NCBI GenBank assembly: GCA_965655095.1
Contig: OZ296657.1
Location: 72,664,001 to 72,728,000 of the forward strand
Length of the DNA stretch: 64,000 nucleotides
Source of the DNA: Haplodiscus bocki
Lineage: Eukaryota
Reading direction: 5' to 3'
Made by a program: the position numbers and the translations under genes. The notes below the pieces were generated by a model. It was not told where the DNA came from. It worked only from the letters and a program-made list of their open reading frames with translations, and did no database searches. Below are positions 1-64,000 of this stretch, piece by piece. How positions within the stretch are numbered: the first letter of the stretch is position 1; each line of letters starts with the position of its first letter.

Positions 1-479
1 CTAGACAGTAAGCTCTGAGAACTTGAAAACCTGGGCCTTAGCAAAAACTCCAATCACATCGAAAAACTGCAAACTATTCAAAGAATCGAAAACTTCCCTG
101 TCGATGGTCCACTGGTCAATATTTGCTGCTTTCAATAGTTTTCAATTGTTACATGATTTGTGAATCATTTTTTGACGCGATGAGTAGTTACTATTTTAAA
201 AAGAGTAACATAGAATTCGAATTAAATTGACGAACTTGAGACAATTTGAATCATGTACTTGAAATCTAAGAGTAAAATGTCACATAGCTCTAGCTTGGGG
301 CAGCGCGAAAGTAAATGCGGAAAAAGAAAAGTAAATAAATACGATTTATCCAGGTTACTTCGGCGCTCAGCTTCGCTCAGTTGCTCAATCATGCCAGCAT
401 TTGCGAAGTAAGAAAAAAGTAAAACCTATAGGTATTGGGACAAGCTTGATGTCTCAAAACACTATTTAGAAATAGATGA

Positions 480-616
480 GTTGTCTCCCTGGGACAATGG
501 GGTGTATTCCAACCGAAACATTTTCACTTCAAGTATCGAACCTGCCTGGGCGCAAACCCGGGACGCGACGCACGCGCCCGAGCATGGAACTTATCGACCA
601 CTGAGCAGTCAGCTCT
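480..616 (-). mobile_element. tRNA-derived SINE-like copy
   Basis: Minus strand has A-box-like TGCTCAGTGG, B-box-like GGTTCGATAC and tail GAATACACCCCATTGTCCC shared with 5478-5630. Confidence 0.5.
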
Positions 617-1179
617 GATCCTGAAAGTCCTTTATGCGGAGTTCGGATGGTACATTTTGAAGTCTTCCCAAACGCTCCGAAAGGACATTCAAAGCACTTC
701 TATGTAAAAGGTCTCACTTCGACCGACACTATTTTTACAATTTTCCCCAGTGAAAGTCGAAAAAATATGAGTTTCAAAAAAAGTCGACATTCACAATCGT
801 TGTCAACGAAAAAGATTTTCGCCAAAACTTCTGAATGTACTGTGTTCTTGGCTCTTAACCTAAATTGAGAAGTAAAACACATGCTCAATTTTCTTAGAGT
901 GGCATTGTAAATAAGAACAGTTGAGGAAAGAGGAAAATGAAATTAAAGATAAAATATACACGGTGCAAAACAGTTCTATTTAACATTTTCTGATTTGTTT
1001 TGACTAGGAACATTTTTTCCGCATTGCATTCACTGCTTCATCGATCGCGTTGTCATTTTGGGGTTCAAACTCTGATGAGTTGTCAGAATCTTCTGAGTCG
1101 ATGTCATGCTCTTAAGCTTCATCGAAGTCAAAGCAGTTGTTGTCCAGTTCAACAACCAAAAAATCACGCAGACGAAAAA

Positions 1180-4100
1180 CTAGATCAAGAGGAGACCAAT
1201 GCATATATTCAAGGATTCAGCTTTCCATAACTGAAGCATCTGACGCTGAATGGTGTTTCTTCCCGACTTGTGGTGCCGGTTGCAAATCATTCTCTCCCAA
1301 ATAACTGAGCAATCAATTCGAGGAAAACCGATATCACGACACTCGTGATGACCAAAAGATAAGCCACTGATTCCATCATGCACGGTGAATCTCATTATCA
1401 AAGAAACTCAGTGAAAACTTTTTTTTACTTTATGGAGCTGATGGTCGTACGAACCGATTACGGTATTGATAGTTGGGAATGGTTATCCTTTATAAACTTC
1501 CTTGTAAAAATTTAAGGGAGCTGTCAATAGGCAAAAATCGCTACACTTGGCACACAGTTTTTGTTTCACATCGCTAGCAATGCAGTATAATTTTGGCTCA
1601 AATTCAACAAACTCTTGATAGGGATGTCATCTGAACTGGTCCAAAAATAGCACAGAAGGATCATTTTTTCACGCAGTAGCGGTCACTCTGGTCGATGTTT
1701 GTTAACAAATCGAAATTCTTCTCCAGTGAGAGATTTTGTTCAAGTTCTTTGCCTCGGATTTCGAACAGCAAGGAATTGGTATTTGAGTCAAGCACTCGAC
1801 AGTTAAAGGTCATCTTCCTCACATCGTAATGAAATCGGCACTCATGAAAAATTGCCAAACCCAAAATTGAGGCTTCAGAAATGGCGTGCTTGTTCCATGA
1901 AAGTGATCTATTCTTACTGTATACGGCAACTAAGTTTTCTACGAAGATTTGGAAGAGGTAAATAAATGTTTAAGAGCTTCTTAGTTCATCAATCCTTTTT
2001 CTAGCAAATTTCATATTCACGCGATTCCATGCGTTCTACGAAGGCTTTTTGTAGCTTGAACTCGTCATCATCTTGCGATTTGTTTTCATCAAATTAAATT
2101 CTCCATTGTCGTTTTTACTGCATACTGAGTTGCACATAGAATTTCAACCATTTATCATGCGCCAATCTCAAAATTCGATGATTTTCCGATACTTGTATCC
2201 CCAACGAAGATGAGACCAATGTAAAGGAGAGTACAGGATATTTCTCTCATCTCTCAGACAAGTTTACGTTGCGAGTTGCCCAGCTGATCGTAATTCAGCA
2301 CTTGACTGGTGCAAAAGGAAAATCCCTGTGGTTATCGTGAAAGGTGTCAGGAAAGCGAAGGTGAACTTCAGCAATAAATCCAATCGGAGAATCGCTTGAA
2401 GATTCACATCATGGTTAAAGAAACCAATTTTATCTCAAGTTTTGGGATCATTATGGCAGCTGCATCAAAAAATAAAGGACTTCTTTCATAGGCGGATTCC
2501 GACCAGCAGGCGCAAGAGCAATCGCGACAAATTTCATGCGAACTCAAGGTCTTCTGAACAGATTTCATCGAACTTGCCATATTTGTAATGAGCACATAGT
2601 GGGAAACATGACCATTAACAACCAACAAATCCAGATCAGAGTAGTCTTTTTGTCTTATCGAAAATCTCAGTGTTAACAATAGTTTCTTACAGTATGAGGA
2701 AAACCTCACAATTTGGATTATTTTTGAATAGGTAGTCGGACTCGTCTTTCTCCTCCAAGAATTATCATTGTAGTGGAAAAACAAGGGATGATTCCCCAAA
2801 TGTCACGCAGCAGTCAAGCAGAACAGAAAACAATTACTATCTCAATGCTTTCAGATGTGTACGAAACATTTAAGCAATTCTAGTCCTGGCAGTGCTAGGT
2901 GAGACCCTTCACTAATGTGTTTGAAAGCAGGAGGCTCAATAATCCAAGTCATCACGTCTTGGCATAATCTAATCACTTCCACATGTTGAATAGCGTACAC
3001 AACACCCTATGCATAAGTTGGAGACAAGTTTCTTCTGATGAATATTCTTCGTGAAAAAAATTCGTAATTTGCATTGGGGAGAAAGATTGCTGATGTTTCA
3101 TTATTTATTGAAAAATTCACAAGCTCAACTAGTGAAAATATGAAAATCTCTCGCCATATTGACAGCATTTTCATTCATCACGTCGTCTGCAATTAGTTTG
3201 CAGTCTAATAAAAATTTCAGAAGATCAGTTTCAATTGACTCATCGAGTTTGTCAATTATGAGAGATCTATTAGAAAAATAACGCGCGGGTGGTTGTCTAT
3301 TTTCTCACTAAGAACGCAGAGAGTCGTGCGCATTTATCAGATGCTGAGGAAAGACCCAACTTATGTTTGGAGTGCGAATTTGTTCAGTTGGGTAGAAAGG
3401 TCGAGTTTTTCGAAGATGAGATAGTCTCGGTAGTGCAAAATTTTGCAGCAAGTTGTATCAGAAAGTTGTTGCTTAAATTGACATTGGCCGCTTACAAATT
3501 GTTAGAACATCTTTCTCATCAATTTCAAAGTCTGCAAACTGTCATTTTTTTCAAAATTGGTTGATGAGATTGAAGCATTGGCAATGCACGCAAAACAATC
3601 TACGTTTCCCGCCATTGCTACTTTAAATTTGTGATTGTTATCGCAACTAATTTTTCCGCATTTGTGTCTGCACAGAACTCGTGTCGGAGAAGAGTTACAT
3701 AAGGTGCTTCTTGAGTTAATGTTGGATCATCTACAAGTTTGATTGCTCTTGGTTTTCCTTCTACATAATTTTCTTTAGGTATCATAACATATTCTGAGGC
3801 ACTCATTTTGATAAACAATTGCTGAGACTACTAAATTCTTGAAGTTAATGCTTTTGATTGACAAAACCTGGTTTCGCTGTTTCTCTAATAACGGATGCAC
3901 ACAGTCCGTTCTTTCGCGAGAGGTATCAAATCGTCAATCTGGAAAAACAAATTACCTTTTCAATAGCTGAAAGCACATTCCTTCAGGAACTTTTTTTTCA
4001 CGGTTGCCGCAATCGTGCAAAAGGCAATGATACGTGTTCAATTTGTTTTCTTTACAAAGCTTTAGATTAGACAATTTTCCCGTTCATTCGTCAAAAGTGT

Positions 4101-4760
4101 CTTTTCGAACAGAGATGAAGGAAGATAGAAAGTAGTTAATACCAACAAAATTTAAACAGTAGCGTGAAAAATCTGTTATCGGACCAAAGTCGATAAAATA
4201 TGATGAAATCGTTGCGACGTAGCAACCTCTAATAATTTCTTCTAATTATCAGGCGTCCACATTGATCTTTTGATCATCGCGTGGTGATTTGAATAAAATA
4301 GGCCTCTTCGTGAATTGACAATTGATGCATTAAGTGACACCTTTATCCACCAAAAGCAAGAACTACTTGATGAGGTCTCTTCTAGATATATTTAATATTT
4401 GATTGAGCGCTCGATGAACGAAATCGGATCGTGAGTCACTGAGAAAATCATTTTAGAAAATATAGTTAATTGTCACTGACTAATGCATTTTCTGTTAAAT
4501 TCGATCCCTTCCACAAAATTGAGATTCAAAGCCCTAAAACTGTTATAGTAGGAACTTTCCAGAAACATTTAGCTTCTCATTTTGCGCTCATCAAAAAATG
4601 ATGATGCTCTTTGTAAAAGTAGAACGCTTTTACCAATCAGTGGGTGAAAAGTAGTGGGAAAAGCAGGCATTCCATTATTGACAGGCGCTTCTCTAGAACC
4701 ACCAGGACCCATTAACAACACGAATATAATCGGTCATTTCTAGAAATCAATTTGTTCAAA
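1180..4760 (-). mobile_element. Decayed Polinton/Maverick (adintovirus-like) remnant in the last GNAS intron
   Basis: Broken pPolB pieces: GSHLALP...NCFLFCLTAA (~2810-2915), DLLVVNGHVSHYVLITN..CRDC (2404-2799), DSPIGFIAEVHLRFPDTFHDNHRDFPFAP (~2305-2395), FHYDV..CRVLDSNTNSLLFEI (degenerate YxDTDS, 1661-1864), DGISGLSFGH. Packaging-ATPase-like pieces: LLMGPGGSRE..PTTFHP (~4640-4730) and ILFKSPRD..IDFGPITDFSRYC (~4150-4300). Confidence 0.75.
1330..3500 (-). pseudogene. Protein-primed DNA polymerase B pseudogene
   Basis: pPolB motifs in the expected order but interrupted by stops and frameshifts, with the middle of the gene apparently deleted near 2400. Confidence 0.7.
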
Positions 4761-5477
4761 AATTCGGATTCAGAATCATGGACACAATTGGCGCGAATAA
4801 AAGTAAGATCTGCTCTTTGCTCCCCACATGGCAGTGGCTCGAGGGTCATTTTCAGTAGACAAGCAATCACAATCATGACTACTAATGCAGCGTCTTTGAG
4901 TAACAGAAATTCTGATCGTGGTAAAGTACTGAATTACAAATCCACGATTGTTTATGCGTCTTCGAAATTGATTCCCTCGTTCAAAGAATAACCTTTATAT
5001 TTATCAGAACATCTGTCTGTATACACTGGAAGTCGTTGGAAGAATTATACTTTATGTAAAAGTTGTGGTCCCACAAAAAAAACGAAAACAGTAATGGGGC
5101 AAAAGTTAAAATTATGCAATGAAATCCAGAACTAGTAGCAACTCTCTGCATTGCGATTTCACAATGATTTTTTTTGCGTTCAAAAGGTCCATGCTTATAT
5201 TCCAACGGAACTTCAGCAACTTCTAATCTAACAATCTTAACAATATGTTATTTCAACATATTTTAAACATTTGTTAACGTAACGTGAGACGTAATTTGAG
5301 AGTTTTTGAACTTTCAAGTTTTCTCAAAATTTTCTACCAGGGAAGACTTTTCAGATGAATTAGGACTTTTAACCTCGATAGAAATGTTTCATGACACTTC
5401 TGAAAGTTTGAGATCATTTTCGGAAAATATTTTCAGTTGAAAATTGTACCATCCTTACTCCATAAACAACTTTCAGA

Positions 5478-5630
5478 GTCAGACCTTGCTACACGGTGGT
5501 CGAGGATACCCAGCTCGGCCGCCGTGCCTCAGTCCCCGCTTTCAGGCTCCCACAGGGTCAATTTTCATATCTTCGTATGAAATAATTTTGGGGAAGAATA
5601 CACCCCGTTGTCCCTCCGTGAAAACTACTG
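5478..5630 (+). mobile_element. SINE-like copy, same family as 480-616, opposite orientation
   Basis: Shares GTGGTCGA..GCTCGG..GTGC..GTCCC head and GAATACACCCCGTTGTCCC tail. Confidence 0.45.
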
Positions 5631-5995
5631 AGATAAACTTTTGTTCAGATAATTACTCATGTTCATTTTCAGTTGTTTTAGGAGCATTAGACAAGAACAA
5701 GTGTCCCCGAAACCTTCCTCGGCACTTACTTCAAATTTTGTGTCAAGCTAGCGCAGTTCCACTGCCATATTTTTGCACAAAAGCAAAGGCTCTTCGCTTG
5801 TACGCATTCAATGTTTTCGGTGGATCCTCCAATGCAAAAATTTGGCTGATAATACGACTAAACTAATTGGGTGAAAATGTAAAGAGAAATACATCGCTTT
5901 GATGATATACATTTGACTTCATAAAAATTTACGATTTGGATAAAGACTTTGATTTGAAACGACAAAAAATGAATGCAATTCTTCAGTCTACGTAC

Positions 5996-6060
5996 CAAAA
6001 ATTGATCGCGAATGAAGCATTTGGCTTTTGTTAGTTCTGGGGGTTCGTTCGTCTTGTTTG
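5996..6060 (-). CDS. GNAS: G alpha-s coding exon 8 (final exon not found in window)
   Basis: tttcag|(A)[21 protein letters not shown]|gtacgt; 65 nt. No TCAVDT-type terminal exon was found by eye in 1-5995. Confidence 0.92.
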
Positions 6061-6135
6061 CTGAAATAGAAAATTGTCGGTATATGCTGAAAAAGTCGGA
6101 TGTTGAAAACTGAAGCCGTGAATAACGCCTCTCAC

Positions 6136-6278
6136 CTTTCTCTTTTGTGTCTTCGGGTAATCTGTAATCATAATATTCTTTGAAAAATTGGCCTATGTCC
6201 CACTTTTCCTGAACAACTTTCCTCTCCAAAAGATCTTGCTTGTTGAGAAACAATATCACAGATATTGTCTTTAACCAC
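6136..6278 (-). CDS. GNAS: G alpha-s coding exon 7
   Basis: ttttag|(R)[47 protein letters not shown]|gtgaga; G4 box NKQD; 143 nt. Confidence 0.94.
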
Positions 6279-6848
6279 CTAAAAAGAAACTTCTGTTAGC
6301 AAAATATAGAAGACTCCGAGATTGCAGCGTCCCTTTTAAAAAATGTTTCAAACGTTAGGAACTTTAAAACTTCGAAATCTTACAGGAAACTTTTTAATGA
6401 TTGAAATCGAAATCAGTAATGACGAATTCTAACTCCGTATGGAAAAAATTGAAAAGTTCGGGAGCGTTCGTTTTGAAAGACATGCATAAATTGCATAAGA
6501 TCGTTTTTACCAAATTCAATTGTGGTTAAATTATTCGCTGTAATTATTTAAATATGCACACTTGAACATGATCTCTCCAAAATGATCCACTTCATATTCA
6601 GTGACATTGAAAATTGAACTCTTAGCTCAAAAACAGGGCCAGACTCATGGCATAAGTTGGTACTCATATATCGACGTGAGTCGTTTAAAATAATTAATTG
6701 TTGACATCGTTTGAATAATTACGAAAAGCGACACTTGGATAGTCCTACATACATTCGTCCAGTCTGCATTAGCATTGCATAAAATTAAGCTTCATAGTTT
6801 TATCTTGTATTCGGATAAGGGAAGGGAGAGGTTCGAGATGTGATTAAC

Positions 6849-7102
6849 CTGTTATTCCAGATGCTCTTAAATAAGTCTAAGGATTCAGCTAATCGATTCT
6901 GCGTCGCGTCTTCTCGCAACTTGAGGTTGAAACTGCTGCTAGCTGTGACAAAAATGATAGCGGTGACGTCATTGAAACATTGAATCCACTTGCGCCTTTC
7001 ATCTCTCTGACCTCCCACGTCAAACATGTGGAAATTGACTTTGTCCACTGAAAATTGCGTCTCATAGATGCCTGATGTCAATACACGACACCTCAACAGA
7101 TC
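6849..7102 (-). CDS. GNAS: G alpha-s coding exon 6 (switch I-III)
   Basis: ttttag|[52 protein letters not shown]...LFKSIWNN(R)|gttaat; 254 nt; catalytic Arg (RCRVLT) and Gln (DVGGQ) intact. Confidence 0.97.
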
Positions 7103-7321
7103 CTAAAACCAAAACATCATTTTTTCAATATCCGATGGTTCAATGAAAGAAGCCAGGTTCAGATATAGTTTTAGGCACACAATGTTCATTTTTAGCGAAC
7201 GTAATCCTTGCAGCGAACTTTTGAAGATATTGTTCTCCGGCTTTCTTTTGCAGACAATACTCAACTTTTAATTTATTAGACAGACTTTAATTCGTTAAAG
7301 TTACAGAGCAGGTGTACTTAC

Positions 7322-7376
7322 CTGATCACTTGGTTCATAATCTGCATGTTTAACTTCGTCCACTTTGTTGAGGAAG
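7322..7376 (-). CDS. GNAS: G alpha-s coding exon 5
   Basis: ttttag|(Y)FLNKVDEVKHADYEPSDQ|gtaagt; 55 nt. Confidence 0.94.
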
Positions 7377-7626
7377 CTAAAAAGAAAAATGATAACTCAG
7401 ATATTTGCAAGTTAGGGAAATCTTGCCTCGAACAATCATGTTTCTATCACCGTAATCACTAGTGAAACATCTCCTAAAATCGACAATTATAAACTGGAGC
7501 TATTTTTTTTACCTTCCAAGATAATTTATTGATTCATTTTGATGAAATGTTGGATTTTACTCCTGAACGAACTATCTGAAGCCCGTATAAATTTGATGCC
7601 GCGAGATAATTCTATGTAATACTCAC

Positions 7627-7724
7627 TATTCAGCACAATCGATGAGTTGATACTCATGAGATCTTTTGAAGCAGGCCATCACGCCCGTATCTTGCCATAG
7701 TATTTTTGTCGCGTTCCAGAATTC
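7627..7724 (-). CDS. GNAS: G alpha-s coding exon 4
   Basis: tttcag|[32 protein letters not shown](Y)|gtgagt; 98 nt. Confidence 0.95.
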
Positions 7725-8049
7725 CTGAAAAAACTGGCTTTCTATCTTCTCTTGGAAAATACTTTCTTCCTCCACATTGTCATTTTGCACTTTTCGTGAT
7801 AGAATTTTTTTTCAAAACGCACTGAGTTTCAGTTAGTTACCTGAAAATTGTCAAGAGCTTCAAAAAAGTTGACTTAATCGACGTAGTTGATCTAGTAGAC
7901 CAAAAATAGCTTTCTTTCCAGCTTTGCATTTTTCATTGCTAAGGTCAATCCATTTTCAAGGTAAATAGCCCAGTTCGGGGGTTATCAAAGCTTTGAAATG
8001 CAATCAAAAAATTGTAACTCGTTTGAAGGATTTGTCATCTTTTGCAACA

Positions 8050-9680
8050 GTTAGGCGATTCCGCGGCCTAGGTGTCAAAATAGGCCATTTGAAGTATCGG
8101 CAAGATAGACAAAACCAGCACAATTTTATTTCGCGAAAAACATCGCAATTAAATTCAGACCGCAACAAAATTGATCCAATCATGTATTAGAATCTTCATG
8201 TTAGTGATATGCGAAAACATAATATGGATGAGTTGGAGATCTGGAATCCAAATAATGTGACCTGAAGAATGAAATTTTTGACACAACGGCCAAAATCAGA
8301 ACATTTAAGATTCTTTCACTAAAAAGCCACCGCAATATTTTCGGACAACAACCAAGAACTCAGAAGTCGTGAATCGAAATTTCACTCCTAATTCTATGGA
8401 AAAAACATGTGAAGTTGCCGGGCCCACATGCCAACACAGAGGACTTCAAGGAGCGCCAGATCGAAAATCAGCTCTATTTTCCCGTTCTTTCACGAAAAAT
8501 CAGCCTCGGCATTTTTCGAACTAGAGCCAAGAAGGGATAAATCATACATCAGGTTCTTTTTGTAGCTATTAAGCATAATTTACGCCATTTGGAGGCCTCG
8601 CTGCTAACAAGTAGGACTTCAAATATTGAATTTCCGACAAAATAGCCACAATTAGCTCGACATTCAAGTTTATTGCCAAAAACCTATCGCAAAATTTTTC
8701 GGGACCAAAGACTTTTCCTGTCGTTAATCGCAGCCCATTTTATTTTGAATCCAAATTTAGGCAAATTGGAGGCCATGCTCTCTAGGTGACGAGCTTGACA
8801 CATCGACAAGACAGCCAAATATTACATGCAGTTTCTGTCGCAAAAACCAAGCACAATTCATTTCCGAACAAAACGAAATTATTCCAATCACGCATTGAAG
8901 TCTTCTTCGTAAATAAATGCAAAACCTGCATGAGATTGAGCACTCAATTCCAGGTTAAAAGATTTGAAGTATGGAATTTTGGAAAAAGTAGACAAAATCA
9001 TCACTTTCAAGATTTCCAAAAACACTATTGCAACGTTTTTGACACTATTTGAAGTATGGAATTTTGGAAAAAGTAGACAAAATCATCACTTTCAAGATTT
9101 CCAAAAACACTATTGCAATGTTTTTCAACTCCAAACCAAACGTTTCAAATCATGCAACGCGGCACCTGCTATAGTTTCATGCAAAAGTGAGTCAAATCGG
9201 AGAGCTAGCAGTCTACATATAGGACTTGCAGAATCGACAAAAAACCAACATCTGCACAATTTTTTTTTCGCAAAAATTTATCATCATTTTGCATCAAAAC
9301 AATATTCATCCAGTCATGTTTTAAATCTTGTTACTGGTAAGCGAAAACATAAACTGGATGAGTTGGAGATTTGGAATCCAATTTATGGGGCCTGAAGTAT
9401 GACTTTTTTGACAATATGGTCTAAAACAATTTTCAACAAAGGCCTGCGCAATGTTTTCGAACAACCAAAAACTGATTGCTCGTGAAACGGAGCTTCAATG
9501 TCACTTTCAAGCAAAACGGATAAGAGTTGGAGCCCCGCATGTTAAGACAGACGTCTTTCAGTAGCGACCCAAAGCCAAAATCAGCTACATTGTCATGTTT
9601 CTTTTATAAAAACCGTTCACAAAAATATCCAAAACCCACCCAATTTTTAAATTTCGCAAAAAATTATCAAAATCAATTTT
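8050..9680. repeat. Diverged ~170-bp tandem array in GNAS intron
   Basis: A motif like aaaa..c..gcaat..tttcg..c.a.aacca recurs about every 170-200 bp; 8190-8290 is clearly repeated at 9324-9420. Confidence 0.5.
8962..9126. repeat. Near-perfect 85-bp tandem duplication
   Basis: atttgaagtatggaattttggaaaaagtagacaaaatc... starts at both 8962 and 9047. Confidence 0.92.
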
Positions 9681-10049
9681 GAAAAAAATCAGTCAGTGGT
9701 GGATTAGAGTCTTTTCACTACGTTTCTGCAGATAGCAAAAAATTTCGACAAATATGAGAAGAAATGAAGCTGTTCAAAATCATTTAAGAAAATGTAAGCT
9801 GAAATTACAAACATAGCCGCTCATCGGAAAATTTTGCTTTTTCATTATAGCGCTTTCACCGCGTCTGTGAAGGTCCCTCCTGTACTCCCACTCAGCTTTG
9901 ATGCGTTGTGAATCTTTTACATACTTGAAAAGTAGCACGAAATTCATCATTTCTGACGAGGTCGCAAAATGTACGGAAAAGCGTTAAAAAAACGAGTAAC
10001 ACTACAAGGACTTCGTGAAATTGAAACTTTCAGAAGTCTTAAAAAAGCC

Positions 10050-11150
10050 TATGAATTTTCGTATGTTGGTCTCTATGGGATAATTGACCACACTTGGAGA
10101 CGTAGGAAAAAGTTGGCACGTTACACAGCTAAGTAACATAAGCTAAGCAAGGCAGTGTCGGAAACATGAGCTCAAGTAACAGCGGATTCCACGTCAATCC
10201 ACAGATGTGTCTGGAAAAAACGGACTTCACCTTGTTCTAATATTATCTTCAACGTCGGGTTCGATATTTTTAATAACTGCTCCGTGATTTTTACCAGTAA
10301 ACAAGTTTTACTTCTATGTTTCAGGATGAGTGCATATTCTTCAGTAAGCGATCAAAAAACAATTGAGATGATATCAATCCTTCTGATCTCTATTGGTTTT
10401 TAAAATTTTGGTTTGAAATGGACAAAAAATTCAACCAAAAAAATATTTCCAAATTCATACCTTCAGGATTTCAAGTAATTGGCTGCTTTTTTCAAATGAA
10501 TTCTTGATGCTTCAATTAATCAGAGTTAGAAGGAAACAATTATTCAGACGTTCGAATGCAAAAAGGATGCTACCAAGGCGTCCAAAATATACCCGTCTAT
10601 CAAATTTTTCAATAATACCAGTATGCTACCGGATCATCAGACGTGGCATGACATCGCTCACAGGTAATTTCAAAAACTATATCTTCAACCAAAAAGAATG
10701 GAGGTTTTCAAGTTTTCATGTTTCATTAACATGTTGTCGTTTTTCATGCAGCTTCAAAGTGTCATTTAGAAATAGAAACATTGAATGATTGCTCGAATGT
10801 TCATAAGGTGCATTCGGAAATTCTAATACGAAAAATATTACATCCTTCAACAAGGGTGTATTGCATGCAAAGCTATAATGATCACTTTTCAGATACCGCA
10901 CGATCATCCTGGAAGATGGATCTTCTACGTCGGAACTAAGTTTGACAAGTTTATTCCTCAAATTCTTTAGCACAGATAAATCAAATTCCCTATTGATGCT
11001 ACATATCTTTAGCCGTAGAGATATTTCCAAAATAAAAAGGTTACACCGAACTTCTTCAGATTATGCGGAATTTCTGACTGTGCACTTTGATGAAATCCTT
11101 ACGGAAATGTGAACGCTTTTGCTGGTTTTGCTTTTTTTGCTCTATTAGTG
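10050..11150 (-). mobile_element. Possible decayed hAT transposase 3' fragment
   Basis: Broken translation with FWLKI and TCLLVKITEQLLKISNPTLKIILEQGEVRFFQTH, loosely like a hAT C-terminal dimerisation region. Confidence 0.3.
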
Positions 11151-11222
11151 AAATATTTTAAAATTAATATTTGATGAGTTTCATTACTACAGATGGCAAA
11201 TAATGTCAGAAAGTGTACCTAC

Positions 11223-11394
11223 CTCTGGATATGAAAAGTTTGGTTTGGTGCACTCGTCTAGGATGTAATCGGCATATTCTTGATTTTGTGGTTCACAATC
11301 TAACGGAGGCTCTATTTGAGACATGGCGTCCGTTATTGTCAAAATTGCATCACGGATATTGCGCCAGATGTCTTGCACTTTTTCTTTCCTTTCA
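11223..11394 (-). CDS. GNAS: G alpha-s coding exon 3 (helical domain)
   Basis: tttcag|(S)ERKEKVQDIWRNIRDAILTITDAMSQIEPPLDCEPQNQEYADYILDECTKPNFSYPE|gtaggt; 172 nt; phases match both neighbours. Confidence 0.93.
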
Positions 11395-14300
11395 CTGAAA
11401 TGACAAAAGATCATCAGATACTGTAAGACTTAAACCACTGTAATTGAAGCCACAGCAAAACGAAAACAGCCCACTTAGGTTCCACTTATGCGGACTTATG
11501 AGCACTTCAGTTCATTAACAAACTGGTTTCCAGCATTGCTAAATGAAGCAATGGGAGATTCCGGAATTTTTGCCGGTTCTAATTTGCAAATATTTTAGTG
11601 TCAACAACCATTTGGCCAATCATCCAAAGAAACCCAGCATTTAGCAGGGTTTTGGAAAGTAGGCCTCTTCGGGGCTTGAATGTCGAATAAATAAAAGTAA
11701 CACCATCCGCCAAAAATTTTCAAATTTTGGAACTTTTCCACAAAGTCGCTTCTAGGTGCACTTAGTTGACTTCTAAAAACTCGCTTCATGTCCCCAATTT
11801 GTTTGGTAATTACCGGAAACAAATCTATCGAAAATCCATCGAAGTCGAACGGCTACGCATTCTGACATTTTCAAAACACTTTATACTCAAAAATGACAAG
11901 GAAGCCGAAAAATTGCCCGTTGTTTTTTTCGAATCAGATTTACCTATTGAAGCGTTTAGTGACCAAAAAGCAAGGTGGTAACCACTGAGAAAAAATTTGA
12001 GCATTGATAGGAGTCTACCTTCATTTTGCTTATAATATTTTTGATCCTTTTCTACTAAAATGAAAACGAACGTCCCAACGCAGTTGCGAGGTTGTTGTCT
12101 AGATATTGTAGCCCTAGATTCAGGGCTTATTGATCAAAATCAGATTCTTATTCACTGACAAGCGCTCAAAATCGATCAAAATTTACACAAACTATGTTTC
12201 TGTCAATCCCGGCTAATTGAGCCTTTCAACGCCCTGAAAATTGGAAAACAGGCGGAAATTCAGTTTTCAAAGTTTTCAAACAGTTTGCCCAAAAAAACAC
12301 TTGAAAGTATTCGAGAAATGCGGAAACGTATCTAAAATTCAGAATACGATCTATTTTAATATTCAAATATTTTTAGTAGCATTCTAGCGCACGTACATTC
12401 AGGTGTGAATTCCAATACGACCAGAAGTAAAAGCGGCATCACATCAGTTGGCAGTGTATATTTACATTTCTACATCATGAGCTCTGGAAAAAGGGGCACG
12501 AATATCTTTACATTCAGCTTCGATATAAAAATCATAGGCACGGAAGACTTAGTTTTACGCTCGCAGCAGCAGCTTCTCAAAAAGCAAAACAAGTCATCAT
12601 TTTATACTTGATATTTCGGTGACTCTAGTTTTTGATACAAAACTAAGGAAGTAAAATTAACATCGCCTTCTCAATAGACCGAATTCCGAGTCCTTTCCGC
12701 AAAAAAACATCTTGAAAATGTTTGACTGCAAACAAAATGTAGTATGTAAAAGTTCAGAGTCTACGTCAAATGCCTCTAGAAAACATTGGTAATTGCTGGA
12801 TTATCTCAGTATACAATAAAGTTCACAAAATCAAGCTTCGTTCGCAAGAGAAAATCGAAGATTTTTGGAAAGCAACGGAAATTACACCAAAAGCGAAGCT
12901 ATGCTTCGCAACACCTGCACCAATAGAGTACTGAAGAATGAATCGAAAAAGTAAAACTGATTTTTGAAGGGGCCACGGAAGTACGAGTAGTCATTAAACA
13001 AGTGTACAGAAATTTAATCAGCTCAGATATTCTTTTTCCATTTATAAACAAGTTAAACACGCTAGAAACGCTACAGCAACCATGTCGACTAAAGAATTGA
13101 AAAATATAATTTCTAGAGCGGAAAATCTCTGTTTGTAGAGCATGTGAATCAAAGGCGAAAAGTTCCAGGATAGCACCGGATAATGTTCCATTGTCAAAAT
13201 CTCGGAAACTTTGTTAACCGTGAACGGATCGGAAAAGTTCGCGAAACCTGTAATATAACATTTGTTTGCGCAAACACAACGCAGATACGAAGAAGAGCTC
13301 AGCAAAAAAGATAATCCAATAAAATCCTGCTTTCTGATATTTTTGATAACTGAAAACACCAATATTCAAAACTACCATGCGAAAAGCCTGCCCTTCTTAA
13401 AACATAAAAAAGAATCGGAAAGCATATTCCAAACTTCCTCAGAAGAAATAATCCGTGACATACTTTTAACAAGTTCGATCCAGAAATCAATTCTTTAGAA
13501 ATCACAAGGTTTTCCAGAAACAGCTACTCTCCGTTAGAAATAATCAAAAACGATGCAGCGAAGACTTTGAACAAATTATTTTGGAAACTTTTGTGAATTG
13601 CGAAAAACAAAACCAGATGATGCGAGAGGAAAGTACAAAAAGGCAATATCTAGCAAACAGTAGTTTCGCCACTTGGATAGTACTTGGAAAGGTAGCTTGT
13701 TAAGTTAGCCCAGGAAAACTTCCCGAAGGAAGACCCAACAATTTTGATTCTCTAATAAAAAAGATGGAAAAACGCCAATCCTGAAGGTTACCACAACCTA
13801 CATCTAGCAGGAGTTAGAAATGTGCAACATTCCCAATCCGGCACATAGACCGTCCCGTCACAAAGAAGCCTCAACACAAAATATTATTCTACAATATCAA
13901 TTGCCACTCGGCGATTTTTGAAGTTTACTGGAATTAGTGATTTTTTTTCGTTAGTTTCGCCTAAGAAAAAGTACCTTAAAAACCAGTTTTCAACCCAAAG
14001 AGCCCTGGAACAGGCTATCTATTAATCAACAAATCATTCCACGTGGCGAGTTGATGAGTTAACGACGGGGGGCTCATCTCCTACAGATAGACTCTCGTGA
14101 AAGCGTAATTTAAAGAAAGACCCCAATGAAAAACTATCCCAATTCAAGTTACAAATAAGGGTATTTCTCGCAGTAGAACCCCATGACTTGCGAGAAAAGT
14201 AACCACTTTTTCAACAACTTTTATGAACTAATGATTGCGACTCAGCAGTAAACAGGTTTCATTTAATGGCTAAAAGGAGAATTGTTGATCTAAGATGTCT

Positions 14301-15260
14301 TTTCGAGAATTTTGGCCACAAAAAAAACACTTTAAGCGCTGACTGTCAAATTGTGGCGCTCCCTAGATATTTTTACAGGATAAAAGGTGCAAGCCCATGC
14401 AAGAAAGGCGGCAAAAAAACTCCGAGGAAAGAAACGAGCTGAAGAAGGAAAGCGAAACTCATCCACTATTAACCTTGTGCGAAATGTATGCGAAATGTAA
14501 ACGTTAACAACGCAGATCGATTGTAATAAGCTAACGGTTTGCCAGCTGAAATACATGAAAGTCCGGAGTCTCCTTGTTCTGCCTCTCCAAAAAACTCAAA
14601 AGATTGGTCAATATCTGAAGTATTAAAGTTTGACAAATTTCAAATTCTCCTTTTTCAAGATTTTTTTGCAAAAACCTGGCGTCGCACAGCAACAAAATTT
14701 AGCATATGATATAAAAACCACATCCTCGTTAAGCCTGTGCAAAAGTTGAGAGATTTATAACCCTATAAGGAAAAATAAACAATTTTCACTGACAAATTTC
14801 CGTGAAAGTAACCGAAATTAGCTCGATTTTCAAGTTTCGCACAAAACCTATCCAAAAATTGTCGTACCGCAACCAAAAATTAGTATGTGCTAGACTAGCC
14901 TCTTTTCACAACGCTTCGCAAAAATCACATGAATTGGTTATATAGGTGACGATGAATTGACCTTTCGACAAAAAAATCACTTGAAAATGTAACGAAAAAA
15001 ATTGCCTCTGATTTCATCAGTGTAGGGGGTCTAAACAGGTTTCTCTTCGCTATCGCTCGCTCGACTAAATACCAGCTGTTAAGCCGGTTTTGTTTCCATG
15101 TGCCGACACAAGATCAATTTTGACTCATTTGGAGATCGGTTTAAGTCAGTACTATGAAGGTGGACCTCAAATGGGAACAATTGAGCGCTGAACATTTTTG
15201 AAAAATGCATTGAAAACTTAGTAATTTTAGTTGGTTCTGATGAAAGATTTGTTCACCTAC

Positions 15261-15333
15261 CTTTTACTGTATCCATGCACGTGCAGAATTCTCATCTGCT
15301 TGACAATTGTGGACTTTCCCGATTCACCAGCAC
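15261..15333 (-). CDS. GNAS: G alpha-s coding exon 2 (P-loop)
   Basis: aaacag|(G)AGESGKSTIVKQMRILHVHGYSK|gtaggt; 73 nt; G1 box GAGESGKST. Confidence 0.96.
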
Positions 15334-15902
15334 CTGTTTAACAGAAATTAAACTATTGATTTGTTTCAATAATCAAGCCAACTTTCCTGCTTTTAACCAT
15401 CAGTTAGTTACCAATGACAGTAATCTTTACAAGTCTGTTTAGTAAAAAACTCACCGGAACGAAACAAAAAACTGCAGCGCAAGCACCTCGAACATGATAA
15501 CACTTCAATTTCTAAGAAAACGTTTGCCCAATAATATATTGAGACTTACGTTTGAAACATTTATGTACGTTTGACATATATAAACATTGTATCAAGTTAC
15601 CAAGACGACATCAACATCTAATGAGTAATGTGCGGCTGCCCTAGAAGTTGTTTGACACAGAGGCGAAACACTTGGGCCAACGGAATACAAGTGACCAAAT
15701 CGAACAAGTATAACTATTTTCTATATCTATTTTCTAAAAGGGATCTCGGTACTACAAAAACTACTGATTAAAGATTAAATAGAAATTTAATTAACTCAGT
15801 TTTTTCTTATGAAATTTTATACAAGTGTAATAAGCACGAACGGCTATATACAAGTATTTAGATACAAGTAAGAAACGCTATTATATTTCATTCGCTTGAT
15901 AT

Positions 15903-15975
15903 GCGACAATGGCACAGTTAGTAGTGCATTCGTCTGCGGCGCGAACGGTCTCAGGTTCGAGCTTAGGCCACTCCC
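15903..15975 (+). repeat. tRNA-like SINE head or pseudo-tRNA in GNAS intron 1
   Basis: A-box TGGCACAGTTAGTAG, stem-loop TTCGT-CTGCGGC-GCGAA, B-box GGTTCGAGC; acceptor stem does not pair well. Confidence 0.45.
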
Positions 15976-16241
15976 TCCTCTTTGCTCAAAATCTAGAAAC
16001 TTATTTCAGTTGTTAATGTATCGGAAAAAAATTGCAGTCAGCCTTGCGCAAACAAGTGTGTTCAAACTTTTCAATTCATAACTCGCGACTAGCCTTATCA
16101 CTCGCAAAGGAAAATCAGAACTTTTTGTACATAAACAACAGAGAATATATACATTAAAGTCAAGAGCCCAAGATTGCAGTTGATATACTCTACCATGTTT
16201 CAGTTTTAGTATTAATAGGTTTTAATAAAAAGGAAACTAAC

Positions 16242-16374
16242 CAAGTAAGAGCAAACGATGCGTTGTTTTGTAATGTTGTTTATCTTTTGTTAATTGTTTT
16301 TCTATTTCTTTGTTTCGAACAGCCTGGTTTTTGTTGGAGTCATCTTTGACGGCTCCCGTGCCAAAGCAGCCCAT
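16242..16374 (-). CDS. GNAS: G protein alpha-s subunit, coding exon 1
   Basis: Translates [45 protein letters not shown], the Gs-alpha N-terminus (MGC...THRLLLLG). Ends phase 1 at donor GTTAGT (16241). Confidence 0.93.
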
Positions 16375-17559
16375 GAGCATGACTGACTTCAATTTGTAAG
16401 GTGAAGGAATAAATGGAGAAGGGCCAGTTCGAGAAGAGCTGCCTGCACCTCCGCAAGACAAAATACGTTGACTGCAACAACTAAGGAGAAAGTTGGAGTA
16501 GGAAGATGCCGAGGAGGGAGAACGATACCGGAACTGCTGTTCTGATGGGTGTTCAGCCGAAACGGAACCCACAATAAACACTAGCAACAAGTAGTTGATT
16601 TAATTATTGTTAAGTCACTTCGGAACAATGTCGTACTTGTCGGCGGCGTCTTTCGTTGGTTTGCTTGACTGCTGCTAATAGAAAACAACAGTGCCAGCAA
16701 CCTACACTGATAGCAACCAATAAGTGCAATTGCTTTGGCAAGGTACCGATGAGCAATCCCAAACTGGTCCTTAGGCCTCCGGTAGCAGCAGCGACTTGGG
16801 GGGAGCTGGTGACGACAACAAAGATCCAATACGACCCAATGCAAGTATTGTCACGGCAGTCAAAGTACCGAGAAGGGCGGGCAAAGTGTTTGGTTGACTT
16901 GTAAATAATCAACCAAACAAAGTGGAACAATGCACACTGTTCTCTACAAGTCCAACTGGCTGGCTTGATGATCGCATGCACACAGTTTCAATAAGTGGCC
17001 GCCAAGTTGTTGCAATTTAATTGGTTTCAACTGTGAACTCTTATTTGCATCATTAGGCAGCCTGAAAGAATTTCAACTAAACAGCAGAGCTCACTATTGG
17101 GTTATAAGAAGGTGCAAACTTAGTATATATACAAGGATAAGCGACTGTTGTCTGTCGATTGATTTGAATTATTGTTGTAGTCTACCTTACAACACTGCGT
17201 CTCAAATGGCCAATTTCTCTTCACATCACTACGTTATCGGCTTCGATCAAAAACAAACTTGAAAAAAAATATATCTCCCTGGCGGGGCTCGAACAAAGCA
17301 AAAGATTAAAAACTCTCTTGATTTCACCCACATTTCAAATACTTCCAAAATTAACATAAGTTGATTGCAGACTAGTTTGGATCCATTTTTCAGGCAGTTC
17401 CCTACTCGATAGCTTTTCGCCATCCAATAGTTAATCAGGTCAGGCCGATTTCTATCACAGGTTGGACATCTTGATGAGCCAAAGTCGCAACTTTTCCTCT
17501 ACGGCAAATTGCTTCTCTTCCAATGAAGTCCGTTGTTTGTGCAGTTGAGCTTGGATTCG

Positions 17560-17910
17560 ATCTCACGAGGCACAATTTCCTCTGTTGAATAGCTCAACTC
17601 TGTAACATCTCCACTGAGAACGGGTTCCTCCGTGAATTTTACTTCCTAGTGATTCTGTTGAAAAGTTTTTTTTTCTAAGACTGTCCAAAATTTTGTACAT
17701 CTTCATCATTCCCACCCCCCCCCCCCCCAATCTTCTGTGTTCCAGTGAGGCCATCCATTTATTTTGCCTTTCGCGGTGTCTTCTCTAAGTTCAGGGACTA
17801 ACCAGACTGGTTTTTCCTTTCTGGACATTTTCAAGCATCTTGTGTTTTTCAATATGCGGGTTCCAGATTAGATTGCAATATTCTATGTGTGGTCTGATAG
17901 CAGCCCACTG
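17560..17910 (-). mobile_element. CR1/L2-type LINE 3' fragment
   Basis: IRPHIEYCNLIWNPH..MLENVQK and ASLEHRRL..MMKMYKIL match the CR1 ORF2 C-terminal pattern. Confidence 0.75.
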
Positions 17911-18899
17911 ACTTCCAAGAGCACGTATTTGGTCATTTTGACGAGTCTTCTTGATAACAAGAATCAAATCGGATTTCATTATATCCAAGATGTGGAACTG
18001 AAAGAACAGCCGTTCGCCAGTAACCACTCCGAGAATTTATCCAGTACACTAGTGAAAACCACAATCAAAAATTTTTACAAAATCAGAAAATGAAACGGAA
18101 AGTTGGCTTTCTACTTGCAACTTTCCACTGCACCGAAAATGAGAACACTGTGATTCGAAGTAACAAAAATTGTCACATTTACAAGATGATGGCTATTCAT
18201 TGCTCTGAAAAAAAATGATTTTCGAAGAGCCAAAAAATTCCAGACTATTCAACACACCGAAAATTAACTAGTTAACCAAGGCGAATCGAATTTATTATCG
18301 CGCTTTGAATTGCCTACTAATTTGCGGCACTTTGAATGTTCGGTGGGATGAGAAATCAACGTAGCGAGATCAGTCAAGCAATTTTGATGCTCCACAGTGC
18401 AGCTTCAAACAAACGAGTCGAGGGCTTTTTGATTACAACAAACCAACAACTTCTACCTGATTTTAGTGAAATCTACCGCTATTTTCGAGTGGTTGATTTT
18501 ATCTCGATGTTGTTGGAAAAACTATTAATTTTATCCCCGCATTTAAAAAGTTAATTCCAAGTTTGCATTTTCCGCAGTTTCGTTCTTTTTTCACCAGCAT
18601 ATTTCCGAATAATTCGTGATGCAAATTTAATTTTTCTAAATTTCCTCTGAAGGAATTCTAACTGGTTAATTTGATAATTTTGTGCGACTCAAATCAAAGA
18701 TATACATAAACTGAGCATAGTAGCAACGTGCCATTTATTTAATCCGTAATTCAAAGAGTCATGTCGAAATAATTGGGTCCATAGTATTCATTCTACGGCC
18801 CAGAATCGGAAATTATACACAAGTACACAGGTATATTTCTGATTTGCAGGCTGTAAGGCCTCTCTCGATCAACTCCTTCGTTGGACCTCCATAGCATTG

Positions 18900-19420
18900 A
18901 GAAGTTTCATTTAACCAGGTCTTATCAAGCCTCGTTTAAACGTTAACGCTGTCGCTCAGCATTATAGCTTCAGGTAATGAGTTCCACTCGTTTGCAGCAG
19001 CGATGGAGAAAGTTGTTCTCAAACTGGTTCTCGATTCTCTAGCACTTCTGTTTGGGTTTCCTATGGTGTCTCTATCGATTAAGAATGAACATTTCATCAG
19101 TGGCTGCACGGTCACATTCTCTGGTTAAAATCTTGCATACTTCAATGTTGCTTCCACATCTTCTCTACTCTAAAGTGGGTAGCTTCAAATCTTTCAGGGA
19201 ACCTCACTTTCCTACGGCTTGATATCAGCCTGGTTGCTCTCCGTTGTGCATTCTCAAGAGGTAATTCGTCTTTAAGAGGCAAGGGTTCGATGTCTGATTT
19301 GCGTACTCCAGATGTTGCCTCACCAACGCTTTGCAAATGGTTCTCATGCCATCGTTGATAATGTTTATAAAACTTTTCTTGATTACAGCGACCACGCAAT
19401 TGGCTTTTTGGTTTTCCTGC
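18900..19420 (-). mobile_element. Second CR1/L2-type LINE 3' fragment
   Basis: KALVRQHLEYANQ, LENAQRRATRLI and NEWNSLPEAI motifs. Confidence 0.78.
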
Positions 19421-19489
19421 TTAAGTGATCGCGGAACGAGGGTCTGAGTCAACTATTACTACCAAAAACAATACAAGCCGCTAAAACTT

Positions 19490-22400
19490 CGGGGAAAATC
19501 TTTCATTGCTAAAATTCAAACACTTCATTAATGATAGGATCCGCCTGCTCAATTAAAGCTCAAGGCTAGTAAAAATTACAATCTAAAACAGTCAGCTAAC
19601 GCCGTAAGTCAAAAAATGTCAAAAGCTGAAAAAAGGAAATGCCCAATACCACGGAGTATCCAAAGAATTCTACTGATTATGTTCTCAGAAAAACTGATAG
19701 CGTTTTGATGAAAATTTAAAATCGAGCCTGATAACACATCAGAAACACTACATTATTACGAAAGCAAATTCAAAATTGACAAATTCACAAGCCCGTAAAT
19801 TACTACATTATTACGAAAACTACGATTCAAAACTTACAATTTCACAAGTCAGCATAATACTTGATTCCCAATCAAAAGAAGCGTGAAAAAACCGACTTCG
19901 CAAAAGCACAGCTCAAAACCACAAAGCTGAAAATAGTTATGTGCTTTACAAAACTCTGTAATAAATATCCTCAGGACTTGAGCCACCAATGTATCACTTG
20001 CAATGCTCAGAAAGCGAAAATCATTAAATGACCTCCAATAAGACAATTGCCGAACCAATATTGAACTTATATGATGATCAAGAAGTTCCCCAACATCAAA
20101 GAAAAAATTTCAGAGACATCATCATGCATGCAAAACAGATGTTCCACTTCTTCACTTCAACGAACTAATACAAATTTCCGTTTCGAAACCACAACGTCGA
20201 TGAAAGTACCGCAACATCCAAAATTAGAAAAATCATCTCAACTGAAACTTTAGTGATTTCCGGGAGATTGCCCAAGCTGCGGTGTTTATTTTGTCCTTTT
20301 TGCCGACTTGTTTTTCTGAAATTGTGTAGATTTTATTTAGTTTTCTCTAAATTAACAGCTACTTATCAGTAGTTAGCAAATTTATAGGCATCAAACTAAT
20401 TATTCCTGCCGGACATTGGTTTTCATTCGCATTCGGATCGGCCAATCTTAACGGACATCTATTTTCGACGCTGAACTTTTGCTGCTTTGAATGTTCGACG
20501 CTTTGGCAAGGTACCAGATTTTAATAAATGAAAACATTTGGCTCTGCTAGCATAGAAGACTTTGCAACTGTGGATGTAAAGACACGGAAAGCACGATTAA
20601 ACTCTCTGCACTAAAACATGCGATTCAAGTTCTATGAATAGCAAAACGAATTTTTTGTTGACTCTAAGATCGTTTTCGAACTGATTACAAGACTGTCGTT
20701 CCGAGTAATTGGATGGATGGTGTGATGACTATCCAGGATTTTTTCTCGAAGCCTAAATCTGAAACAGAAACCAACTAGAGCAGGAGCCAACCTATTTTGA
20801 AAACAAACTGTATTCAGAAAAAGTTGGACTTCGAGAGAAATGAAAAACGACCACCGAGAAGTCCTGCACGAGATTCCACCATATCGAACCTCTCCCAGGA
20901 ACGGAAGCTATCGTGGGAAAAATTCAATCTACTCACTTAGATCACATCCTAGCATGGAAAAAAGAGAGGGCTCTCCTTCGGAGGAACATCAAAGTCAGAC
21001 GAGCAGAAATAACTGAAATTCTTCTGATGGAGGAAGCAGAAGAATTTAATAACCCAGCTGCTCACCAAAATTTGTTTCAATTCATGGAGAGAATAATCGG
21101 AAAACCAAAAGAAATCGGCAAATCATCTATCTTGATTAGGCTGAGAGAACATTACCAGAAGTGTTTTTCAGGAATAGACCAACCCTTAACACCAACTGAC
21201 AAAATTATTAATTTTGCGACGAATGAAAAAGTAGCAACAGCCAAATGTTTGCTGAAAAAAAGACGCATCCCAGGACCCGAAGAAGTGACCTCTGAAAAAC
21301 ATAGATAAACTGTCTGATGAAGAATTCGCTGATATAGTCAAAAGGATGCTGATGAACCAAGACAATACCGTAAAACATGGTTACATTGCACCAGTCGTGC
21401 CAAAAAAAGAACTCTCCCTAAGAGCTACCGACCTGTTACATTTTTCTCAGTATGGAGAATAACAATATCAATGATAATACCGAGACGAAGTGACGAGGCA
21501 CTAGAACACTCAATCAGTAGGAGCCAGCATGCCTAATCATCAAACAAACCAAACGGAGACGTAAATCTTTCTGACTATATTTTGCTCCCGTCATAGATAA
21601 AATTTCAAACCCCAGTCTCAAAGGTATCGATGTGTCTAAAAGCTTTGGAAAATTTTCATAGAAAACCGTTATTTGATTTAAAGAGTGATGTTATTAGACC
21701 AGCTGATCTTGGAGAGGTTTTAGTCTTACTAGTGAATGACACCTTACCCGTAAAAATCACAACGAGCGTCACAACGAGTTTCATCACGACAATGGGCGTA
21801 CCACAGGGGGTTCGTCATCTCGTGAGTTCTTCTATTTAATGTTAACTCAGTGATAACAAGAAAACGGAGTATTTTGAGACCGGTCAAACAAGTTTATTCT
21901 TTTTGCCAACAACAATTAACCCTAAACATTGAAGACGCAGACGATATTGATTTCATTGTAACAGAGGCTTAAGATCGATATCATCCTAAAATAGGCCGTA
22001 GAAAAAACATTCACTGAGTTTTATTTACAGGTGAACGATACTGAGACAGATTGAGCTCAATTTGACCAAGGAGAGGAACTTACCAAAGTCAAAAAGCTGA
22101 GATCATTGCTTGACGATGAAAATGACATGTATCAACACTATGACCTTTGGCGGTTAGCTTTGACCTTATTTGGAATTCTTCCTTCATGAATATTCCTACG
22201 AACGTTTTCCTATATCAAACAATTACGAAGCTCATTTTAAGGTATATCAGCTCAACATTTGCATCTGGCCAGCCAATCGATAATAACTTGATAGTTTTCG
22301 GCGGGAACAACAGACGTATTCTGCTCTGAATAGTTTTTTAACCTGAGTATAATCAAAATAAAGAACTTGTTCAAAAACCACTTCAAATTTTTAAACAATC

Positions 22401-22665
22401 TGAACCTGCGCAAAATTATCAAAAAAACGTCAACTGGAACATCTAACCTAAGAGCAACCACGTTCAAATACATTCTCAGAATCGTTGAGAGCGCATCCAA
22501 AAGCAAGAGAATATCACCCTCCAAATACACTAAGAGCATACCAAAAAACTTTGGAGCTGTAACTTGGTTCGGATTCGAAGACATTTTTTTTATAGTTATT
22601 GGATAATCTCGTACTATTACTATTACTACTTACTGCTACTGATACTACTACTAGTAGTAGTGGTA
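19490..22665 (+). mobile_element. Decayed non-LTR retrotransposon (APE-RT) with (TAC)n-like tail
   Basis: FAALNVR (endonuclease start, ~20480), SYRPVTFFS (~21420), GVPQG (~21795), EDADDIDF (degenerate YADD, ~21935), then tactattac/tactac tail at 22611-22660. The 5' limit is approximate. Confidence 0.72.
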
Positions 22666-23649
22666 AGGAGTGTTCAATTTTATCCTGCAAAAGGCGGAAA
22701 AATTGGGCGAGAAATTTCCAGCCGAGAACTCTTCCAAAAAAACGTACCACTTTTGAGCCGAAAAAGACTCCTTTTTTTCAATGGCCACTCCGTCACGCTA
22801 TGAAAAGTTGTTTCTTCATCTATAGCCCTATAGAAACTCCTCAAACGTTTCCTTAAAACCAAAATGGTGTCTTCAAAATTCCATATCCTAGCGGCAGTCT
22901 TTCTCTTTTTACTTTTCGCTTCCGTCTAGATATCATGCTCCCGTATTCTTAAAAGTTAGCCTCTTTCAGCCCATACTACCGCTATCATTCTAGGATCGGC
23001 GATGCGCTCTTATCATAGCACGTTTCTCGGCAAAAAATCTAATTCAGGCAGATATCTGCCGAAAAAACATGCAATTGTCACTTATATCATAGAAAAAGAA
23101 CGCCAGTAACATATGATATTGTAGTTCGAAGTCAGTTTTAGGAATTTTCGCTTCGAAGACTCCAGTAGAAGTTCCAGAGCTTTTGAGCTAGAACATCACT
23201 TGACTTAATATCCTTCCTCTAACAAAACTGATAGAACAATCGTGTAGAAGAATGTTCTCGCCAACCAAACGAAAATTATTTTTTGCACGAAAGTTATTTT
23301 TTTGCTTTATATTTTTTCTTTGTCGAGAACACATTGAAAACTTCATTAAGTCATTGAAAAATTAAATCGGAAAAAAAACAGACTTCTTCATTGAAGAAAC
23401 ACGTTTTCAATCTCGTTGCAACATTGATGAAAAATGGATGGTATTTGATCTGGGACTATTGTTGTTGTTTTGCTTTGAAATCAAGTTTTCACCAAAAAGT
23501 TTGCTCACTTCTACTGAAAAAGAAGAAATTTTAACAAATTGTATCTTTGCGCTTTTTCTTCAGCTTCAGCTACTCATCAATGCTTACGAACTTTGATGAT
23601 GAATTGATGCATCATTGACGTTATTGATGACAACATTATTGAATCATCA

Positions 23650-26600
23650 CTCTTGACAATGTGTCCTCGATCGGGTTGATCATTTGGTGAACTGAACAGA
23701 TTTTTTCCAAAGAAAAGAATGATTCTCAAAAGCTTTCTAGATTCAACTTCTCTTCTGCCTCTTAACCCTTGGAAAGAGGTACAGTTTTTGGGACCGACCC
23801 AGAAACGTTATACAAATCACAGAGAAGTTTTTTGGACAGAAGTAAAATCAACATATGAAAATCTGCTGGAGGCGGAATTTTGCCTCAAAAGTACGGTAAC
23901 CGCAGCTTTTTTCCACAAAACGCCGGTATCCACTTTTTTGCAACTAGTTACCAGGTATTGTTCTCTTTTTTCGTCCGTTTTTCTGCTTTTATCAAAGAAA
24001 GTTTTTGGATAAAAGAACGACCCGCGTTCTTCTAGGCTTTCAAATGAAAACTGTAGTATTCAGTACAAGGACCTCCCAAGTTTTCAAAAGTTTGGCACCC
24101 CCTCCATGTTAAGAGTAGAACAAGTGCGAAACTGTAGCAAAAAGCAAACGAGAACGTCTACTGTTGCTGTCGTCGGTTTTCATCATCATCGTTCCGACTA
24201 GTCCAATTCCCAAATCCGTGAGAGGGTCCACGTTTCTTGTTGAAGTCTTGGGTGAACGAAACACTTTTCTCGGCTGTGGCCTCATTGTGCAATTTCTTTA
24301 CTTCTTTGTCTCATGTCTTCTTTCTGCAGAAACTGCGGGTGTGTCCATTGCTTCTACAATATCCACAAAACCTCTTCGCTTTCTGTCTTCCTTTCTAGTT
24401 ACGGTCAATCGTTTTCCGGTTTTCTTCTACAGTTTTTACTCTGTGTTCACTCGGCTCAGTTCGTTATTTTTTCAATTCCTGTTGCAGAGATGCCATTTCA
24501 ATCCTTTTCTGGTTTTTGTCATTTAGGAAGCAAGCAGAGACTTGACAAATTACATCCTTGTTGATGAAGTGGGTTTAGAAATCGTTCCAAGTTGCAATTG
24601 CATTTTCCATCAAATAATTTGAGCCTTTCGTTGTAGGCATCATCGTCTGAGCCTTCTTAGTGAGTAATCAATGTACCTCTGCTTTCTTTGCCGAGTTTGT
24701 GCGGCGCGTTCAGCATTTTGGTTGCCCAATGCGACTCCAACTATATCTTCAGGCCAGCTTTTGTCCACCGTTTTCTTTCTTCGGTAAAGGAAGTTTCGAA
24801 TCTTTTCTCCATCGGCTCATATACAATGTTCAACTTCCATTCTGTGTCTAAATTTGTTCCATCCATCTGAGAATCTTGTTATGAACACAGTTCGAACCTC
24901 ATCCCAAATCATATCATCTTGAATAGTGCTCCCGTGCCATCCGGCTGCTGTTCATCGTAGCAACGAGAAAAATATAGCTTTCTTTCTGAATAGATAGAAA
25001 ACATGTTCTGCATCGGCTGCATTTGGTTCGCTTCCGAGAGCAAAATAAATTTGCACTCCATTAGACGGATGAACGCTTCTGCAATTTATTCCGGGTCCTT
25101 GCCGGAAAATTTGTCCAGTGCTAAGTCTGGATAGGCTAGATGGGCTTGTGCCATTACGCTTCAGTTGAATTTGAAGTCCAGATAATGTATTAGCTCTTCC
25201 AAAATTTGAAGTTGATAAGTATTTAAATCGGGTTCAGGAAAAGTTTCGTATAAATTAAGTGCGTCAGTTAAAGATGTCAGTCAAGTATGATGATCATCTA
25301 GGTCTATTTGTTTTAAATCATTTGGCGCTCCCAGTAGATGGGCGGTTACTCGTACACAGAAATCGAAATTAAAGGTCAAATTTGGACAGGTTATGATAAC
25401 TATTTGGCTCGCGTCATTGGAGGTTATAGTCCAGCGGCAATTCACTGGAAGATGTTGGCGCTCGTCCTCGGGTATTTCTTCCAAATCCAGTGTCGAGCTC
25501 TCAAACTTTTGGGGGATCAGGTGTTAACAAGAATTTAAAATAGAAGAAACAATTGAAGCTATCTGTATATGGTGATTCACCAGTGGGTCAATTAGGAGTG
25601 ATTTGAAAACTGTCAGGTCAAATTCGGGAAAACGGAATTCTAGAAAATCGTGATATTTCTGGATAGCGGCGATTGCTGAGGCAAAATACTGGTGGAATCT
25701 TGTTAGCGTTATATATTACTAAGTAGGGGTTCCTCTGCGGGATGAACCTGTAAACCGAGCCGAAACTGTCTATGAAGAATGAAATAAATCCTCGATATTG
25801 TCTTTTTCAGTTGTTCATTTGGGGTTTCTATAGTCCTCGGGCAAAAAACGAAGACTGGCATAAACTCGTTGTGATCAAAGAAGCACCAGTGTTTGAAAGG
25901 GTCTTTTCCGAGTTCCGAAGGCAAAAATCAATTATTCGTCAGATTGCTTGTTCAAAATTTGCGCAATTTTGATTATTGCTAAGATATAGCTGTTTCCCAG
26001 GAGTAGAGCTAGGTAGAGAATCAGCAGGAAATATGGGAAAAGTGCGAAGTCTGCTCTCATTTTCACACAGTAAAGTTTCTGTTACTCAAGATTTCGTCAA
26101 TTTGAACCAGTGCAACCAAAAAGGGAGGAATTAGTGATAAAACCAGTAGTATTAAGGGCAAAAAATATAAAAAAAATATTGAATCTTGATTCATCTTTTC
26201 AAAAATTTAATAGGTAAACCAAAAACTGTGGTACGGCACATTTGAAGGGTTCAATCTCGATGAAATACTTCTAGTGGATGGATTGTCTGTAAGTTCGAGT
26301 GAAAAATGCACTGACAGAAGTCTAAAACGCAACTAACTTTTATTCCAAAAGAAGCGCCTGTAATAAAGGTGATCATAGCACCCGGTATAATAATTGATTT
26401 GAAAATGACAAATGACCACGTTGGGAAGGCGGACAGAAGATTATCCAGTATTCCACAAGTATAGCTCATTGGAGTGCCTCACTGATCGCACCAGTTTGTC
26501 GAACGTGGTAGGGGTATTGGAAATCTAATATTTATTGAGTTGTAATGGCGGTTGACTCACTCAACACTACTGCGTTTTAGCGACGGTAATTTTTTAAAAA

Positions 26601-27192
26601 GTCTCAGTAAAAGTGCCTTGCTCAACCGTACGAACAAAGGGATTGCATGGAATGAGTTCAAGCAAGGAATTATGAACTTTAAATAAGAATACAAAAGAAC
26701 GTTAAACTATCAACTAGGACAATTTAATATGTTGAATTGTGGAAGGATTATGACTGCACGTGTGTAAGGGAAATTGACTCAGCTCTGTCTGAGCCTGTAA
26801 GCGCGGAATAGCCTAAAGGAGATTGCCACATGGTCTTTTATTCCACACAATATAGTCAATTTTCTTCTCTCTTACTCCAACACAATTTTAGCTTCAGCAA
26901 ATTGTATAAAAATTCAGCTTTAAATTTCAGTTACTAATTAACCAGCATTATTGTAACATAAACAGTGAATCTTTCAGAAGGGCAGCAATTCATACAGCAT
27001 TGAACTTAGACACTCAACAGCAGGGTTAGAAGAGGTTTTTAAATTTTGTCTTTTTATTTTATCCGATTGAAACATACAGAAACAGGAAATTGAAGGACAT
27101 TGTTCTCAGTTCTTTCTTCCTTCCTTGTAGATTCAAAATTACTCAGTTTCGGAAGTTGCGTTCGTGCTTACGGATAAAACATCTTTTCGACA
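23650..27192 (-). mobile_element. 5' part of a Gypsy-type LTR retrotransposon (LTR, PBS, upstream ORF, gag)
   Basis: LTR 27192-26497 bounded by TGTCGAA...TTCGACA; PBS-like TGGTGCGATCAGTGAGG at 26493. Broken gag from ATG 25154 (MAQAHLAYPDLALDKFSG..WDEVRTVFITRFSDG) with zinc knuckle CGYCRSNGHTRSFC (~24326-24367). Confidence 0.75.
26497..27192 (-). repeat. 5' LTR (~696 bp)
   Basis: TG...CA ends with 7-bp inverted termini, followed 3 nt later by a TGG-starting PBS. Confidence 0.6.
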
Positions 27193-27249
27193 CTCATCAT
27201 CAGTTTTTTGGAATTGCCTTATCACACGAAAGTTGATATTATTTTAAAA

Positions 27250-30200
27250 CTTACAATCCGTTAATAAAATTGATACGTGATTAGCATGACAGACAAATAC
27301 TACAAACATTTTGCCCACTGTGAACACTGAATTTGTTTGGATGTCTTTTGGTGAACAAGACGTTTTTGGACCGAAAGTTCCCAAAAAATATTCGGCAAAG
27401 CTGATACAAGAGGAGTCATGTACCGGAATAATTTCTCGTGCCTGTTGCTTCATTTTTTTGATTGAATTACATTGATTGATAAATTTTTTCTTTCTTCAAA
27501 CGTTTCCATATCAAAGTTTTTAATCCTTTCTGTATATTACTTTTATTTCTTACTCAATTACGTTTCCTATTTTATTACTGTTAAGAATTTGTTTATATTC
27601 TGAATACTTGTCATAAGTTTGAACGTTTCTTCATCCTGCATTTTTTGTTGATTTGACAAAAGGAGATCCGCGTAGTAGTGTTTTTTTGCAGAAATTTAAG
27701 GATCATTTAAAAAGTTAAATTAACACCAACCAGGATTTTTCAAAACCAAATTTTCAAAAGCAGTTTTTTTGGTTTCAAAATTTAGTGCACTTGATTCTGT
27801 CACGGATATCATTACTTTCCTCGTCAAATTTTTTGAAGGAATTCTCTTCGGTTATCAGGAAGGTTATCAAGTTCTCAGGAGGGAAATACTCAGATTCAAA
27901 CATCATCAAAAAAGTCATGGAATTCCGAAATTGGTTCATTCATCAATTTACAATACGTTTTAGCTTTTCATTTACAAGCAAAATGATTATTTCCTTAGCA
28001 AAGTTTACCTTTTCTCTTTCTTTCAATAAAAAAAACAACAGCATAATCATCTTCATATGAACCTAAAAGAGCAAAAAAAATCTGTTTTCATTAGGTTTTG
28101 GATCCGTGCAACCAAAATGAGACTGATTCGTGGAAATTTTTGTATCCTTGTTTTTGTACAGTCTCCTAGATTTTTCATCAGCCGTAATGCTTCTTTAAAA
28201 ATTTTTTGGGGTATCACAAAACTCAGTTTCAAGTCCAGCATGTTTGGTAAAAAGAATTTGAGTAACTTCGTGGACCGCAATCTCTCTCTTGACAAATGAT
28301 ATACATAGTTCAAAAAACTTTTTCTGGGTTGTAATGTTTTAGTTTTACTTTTATAAGCCACTGACTTCTCATGTTTTGACCGCAATTTTCTTTTGAAAGT
28401 TCCAGTGCAAAACATCACGGGAAACTCTTCTTATTCAAATGTGCTCGGTTTGTAAAATTTGTTCACAAGCGCCTTTTTTCGAAGTTTTTCCCACATATCA
28501 AATTCAGTTCCATCTCTTGTTTTAAGAAGATGCTTTTATGATCCTGAATGGTTAAAGTCATTTTTTTGAATGTAGAGTTAAGAAACAGTCATTGCATTGA
28601 CATCCCGAAAAGTCCAATGAGCTAGCTGACACAACTTTTCACTGAAGTTTCATGTTGAATGAACCGAAAAAGTCTATTTTGTTCAAAACATTTTCCTAAT
28701 CGTCTGAGGGAGACAGTAGTCTGTTTTATTATTGCTTCATTATATCTTTCGGATAAATCAAAAATCTTCTATGCAGTAGCCTCAAGCGAAGTGAATAGGT
28801 ACGCATCACCTAGAGAGTCGACACTTTTATATGGTTTAAACGTCCTTTTTTCTGTCTCTCTTCCGGGGACTGCATTGCTTGTATCTAGAGTTCTAGCTAA
28901 GTCCCGAATATCAAATTCAGGCTGTCTCCCCTTTTTCCTATCTTTTATTTCCAACTAATTTTCCAATCAGTGTTTTAAAAACAAGCATTACATGGAATCA
29001 TCAAGTTTGAACTATGGTCCGTTTTGTTACATTTTTTCATAGAGGATAGTTCATCGTTCTAAATAGGACGACTTTCCTGAAAGGTGATTTCCTCAACAGA
29101 TTTTTCAAAGATCCAATGAAAGTTTGTACATTTTTGATCCCTTGGACGGATGTCAACTAGATAGAGTCTTTTGGTCTTTTTTGATCAAGGAGTTTTAAAA
29201 AAGCTTCCTTGCACATCCTTCACCATCATCAGTTTCTTTTAGTATTGGTTTTCTTTTATAGTTCCAAAGAATGCTGGATAAAGCCTCAGTTATTGTTTTA
29301 GCGCATTTTTTTCAATCGTGTTGTCCTCCCAAGTTGCCCAAGTCATGAACCACCACCATATTATATAGATATCTTCTACTAATTTGAATACAAAATCCAT
29401 AAGTTTTACTGGATTTAAAATCGATGTTTCTTCTATGTCTTTTACTACAGTTTTGTTGGTTTCAATATTTTCATCAGGCGGCTAGGAATGTGTTTTTGAT
29501 AAAAGCATCAAGTATTCATGTCGCTACGATGTATTAAATTTGAATCATTTTGGGCCCTTAAGTTATGATTCCAATTTCTTCAAAAAGATTTGAAAAAAAG
29601 TATCTCGGTGGTACACTATACTCTAAAGGAATTAGACATCATATATTATGGAACCATGCCCATATGAATGTTGAGAAAAGTATTGAAGAAATGGTTAGAA
29701 GTGAAATAGTCTTTGTTTTTTCAACACCAAGAGATTTTCATGCAACTGCGAAACCTTGAAATATTGGTGATAATTTTCGAACTGATTATTCATTTAGAGG
29801 AGTATAGAAATATATATACCTCAACTATTTTTGATTTTTCAGAAAAACTGAGTGTTTTCAATCTTTATCCTTTTTCAATTACATAGGAAACTTGCCAAAA
29901 AACCTAATTATGGGGTCAATTACCGAAATTCCATTTGCTGTAGAAAAATACATCCTTACATTTGAATTATGATAAAAATTCAATATGAGAACTGTTGAGA
30001 CAGAGAGATACTGTCTAGAAGATGCACCTGATGAAGTGAAAAGGGGTAAAGAAATTGATATAGAAGCTGTTAACATTACTAAACAGAGTTTGAAACTTGT
30101 TTTTGAAAAAAGTATGAAAAAGATGAATTCACAAGTGATAGAAGAAACGTGAAGGAAAAATTTAGGCAAATTTGAAGTTCCCTAGATTAATCATATTTTG

Positions 30201-30900
30201 ATTTATTGACTTCAAGAATGACACAAAAAGTTGTTTTGGAACCATTCAAACAAAATGCACATAGTTTAGTGTTTGCATCTCTTGAATTAAATGTTGATGG
30301 TCAGATTGCTATTGTTGCGAAAAGATCGCTGTGTCAGGTTTTTAGTAAACATTTCATAGAAAGTCCAGATTAGAAGTCTTTTCACTTTCACTTTCCTAAA
30401 GAATCGTACACTTTTTATTTTTACTAGTTCCCACAATATGGATTTTCAATCTCTGAAGAAATTATTATCGCCCAATAGCTTCAATTTTAGCTGAACCATA
30501 AAAGTTGAAATATGAAGCAAAGCTAGTATTTTCACATACATACATCTGAAGCCTATAGTTCAAATAAGGTGGAGCTTAAAGTTTAATTCATTTTGGTACT
30601 TCGTTTTAACATGTAGCGATCAATTGGACGAAACTTTGATATGAGATATACTCTTGAGCTGGGTCTTTAGGCAATACCAAAACTGATACTAATACCTAAG
30701 CTAACGCTGAAGACATTAACTTTTGCTTCTGCAAATATACAAATACTTAGCCCAAAACTTGAAGCTGACAACTTGAGATGTAATTCTGTAATGCCAATGG
30801 GTTTGATTTTTATATCGGCTGCATACAAGTACTGTACTGCAAAGACACTTCTGAAAAACATTTATGTAGGACGATTATCTCACTTGGAATCAACTTAAGC
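27250..30900 (-). mobile_element. Heavily decayed Polinton-like region with rve integrase remnant
   Basis: Broken minus-strand translation of 28650-29500: MVVVHDLGNLGG..AKTITEALSSILWNYKRKPILKETDDGEG, then DRKKGRQPEFDIRDLARTLD, the Polinton c-integrase pattern. AT-rich ORF ghosts lie on both sides. Confidence 0.55.
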
Positions 30901-31137
30901 TACAGTTGAATTTTTTGGAGTAAAAATACGAATTTCTAAGGACAACATGCTACCAACGCACTCCAAACATACACCGAATTTGACTGAAAATTGAGGTTTC
31001 ATGAACTTCACTCGGGGATTACCTAATTTTTCTTCCAAAACAAAGACTTTGGTTTTGATTGACTAATTATAAAATCTGGCTTTCCTTCGAAAATTTGCCA
31101 GTCGGAATTTCGCTCATTAAGTGTATGAATGCACAAT

Positions 31138-33075
31138 TGTTGACGAGAAAACGAGAGGTGGATGGGCAAGTGTGAGAGTTCTCTTGCGGATCAGAGTCAG
31201 TCGAACAGCTGGTCCGACGGGTTGAAAGCTCCACTTCGGGATGATGATGACTCTGGGAACGATCCCCGGTTGGTTCCTGATTTTGTAGGTCATTATTTCG
31301 GAACGGTTCTAGAGAGTGTCCGCGTGTGTGGGTTCAAGAAAAAATCGTCTAAACTCGACGGAGCACGCACCTGAGATACGTGACTCCGTTCTACTTAATT
31401 CCTGAGAAAGTTTCTCAGTAAACCTGCCTTCAATGACCTCTGAGACCTCCTGCGTAGTGTACTCTTGGGTAATTCCTGGAACAAATCTGTTCTAAGACTG
31501 GCTGTTCCTAGTATGCTCTTGTGTTTCCCTTGAAACTGCTGCCAGCTTTCGCTTGTTTTTTTTTACGTTGCCATCTCTTTTGGAAAAACTTTTGACAGTA
31601 GTGAAGACTGAATTTTTTTAAATTCTTAATCAATTTGAAGAACGACAAAAGTGAGGCTTTCAAATGATTCAAAGGTTACAGTCGTTTACAGTTAACTAAC
31701 AAAAGGGTGTCAATACCAACAAAACTAAAGATAATTAAAATAAATATAAATTCGTGTCTACTGTTTATACCTCCTCCTTCGCGGGGAAACAAAATTGTAT
31801 ACACGCCAAGTCAAGCTACAATTAAGGAAAAGTGCTTTAACCACATTAAATATGAAGAAAGAATGCAGACTCTGGCGGAAACTAAACAACTTTCCATCCA
31901 TCTCGTCCCTCATAGGCCGCGTTTTTTCCATCTATCGACGGAAACTTCACGGGCCTAATCCGTCGCAGATGGACATCAAAGTGCTTAATCCCGTGGTGAC
32001 ACAAAACATATTAGTACAAATACAAAATCAAATGTTACTCCATAATAGGAAAAGAATAATAACTTCATCAACATTATTAAAAAATAATAGAAAAACAAGA
32101 TTCAATTTTACAATTATACATGGTTTCACTGCGCGTCGTTTAATTACATTTTTGGAGAGGATCTGGGCTTGTTCTTAGTTCGTTTCTCATTTCTAATAGC
32201 TGGTTCCTCATTTTGGTTTTAGTGTTCCGGAACGCCTACGTAGTCGCCTTTACAGTGCTGCTGAAAAGAACGAAATAAGTGGATACGGAACTGTTCCGTG
32301 TTTGGTCAAAATGACACAGCATAGTATCACAACGGATTGGATTAAATTCAACTAACGTCACCAGACAGATAGCGGCGGAACACCTACGGATTAAATAATA
32401 ACTTTTGAGGTCACCCTCTATGTTTGGCAGTTGCATACTGAGTAAACTTATTGACATTGTCAATTTCTCTTTACAATACTGCTCTATTTGTTAAGAAGGT
32501 GCATTCATATCATCAAGTACATCAAATATTCATAAAATTAGCACTTTTCAAAAAGACAATTAGGAAATTAGGAATATAAGTGAATATCCATTTGTTGGGT
32601 AACGGTTGCGTCTCAATCTGGATCAGTACACCGGAACTGCACATAAACGCTACGTATTAATTTACATGAAAATTTACTGCGGAGTGATACGTATATGATA
32701 CGTATCACCTACATGTACATGCGTTACTATATAAATGCGACGTTAATAAATGAATGGGAAATAAAACTGTCTACTGTTTAAGCAGTTCTGGCTAGTACTT
32801 AGACAACCCGGAGATGTCCTTTTCCTTTGGCAGCACCTTCCCGCAGGCTTTGCGGACATGCTGCGGCAGCAGAATTTGTAGGACTTTCGTTTTTGGTATA
32901 GCGAGTTTTGTTCCGAAACAGAAGTTTTGGTTTCGTAAAATGTATGTGGTACCTGCTTTTCCCTCGAAGAACCTCCACTCGAGTTTCCACCAATTGGTTT
33001 TACCGACGCGCAGATGCAGCCAGAATATCGATTGACGGACAATGAAGGGGTTTACTGAGATGTTGTTTCACAACA
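31138..33075 (-). mobile_element. Possible solo LTR with gag-like N-terminal remnant
   Basis: Left edge TGTTGACGAG (31138), candidate right edge ...CACAACA (33075); PTKSGTNRGSFPESSSSRSG-like frame just inside the minus-strand end. No target-site duplication found. Confidence 0.3.
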
Positions 33076-34593
33076 CCGAACTCATCAGTTTTTTGGCAAA
33101 AGCATTTAATTCCAGAAACTGTACCAAAAATCTACTTGTTTTCGAATAAAATTCAAACCTTAGTTCCAAAATTTTGTCGAGGTGTTCCCCATACAAAATC
33201 TACCAAATTCATAATTAGCAGCTTGAAAACTATGTTTTTCTTACATTTTATACAAAGAGATTTTTCCACAATTTATACTGCAAACTATACCAAAAACCTA
33301 TCTATTTGCGAAAAGAGATTGGACCTTCTTTTGAATATTTTTTGCTGAAGCCCCCTCATAAAATCTACCAAATCGACAAATAGCAGACTCGAAACCCAGT
33401 CTAAATTTCGTTTTCTTATATTTTATTCTTAAAAGTATACCAAAGTGCAACTTTCTAACATCGAAAACAGTTCCGTCCTGAGTATTTTGAGCCATACGGG
33501 TGATGCCGACTCTGGCTTTCCTTGGCTTTCATTCCGAGACGTACTATGGTATGTTTCCAGGATTTAAGTTGCTTCTTACTGTAGGCTGAAGGTTTCAGAA
33601 CTCAATAACAAGTTGTAATTTTTTTGTCGAAGTTCGTCGTTTTTGATATTCATGAAAAACACAAGCTACTGTAAGAGTCGGTCACTTTTTCTTCTCAAAA
33701 GCGGTGACTAAAAACACCCCACTACGGATTGCATATTTTTTTCTGCAAAAAGTTCTTTCGACAGAAAAAATTTCGAATGGAAATAAAAATTTCAATTGGA
33801 GCAAGCAGAACGATTATCAAAAATTTATTAATCAAGTCAAAAGGTATGAGTAAAAACTAAGATTTAAACTCGCATCTAGTGCTCCAGAACCCTGTTGTCC
33901 GACCCACTGTGCTCTAGGAGTTTTTGACATTTAACAGACTTCCATAAGATCATAACAAGTTGTCCCGGTATGTATAGTGGAAGCAATAAATCTCAGCAAA
34001 GCATCAAAGCTGTCAATAAAATGGGCTCGAAAAGAAACAAAAAGTCACGCAAAAAGTCAGGCTTTTTTACTTACACGCGGAGCCTAAAAACACAATACTG
34101 CTGAGCCCTGAAAGGAAGTATCACGCTTTATTCCTTGAACCGGTGGCCAAGTTTACGACATTTGCCTGTTGTCCGGACATTTTTTCTTGTTTGTCCGTTA
34201 GACAAAGCACGAATTTGCTTCGCATAAAATGTTACAGCAACGATAAGAATCGAAATTTTCCATGATCATCAATTTATTAATGCCCACGTTTTTCAGGTAG
34301 ACAATGAAAACTTCTATTTTTTCTATCATTTTCTATTTGCTTTTTTGATTTCTTTTCCATTTCGTTTTTCTTGTCTTTTCGATATCCAGGTAACCCTATA
34401 CGAAAGACAATATCAACGAAGTGAAATTTCGACAAAGCGTCAGCAAAAGAAGTGAAAGTTCGGTTAACCAAACTATAGTAGCAGCAGATAGTTATGGCAA
34501 TGTTTTAAAATTTTAAGCTACTACTGCGAACCTGTCAGCGATCACTGCGTCTAGGCATATCTCTGAAAGTATTAAAACTTAGTCTACATTATT

Positions 34594-34793
34594 NNNNNNN
34601 NNNNNNNNNNNNNNNNNNNNNNNNNNNNNNNNNNNNNNNNNNNNNNNNNNNNNNNNNNNNNNNNNNNNNNNNNNNNNNNNNNNNNNNNNNNNNNNNNNNN
34701 NNNNNNNNNNNNNNNNNNNNNNNNNNNNNNNNNNNNNNNNNNNNNNNNNNNNNNNNNNNNNNNNNNNNNNNNNNNNNNNNNNNNNNNNNNNNN
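34594..34793. other. Assembly gap (200 N)
   Basis: Run of N. Confidence 1.
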
Positions 34794-34949
34794 ACATTTC
34801 CATATTTGTACTTCGGTAGTCATGATTTTTCGGTATCTTCCCCTGTCGATGTTTTGCCCTGATGCTAGTTCTATATTGACGTCACAATGATCCAATGTAA
34901 AATGCCGAACAAGTTCTTTAAAGTTTTAACTCGGTTAGAGTTACAAAGA

Positions 34950-35865
34950 TGTCGTCAAGAACTTGACGCTCCCAATTGGTTAACGAAAACGAGGTCAAAA
35001 GGGGGGAACAAAAACCCAACATGACGGGAAGCAAAAATCAGACTAACAAAAACTTCCATAGGGTTCTTTTGAGCGAAAACTTTCCTACAATTCAGTTGAA
35101 CAAAATCTTACTCACGAGACAGTTGCATCAAATCAACACAAAAACATTCAAACGAGTCATTATTCGAAGTATTCTTTTTAAACAGTTAGTCTTTGATTCA
35201 AACCAATAACTTATTCGACAACTTTCATATTTTTAATATTTTGATGCTTTGTTGACTCACCATTGTTTTTATTATCCCAAGTACAACTGATTTGTTGAAA
35301 CAAACATGGTTTCCACTCGCAAGAAGAGACAGTCGAATAAAATGCTTCTCAATCAATAAGATGATTTCAATCAAGATGTTATTATTGGTAATGCTATGAA
35401 CAATAGACAAAAAAAACTACGGTAAATGAAGGTACCGCTGACCTGGAATTTACCGTTGGTGACTCCGAGGGCGATGCAGCAGTTAATGAAAATGTGGTGA
35501 AAATGAAAACCGTGGAAAGATCTTTTAATGAAAGAAATGACAGCGAAATGGGTGATTTTTTTGACACGGTCGAAGGCAAAGTTGAGACCGCGATCTTGAC
35601 CGCGATAGACAGTATTATTACTCCTAAAATTGAACTATCTATTAGGTCAAAAAACGCATCTTCTGAACGGGCAGCGACCAGTGTTATGGCGAGTTCAGAA
35701 AATGGGAAAAACGTAGGGATTACTGCCCCTTTGAAAACTAATCCGAAAAGAGTACACTACATGTGTTAAATAATAATGATAAGACTTGAAACAAAATTCC
35801 GGACGAAGTAAGTGAATTGTCGGTCCCATATACACTTTTTGGCCGGCAACTGCACACTCATCAAA
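34950..35865 (+). mobile_element. Probable solo LTR carrying a gag-like N-terminal frame
   Basis: Starts TGTCGTC, ends CACACTCATCAAA. Contains broken ORF MVSTRKKRQSN...VKMKTVERSFNERNDSEMGDFFDTVEGKVETAILTAIDSIITPKIEL from ATG 35306. Confidence 0.45.
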
Positions 35866-35988
35866 ACACCGCTCTGCTCTGTCCTTTTAAACTTCGTATC
35901 ATCTTCAGATCCAAGAAGGAGAGTTTAACACTCGGACATTGGCTGTAAACTACGCATTTTTTACAGTTTAATAACACGTGGAACTGGT

Positions 35989-37810
35989 TGTCCGGCTGAT
36001 GTACGGCTTTACAACAAATGGTACTGTCATTAATTCTGGAATAAGGGCTCAGACGCGGTGTTTTTACCATTCCTTGAACCCACAGAGTCAATTCGTCTAG
36101 TTGACGGGTTAGTTGAGCGATGAATCTTTTGATTTGTTCGTTGACCTTTCAAGTAAAATTCAGGAATATTTGCCTGATTTCTTCCGATTTATTGACGGCT
36201 TTTTTATCTTCAACACTACCGTTTTCACTCAGCGGGGTGTGAGTTTGTGTTATGCCTGTGCCGTCTCTCAAATTTCGATGACTCAAAACCGAGCCTTCAA
36301 GTTTCAAACCTTGAATTTAGCAATGAAATTAGATGTAGTTTTGATTTTAAGAAAAATTGAAGTCTTAATGCAAGCGGGTTCACAAAAATGGATGGAAAAT
36401 AATGAAAACATCAATAACTCCTGAATTTAATTGAAATCAGCTAAGACCAAAATATTTAGTGCTGTGTTGGGATCGTGTGTACGTTCACGCACACGTGAAG
36501 GCTGGCTTTCTGATTGATTGCGTCAAATTCGCGGTGGTGCTTGTTGGATATGCGTGGTCACGTGAACGATGGTAAGACGCAAATCTTTTCGGCTCATTAG
36601 TTGTTTTACTATTTAACAGATATAGGTGTGATCGCAAATTCACCGCAACCGTGTGTGCTATGTTCGTATAACATGGTATTTATGCAAACTTGTTGCAACA
36701 AGGTTAAATAAAATCAAGATGGCGAAAAAAATCTGAATACATCGCTTTCATACGTTATGCAATTGCACAGGGTGAAGTTTGCTGAGTTGATATATTTACT
36801 ACAGCATTCTAGATGCTCTCGTCATTGTCTTACATCAATTTCAGGTTATTTTTGTTTTCATCTGATTTCGTCATTTCGTCTATTTCTAAAGTTGCTATTT
36901 CTTGTCTCGAAGATGTTACTCCTTAAGTTGGATGAATTCTGATGTATTTAATTAGTAGCACAACTCATTGTTCCACTGTTGTTCATGCGTGGGAAATTCA
37001 CTTCGATATAGCCTTGAGTGGATCAAAAGTCATGTATAGTAATTTAATAAGATTACAATGAGGGATGAAAGCAGCACGTCTGTTTAGTCCAGTTTTCATC
37101 GTGTGGGTGCTAAGAGATGCATTTTATCTCGTTTTAATGGTTATACAGAGGCCTCAGTAGTTTGGATCAAACAGAAGAAAAATTAAAACACTGGTAAAAG
37201 CACAATCGGAGGTTTACACTGGTCGTATATAGCCGATGAATTTTGTTTTTGTCAATATTCTGTTCGATCAATATTTAGGAGGCATTCAGTTTCATCAAAT
37301 ATTCTCTGTTTAGCGAAATTCTACCATATAACCGTTCGGAATAAAGTAATAGGAGGATACATCAAATTGATGTCTTCCGATGAAAATAATTTCCGGCTCG
37401 TTTATTAACATTTAGTCTGGCCACTACAGAGGGCACTTGTAGTGGCTTATGGTGTTCCCGTTGGAAAATTCCGGGGTCTTTTGTGTAAGTTCCAGTTACT
37501 CTGAGCCAGCATCCGAAGTTGTGTTTTTCTTGGAATTGTTTCAGCACATTGGGTTCAGACGGATAAAGAGGCTTTTATTTAATCACCAATACATTGTACA
37601 TAGTACATATTGTTGTTTACATAAAACATGAATCTCGTTCGCAGCAGGGAAAGGGAAGTAGGAAAACAATGCAACAATTATACTTCTATCCGGTTTTGTC
37701 TACAGAACAGCATTAAGACCTTGATACTGATAATGGTTTCCTATATATTTGATTAACTGTAAGTTTAGGGAAATGTAATTGTCTCATTATTCCCTCATGC
37801 GGGCCTGACA
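35989..37810 (-). repeat. 3' LTR (1822 bp)
   Basis: Minus strand TGTCAGGCCC...CAGCCGGACA, preceded by purine-rich AGAAGAACATGGGGAG; collinear with 49286-51005. Confidence 0.8.
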
Positions 37811-37826
37811 CTCCCCATGTTCTTCT
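37811..37826 (-). promoter_or_regulatory. Polypurine tract
   Basis: AGAAGAACATGGGGAG abuts the TG of the 3' LTR. Confidence 0.6.
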
Positions 37827-40800
37827 GTTAAAACTGGAGACCGTGCGTAATATGCACAGGTTCTGCTTGCTCATCGAGGATACAGCTTTCCTCCGTTCGC
37901 TTGGGGATAAATGGTTGGCCTTCGTTGGTTCTGGATGGTTGTCCATTGTTTCTTGTTTTTCGTTACTAATTGAAAAATTTTCTTCGTTTCCTCTCCTTTG
38001 TTATCTACTGATGATTTTCATTGCTTCTTGTCCTTCCATGGTGCTGGAATTAGCGGTGGACATAACACTCCTCCATTGGTGGGCATTAGTTGGTTTGCCA
38101 TTTTCTTGCTGACCGTGGCATTTTCAATTTCGAGTAGCAACTAATTTCACACTATTTCAATTGTAATTTTGTCAAACGGAAGTGAAAGATGGTTGTACTT
38201 TGATTGAAAGACGACAAGGTTAGCTGAAGGAGTCCGAGAGTAACCATTTGTTTGTTTCTAATCGTCGTCAAGTGGTTTATTTTAGTCGGCTTGGCCCCAT
38301 GTTCATCGATACATTTTTCCACGCGGTTGTTGATTCATTTTTTTTGCAAAATCGCCCACATTGCTCGGTTGCTAGCAGTCACAACCAAGTTCCTTTTTGT
38401 ATTCATTCGGGAAGTCTCAAATTGGCTCTCTTACTCTTCAGTCCGTTGAAAGTCGGGTGTTAGGTACAACTAATTAAAAAGAAAACGTATGTGTTTTTTC
38501 ATCCGCCGGGAATTTTGAAAGTTGTCTAGTGTGTTAATTTGGGTGTAACTTGACACAGATTTTCATGATTTGACAGTCCAGACGTTTCGGTGTCAAATTT
38601 GGTTGCTCAGGCCACTTAAGGCATTATCTTTTTTCGTCGAAAATGTGATTCTTCTCATGTGATGTAGTAACCTTTCTTTGTGGCTTTTTCAAAGTTGATT
38701 ATCGAGCTACCCTGAATATTCATCGCAAGATGAGCAAAAGAGTTAGTATTTTTGCTCCCACCAAAACCTAAATCCAATTTCAGTTCGTCGTTTGTGTTAG
38801 TCACTTTAGTGCAATGCTTTTCTTGTTAATCTAGCTGTGTCAAATAGCATGGGTCAAGTTCTCAGATGGAATGATCGCGGATGTTTGACTTTATCCGCAG
38901 GTGTATTCGTGGGGAGAGTGATACGTTGCGTAAGTGTTTGTCATAATTCCCACTTTGAACTGGTCGTGGGGCCTTTTAGGAATTGATTGTTGTTTCTACT
39001 TAGTGACGGCTGTTGTGCTCACTGGCGTAGTCAATCTCTGCTCTGGTGCTGGCGGTGCTGTTAGTGCTTCTAGGCTGGACGGTGTAGACTGGGCCGTCAC
39101 TGGGTTAGTGGTTTTTCTGGACGGTAAAAAAAGTGCGTCAGATTTGCTCTATCCCTTTCTCTCTCTGTTGATTCGTTCTGTGGTGGAGTCTGTCCTGGAT
39201 TTTGAACCTGCTGGTGTATCTCTGCCACCATCCTCTGCTTGTGGGCCATCTGCTCTCTTGGAGTATATTTTCTGGTTGACGTTGATGCGCGGAGGCCTGA
39301 GGTGAAGCGACTCAGTGTTGCGTTTTCATCTCCAGAGCCCACGGACTCCTGTGTCGGGAGCACCACCGGTGTTGTTTAGCTGGATGGAACAACAGTTGTG
39401 GTTCCAGCAAATGTTGCTGTTCGAACTGTAATTTGGTTGCTTGTCTCAAATGAACTCATCGATCATGTGAAACATTGTGAACTCTGCAAACTTGTTAACG
39501 GGTTATTTTTTGCTAACTTTCTCTTACTTCGATGAAAACGAAGGATTTCTGTTTCGGCTGTCATGAGTCTCCTGCTCTTGCAGTCGGTCTTTTTGGCGAC
39601 TTAGTTGTGTCTGCATTAGTTTGCATGTTTCTTAAATTCAACTCTGGAGGCGAAAACTGACACATGGTTGAAAGTTGTGTTTTTTGTTTCTAGTTGGGCA
39701 TTATTTGAGCTATTAGTTCGTTTTTTTCCTTCGGGGAGTAGGATATGAGGCCCCCATAACTGTCAGGTTTCCCAAGTGTTGGAAATATATGCTCTTCTGA
39801 ATGCAATATGTCTCAGGTACTGGCGGTTTTTGTGAAGCAGCGGGTATCTCGCCACTTTTTAAAAGTACCCCGGCATAAATGCAGTTATGTATGGGTACAT
39901 ACGACATAGCATTAATCATAGTGTTAATACATTTCGTTACGTTTTCGTTTTAACAAGTCCGTTGTGTGCGGCCTAACTTCCCGGTGGTGGTCACTTTCTG
40001 TCATTTTTCGGCAAATGTCAGTTTCAGTCAAGGAAAGTGTGAAATGAGGGGGGTGGAGCTTGTGCCAGTGTATGTTAGTTCCTACTCGTGATTTACTTCG
40101 CGGTATATTGCGCGAGGCGTGGTAGTTGAATATGTAAAGAGCGCTGTTACGTTCCGCATGCATTGAAACCATGCAAAGGAGAAACAGTTAAAGTAACGTG
40201 CAATTCGTAAGTCGGAAAGAGTCTTCATGGGCGTGTTCGTGCATGAACAGAGCCTTGTTGATGAAATCTGACGTTTTGTTGTGAAAGTTTGTCTTTTATG
40301 GTTTTTTGCGTTTCAGGCAGTGGAGAACATCTGTTGCGTCAGACACAGTTCAACGTGGGCGGCTTGGTGCCTTTTTGTGAGTTATTCTCTCGTTACTTTG
40401 GTCTCCTCTCGTTACTTTGGTCGAGGACTGTTGGTCAGCCGCGATAGTGTCCTGGTTTTTAATTTTAAGAACAAGCTTTGCTGATCATCGAGGAGTCTGT
40501 TTAACTGAATCACAGGGGGTGAAAATGATTGTTTTTTTTTAATTCAATTTTCGCAATAGAAACATATCACTTCATTTGGATCTTAATTGTGTTAATGTGT
40601 TTCAGGCTATTGTTTTGCACGTGTCGTGAACCTCTGTCATGGTGGAGATGATAAGTGTGATGGAGAGTATTACTGGTCGGTGCAGTATTCACCTCCCTGT
40701 CGACGGGTCAAGTTTGTGCTGCGTGATGTGCAGTGTTGAGGGTTGTCGCAGTATGAATGAGGTTCTAATCGCCTTCCGGTAAGGTCCACACTGGCAACAG

Positions 40801-43800
40801 GAGCTGGTTGAGTAGCTGTTGGGATTTCAGAGTAGCTGTGTTTTTTTGCGTCTCTTGTCAGTGTCTCTTGTGACATTTTTCCGGGCTTCAACTATCTGGT
40901 CGACAAAGACTCTGATGAGCGGGCAGTATTGTGAACTCATGTTTTCGTGATTTCAAAGCTGAAAATTAATGTCTCGGATGCCAGATTGCGTGTCTTTCCC
41001 ACTTGTGAATTTGTTGCTGTCGACTTTGAAACCCTTTGTGATTCTTCCATAATTTGGCTGTGCGCGGTGTCTATTGCATCTGAGTTTAAGATCCAAGATT
41101 GTGACGTTAGTAATGAAAGTGAAGGAAGAGGTTAAAAGGCAAACATTTAGAGACACGCTAAAGAAGAACTTGAAATTGACAAAATAATCAAACCCAAACG
41201 TTGGTTAAAAAAAGTCACTGAGTTTGGATTAGTGTTTTAGATGAAAAACGATGCTCAATAATCAACATATTGCTGGCTGCGGTGGGCCATGTATACTTTT
41301 CTTATTGAACCTGGGTGTTGATATCAAGCTGTAGCCTATGTCTTCATGGATCTTCTAAGTGACGTGTGTTTGAACTTTTGGTGATATGGGCGTTCTGTCT
41401 GGAGAGCAGGACAAAGCAGGCTTGTGTACGCATAGATGGTCCGCAGGCGGCCCAGCGAGCTCGTGTGTATCGACTAGAGTATGCAGTTTCTTTGTCTCTA
41501 CTTTTCCTGATAAGCGTGTACATGTTGAATTTGTATTTCGTGACCATAAAAAAGTTTTTTTTATTTTGAAATGGGCGAGTTTTGAATAAAAAAACATGAA
41601 TTTGAGTGTTCTGGGTTCTTCTAGTTAGGTAAATGGGGGATGGGATGAAAAGCGATGGAAACTATATGATGGTGAATTGTACCCTATGGTTCGGTCAGAG
41701 ACGCTGGGTGATGTGTATCGAAGATTTTTCATGTTGTGCTTCTCAGTTCTAATGAAGGAGAGCTTTGTTCTCAGTTTTGGCATGGATTCGGACAGAATGT
41801 GTTACGTTGTGGTGGGAGCTGGTGCTTCAGTCGGAAGGTACTCCTTCGCATTTGTATCTTGTCTCTAGTAGCAGAATCACATGACATCCAGGCTTTGGTT
41901 GAGCTAATGGAAGATGTTGTCGTGCCGGATCGTGGGAAGTTTGCGGTGTTATAAGCTGCACTGGAGTGCTGCGGTGGCCGGTATCCGAGTTCTGCTGACT
42001 TCGATTCTTCGTGTGCTTGGAATTGAGCTGTCTCTACATTTCGATGATCATCGGAGAAGAGGTATTTACTGTTCGAGGTGTCATTCATTGTATCTACCGT
42101 TCCCTCGCGTCGCTGGTGTCTCTTATGTTCGTGAGTCTCAGGCTTTTCATGAGTGTCTTTTTCACCATGGGCGACAGCATCATTCTTTCCTGAACACGAT
42201 TCACTTGTCACTTTTTACTTTGGGATATCGTTGGCTGATGAGTTGTTTGTTTGCAGCTCACGACTGTGTCTGGAATCAAGTGTGTTCAATGTTTGATCTT
42301 TTTGATATGGGCGTGGTTCGTGTTTCTCAACAAAATATGACTCTCGTGCGCAATCTTTATTTGGTTGATCGTGTGGAGCCAGGGAGTTAGTTAGAGGGCA
42401 ATGATTGGCTTTGCATTTGCTTTCCATGTCGTTGCAATTTGGGATGGATTGAGCTCGTTGTCAGTGACGAAGAAGAAGGGGCCACTTGTCCTGAAATGAT
42501 GGGCTTTTTTGCTGTTGTTTGTGGTCAGTTGTCCCTGGTGGCCTGCTGTTGGTGCTGAGCTTTGGGTTCGCCAGCGTACATAACCAATTTTTTGGTCTTG
42601 AGGATTGACCGTGCAGTTGCAACTGGTGCAATTCTAATCTCCTCTACGGTAACTTCCTGAGTGAACTCCGTGTTATGTTGTCTCTGACCAACGCATTTGT
42701 ATTTATTGGTTTTGTAACGAATTCTTATGTAGTTATTAGTTGCACTTACCTTTATACAAAGTACTGTTGTTCATGACTGGCTGAATCCATCAATATCTGT
42801 AGCACAGGTAAAGTAGGACTCGGCTGCCAGTGGACAGAAAATGAAAAATAAGAAAAACAGAAACAGAAACCTTGAGAAAAAAAGAAAGAAATTTTAGACA
42901 AACAATTAATATTGGGTGAACAACACAGAAACAGGAAAATTTTTGAAGGAGGAGAATGTGCAGCAAAAAAGTTGCTTTATTTTAAATTTTCTTCCTTTGA
43001 ATTTGTTTTTCCTTCAGTGAAAGCAGGCGACGGATAGACAGGACGTAAGCAAGAAGAAATGTTGATGAGCACACAAGAAAACGAAACAAAGAAGAAAACT
43101 TTCAATAGTCATCTCAATGTGATAAACTTAAGAGAAGTTCATTAAGCCGAACTTTTTCTGGGTTACCTTTGAACTCGAATCTTTTTGCAGGTTCTTTTAA
43201 GTTTTTTTTCGATTTTCTTGGCTGCTGGGTTTCAATAGTGTTCTCCAGTTCAAAGGTCTAGCTGCAGCTGAGTCCTGTTGAGTGATTATTGTATCGATAC
43301 ATTGAATAAAAAGTGTAGAGTATGTAACGGATGAAGATTTCAAGTTCAACGGATGAAGACCGATGGAAACTAAATTTGTTGTAATTTAGAGTATAAGCAA
43401 GGAGGAGATGTGTTGCGAGATCGTGTGTTTTCCAAGTCTGTGTTAGTTCCTATTGAGTGTGCGTGACGTGTGTGGTGCTCCATTCCACGGCTTTCTAAGA
43501 CCAATGAGTAAAATAAGAATTTGGCAAGCGTTTGCTGGAAGACTGATTATTTTCGACACTTTTTGCTGTAAAACGGGTCAGCTGTCTCCAGCTTCTGTGG
43601 AGCAACGGATGTTTCCTGATGATTTCTGTTGTTGACTGGGTTGGGTCTGTGTGTCTGTGTGCCTTTTCATTGAGTTCTGACAGGTCTTAGAGCTGCGGGA
43701 ACATCACGAATTCGATAAATGAAGAAATCCGAGTAGCTTTTTAGAGTTGGATTGGTTCGCAGTCTGTATCGTGTCTCGGTAGATGTAGACGCTTGTGTTG

Positions 43801-46800
43801 TGTTGCTCTTTTGGGGCCCGGCGCCCATCCGTCGGCTGTTCTTGGTGTGTGAGACAGCGAGGTTGTCTCCTATTTAATTTTGATCACCATCTGGAACTAG
43901 AGCAGGGCACTTGTTCGTCCTGATTCCAATCAATTTCCATCGGTGGGTGTTGAGATTGGGCTGTTGTTTGTTCGTGTCCGCCGAGCGAAGTATTGCGTTT
44001 CATTGCTGTCCTACGGGCAACACTTTCTTGGAAGTAAGCGTCGGAAAACATTGGTTTTTTTCCGGAATTGATCTTAGCCATATTTTTCGTCTGTTCCGTC
44101 GTCACTTGCATCGGCTGTTGCGGATGTTATTAGTTTTTCATCGGAAATTTCCGCGTGTTCAAATGCATCCGTATCAGTAAACAGGTTTTTTTGACTGACC
44201 TGAAATTCGTCAACTTCGTTTTGAGATACAAAGGTTGCAAACTCAACTGGTCAACGCATTGATTTTTGTGGGTCCCTTTTCTGACCAATGTTCTAGCTAC
44301 TGTTGGATAGCACTTTCATCCCTTTGAAGGGTCCCTGCCATCGGGCAGCTATAAATTTTTCTTTGGAGCTCTAGTCGTTAAACATTGGTTTCTACAGGAA
44401 CACGAAATTGTTAACGTTAACCTATCGTAAGAGGTTTTGCTTTTAAGGCACGCTATGACGATGTTGTGCAGGTCTTCTAAGCAACTTTCGTTGATATCAT
44501 CTAGTATCCTTTTGATGGTTGTTGGTTGATAATTCAACATGAAGTCTAGTGTCCTGAGTGGTGTCCTACCATGGAAAGACTCCTTTTTAGTGCAAGTCAA
44601 GGAAGCGTGGTGGCTTGTGTTTTGGGCCATGACTGCAATGTTTACGTATTTGTCCCACTGAGGCTGTTTTGCGCTAACGTTAACATGAAAGATGGTTTCC
44701 AATTTTTAATGGTTCTTCTCTCTCGTTCGTATGGCTTGAGTTTGTTTGATGGTTTCGTGTTTGATGCAAATTCCGGCTTGTTTCAACACTACTTCGGCTT
44801 TCACTACATCGGCAATGAAAGTTGTTAAATTGTCCGTCAGGATGGTTTTCGGGATGTATGCGTGGGTTGTGAAAGTCGAAATCGGACCTTTCACGACGGA
44901 CGGTGAGATGAGACTATGCATGAAACCGTTGAATGCTGAAAGTGGTCCTTAATAATTTATTTCCAACGTTCTTCTAGTTCTTTTTTGCGGTCGTATATAT
45001 TCTGCAGGGGCAGTCGTAAGTGTTGTCTGGTTTTTGGTTTCGACTTGATGCAGATCAGACAACTGCCTAGAAACTCCTGCACGTTGTCAGCTAAGTTAGT
45101 ATTGTTATCTAAGCTGATGCAACAACTTTTTTGACACCGAGTAACCCTGCTTGATGTCTTGATGCGGTGTCTGGTGCATGTCTTTCATACGTGATTCTCG
45201 TTCTACTAATTGTTGATAAAAGATTTTAGGTTTGTTGCCAAAGTACTTAGGCAAAGTACCCCTTTGTTAACTTCTAGGCGTCTTATGATTTCATCATGTT
45301 TTTGAAAAACTGGCTTTCAAAGTATACGTGTGCCGGTTGCGCCAGTTCCTCCAACTGTTTTGGTCTTTTTAATGTGCCTCATGTTTTCTTAGACAACTTG
45401 TATTCTAACTGTTTTTGATGGACTAACACTATTCAGTGCTCGGAATGGCAGTGATGTGTTGTGTACAAATATGACGAGTGTCATCTGGTCTTTCACTGAT
45501 GTTTTCCGATGTCAGTCGTCAGAGTGCGTTGACATCCGGTGGACATCGTAAGCTGTCGGTGGGGGCAACTCTCGCTTCATGCCACCTGATAGTTTGTCAA
45601 CCATTGTGCTCAAACGAAGTTTTCGGGTGTATCCATCAGCCTCGTTGTGAGGGTAGAAGCCGGTTTCCTCTTTTATCTTGCTTTAGCATCTTTGAGGCAA
45701 AGTAAACTTCTTTGAAGCGAGGTTAAACACTGGATAACAATCAATTAATTTCAAAAAAAATCCTGAGGTGGAACGCCTAGGTGCGGCAAGTAGTCGGCCG
45801 CCGGATTCTCAAGACCGGGAAACTGAGCTAAGGCAAAATTATATTGCAACGTTTGATCACAGAAATTCCTGTTTGATGTGCAGAAGTGTTTGGCCCCAAA
45901 TGATATAATTAACGCTTTGTTGTTGGTCATTAATATGATAGGTTGTTCCGTTTCCTATAGAATATATCCAAAGTCATCGTTTGGTAGATGCGTTTTCGAA
46001 AATTTTTTATCCGCTCAATGATAGTGATATTTGCCCTGTGCTAAACCATTTCGAATCTAAGGCTACCGAGGGGAACTTGCCGGTTTCTCCTGTTTCGTTG
46101 ACTGTAAAATCTGCGATTAGGTGGACAGAGCCAGCAGCATGTTCGGTGGTGTCAAAGATGTTGAGTAATTGTTTATAGGGTAGGAGCAGTTTCAGCGACA
46201 GTTTGTACGCTTTCAAGACAGTCGTTAATTTCCACAATTGCGTCCCTTTGTTGCTGAAACAGTTTGAAAAGACCATCTTTTCCTAACAGTAAAGGTAACG
46301 GAACTAGTTTTTTGTATATTGTAGGGATTTATTGCCAGTAAAAGTTTACTTGTTTCAAATAGCGTTGAAACGTTCTGACAAAACTTAGCAGCATTTGTTT
46401 ACCGCTCTTCGATGCGTGCAATTCTAGCTTTTGAGACGGTCATTCCTACAAATTCTATCGAGTGTTCACGGAATTGGCGCTTTTCTATGGACAGTTTGGA
46501 ACGTGCTTTTCTTAAATCTTTAAGCACATTGTTAAAGTTTTCGATCAGTTCGGATGCGGTAAGGGCTGCTACACCGTTGTCATCTACGTTCTATGCGCAA
46601 CAATCTGCTTTCACTACATGGTCCAAAGCTTCCCAAATCACACTAGTTAAAGTTGATAAAAAACTATTTAAATTTTATGTTAAACGTCCGTTAGCGAATG
46701 TTCTTCAACCAAACTGAAGCGGGCAACTGTACGGACTGCTCATCTGCCATCTCCACGTGATTTGAAAATTGAGAGTACAGAAGTACTCTTTCTAGGCCAA

Positions 46801-49271
46801 GTGCCGTGTTGAGTCTGAGATTGTCGTCATCGGTTGATTGTATTCTCTTCATTGATGTTTTACCAGCTTGTTTATTCGACGTAAGTCAACTAAAAGAATT
46901 AGCGTATCGTTGGGTTTGCGTTGAGATACAATTGGTGTCAATTACTTCCTGAAAAGAAGTTTGGTTATAAACGCGTGCTCTTGCATCAGTGCAAATACAA
47001 CCAACTAACCGTCCTTCAAGTTTGTCGGAGTCGGGATACTTTTCAAATAGACCGGCTTATCAAATTGTGGTGTTAGCTGAACTTTGATATCTGTGTTTAT
47101 ACCTATGTCTAAGCAATGCCTAGCAAAAAATGAACCTTATTTCACAAAGACGGTTCTACTATAGTTTCCTCATCCCAAAAGAGTAATGATTAGTCCCAGT
47201 TGGACTTTAACAATTTTTTTTTCCTCTGCTCAGCGGATTTTGGCGGGTTCAGCTGCTCTTTGCTCCAGAGAGTGTATATCTCCTCATAGATGCACCTCTA
47301 TAACTTGTTCCGTTTATTTGGATCAACAGACGTCTCCGATGTTGATGTTGGGTACCATCGTTTTACATCGGTTTCTGTCTGTGTGTGGAAAAACTGACTG
47401 AGAATTGAGGTTGTGCTCTTGCTCCTCTGGGTGGTTGTTCATGAGCAACACCTGCGCGTGTGGCACTGGCTTCGTGTTTGTTGCTTGCTATTGGGTCTTC
47501 AAGTTGATGTTTGCCACTGCTAAACAACTGCCAAGTGGGTGGGTTTGGTTGTGGGCATTAGTCCCCTGAGTCATCGTTTTCCCGTTGTCAAGGTGACTAC
47601 TGCCGGCTAAACCACGAATTAGTCTTTTCCCTCGAATGCTCGTGTTGCTTACACGACGCTATTCGTAGGAGCCTAGGTAGCCTCACCTGGGACGTGTGCT
47701 AGCTCCTATCGGAACGGCAAAATCACTGTCTTCTGTGTCGCCTGCCATTCTGTAAAACCGTTCAAGCACTTGTTTTTTGAATCCTTATGTAATTGCATTG
47801 ATATGCCGGGAAGGTGTACTAAATGAGGTTATACGTCAACAGTTTTGGAGTGTGTTTCAAAAAAAGACTCTTGTATCACTAAAGTTTCCCATTGTTAGTA
47901 GGACCTCAAAAATTGCTTCGGAGCTATGTCCTGCTTGGAAAAAAGGTAACTGCACTTGTTTCATGATTTTGACTAAATTGCCGTTGGCGATCTGAATTTT
48001 GAACTCGGGGACTGGCATCTCCGGTAGTACGGCTTCTGGGTGTCCGACCGTTAATTTGCGAAGTTTTGATTTTAAGTGGGAATTTCCGTTTCGGATTGTT
48101 CCGGTGTCCAGAAGAACATTTGCCTCGCACGTCTCAAAAGGATTGAGTAAAGCATTCCATGATTCTCAAGGATTTTCCTAGTACTTTGAAATTGATTTGA
48201 AGCTGTTTTTTGTCGTTAAACATAGAAATGGAATCAAAATCGTTATTACGATTCGTTTTTAGATACCACTCCATGGAGTTTGTCGCTCTCGCTTTTGTCT
48301 CGTCTGCGGTCCGTGTGAGTCGCTGATTGGTTATCGTCCCGTCATCAGGTGTGCAGGACAGGTGAAAATTGATGTCACCTTCGATCAGTTTGTCAGCCAA
48401 GGCGTCAAAACATTTTGGTCTTTGGCTTTTGACCGTCATTATTGAGTGATTGTCCTCTACTGTCATCGTGTCTGGCGTTTGTTGTTCTTCATCATTGGAG
48501 GCTGCCTTCTCCCCTCATGCTAGTGTTATCGGTGTCAGTAATCCGTAGTTGTGGTTGTCGTTTGATTTAGTTGTCGCACAACTGTCGTATTGTTAGATTG
48601 AAGACGTGGCGTGTATACTAGTCCTAATGCAGTCGTTTGTGAAAGGAAACCTTTATTCTTCTGGGGTGGCATCCTCTTCATTGCTATTCATTAAGTCTTT
48701 CTGGATTGAGTTTGGGAGTTTGCCGAAGAAAAATGTCTGTATACTTTAACCCAAAAATTCTAGCAAAAACTGATTCAGGAAGTCTGAGAACGTGATGTCT
48801 GTGGGATCGTAAACTCAGTGGTCCAATTCAGAACAGGTGATATCCTTGGGGTCAATTTTGGTGAAATCTTTCCAAAACTTTTTGAATACGTCATTCGAAT
48901 TTGTTTTTCGGTGACGGTGAGTGGCTAGTAGATTTGGATTTCTTGTTCTTGGAGTAGGCTTTAAAAGTACTGGAGCTTCGCCCTTTTAGTCAGTCTGTTA
49001 CTCATCGGGCGCAGGTGTACCCTCAACAAGTGTTCGAATTCGTTGAACTTGTCTTTCGTTCCTCGGTAAGTGGGCACTTGCGTCTGCAAACTTTGGGCAT
49101 TCTTCGTTTGGGTTCGGCTGCGTATTTTCGTGATGGCTTCAGGCAAGTGTTAATAAGGTCGGTCAGTTCTGGTAGCAACTACTATCGGAAACGTGTTTCG
49201 TGCTCGCTGTATGATAATTCATCGTGGGTGTTTGGGCTGGTCATCGGTTGCTGTCTCTTCCGGGGTTCAGT

Positions 49272-49285
49272 GGCTCCTCTCACCA
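49272..49285 (-). promoter_or_regulatory. Primer binding site
   Basis: TGGTGAGAGGAGCC directly follows LTR end ...CCCGACA, exactly where homology between the two LTRs stops. Confidence 0.65.
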
Positions 49286-51005
49286 TGTCGGGCTGAGGTA
49301 CGGCTTTACCACAATTGATACTGCGATCAGTTCTGAGGTAAAGGTTCTGATGCGGTGTTGTTACCAGCCCCTGAACCCTCCCTCCCCCCCCCCCCGAATC
49401 AATGCCTCTAGTTGACTGGTTAGTGAGGCGACAAAACTTTTGTTTTGTTCGTTGAATTTTCAAGAAAAATTCAGGAACATTTTCTTTGTTTCCTCCGATT
49501 TTTCAATGGCTATCTTGTCTTCAACAGTATCGTAATCACTCATTGTGGGATTTGAGTTTGTGACATACCTGTGCCATTTGTCATTTCCCCATGAGTTAAA
49601 ACCGAGCTTTCAGATTTTAGAGCTTGAATTTAGCCATGAAATTTTATGTGACTTGCAGTTTAGCAAAAAAAATGAAAGTCTAAACGCAAGCGGGGTTACA
49701 AATGCGGTCGGAAATTGATGAAAACTTTAGTTAACCCTAACTGCAAATTGAATCAACTAAGATCAAATAATTAAGTAGTATGTTGGCAGCATGTGTACAA
49801 TCCCGCAAACGGGAAGGTTGGCTTCCCTATTGATTGCGTCAATTTCGCGGTGGTGCTTGGTGGTTATGCATGGTCACGAGTCCAGAGGCGAGATGCGAAT
49901 CGTTTTGGATCGCTAGTTGTTTTACCATTTAACAGATATAGGTGTGAGCGCAAATACACCGCAACCGTGGCGGCTACGTTCGTATGACATGCTAGTTTTG
50001 CAAATTTGGGGCAACAAGTTTGCATAAATTGAACATGGCTGAGTGTATCTAGATACATCAAAAACATACGTAAAAAGGCGCCGGGTGAATTTTAGAGTGT
50101 TAATACAATATATACAGAAGTCTAGATGTTCTCATCTTTGCCCAACATCATTTGCAGGCTTTTTTGGTTTTTATCGTAATTCGTCATTCCGTGTATTTCA
50201 AAGATTGTCTTTTCCAGTCTGGTGGCTGTTATTCCTTAAGTCGTGCGAAATCCGATATAATTTATCAATAGCACATCTCATTGTTTCCACTCTCGTTCAT
50301 GCGTATGAAAATTATTTCGATAGAGCGTTGAGTGAACGAATAACGATGTAAAATACTTTTTCAAAACATAATGAAGTTTCGAAGAAACATTTCTGCCTTA
50401 TCCGCTTTTCATCCCGTGGATGATAACAGTCTTGTTTTAATTTTTCTGATAATCAATACATGAGGTTTCATCGTTTGGACGAAAATTCATAGAAACTCAA
50501 ACCACTGGTGAAAGCACAGTCGGCTATTTACACCGGTCGGAAGCAAACCCATGAATTTTGTTTTTGTCTTTTATCTAATCCGTCATTTTTATAGGTCTAT
50601 AAGTATCCATAAATTTTCATTCTTCAACGATATTCTACTGTGTGACTGTTCGGAATGAATCCATAGATAGCAACATCAAACTGATGTCTTCTTTTGAAAA
50701 TCTATTCCGGATCTTTTTTTACCACTTTGTGTGGTCACTACAGAGTGCATTCGCAGCGAATCATGTATTCCTGTTGGAACGTTCCGAGACTTTTTAAGGC
50801 AGCTCTAGTAACTTTGATGCTTTATCAGAATCTCTCTATTTCATTGAATTATTTCAACAGTTTGGTTTCAGATGGGTAAAGACGAACTTTTTTGCACAGC
50901 AATACTCTCTACATAGTTAATATTTTGCTGTTTACTTATAACATAAATTGCAATCATACCAGTGGAAAGGCAAGTAATTGAACATAACAACATTTTTACT
51001 TTTAC
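49286..51005 (-). repeat. 5' LTR, outer ~120 bp missing or interrupted
   Basis: Direct repeat of 35989-37685 at roughly 70% identity by eye. Confidence 0.8.
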
Positions 51006-54000
51006 AAACTTTGGCTAAGTTGCAATGAGCTCTTCATGATGCTCTTGGATTCAAACAAATTAAAGTTAAAAGTTGAGATAGGTTATAGCTAAGTTACTTG
51101 AACCAGGAAATGTGGAGGCTCCCCCACTCTAACCGAGAGTTCTCGGCTGTTTTTCGGCGTAACGATGTTCAATTCTAATTGGCTGACAAGGTTTCTGGTT
51201 TTTTTTTAGATTGATTGTGATTGGCTGCCGACAAATTTACGGTTTTGGGTTAAGTTCGACTGTGTTCGGCGCCGTATTGAGACTGTATGTTAATGTCTCA
51301 GTATAAGGTATGGAGTTTTATTATGTACAAAGATATGGAGTTCAGTATAATGACTCAGTTTTGGCAACGTGAGACTTTTTCGAAAAAAAACTTTTTGAAA
51401 ATTTTCTCGGGTACCCAACGCCTGGACTAAACATCATGCAGCTTGCAGACAAAGTGCAATGCCGTCGTTCAATTTTTACGTCTGCAGAAGTTCAGTAGCT
51501 TTGTTAATAAATTTTTGCTACGTATAATTATCAAATTTTGACTAGAGGTACAACTTTGGGTGTTCTCCTTCGTTTGCCCAACACATTATTGTACTACAAA
51601 AGTAATATGACAGGCAAGGTTTATTGATACTGTATAAGTTTGGGTTCCTAGTTTATTTATTGTGAAAAGAAGGAGTCTTCTGTCGAACTCCTTGAATAAA
51701 ATACTTTACAGTAAAATAAATATGGTTTTCTCGAAGGAAAAATCATAATGTTCACCGTTGTCACTATTGCTGCGACGTTCAAGTAACACCCGTGATTCTT
51801 GAACTGACATGGAACAACCAAAAAACATCTTATGCCAAAAATAGCGTAAGTTTGAATTGTGATGAAAAATGTCCTTGGTGAGCAAAAAAGTAATTGATTT
51901 AGTGTGACAGATTTTTTAAAACAAACGTTTCGGCCATGAGGTTGACAAAAAAATTTCTAAACATCCTAATGGTTTTTGTCCTTTTAATCTCTGTTACGTG
52001 ATTTATCAAATAAATATGGGAATTGTTTGTAGTTGCTCCTGATTGAGTAATTGCGCAGAGACACCTCTGCGTTACAGCATAACAATTAAACAGTAGTTTA
52101 GCGGCGAAGTATCTGTATAATGACGAAGACGTTTGAATGCACACCATTCAGCAACTGACCGTGAAATACTGTACGACACTGCTACCTTTTGGTGATTTCT
52201 GACAGAAAAAGTATGTTTGCAGGCTTTTGTTTGGGTTTTTTGCCCCAACCGTGGAACTTTCAGCCAGGCGAGCATACAAAAGTTTAAATATGGGGGTTGT
52301 TTCATAAAATTCCAAGAACTTAAATCCACAGTAGCTAATTTTCTACTCCGGTTGAGTTTTTCCGTCGAGCTGTTGTGTGATACGGCTGCTCTTGAAATGT
52401 GCCTCAAAAAATATCGACGGTACAAGTTTTCAATTGGTGAGAGAATTAACGTGGAAAAAGTCATAGAAAAGAAACTGTGGGAAAATTAAATGTATTTTGA
52501 TTGGTGCTTTGCAACATTTCCAAAAACAATTTCTCACCTGCGGCAGAGTTGAGCCAGCATGAAAAAATGCTAGCAGTAGACGTTGCCAGAGACTGAGATA
52601 ACAAGAAACACTTAGATGCTGACTTTTTGAAAGAGAAAGAAAAGCATGTAGTAACAGAAAGAGCTCTATCCATTAGCTAGTGAAATTAAATTCTGTGGCT
52701 TCATCGCTTTAAAAATGTTGTTATCTGTAAGTACGTTGATATTTCATTTCTAAAATTTACAAAACCCCCTTCAAAGTCACCAAATCTATCCAAAAGCAAA
52801 CAACCACTCTCCAAAAAAAACAGTCTGATTCTTACCTTTAATAATGTTTGGGATGCGATGCAGCATCTCTGTTGGCCTTCTCTTCAAAAATTTGTCTTTT
52901 TTATTGTTGAATTCATCTGATTTTTGAATTGTTTTCTCACTTTTTTTCAGCAACAACTGGCATCTGTTCAATTCTTTTGAAGTGTTATTTAAAGTCTGCA
53001 GCTCTCTCTGAAAAGTTCGTCCTTTCTTTGTACACACAGTCCCGTTGAATCTGAATTTGCGCACAATCTAACAACGTTCCTCAAGCTGATCTGTGAACTC
53101 AGCCTCCTCCAACTTTCCTAAGATTTTTCTCATACCATTTTTTTCAATGATTAGTGTATAACATTGAATTTTGTGTTGAGAAAGAAATATTACACTATGA
53201 TTTCCAGAGCAAAAAATCCAAAGACTAGATTTTTCTCCTGATGATCTGCAGAGTTGCACGAACAGTTTGTGAATGGTTTGGTTAGAAGGCGGGCTTTAGT
53301 TGTAGTAGAACGGCAGCCATCGTTGTTGCATCAATGTTGTCTATTCAAGTATATCTCGAACAAAAGATGACTTAGCATTAATACACTCAAACGCCTTTTT
53401 ACTTGGTGTACATATATAGATAAAATAAAGAGTCTTCTAAACTTAACGGGAATTTTGTTGACGAATCAGATTGAAAGAATTTTAGGCTGGTTCACGAGCA
53501 CCAGATATGGGAAACGTTTCTACAAACGGTTGGTAGCCAGAAAGGATTTTTACAGAGAGAACAGTTCGTGGAGTGACAACGTTGCTGACTCTTATTCAGG
53601 AACTTCAATTTTCACCAATACTAGAAAACTGATTCCTGGATGGATGAAAACCGAGGCCTCTACCGATACACCAGTTTCCAAACAATTTTAATGGTCTTTC
53701 GTTATCCTGGTTTACGGAAGCTTCCAACCACCGAATAACAAGCACATTAGCAAAGGTGGTTACCAGCTGGAGACCTGAACTTTCGAAAAAATCTAGAAAA
53801 TTTAGAGTTTTTCTCAGATATATCCAGATAATTCTTGAAAAAGAAGGAGGAAAACAATCCATTTTGGGGGATTTTATTCAGAAATTATATCATTTATCGC
53901 TGTACATGGTCCAATTTGAAAGTCTTTTCCTGTATCGCACTCTGTTCTTCTGCTTTGTTTCTGCACAACTGTCTTCACAAGTTACTTTGCTGTTTTGACT

Positions 54001-54478
54001 GAGAGAAGGGATTCATTTAAATAGTGATTTCAACATTAACAAGAGTGAAACAGAAAGATTGCAGTAACTTGACTGTAGTAATGCGGAAGAAATAATAGCG
54101 GAATTTTTTTAGCAAGTGAAACGCATAATTTTGAACGAAATCTGGGGATACTGTAGCAGGAACGACAGTATTACATGACCAAAAAAGGAACAGCTGACAG
54201 CTGATTCACGTAACCGTCAAAAGAAAAGTTGATTCACATAACCATAAAAAGAGCCGCTAATCAGTTATTCCTTTCTTCAAAGTCGACAATTGATTGAAAA
54301 AGAAATTGACTGGAAAAACAATTCATGATATCAAGCAGAGACATTTTGCCCAACGAAGTAAATCAAGCCGAGCAATTTCCTCTCATATGATGACAAACTG
54401 TCGGAGAAAATCAGTCAAGTAGATTAGTTTCCTCTGATAACGAGACGACTTGTCTGCAACAATCAATCAAGAAAATTG

Positions 54479-54780
54479 TTCAGAAACTGATTCATTTAGT
54501 GCTGTTCAGCGTGACAAATATGCCTCTCTTCCCGTTTTGCACTCTATTTTTCTTTGTTGTTTCTGTACCAATGTCCTCACAACTAACTTGAGAGAAATAA
54601 AAAAAATAAAGAGAGTCCAATCAAGGAGTTTGTTCAGAAATTGATTCATTTAGTGCTGTTCAACGTCACAAATGTGCCTGTTGTCCTGTTTGGCACGCTA
54701 ATCTTCTGAGTTGTTTCTGCACCAAAATCCTCGCAACTAACTTTTTCGATATGATTGAAGGAACGGATTCCAAAGGAAAG
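54479..54780 (+). repeat. 154-bp tandem duplication, mirrored at ~62770-63120
   Basis: ttcagaaa.tgattcatttagtgctgttca at 54479 and 54633. Confidence 0.8.
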
Positions 54781-57234
54781 TGTTTTCAACAATGATCAGG
54801 AGGAAACGATAAGATCGTAGCAATTTGACTGATGTAATGTGAGAAAATAGTGGCGAGGTTTAATTAGCACGTAGTAGTTATTACTTTCCATCTACTTAGG
54901 AGAGACTGTAACAGGAAAAACCATTGAACGAAAGACTTTTGTACAAAACCAAACAAAACATTGTTTCACATAACCAAAAAAAGAGCTGCTAATCCTTTGA
55001 TTTCCCCTCATAGTCGACATATGGTTTTTGAAAAACACTTATTGATAAAACATTTTATGTTCTCCAGCAGAGACTTTTTGCTCTAAGAAAGTAATCGAAC
55101 AGGGCAAGTTGCCCTCATAGCATGACAAGCTGTCGGAGAAATTCAATCAGGTTGAATAATTTCCTTTGGTAGGGAGACACTTTGACTGTGACTATTAAGC
55201 GAGTGGAAGAAACTTCCCTGACAATGACACATATTGTCTGATTATGGTCGTCAAATTGAACAAAATTCTTTTGAATATGCGTTGAGTACTTCCGTGTCAA
55301 TTATCGATCAAATACGTGAAAAGAAAGCAAAGTAAAATTTGCACATTGATTGTAGTGTGCAAGTTAAAAGCAGTCGAACGACAACATGCACGACATTTAT
55401 CACCAGCGAAGAAGTCCCGTTGTCCGGAGTTTTTCAACTCTAAACTGCAGCTTCATATTTTTTTAACCGACGAGAAACATTTATATCTCTTTGTTTTAAA
55501 AACAAGCAAGGCATGTGTTGCCATCACTTAAAGTCGAAATACCTAACCCACAATCACTGCAGGTGACGGGGTGTTGTAAACAACTGATTTTGAAACGCAA
55601 AATTATGTCAATTCTGGCACTAAAACCCCACCAAAGGAAAGACTAACTTTCATTGGAAATAAGTCCTGTTTTTGACAGAAAAGGAAAGATATTCCTTATA
55701 AAAAGACTCATTGCGTAACTGACAAGGAAAGGGTCGATTTTTTATGGAAGATAGGTATCACTTGGTTGAAACTGTATGCAAGCGGCAAGCCGTTGTTCAG
55801 AAGAACATTTGTATAAAAATTGTTCCCCAAGAACAACAACTAGTCTCTTCTGGCCACCATTTAACACAACCGCTGGTGACTTTTGTCATCAAAATTTTTT
55901 AACGGTGAGAACTACTTGCTCAATCATCGGTAGGAAGTACAGTTTCTTCCCTTTGCAAGAAGCTATGGAAAACTACAACAAAACCAAAAAACCTCTTAAT
56001 GATCCTTCAAAACTGGCGTTTGATTCTACTTGGTTGCGGGAAGTCGAGTTTTTTGCAATTTTGGTAAAAAAAAACTCAGGAAGACAGTTTCACTCGATGA
56101 TATGGTGCACTTCATTGATGACGAGATCATCGAGACCTATGTAGATTTTATTTCTGGTATTACCTCCTAACCTGAAGCCCTTACAAAAATCAACTGTATC
56201 AACCGGGATCGGAAAATTGTTTGCAGACCCTGTGAAAACCCACTGAACCCCATGTAACGATCAACCTACCTGTTCGATCGATGTCAAGCATACCTCTATC
56301 AATTTTATGGGCTCCTGCAATTTATGAGAGATGGATCCAGCAGCTCATCTATCACTCAACCACCTTCCCGATAGGGAACCTATGACCATGCATTTAACTC
56401 AAACATCAACTCATCAACTTAAAACAAACTTATCTACGGTTTTATCTTCATTACGGTCGATGGACAGTGAAAGGAAGGCGTTGCGCGTCAGCTTTCTATT
56501 CTTTCAAAGCAATCATTTACCTGACGGTCGGGTGAACGAAACAGTTGCTACAGTTGAAGTTTTGATATTTTTGATAGGAATCCCTGATCAATGTATGGAG
56601 TGCCTTCCTTTGTGCCGAACTGTAATTGTAACTAGGAGTAATTTTTGTTTTAGTTGTTTCATTTCTATCATTTGCTTGTTCAGTGTTTTTTTGCGTTTTT
56701 TCGAAGTTCACTTTTTGAACCAAACTTTTGATGAAGTTGACGAAGAACGAAAACTTGATCAACAAGCAAAGTGTGAACTAACGCTCCCATAAGCACCCGA
56801 GTTCACAGCCTAGACCCAATTTTTTGCAAATGTTCATCCTGCACTACTACATAGATGCACACCCTGTTCAACATTCAGTGACTAAAACCTACTTCGAAAC
56901 TTGAACAGGTCGTTTCTATGTCCTATAAAATAACATAACACCTAAAGGAGTCATTAAAGTTGGACTCTCCATATCCGTAGTTGGCAAAGCCTACAGTCTC
57001 TATTGAAACAATTGCGAAAACCAATCCCTGTCTAAGTATTATGATGAACACACTTAGTTCGTATTAGCTCCCTTAAAATGTCTTGATAAGTTGATTGCTT
57101 ATGCCAAAACCGAACTCTACCCTAAACATTCATTTGACCATCGGAAGCCACACCATAGTTTAAGACATTGCCGAAATGTAACTTATTTTGATAGCTGGGT
57201 GAAAACATGAAGAATTGCAGAAGAAGTGGATGGA

Positions 57235-57335
57235 AAATCTGACACGTTGTAAAAACGTTGGTTCAAAATCTGACGCTTTGTAAAAAAAATTTATTCAAGA
57301 TCTGACAGGTTTTAAAAGAACTGGTTCAAGCTGAT
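57235..57335 (+). repeat. ~31-bp tandem units (AAATCTGAC...GGTTC), mirrored at 60290-60385
   Basis: Three copies of aaatctgac-----gtaaaa---ggttc in each arm, with more degenerate copies out to ~57620. Confidence 0.7.
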
Positions 57336-58529
57336 TTGGTTTTTTCACAAAAAGGTTTTGCTTCAGAATCTTGCTTTTGAATATGTCGCTTCTCTGGACT
57401 AAATGGAGTCAATATGGTGTCTTTTGAATGCTATATTTTCTTCGCAATCTGTCTTTTTTATCAAAAGAAGATGATCCAAAAACAGACGCCTTTTAATACT
57501 TTCAAGTCGAAACCTGACGCGTTGCTATTAAAACTGATTCCAAAACTGTAACGTTATAAACTTTTTGTCTGAAAATCTGAAAAATTTTTAAAGTTTTCCA
57601 CCCAGGATTTGACACATAGGAAAATTTCATAATCGTTTTCTTTCACTTGCTCGCTCTTATACTGGCTGAACGATCAGTTCTGTTGGCAACATTAGAAACA
57701 CTTTGTTGCAGAGAGCCGAAGCCAGAGACACTGTCTGTCATAGATTCCATCGCCACAAGTTCAAACAAAAATTGGAAGGCAATTCCATTACAATATCAGT
57801 TGGGAAGAACACCACTATGATGATTGATATTTTTCACGAAGCCTCTGGTCAAAACTCTCTGGAGCATAAAACCCGACAGATCAATGGTATTTCTCAAGAT
57901 AAAGCTGTTTGAAAGACAAAAAGAAAAATTTTGGTTGAAATTCCGTTCATTTTCATCAAAGACATTGTGTGAGCGACAACGAACAATAGAGCGATGGGAA
58001 GAAACTGACGCCTACACAGAATCAACACGTTACCTAGATTGGGTGCTGGACGTCACCCAACACAGTCTCGGCACCCAAACAAAGTTGACAATGTTTGCTC
58101 AAAAAGTTTTATTCAAGGCTAAATTGAGCCAAAACCTACCGTTGGTAGCCGAAAACATCCCGAACTCTTAACCCATCATCATACAAGGTCGAAGTACAAT
58201 TTACCGCAATGGACAGGTGTAGACACTTCGCAGATCCACGGCTATATGACAGGTTTTGTTTCTCAGGTCGGACAGACTTTGCACTCTATCCTAATACTTT
58301 GCCGAGCGCAGTCTGATTGGATGGTTGATCGTAATACTTTGGCAGCTGAACGCACTAGGTCTCTCACCAAAGCCAACCGATAACTCAAGTCAAGGACTCG
58401 GGTCCTCCAAACCCACACCGTACATTGCAGAATTGTGCAGCGTCTAAATACTTTGCCGAAGAAGAATACCAAAAATTAACACATTGTCGAAGTGTATTTT
58501 ATCCTAATACAATGCCCATTTTTACAAAA

Positions 58530-59201
58530 CTTTGGAAATTTGCGACGTTCACCCTTTTTCACTACTCTAGGCAAATTTACCCTATCTTATTACATTGCTG
58601 GTGTGGAGCCTTTGATAACACATTGCTGAAGCATATCTAATCTTGACATTTTGCTGACGTTTACCCTAAAATGATAGTTTGTATTTTAGGTAATTTCATA
58701 GACTATACTTGCAAAAACTATCAAATTAGGGTAAACGTCAGAAATATATCAATGTTGGATATACTTTGGCAATGAATTATCATAGGGTAGGCACCAGCAC
58801 TGTATAAAGAAAGGGTATACTCCAGCGAAGCCTTAAAATAGGGTAAATGTCTTCTCTGCACTAAGATAGGGAACACTTCGAAAATGTTTCAAGAAAATGT
58901 AGACATGAGCAAAAGGACAAAGTAAGTTAAATGTCGGCAATGTGTTAAGAAATTGTAAAATTCGGCAATGTACTAACATAGGGAACACCGCGACAACGTA
59001 TCAAGAAAATGGACACTTTCACAAAGTTTTAAGATAGCGTATAGTTCACTAATGTATTTCGGTAGAATAAAGAATGGCAATATGTCGAAATTGGATATAC
59101 CTCAACAATGTGTTATCATAGGGTACACACCAGCAATGTAAGAAGATAGGGTATACCTGCATAAAACACTGAAAAAGGGTAAACGTCGGAAAATCCCGAA
59201 A
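58530..59201. repeat. Two divergent arrays of a degenerate 28-bp unit
   Basis: Core ATAGGGTAWAC starts at 58726, 58782, 58810, 58838, 58866, 58978, 59034, 59118, 59146 and 59174 on +, and at 58669, 58613, 58585 and 58557 on -; all spaced by multiples of 28. Confidence 0.88.
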
Positions 59202-62200
59202 GTTTGTAATAGTGGGCATTGTATTAGGATGAAAACTAATTCGACAATGTGTTAAAATAGGGTGTTCTTCTTCGCAAAGTATTCAGAGGCTGCATAATTC
59301 TGCAATGTACTGTGTGGGTTTGGAGGACCCGAATCCTTGACTTGAGATATCGGTCGGCTTTGGGGAGAGACCTAGTGCGTTCAGCTGCCAAAGTATTATG
59401 ATCAACCATCCGATCAGACTGCGCTCGGCAAAGTTTTAGGTTAGAGTGTAGAGTCTGTCCGATCATGGAAAAAAACCTGTTGTGTAGCCTTGAATCTGAG
59501 TAGTGTACACACGTGTTCATTACAGTAAGTTGTTTTTCGACCTTGTATGATGATGGGTTATGGAATTGGGAATTTTTAATCCAGCAAAGGTATATTTTGG
59601 GTGGAACATGGCTTGAAAATTGCTTCTTGGTAAAAACAATTTTGTTGTAGGGCCGAGACTGTGGTGGGTGACTTCTAGCACCCAATCTGAATAACCTTTT
59701 TCATTTCCTTTTTCGAACAAGTATATCTGGACGAATACTGTTGTTCTGCTGGATTTTAGGCTCCACGAATTTCTGTCCACAGTTTTCGTGAAAAATGTCA
59801 AGCGTCGTAACGCTGTTCCTTCCAGATTGATAGTGTAATGAATGTGTGTTCCAATGTTTGGTTGTACATTTGGCGATCGAATCTAGAACAGGCAGTGTCT
59901 TTTAGTTCTGCTCTATGCAACGAGGTAATTGTTTTGTTGCAAACAGAACTGATCGTTCAGCCAGAGCATGAAGGAAGAATTGAAAAAAAAAGGTTTTGGA
60001 TTTTTTTACGTGTGAGTTCACCAATGAAAAATTTTAAAACTTTCGAACTTCGATATGAAATGTTCAGAACGTTACAGAGTTCGAATCGATTTTTACAACG
60101 CGTCAGTTTCCGAACTGAAAGTACTACAACGCGTCTGTTCTTGGATCAGTTTTTTTTTGTTGAAAAAATAAATTACGAAGAAAAACTAGCATTCAGAAGA
60201 ACAAATTTGACTCCATTTAGTCCATGAAAACGACATTTTTGAAAGGAAGTTTCTGAAGCAAAACCTTTTTCGATTAAATCAAATCAACTTGAACCATTTG
60301 TTTGAAAACTTGTCAGATCTTGAACACACTTGTTTACAAAGCGTCAGATTTTGAACCAATGTTTTTACAACGTGCCAGATTTTGCATCCACTTCTTCTGC
60401 AATTTTTCATGTTTTCACCCAGCTATCAAAATAAGTTACATTTCGGCAATGTCTTAAACTATGGTGTGACTTCCGATGGTCAAATGAATGTTTAGGGTAG
60501 AGTTCGGTTTTGGCATAAGCAATCAACTTATCAAGACAATTATGGGAGCTAATACGAACTAAGTGTGTTCATCATAATACTTAGACAGGGATTGGTTTTC
60601 GCAATTGTTTCAATAGAGACTGTAGGCTTTGCCAAGTACGGATAAGAAGAGTCCAACTTTAATCACTCCTTTAGGTGTTATTTTATTTTATAGGACATAG
60701 AAACGACCTGTTCAAGTTCCGAAGTAGGTTATAGTCACTGAATGTTGAACAGAGTGTGCATCTATGTAGTAGTGCAGGATGAACAATTGCAACAAATTGG
60801 GTCTAGGCTGCGGACTCGGGTGCTTATGGGAGCGTTACTTCACATTTTGCTCGTTGATCAAGTTTTCGTTCTTCTTCAACTTCATCAAAAACTCGGTTTG
60901 GAAAGTGAACTTCAAAAAAACACAAAAAAACACTAAACAAGCAAATGATAGAAATGAAACAACTAAAACAAACAAAACTACTCCTAATTACGATTACAGT
61001 TTGGCACAGACGGAGGCACTCCATACATTGATCAGGGATTCCAATAAAATATCAAAACTTCAACTGTAGCAACTGTTTCGTTCGTCCGACCGTCAAGTAA
61101 ATGACTGCTTTGAAAGAAAAGAAAGCTGACGCGCAACGCCTTCCTTTCACTGTCCATCGACCGTAATGAAGAGAAAAACGTAGACAAGTTTGTTTTCAGT
61201 TGATGAGTTGATGTTTGAGTTAAATGCATGGTCATAGGTTCCCTATCGGGAAGGTGGTTGAGTGATAGATGAGCTGCTGGATCCATGTCTCATAAATTGT
61301 AGGAGCCCATAAAATTGATAGAGGTATGCTTGACATCGATCAAACAGGTAGGTTGATCGTTACATGGGGTTCAGTGGGTTTTCACAGGGTCTGCAAACTT
61401 TTTTCCGATCCCGGTTGATACAGTTTTTTTTGTAAGGGCTTCAGGTTAGGAGGTAATACCAGAAATAAAATCTACATAAGTCTCGATGATCTCGTCATCA
61501 ATGAAGTGCACCATATCATCGAGTGAAACTGTCTTCTTGAGTTTTCTTTTACCAAAATTGCAAAAAACTCGACTTCCCGGAGCCAAGTAAAATCAAACGG
61601 CAGTTTTGCCGGATCGTTAAGAGATTTTTTGGTTTTATTGTAGTTTTCCATAGCTTTTTGCAAAAGGAAAAAATTGTAGTTACTACCGATGACTGAGCAA
61701 ATAGTTCTCACAGTAGACAAGTTTTGATGACAACTTCCACCGGCGGTTGGGTATATTGGTAGCCACATGACACTAATTGTAGTTCCTGGGAAACATTTTT
61801 CACAAAAGTTTCTTCAGATTAGCAACTTGCTGCTTTTGTACGCTTTCAGCCAACTTAACTTGTACGGAAACTGCTTCTTTTTCGGTCATTCACACGACAT
61901 ATTTCCAAGTAAAGAAGTCTTTTATTGGAGTCAAGAATTAAAAAGGTTCTGTTTTCTTTTTTCTGTTGATTACAATGCCGCATCATTTTTATTGGTTGGG
62001 GTTGGGAATTTCCGATTTTCAGCAAGAACAACACTGGCATTGCTTTTCTTTAAAATAAGAAAAAACAGAACTAAAATTTTTTTTGCTGCTTGAAAATTGA
62101 ACTTGCAGTTTATTGGTTAAATTCTTCGGTTAAATAGATTTCTTTACTGGTGAAAACTGTCCTGCATGTTGCCGTTCGAATGCTTTTAACCTTCACACTA

Positions 62201-64000
62201 CAATCAAGATGCAATTTTTTATTAATCTTTTATCGGCTTGGATCGGTACTTGACATGGAAGTACTCCCTGCATATTCAAAAGAAATTTATTCAACTTGAC
62301 GGCCATACTCAGACATTATGTCTCATTGTCAGGGAAGTTTCTTCCACTCGATTAATTGTCACGGTCAAATTGTCTCCTTACCAAAGGAAATTAATCCACT
62401 TGAGTGACTTTCTTCGACAGTTTGTCAGCCTATGAGGGTAACTTGCTCTGTTTGATTACTTTCTTAGAGCAAAACGTCTCTGCTTGAGAAGATAAAATGT
62501 TTTTTCAATGAATGTTTTTCAATAACCATATGTCGACTATGAGGGGAAATCAAAGGATTAGCAGCTCTTTTTTTGGTTATGTGAAACAATGTTTTGTTTG
62601 GTTTTGTACAAAAGTCTTTCGTTCAATGGTTTTTCCTGTTACAGTCTCTCCTAAGTAGATGGAAAGTAATAACTACTACGTGCTAATTAAACCTCGCCAC
62701 TATTTTCTCACATTACATCAGTCAAATTGCTACGATCTTATCGTTTCCTCCTGATCATTGTTGAAAACACTTTCCTTTGGAATCCGTTCCTTCAATCATA
62801 TCGAAAAAGTTAGTTGCGAGGATTTTGGTGCAGAAACAACTCAGAAGATTAGCGTGCCAAACAGGACAACAGGCACATTTGTGACGTTGAACAGCACTAA
62901 ATGAATCAATTTCTGAACAAACTCCTTGATTGGACTCTCTTTATTTTTTTTTATTTCTCTCAAGTTAGTTGTGAGGACATTGGTACAGAAACAACAAAGA
63001 AGATTAGCGTACAAAACGGGAAAAGAGCCACATTTGTGACGCTGGACAGCGCTAAATGAATCAATTTCTGAAGAAACTCCCAGATTTGACTCTCTTTATA
63101 TTTTTTATTTCTCTCAATTTAATGTTGTTTCATGACTCTGCACTTTTCTTTAGTAACAGTTAGACATTAGTGAACGAGTTACTCCTTTTAAAAGTTGTAA
63201 TCCGTTCTCGTGCAAATGAATGTCAAATCTTGTCCCTCAATCAACTACTGCGTTGGTAACTTTTGCAGGCTACATTATGACTGTAGATTCTCCTAGTTTG
63301 ATTGGTGAGAACATTGTTAAACTACTGTGATGTTATGTGGTGCGTGTCTAATCTCCTACCTTAAACCTTTTTGGTTCTGTTTTGCATAAGCAAACAGAGT
63401 GTTGTTCATTTAAATGACAAATTTGGCCAATTCTGACAGGAACTCTAAAATTCGGAGACATCGTCCAAAAACTTACATTTTTTGCTTGTTACCATTTTTG
63501 CTTAGGTGTTTCTTAATCGGTGAATGAATGCTTCCGTAAATCAGAGAAACGAAAGACAAGTAAAAAGTTTGGGAAAGTCGTGTTTTGGTAAAGAGCTCAA
63601 TTTTCATCCATCTACGGAGCTGCTTTCGTCTCTTGGAGAAATTTAGGGTTCGTTGAAGAACAGTAACCAATGTACTCACTCCACATACGTATTTATGTTG
63701 ATCATTCCAAGCTACCAAACAAGTATGAAAACCTTTTGTGTATCTGGCAATGGTGGATCAGCTTGAAAATCTTTTTAATCCTGATTGGTCAACAAAAATT
63801 TGCTGAACTTTTTAATTTCTACCCCTATCTGTACATACAGTTTCAAGCAGCTTCTCTGTACTTGCGCCAATTCAATTGTTGCTTGAAAATTTTTTGAGTA
63901 GACAACACTGTTGCAACAACGATGGCTGCTGTTTTGCTGTTTTGTTAAGAGCTAAGACCAAGTTTTTCACAGAAGTCTTCGTTCATATCCGTCGATCACT
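58698..64000 (-). repeat. Right arm of large inverted repeat (runs off window)
   Basis: 62524-63001 is the reverse complement of 54550-55026; 63420-64000 matches 53240-53830 at low identity. Confidence 0.92.

Follow-up and report, generated by a model that had tools for sequence, protein, structure and literature searches.

An old mirror-image duplication in Haplodiscus bocki

The stretch analysed here (hereafter the window) comprises 64,000 nt of Haplodiscus bocki (GCA_965655095.1, contig OZ296657.1, positions 72,664,001-72,728,000, forward strand), a genome without CpG depletion and in this respect invertebrate-like. Two collinear arms, 53304-58680 and 58715-63938 or beyond, lie on either side of an unpaired centre of 34 nt. 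The palindrome they form, at least 10.6 kb long and on an animal chromosome, is real, old and patchy.

53304-58680, no strand assigned: left arm, possibly longer leftwards, its mirror then lying beyond the window
58715-64000, no strand assigned: right arm, homology detected to 63938, leaves the window
53869-54460, no strand assigned: older duplicate of the unit at 54625-55256, left arm only, 66% identity
54464-54743 (left) and 62807-63128 (right), no strand assigned: 155-bp tandem duplicate common to both arms

Self-BLAST returned minus-strand matches pairing 54465-57928 with 63086-59697 (84.6% over 3478 columns), 58024-58654 with 59700-59077 (80.7%) and 53304-53845 with 63938-63405 (65.8%). 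The innermost pair, 58578-58680 and 58715-58817, leaves a gap of 34 nt, and the hairpin around the axis (58560-58840) folds with z = -10.3, a value that 0 of 200 shuffles equalled. These data bear out the collinear inverted homology described in a first-pass annotation made from the letters alone, and its axis at 58697/58698 was rightly placed, falling in the centre at 58681-58714. Its extent from 53240 holds as regards the collinear arms, but significant homology begins at 53304, and 53240 merely mirrors the window end. The arms are collinear but not uniform: identity in 100-nt bins spans 64-100%, and lengths are asymmetric. The right side is 336 nt longer at the axis, while the duplicate of about 600 nt at 53869-54460 and a further stretch of 99 nt are present in the left arm only. 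No further copy of the arms was found within 1-53250 of the window. On the right, one read contig runs about 4 kb past the window end.

Read evidence came from four runs of two samples in one study, no RNA run being listed among the carriers. A 1059-nt contig covering 58336-59394 spans the axis in all four runs with 0, 0, 2 and 2 differences, and it occurs in two sequence variants and in both samples. Its depth equals that of the flanking unique contigs (20.5 versus 20-24 in run X1). An artefact of assembly or of chimeric reads is hardly credible as the source of the palindrome: contig depth does fall towards the axis in two of the four runs and the runs of sample S1 may be the source of the assembly itself, but against this stand the recurrence of the junction contig and arm differences that are rich in substitutions and look old. 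The artefact reading is largely refuted already, and the misassembly that the first-pass annotation had named as a possibility can be set aside for the axis.

The axis lies inside a degenerate 28-bp array

58681-58714, no strand assigned: unpaired centre, 34 nt, its right half prolonging the right-arm 28-bp array
58420-58680, minus: left degenerate 28-bp array, 7 units above threshold, G-rich strand directed away from the axis
58696-59310, plus: degenerate 28-bp array of the right arm, with 17 units at 58724-59199 scoring above threshold in unbroken register
57234-57329, plus: left 31-bp array, with a degenerate second array at 57462-57560
60312-60384, minus: right 31-bp array

The 28-bp array changes strand at the axis, and the register of its right-arm part enters the spacer. 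Earlier statements that unique spacer is nearly absent and that the arms hold short repeat arrays agree with this 34-nt centre, half of which is array continuation, and with the 28-, 31- and 155-bp arrays. Units of the right array average 61% identity to the unit consensus. It exceeds the left array by 12 units (336 nt), and the excess is internal to the pairing: left unit 1 pairs with right unit 1 (23/28), whereas left units 2-5 pair with right units 14-17 (20-24/28). The stem at the axis pairs 25 of 27 nt, leaning towards perfect. At the join itself, which lies inside the array, no terminal motif or target-site remnant is recognisable. A telomere fusion was considered and ruled out, because the repeat unit measures 28 bp and its G-rich strand does not face the axis but the far ends of the arms.

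Two further observations concern the shape and composition of this region. The array yields 19 sigma-70-like matches against 3.2, a by-product of the 28-bp unit, and two weak Rfam microRNA-model matches to the axis hairpin are matches of shape.

The arms are very probably homogenised in patches

54550-55026, no strand assigned: identity patch 1 (left), 477 identical aligned columns, one 1-nt gap, very probably converted
62524-63001, no strand assigned: identity patch 1 (right), partner of 54550-55026
56050-57290, no strand assigned: identity patch 2, 90-97%, partner about 60330-61570, very probably converted
58255-58456, no strand assigned: identity patch 3, 91%, partner 59274-59475, very probably converted

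Arm identity is mostly 65-80% but reaches 90-100% in these three patches, outside which the arms are about 25-35% diverged. The variance of identity among bins is 0.0116, whereas the highest value among 2000 permutations was 0.0024; the longest identical run is 477, against at most 97 in the permutations. For arms this old the tracts are much too similar, and their edges are graded. Copying from arm to arm by gene conversion is very probably the mechanism behind them. This patchy homogenisation is the clearest process at the locus and is absent from the first-pass annotation.

Read contigs break exactly at the borders of the 477-nt identical tract (54579/54997 and 62553/62972), and the bin holding it reaches only about three times unique depth; patch 2 overlaps DNA of very high summed contig depth. 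Substitutions between the arms comprise 344 transitions and 387 transversions. G+C in the two large patches is 0.36 and 0.39 compared with 0.38-0.39, that is, without a rise. At nine variant sites the partner arm carries the alternative letter in six cases and the reference letter in three, a distribution that ordinary polymorphism gives likewise.

Arm-to-arm gene conversion is described, in the accessible parts of the respective papers, for the human Y palindromes P1-P8 (PMC8600007), the mouse X (10.1101/800185) and the primate X (PMC8327919). There, as here, inverted arms on one chromosome are homogenised by copying. In contrast to those palindromes, whose arms are >99% identical, the arms here are about 5 kb long, gene-free and patchily converted (65-100%) around a 34-nt centre, in a genome that lacks CpG depletion.

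The inner arms belong to a dispersed repeat family

57195-58680, plus: old repeat-family copy, contains an apparently spurious ORF at 57824-58171
58715-60422, minus: mirror repeat-family copy, contains an apparently spurious ORF at 59520-59882

Over its inner 1.5 kb each arm consists of an old copy of a repeat, dispersed and apparently non-coding, that is laid out as 31-bp arrays, core and 28-bp array. For this inner part we retrieved 156 ORF copies on at least 131 contigs. As had been proposed, the arms derive from a repeated element and not from unique host DNA, a dispersal shown for this inner part, and the 28-bp-array side of the element faces the axis. Retrieved family ORFs almost all (168 of 174) match only 57100-58700 and 59000-60500. 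They change reading frame relative to one another, and their substitutions are not more conservative than neutral (BLOSUM -0.64 versus -0.41, 73 sequences). Depth over the core is just about 5x, yet the core has more than 150 homologues; depth was counted at ≥80% identity, which old copies escape, and the family may therefore include the outer arms as well. The idea that low depth marks the arms as something other than a repeat family was dropped in view of the copies on at least 131 contigs.

Two or more family copies lie on 19 of the 131 contigs, where 1.8-11.8 are expected if the assembly is taken to measure 1.5-0.2 Gb, and nine contigs of at most 60 kb hold several (expected 0.3-1.9). For 9 of the 12 contigs that could be evaluated, no relative is closer than the local partner, for example 0.98 versus 0.60 or 1.0 versus 0.66. 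That copies often sit in close local pairs points, tentatively, to a trait of the family and not to a single accident; the family may consist of giant foldback elements with two arms, the alternative named in the first-pass annotation. Possible, though doubtful, is a non-autonomous two-TIR transposon with arms of at least 5 kb and its transposase encoded elsewhere, in which the 155-, 31- and 28-bp modules would meet at a central array nearly without a middle domain, the whole moving as a unit while conversion would keep the arms of each copy alike. The window would then show an old member of a family, so far undescribed, of palindromic elements that are giant (>11 kb), lack a transposase and occupy 100 or more loci, a tentative proposal in which the phased 28-bp array might serve as the centre of fold-back or resolution and conversion might keep the arms of each element alike long after loci have diverged.

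The published parallels are Galileo two-TIR copies (PMC3573991) and Tetris (PMC4079207), for which the accessible parts of the papers give TIRs reaching 1.25-1.74 kb, target-site duplications and a middle domain, and propose conversion among copies. With these elements our locus shares long, modular, non-coding inverted arms and a variable, between the arms unequal, number of internal tandem repeats, as well as dispersal, here of the inner 1.5 kb. Unlike them, it has arms of more than 5.3 kb and a central array, and the scheme given in PMC4079207 places tandem repeats in the outer domain. Within the window we saw neither a terminus nor a target-site duplication nor a transposase. Direct pairs (LTRs, tandem duplicates) would explain the 19 multi-copy contigs equally well; moreover, three contigs hold 3-5 copies each, and in one of the 174 ORFs (P0003) the core passes directly into words of the 31-bp array, which looks like a head-to-tail junction.

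In a 35-residue unconverted core the arms agree at 16 positions, hardly above their medians to the family (15 and 13), so that the case for one duplication over two old copies falls short of proof. Somewhat less plausible still than a foldback element would be two independent old copies of one large repeat (a TIR element, or an LTR with an internal part) that came to lie end to end in inverted orientation by insertion or recombination, the join then eroding and the copies being homogenised. Background arm identity at family level, and indels and array lengths that differ between the arms, fit such a history, and chimeric two-TIR copies exist in Galileo (PMC3573991, accessible parts). Yet both arms end in the same array, 34 nt apart and joined by the near-perfect stem, at a join that carries neither terminal motif nor target-site remnant, and by eye the unusual residues of the arms are common to few retrieved copies only.

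The arms show no sign of coding or viral descent

The "decayed ORFs" of the first-pass annotation fared less well than its arrays. There is a small excess of ORFs of at least 120 aa in the right arm (4 versus 0.75 in Markov shuffles), but the control region at 12-34 kb is also in excess, codon-position bias is nowhere significant in the arms, and pN/pS is 0.6-1.6 over five pooled arm regions; these ORFs look like by-products. Its remark that the arms hold no recognisable transposase or host exon was confirmed. Pfam gave 0 real matches for 108 arm ORFs (two fell under the cut-off), 0 of 6 for whole read-through frames and only one unrelated weak match for 54 read-through pieces. No family of polymerase, capsid, ATPase, integrase or transposase matched in 51061-64000, and none of the viral or transposon hallmark families did so in 139 ORFs from the rest of the window. 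The scan is weak on decayed DNA: a neighbouring reverse transcriptase scored just E = 0.003, and with read-through frames of 37-51 kb (0/6) it was missed too. Word-based homologue searches with 52789-53295 and 55770-56141 and an Atlas search with two arm ORFs, all weak for old copies, returned nothing, as did Rfam at gathering score; tRNAs were not found. A Walker-A-like word spotted by eye at about 56030-56055 was left without support. Penelope-like elements carry a hammerhead ribozyme and a reverse transcriptase; the arms gave no Rfam hammerhead, one loose core-motif match and no reverse transcriptase match. The G:U-biased one-strand arm differences that would mark a hairpin RNA (endo-siRNA) are absent (176 versus 168, p = 0.71).

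In the first-pass annotation, the axis was tentatively taken for the point where two TIRs of a large linear virus-like element meet, in a concatemer, a circle or a resolved hairpin; such an element, for example a Polinton, would by now be long decayed. This origin is improbable. Tandem arrays beside a nearly spacer-less axis are known from hairpin-ended DNA viruses and make the geometry fitting, and since the arms are a repeated element, same-contig pairs could be two TIRs of one element. Polintons/Mavericks are characterised by pPolB, integrase, capsid and packaging ATPase, and the annotation's suggested linkage to such genes failed to appear in the window, on scans that are weak for old DNA. 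The absence of any viral or transposon family from the ORFs, frames and pieces, where three unrelated matches stayed under the cut-off, leaves the junction unsupported. The axis lies within the 28-bp array, where no distinct end or terminal motif is recognisable, although an end there may have eroded. Viral contigs provided no convincing relative: motif scans of viral and metagenome contigs gave 0 matches, 0 of 279 candidates among viral contigs were confirmed, and a single match was without DNA similarity. In locus searches with the family ORF, two short matches (L001, L002) were discarded for lack of DNA similarity, and prokaryote genomes returned none. Long TIRs of Polintons/Mavericks or integrated virophages (EMALEs) joined end to end would give such a junction, but no hallmark genes were found here and the accessible parts of PMC8547959 give EMALE TIRs of 0.2-2.3 kb.

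Fold-back and conversion as the preferred explanation

We lean towards an origin by fold-back inside the 28-bp array followed by conversion. The palindrome would then be an old inverted duplication, peculiar to this locus, of non-coding DNA that derives from a repeat. Within one copy of an abundant host repeat, a strand would have broken or stalled in the 28-bp array, turned back on itself through a loop of about 34 nt and copied at least 5.4 kb backwards, with a second, outer junction beyond the visible DNA. Slippage or a break at the centre may then have altered one array side by exactly 12 units; other indels also break the symmetry, and such asymmetry would stabilise a palindrome. Thereafter the arms would have drifted to the observed identity of about 65-77%, no coding constraint being evident, while repeated conversion very probably reset patches to 90-100%, the 477-nt tract being the latest. 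Function is not needed to explain the palindrome.

In the accessible parts of the description of human fold-back inverted duplications (Hermetz et al. 2014, PMC3907307), a non-duplicated spacer prolongs one arm and the junction lies in repeat DNA, as in our locus, where the 34-nt centre continues the right-arm array register. Against this origin, those human spacers are at least 766 bp (766-70,466 bp) and the rearrangements recent and terminal, whereas here the spacer is 34 nt, the duplication old and the second junction outside the window. Short foldback insertions in yeast are a related system (PMC11724301, accessible parts). As far as the accessible text of a review goes (PMC8701086), stabilisation by centre breaks has been shown for transgenes within generations; there, as here, an asymmetric length change breaks central symmetry, which in our case the 336-nt asymmetry suggests.

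As a natural record, this single locus shows cleanly how a palindrome with almost no spacer persists: its centre loses symmetry by whole array units, its arms drift, and conversion resets graded patches, all of which is already known biology. If the local pairs on other contigs were also inverted, arms of more than 5 kb would have roughly three times the length of the longest Galileo/Tetris-type foldback TIRs given in the accessible parts of the papers compared, and both the length of conversion tracts and the survival of palindromes could be measured directly from a hundred dated examples in a single genome. As a side effect, the repeat has placed at least 150 probably spurious "proteins" in public collections.

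Structure and reality of the palindrome

The palindrome consists of repeat-derived DNA, is real and old, and has clearly undergone patchy homogenisation. Self-comparison of the window revealed collinear inverted homology from 53304 to 63938 around a centre of 34 nt (58681-58714), bearing out the first-pass annotation of a palindrome with almost no spacer. On its question of reads across the axis, a single 1059-nt read contig spans the axis in all four runs (samples S1 and S2, one study), with the reservation that S1 is possibly the source of the assembly and read support for the junction is then not fully independent. This contig matches the window exactly in two runs and with two differences in the others. 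Since two junction variants exist, a chimeric molecule at the junction is argued against; that an assembly or chimeric-read artefact produced the palindrome is extremely improbable. Near-identical junction copies are not indicated, as the junction contig in run X1 has a depth of 20.5 compared with 20-24 in flanking unique contigs. Over 48001-64000, the depth of long unique contigs drops toward the axis in run X3 (34, 23, 19, 11, 10, 10, 20, 41) and in X2, and not in X4, possibly by snap-back loss of palindromic molecules.

Sequence context

The window has 37% G+C without CpG depletion and a gap of 200 N at 34594-34793. Outside the palindrome we annotated:

an inverted pair formed by 479-658 and 5441-5626, with 69% identity over 190 nt
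a divergent, intron-split G-protein alpha gene on the minus strand at about 5860-11430 (Pfam G-alpha, E = 2e-37)
an old tandem pair (about 165 nt) at 33103-33426, with 65% identity
a decayed LTR retroelement on the minus strand at 35989-51061, about 15 kb long, whose 1.75-kb direct repeats (LTRs) are 71% alike

The G-protein alpha gene, which we take to be of the Gs subtype, contains a 3.5-kb intron that carries an 85-bp tandem pair (8962-9125) as well as old duplicates. This gene marks the host as a eukaryote, which we read as an invertebrate-like animal. The retroelement, presumably Ty3/Gypsy, gave a weak RVT_1 match below cut-off (E = 0.003); protease-, RT- and integrase-like words were recognised by eye. 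Adjoining the left arm on its outside, the minus strand of 52789-53295 has a frame of 168 codons interrupted by one stop, after which comes a splice-donor-like site; homologue searches with this frame found none.

Arm divergence

Arm-to-arm identity averages 86% over 3998 aligned columns and ranges from 64% to 100% between bins, with graded edges. Uniform divergence is excluded: in 2000 permutations the bin variance never rose above 0.0024 and no identical run was longer than 97, whereas the arms show a variance of 0.0116 and a run of 477. The identical tract is present in reads: S1 contigs end 29 nt within it in both arms, and at the tract's inner right edge the only S2 contig listed ends at the same base, 62553. 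We ruled out a young high-copy insertion because the depth of the tract's bin is only about three times unique. Background identity is about 65-77%, similar to the adjoining LTR pair. The simplest cause of the patchy identity is arm-to-arm conversion, to which nine variant sites examined add no proof. The arm differences show no G:U bias, and thus no hint of selection for an RNA hairpin.

A dispersed repeat family in the arms

A profile from two mirror ORFs near the axis gave 34 matches among 1.84 billion predicted proteins, the best being the window's own protein. A wider profile matched 150 of 1254 candidates; the best 120 of these all derive from ENA assemblies, and none carries a Pfam domain or name. 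Of 174 retrieved ORFs, 168 map onto the window, within the arms only, with 19 reaching the 31-bp array and two the 28-bp array. The family unit therefore comprises 31-bp arrays, a core and a 28-bp array, spanning at least 57195-58680. The window's two copies are outliers: they agree at 16 of 35 core residues, where the family median is 22. Summed contig depth reaches hundreds to thousands at 56011-57612, 60283-61884 and the 28-bp array, from which we read that these are abundant elsewhere; depth was counted at 80% identity and misses old copies, so the outer arms may also belong to this element.

The 'decayed ORFs' of the first-pass annotation found little support. Codon-position and pN/pS tests show no coding signal in the arms, pN/pS-type values of single short blocks scatter from 0.3 to 4.5, and a modest ORF excess is seen in a control region as well. 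Family ORFs switch frame relative to one another, and substitutions in the 73 sequences compared, out of 174, are not more conservative than expected under neutrality; the family 'proteins' are therefore best explained as ORFs arising by chance within a repeat.

The annotation had further suggested a TIR-to-TIR junction or resolved hairpin end of a large linear virus-like element. The geometry permits this, but tests up to 64000, weak on decayed DNA, were all negative for defining genes and viral relatives, leaving it quite improbable.

Anatomy of the axis

The 28-bp array, which reverses strand at the axis, is degenerate (mean 61% to its own consensus). Its register is exact over 17 scoring units on the right, where it extends into the spacer, and five on the left, until a 1-nt shift common to both arms. 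The best match to left unit 1 is right unit 1, and for left units 2-5 it is right units 14-17, which puts the difference between the arms at 12 complete units (336 nt). Inspection of array and junction found no distinct terminal sequence at the axis. This anatomy is as would be expected if a strand folded back within the 28-bp array and the centre afterwards lost its symmetry. A local fold-back origin is, on balance, the reading we favour, by a modest degree of confidence. Fold-back duplications described in PMC3907307 have comparable junction anatomy, although their spacers are much longer than 34 nt; later symmetry loss at palindrome centres is reviewed in PMC8701086.

Summed contig depth at 59120, in the array, was 35,541, 11,894 and 49,934 in three S1 runs and 1,899 in the S2 run despite deeper unique contigs there; the S2 run was 85% read and summed depth does not equal copy number, and the contrast may reflect either truly unequal array abundance in the two samples or the way contigs were built. 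The unit's motif also occurs in other high-depth or high-scoring pieces (51213-51249, 57161-57188, 60429-60456), suggesting a putative binding site shared by several repeat families.

Local pairs of family copies

Assuming that ORFs from contigs of equal nucleotide size share one contig, 156 ORFs fall on 131 contigs, 19 with two or more. Random dispersal expects 1.8-11.8 shared contigs (assumed assemblies of 1.5-0.2 Gb) and, up to 60 kb, 0.3-1.9 vs nine seen; these counts carry no orientation and do not distinguish direct from inverted pairs. Looking up 20 of 26 listed multi-member clusters gave 11 with two members on an equal-sized contig, and one further case was found separately. In 9 of 12 scorable shared contigs a copy is most closely related to its partner on that contig, in some cases by a wide margin (seven were not scorable, and many pairs were found through being at least 90% alike). 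Reading the pairs as mirror arms is opposed by a head-to-tail join in the family ORF P0003, by 3-5 copies on three contigs and by the lack of an antisense piece in any ORF; a giant foldback family is unlikely as the source of the palindrome. Less likely still is that two independent copies were joined in opposite orientation.

Five family copies lie on a 147,782-nt contig and three on a 131,092-nt contig. The copies (P0021, P0142, P0145, P0147, P0172 and P0135, P0173, P0174) cluster across the two contigs, which may represent two haplotypes of a single multi-copy locus.

What the first reader, a model, noticed from the sequence alone, without database searches (positions are those of the whole stretch)
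58530..59201. Divergent 28-bp iteron-like arrays meeting in exact register at the palindrome axis
Seen: 18 degenerate 28-bp units run rightward from 58698 and 6 run leftward from 58697. The 28-bp period is kept although the units differ strongly. The innermost pair CTGACGTTTACCCTAA..TGATAGTTT / AAACTATCA..TTAGGGTAAACGTCAG could form a hairpin. Units at 58754-58865 recur at 59090-59201 (336 bp = 12 units), which equals the difference between the arms. Inference: constant spacing with a conserved AGGGTA core suggests phased protein-binding sites (origin, resolution or packaging signal), and the left array probably lost 12 units by recombination.
Basis: partly seen in the sequence, partly recalled or inferred. 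Interest (0 to 1): 0.7.

Follow-up and report, generated by a model that had tools for sequence, protein, structure and literature searches.

The report
Giant foldback-like repeat in acoel worm
The 28-base arrays sit at the centre of one decaying copy of a large mirror-image mobile repeat that has many relatives, in the genome of a small marine worm; it looks like an unusually large foldback-type transposon rather than a replication origin, though its ends and its mobilising enzyme were not seen.

Summary
The 28-bp period is real (lag-28 identity 0.54 right, 0.46 left; 0 of 1000 shuffles). The right array has 18 units in register, but the left has 5, not 6. The arrays do not abut, and 'exact register at the axis' follows from where the unit boundary was drawn. 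They form the centre of an inverted repeat with non-coding arms of at least 5.3 kb, 66-100% identical in patches and running off the window, in a convolutid acoel genome. The arm belongs to a high-copy family: 139 protein clusters matched one reading frame. Three related sequences (two loci) carry 8-9 array units in strict 28-nt register, and two loci appear to flip into the mirror arm. So array and probably inverted layout are family traits. Spacing and some columns look constrained in the element's history, but this copy now drifts neutrally. Best reading: a giant non-autonomous foldback-like DNA element whose inner repeats were protein-binding sites, with later arm-to-arm conversion (0.55). 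Termini, target-site duplication and transposase were not testable. Iteron, origin or packaging roles have no support. A 12-unit length difference is real; its direction is unresolved.

The parts
58698..59201 (+). Right 28-bp array, 18 degenerate units in one register, G-rich strand pointing away from the centre
59202..59312 (+). Four further, weaker units of the right array, the first 27 bp long
58530..58669 (-). Left 28-bp array, 5 units in register; units 2-5 are orthologous to right units 14-17, unit 1 matches right unit 1 in its first 16 bases
58418..58529 (-). Four further, weaker units of the left array (one of 27 bp shared with the right arm, one of 29 bp private)
58654..58741 (.). Central hairpin: 27-bp stem (58654-58680 with 58715-58741, 25 of 27 paired) around a 34-nt non-palindromic loop (58681-58714) whose right half is part of the first right unit
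53240..58680 (-). Left arm of the large inverted repeat (minimum extent; its outer end cannot be fixed because the partner arm leaves the window)
58715..64000 (+). Right arm, cut off by the window end; 66-100% identical to the left arm in patches, 83% overall on 4887 aligned columns, a figure that includes a poorly aligned stretch near 63130-63480
57152..57193 (-). Isolated copy of the 28-bp unit in the left arm (31 bits; best background segment 19 bits)
60424..60465 (+). Mirror isolated copy of the 28-bp unit in the right arm
58280..58305 (-). Partial 28-bp unit outside the left array (21.5 bits); mirror at 59425-59447 (+, 16.7 bits, within background)
57221..57329 (.). 31-bp tandem array in the left arm; mirror at about 60260-60384, with two more copies near 60090-60140
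54464..54743 (.). 155-bp tandem pair in the left arm; mirror at 62807-63128; an older 732-756-bp duplicate (53869-54471) is in the left arm only
54608..55027 (.). 420-bp tract 100% identical to 62524-62943: recent arm-to-arm conversion, or local assembly collapse
56012..57215 (.). 1.2-kb tract 90-97% identical to 60402-61604 although each arm is at most 64% identical (protein level) to any relative: conversion after decay
55950..56600 (+). Broken reading frame (stops and frame changes) matching an open frame of about 220 codons in a younger subfamily of relatives; no known family; mirror at about 61020-61670 (-)

Best explanation
The arrays are the innermost internal repeats of one old copy of a large, high-copy, non-autonomous foldback-like DNA element in a convolutid acoel genome. 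SHOWN: two inverted arms of at least 5.3 kb each, with no recognisable gene, carrying tandem families of 28, 31, 52 and 155 bp plus dispersed copies of the 28-mer, all pointing the same way in each arm; many diverged relatives; array linked to the arm with its period kept in other copies; neutral change between the two arrays of this copy. PARTLY SHOWN: the inverted layout recurs in other copies with asymmetric central deletions; patches of the arms were homogenised after they had decayed. INFERRED: in the active lineage the 28-bp units were repeated binding sites for the mobilising protein (a transposase supplied in trans, as proposed for internal repeats of foldback arms) or for a host DNA-binding protein, which would explain fixed spacing with free sequence at some columns; unit number changes in whole-unit steps by slippage or unequal exchange, giving 9 against 22 units; intrastrand fold-back of the arms drives both the conversion tracts and the central deletions. 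The central 27-bp stem is a by-product of mirrored arrays, not a separately conserved signal.
For: Arms and patchy identity. No coding or RNA gene signal: Pfam gives no match at a curated cut-off in 6 full frames or 36 pieces; no codon-position bias in any of the arm blocks tested; stop-poor stretches no rarer than in 30 shuffles; no Rfam match at gathering score, no tRNA. Family: one frame of 55101-58500 matches 139 of 1.84 billion cluster representatives at E<=1e-3, 44 at E<=1e-10; the 10 looked up are unnamed open frames on separate genomic contigs, one in an 18-member cluster. Array linkage: of 155 relatives scored with a 28-periodic codon model, P0252, P0254 and P0285 give 86.6-90.3 bits over 8-9 units (620 shuffles: maximum 20.2), falling to 18-24 bits if the period is changed by 1 or 2 bases. 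Inversion in relatives: P0285 and its cluster-mate P0254 run inward through the array and then match the arm in the outward direction (E 6e-6 and 4e-4); P0187 does likewise at the array's outer edge (61% over 28 residues, E 2e-4). P0141 joins 53488-53538 to the region near 56170 in the same direction, so the outer arm is family sequence. Conversion: arms 90-97% identical at 56012-57215 but at most 64% (mean 43%) identical in protein to about 115-120 relative alignments per arm. Constraint: (column conservation repeats between array halves, rho 0.67). Models: foldback arms with variable internal repeats and non-coding middles (PMC4079207, PMC3169594, PMC3573991; passages). Mutator-like elements make up 5.7% and unclassified repeats 20.4% of a related acoel genome (PMC6451197, passages).
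Against: No terminus, target-site duplication or transposase was seen, so transposition is not shown. The inversion evidence rests on two loci seen only as translated fragments. In four 13-kb control stretches the same 154 proteins gave 13 hits at E<=0.02 and two at E<=1e-3 (best 4.7e-4), so only the P0285 match clearly beats the control; three other outward hits (P0151, P0189, P0251; E 0.003-0.016) were discounted as weak and overlapping inward alignments. In Tetris and Galileo the tandem repeats lie in the outer or middle part of the arm, not at its inner end, and arms reach only 1.3-1.7 kb. Counting all 50 units with their 4 slips and only post-insertion divergence, the indel deficit is weak (8.4 expected, P 0.08); it is strong only against total unit divergence (20 expected, P 2e-5), and the 18-unit stretch was itself delimited by being slip-free. 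The odd/even split of column conservation is only borderline (rho 0.35, P 0.07). Length conservation of satellite monomers can arise without selection (established knowledge). A younger subfamily keeps an open frame of about 220 codons, so the arms may not be wholly non-coding.
Confidence: 0.55

Rival explanations
1. The centre is a head-to-head junction of two element ends: the arrays are subterminal or origin repeats of a unit of 5.4 kb or more, and the palindrome is an integrated replicative dimer or circle junction (hairpin-primed, Maverick-dependent or similar). This is the form in which the first reader's origin or resolution idea could be right.
For: The arrays lie at the inner ends of the arms, where subterminal repeats would be if ends faced each other; dispersed copies thin out away from the centre; a 27-bp stem closes a 34-nt loop; the inverted layout seems to recur; Mavericks were put at 4.5% of a related acoel genome (PMC6451197).
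Against: No polymerase, integrase, helicase or capsid signal in the arms or in 73 of 139 relatives scanned; the stem is not better conserved than its surroundings (P 0.07); the loop is not a near-palindrome of the flip-flop kind; neither relative that crosses the centre keeps a recognisable outward array.
Confidence: 0.2
2. A one-off fold-back inversion at this locus: a break in or near an ordinary dispersed repeat (for example a very long LTR or untranslated region carrying a minisatellite) was healed through a short inverted repeat, duplicating the flank in mirror image; the array has no function tied to the axis.
For: A 34-nt loop is typical of fold-back inversions (median 36 nt in repair-proficient yeast; PMC7467729, passages); unconverted arm segments are 70-78% identical, like the 73% of the nearby LTR-like pair; LTR elements dominate acoel repeats (PMC9911081); current evolution of the arrays is neutral.
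Against: Orientation flips in one well-supported and one moderately supported independent locus; no retrotransposon gene in the arms or joined to them in any of 154 relatives mapped to 51001-64000, although Pfam also missed the decayed Gypsy-type frames nearby, so this test is weak.
Confidence: 0.17
3. Assembly artefact: the palindrome was made by mis-assembly or chimeric reads.
For: One 420-bp tract is 100% identical between arms; the window has a 200-N scaffold gap elsewhere (34594-34793).
Against: Most of the arm pair is 66-97% identical with many private indels, a private 92-bp insertion and a private duplication; artefactual mirrors are near-identical.
Confidence: 0.03
4. The array is a prokaryotic or organellar replicon or promoter array (true iterons), or encodes a repeated RNA structure or a protein repeat.
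For: Sigma-70-like sites are over-represented: 19 against 3.4 in shuffles; 11 in the right array against 2.1 in column-permuted arrays (0.1% reach it); 0 of 383 decoy motif pairs reach 11. One site at 58643-58672 matches 11 of 12.
Against: The 11 sites fall in five different registers on both strands, 2-3 units each; no plasmid, phage or prokaryote match; an intron-bearing animal G-alpha-s gene is on the same scaffold; no consensus RNA pairs or covariation; no excess at lag 84 as a 28-residue protein repeat would give.
Confidence: 0.03

Closest known systems
Foldback elements: Tetris of Drosophila virilis (PMC4079207, passages read) and Tm1 of Meloidogyne (PMC3169594, passages read)
   Same: Long composite inverted arms, internal tandem repeats whose number differs between arms and copies, no evident coding capacity, many rearranged and deleted copies.
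   Different: Arms here are at least 5.3 kb against up to 1.7 kb in Tetris; the main array is at the inner end of each arm, not in the outer domain; the middle is only 34 bases plus unpaired units; units are far more degenerate (54% pairwise); termini and target-site duplications were not seen.
Galileo (P superfamily, foldback-like; PMC3573991, passages read)
   Same: Two-arm copies without transposase, repeat number varying independently in the two arms, tandem repeats proposed as extra transposase sites, recombination and conversion among copies.
   Different: Galileo arms are at most about 1.3 kb, with roughly 210-bp repeats near the outer end and a known transposase; no P-type transposase was found here.
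Drosophila FB element with 10-, 20- and 31-bp repeats (recalled, from no call; the search returned no paper describing the structure)
   Same: Dispersed motif copies grading into a tandem array towards the centre, with unequal unit numbers in the two arms.
   Different: No sequence comparison was possible; FB units are far more uniform.
Fold-back inversions (PMC7467729, passages read) and converted chromosomal palindromes (PMC8327919, PMC7023750; search listing only)
   Same: Short non-palindromic spacer; arm-to-arm homogenisation.
   Different: Those are single-locus rearrangements, often with genes; this arm is a dispersed high-copy family, and most of it is 70-90% identical between arms.
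Plasmid iterons; viral concatemer junctions; palindromic extrachromosomal rDNA of ciliates and slime moulds (recalled, from no call)
   Same: Repeated units near a centre of symmetry.
   Different: No Rep, polymerase, capsid or rRNA gene; spacing not a whole number of helical turns; units highly degenerate; animal nuclear context.

Membership tests
Foldback-like DNA transposons | Long inverted arms | tested here: met
   At least 5.3 kb each.
Foldback-like DNA transposons | Internal tandem repeats, variable in number between arms and copies | tested here: met
   9 against 22 units in the two arms; about 9-10 in two related loci; also 31- and 155-bp families.
Foldback-like DNA transposons | Dispersed, multi-copy family | tested here: met
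   139 protein clusters from one frame; 10 checked lie on separate contigs. Seen only through translated fragments.
Foldback-like DNA transposons | Inverted layout is a property of the family, not of one locus | tested here: inconclusive
   One strong and one moderate orientation flip among 154 relatives; control.
Foldback-like DNA transposons | Tandem repeats in the outer domain, near the termini | tested here: inconclusive
   The 28-bp arrays are innermost, unlike Tetris; 155-bp and 52-bp repeats lie further out; the true termini are outside view.
Foldback-like DNA transposons | Conserved outer termini with a target-site duplication | not testable with these tools
   The right arm leaves the window at 64000; no animal genome DNA collection was available.
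Mutator (MULE) superfamily | 9-bp target-site duplication and a Mutator transposase in autonomous partners | not testable with these tools
Maverick/Polinton | Protein-primed polymerase, integrase, ATPase and capsid genes | tested here: inconclusive
   No match, but the same scan missed the decayed Gypsy-type frames and sequence beyond 64000 is unseen.
Plasmid or phage iteron origins | Near-identical repeats at whole helical turns beside a Rep gene in a prokaryotic replicon | tested here: not met
   54% pairwise identity, 2.67 turns, no Rep, no plasmid, phage or prokaryote match, animal host gene linked.
Hairpin-telomere concatemer junction | Near-perfect palindrome through the centre, with flip and flop forms | tested here: not met
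   The 34-nt loop is unpaired in the centroid structure and its halves do not mirror each other; alternative forms could not be examined.
Structured RNA array | Shared base pairs with covariation among units | tested here: not met
   0 consensus pairs in 10 double units; best pairing excess 0.17 against a null maximum of 0.17; Rfam gives only sub-threshold microRNA-hairpin matches to the central stem.

The most novel reading that the evidence does not exclude
A family of giant (11 kb or more), nearly gene-free palindromic elements in acoels whose central divergent 28-bp arrays are the working cis-element: an origin or resolution site bound by one protein at fixed spacing, with the element copied as a fold-back hairpin or extrachromosomal palindrome instead of by ordinary cut and paste, and with the unassigned open frame of about 220 codons as its own orphan protein. 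The conserved period in other copies, the 18-member young subfamily with an open frame and the recurring inversion fit this; nothing tested shows it.
Probability: 0.15. Interest if true: 0.75.

Novelty: new variant of a known kind. Interest (0 to 1): 0.4.

Why it matters
A fifth of one acoel genome is unclassified repeat (PMC6451197). This gives a structural handle on one abundant family: arms at least three times longer than the foldback arms in the papers read, with the repeat array at the inner end. If confirmed it extends the size range of foldback elements, names a candidate binding motif whose protein can be sought, and offers many natural replicates for studying arm-to-arm conversion and central deletion in long palindromes. 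It does not change what is known about replication origins unless the novel case holds. No description of such an element in acoels came up in three searches, and 'palindrom' does not occur in the two acoel genome papers searched. Repeat libraries (Dfam, Repbase) and those papers' supplements were not seen, so the family may already carry an automatic name.

Tried and rejected
Tandem Repeats Finder misses the array. Coding arms: Pfam on six full frames and 36 pieces gave only sub-threshold, unrelated matches. A P-loop-like string near 56020-56050 and a possible acidic transposase-like word near 53460, both noticed by eye, drew no support from any search and were dropped. The conserved frame: 0 Pfam matches for 73 of 139 relatives; best Atlas score 0.79 with low recognition, 1331; one PDB match at E 0.86; no homologue of 582-2000 residues; AlphaFold mean pLDDT 51, pTM 0.35, so no fold search was run; mismatches among 69 relatives are no more conservative than in a neutral simulation (-0.64 against -0.47 to -0.57). 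At least one relative (P0286) was called with TGA read as tryptophan, so many of these open frames are chance calls. The search of the outer region 51910-53710 found one protein only, P0286, 93% identical to 53485-54036; it had low power and does not fix the left end. Internal dyad symmetry of the unit: none above background. RNA structure: rejected. CpG decay as the cause of uneven columns: not favoured, since CpG is barely depleted (0.89 window, 0.80 array). A three-residue hint of an outward unit right after the array in P0254/P0285 scored only 7.7-9.1 bits, within the null, and is not counted. Plasmid, phage and prokaryote genome searches were empty. The viral and metagenome contig collections stayed unchecked, so a viral relative is not excluded. 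The Convolutriloba macropyga genome note (PMC13650328) was seen only as a listing with the start of its abstract.

Full report
HOST. The window is animal nuclear DNA. An intron-bearing G-alpha-s gene lies at about 5996-16380 on the minus strand. Its closest database protein, the unnamed P0001, clusters at 90% with named proteins of Symsagittifera roscoffensis and Convolutriloba macropyga; the window's exons are 83-100% identical to the latter in the five exon-length alignments without intron read-through and are identical to neither overall. The host is therefore a convolutid acoel, species not determined. A decayed Gypsy-type retrotransposon, recognised by eye from its frames, with 1.7-kb direct repeats 73% identical (35989-37688 and 49286-51004) lies to the left and serves as a local yardstick for neutral decay.

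THE OBSERVATION. The 28-bp period is real. Lag-28 identity is 0.536 on the right and 0.464 on the left, with 0 of 1000 shuffles reaching either. Eighteen right units are in one register. On the left only five are: the innermost claimed unit scores -18 bits. Unit homology ends at about 58681 on the minus strand and 58690-58698 on the plus strand, so the arrays are 9-17 bases apart and the 34-nt loop is asymmetric. That units meet 'in exact register' at the axis follows from drawing the unit boundary there. The central hairpin folds well (z -7.5), but its 25 of 27 match is not clearly above the 80% of the neighbouring arm (P 0.07). Four weaker units continue each array outward past a shared 27-bp unit, giving 22 and 9 units in all. 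Left units 2-5 pair with right units 14-17 (24, 24, 20, 22 of 28) and left unit 1 with right unit 1 (24 of 28, first 16 bases identical). The 12-unit difference is real; left units 1-3 also match right units 1-3 at 77%, so there are two competing axes.

THE ARMS. The arrays are the centre of an inverted repeat reaching from 53240 to the window end at 64000. Identity between arms rises and falls in gradients between 66% and 100%, with one perfect 420-bp tract. The arms hold further tandem families of 31, 52 and 155 bp and isolated copies of the 28-mer at 57152-57193 and 60424-60465 (31 bits; best background segment 19 bits), pointing the same way as the arrays. There is no Pfam match at a curated cut-off, no Rfam or tRNA gene, no codon-position bias between arms and no excess of stop-poor frames. 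Pfam also missed the decayed Gypsy-type frames, so it is a weak test for old coding sequence.

RELATIVES. One frame of 55101-58500, stops read as X, matched 139 of 1.84 billion cluster representatives at E<=1e-3 and 44 at E<=1e-10. Ten were looked up: all are unnamed open frames on separate genomic contigs, one heading an 18-member cluster whose nine compared members are 90-99.5% identical to it. They map almost only to the two arms (379 of 382 alignments). The arm is thus a dispersed family with an old burst (45% mean protein identity among 50 relatives over the core) and a younger subfamily. Scored with a 28-periodic codon model, 3 of 155 relatives (P0252; P0254 and P0285, one cluster) carry 8-9 units in strict register at 86.6-90.3 bits, against a maximum of 20.2 in 620 shuffles, and drop to 18-24 bits if the period is altered. 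Six of 154 relatives have an alignment in the outward direction. Three are weak and overlap inward alignments. P0285 and P0254 run inward through the array and then match the far part of the opposite arm (E 6e-6, 4e-4), and the otherwise unaligned tail of P0187 matches the opposite arm from the array's outer edge (E 2e-4). Four control stretches gave two hits at E<=1e-3, best 4.7e-4, so this is one strong and one moderate case for a family-wide inverted layout with central deletions. P0141 ties the outer arm (53488-53538) to the family.

CONSTRAINT AND DECAY. In six old duplicated segments of the window there are 52 indels per 1136 substitutions. At that ratio the 18 units should carry 5.5-7.1 indels and carry none (P 0.004-0.0008). 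The stretch was chosen for being slip-free; over all 50 units seen, 4 slips compare with 20 expected from total unit divergence (P 2e-5) but only 8.4 from post-insertion decay (P 0.08). Column conservation is more uneven than in 5000 of 5000 uniform simulations while pairwise identities fit a star-like history, and it repeats between the two halves of the array (rho 0.67) but only weakly between odd and even units (rho 0.35). Between orthologous left and right units, changes fall evenly on conserved and variable columns (5 of 36, 17 of 76; P 0.45). The simplest reading is constraint on motif and spacing in the active lineage and drift in this copy. In the 90-97% tract each arm is at most 64% identical in protein to any relative, which points to arm-to-arm conversion after decay; an unsampled young subfamily is the alternative.

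MECHANISM. Best explanation (0.55): a giant non-autonomous foldback-like element. The long inverted arms with variable internal repeats match the descriptions of Tetris, Tm1 and Galileo (PMC4079207, PMC3169594, PMC3573991; passages only), where such repeats are proposed as extra transposase sites. That the 28-mers were such sites, and that a transposase in trans moved the element, is inferred. Rivals: a head-to-head junction of two element ends with the arrays as subterminal or origin repeats (0.2); a one-off fold-back inversion of an ordinary repeat, for which the 34-nt loop is typical (PMC7467729, passages) (0.17); assembly artefact (0.03); prokaryotic iterons, promoters or structured RNA (0.03). 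Iterons fail on every tested point: no Rep, no plasmid, phage or prokaryote match, and 28 bp is 2.67 helical turns. One result is unexplained: sigma-70-like sites are over-represented, but in five registers on both strands, which is not a promoter per unit.

THE OPEN FRAME. The young subfamily keeps about 220 open codons with only 1-2 tryptophans, so this is not simply an effect of reading TGA as sense; the window's copies are broken. It has no Pfam, PDB, Atlas or longer homologue, folds poorly (pLDDT 51) and shows no conservative-substitution signal. It may be an orphan gene of the element or chance.

NOVELTY AND LIMITS. It works like a foldback element; membership is unproven because termini, target-site duplication and transposase could not be tested. 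It differs from the papers read in arm length (at least 5.3 kb against 1.3-1.7 kb) and in having the array innermost. Three literature searches on acoel repeats found no description; repeat libraries, paper supplements, animal genome DNA and the viral and metagenome contig collections were not seen. Verdict: new variant of a known kind, interest 0.4; novel case 0.15 at 0.75.

Noticed in passing
window 5996-16380 (-): Intron-bearing G-alpha-s gene; it places the host among convolutid acoels.
   Followed up: yes
window 35989-51004: Decayed Gypsy-type retrotransposon on the minus strand with 1.7-kb direct repeats 73% identical; reverse-transcriptase- and integrase-like remnants recognised by eye, no Pfam match.
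   Followed up: partly
window 58400-59350: Sigma-70-like promoter matches are over-represented (19 against 3.4; beats 383 of 383 decoy motif pairs), including an 11-of-12 site at 58643-58672, but they fall in five registers on both strands; unexplained, probably coincidence.
   Followed up: partly
window 56800-56870 and mirror near 60750-60810: Relatives P0260, P0153 and P0205 show one to two 28-bp-like units here (23.6, 20.8, 19.6 bits; shuffle maximum 20.2) that have decayed in the window: a possible second small cluster.
   Followed up: partly
window 491-658 and 5441-5614: Inverted pair about 170 bp long, 70% identical, 5.1 kb apart: possible ends of another old DNA element.
   Followed up: no
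window 8043-9612: Cluster of old direct repeats with a near-perfect 85-bp tandem pair (8962-9125), inside a G-alpha-s intron.
   Followed up: no
window 33092-33440: Degenerate 165-bp tandem repeat.
   Followed up: no
window 53485-54036: P0286, on an unnamed 192-kb contig, is 93% identical in protein across the left-arm-specific duplication junction: the same locus in another assembly or a close copy; it was called with TGA as tryptophan.
   Followed up: partly
window 57944-58035: 92-bp stretch present in the left arm only; relatives align through it, so it is a deletion from the right arm.
   Followed up: partly
window 34594-34793: 200-N scaffold gap.
   Followed up: no
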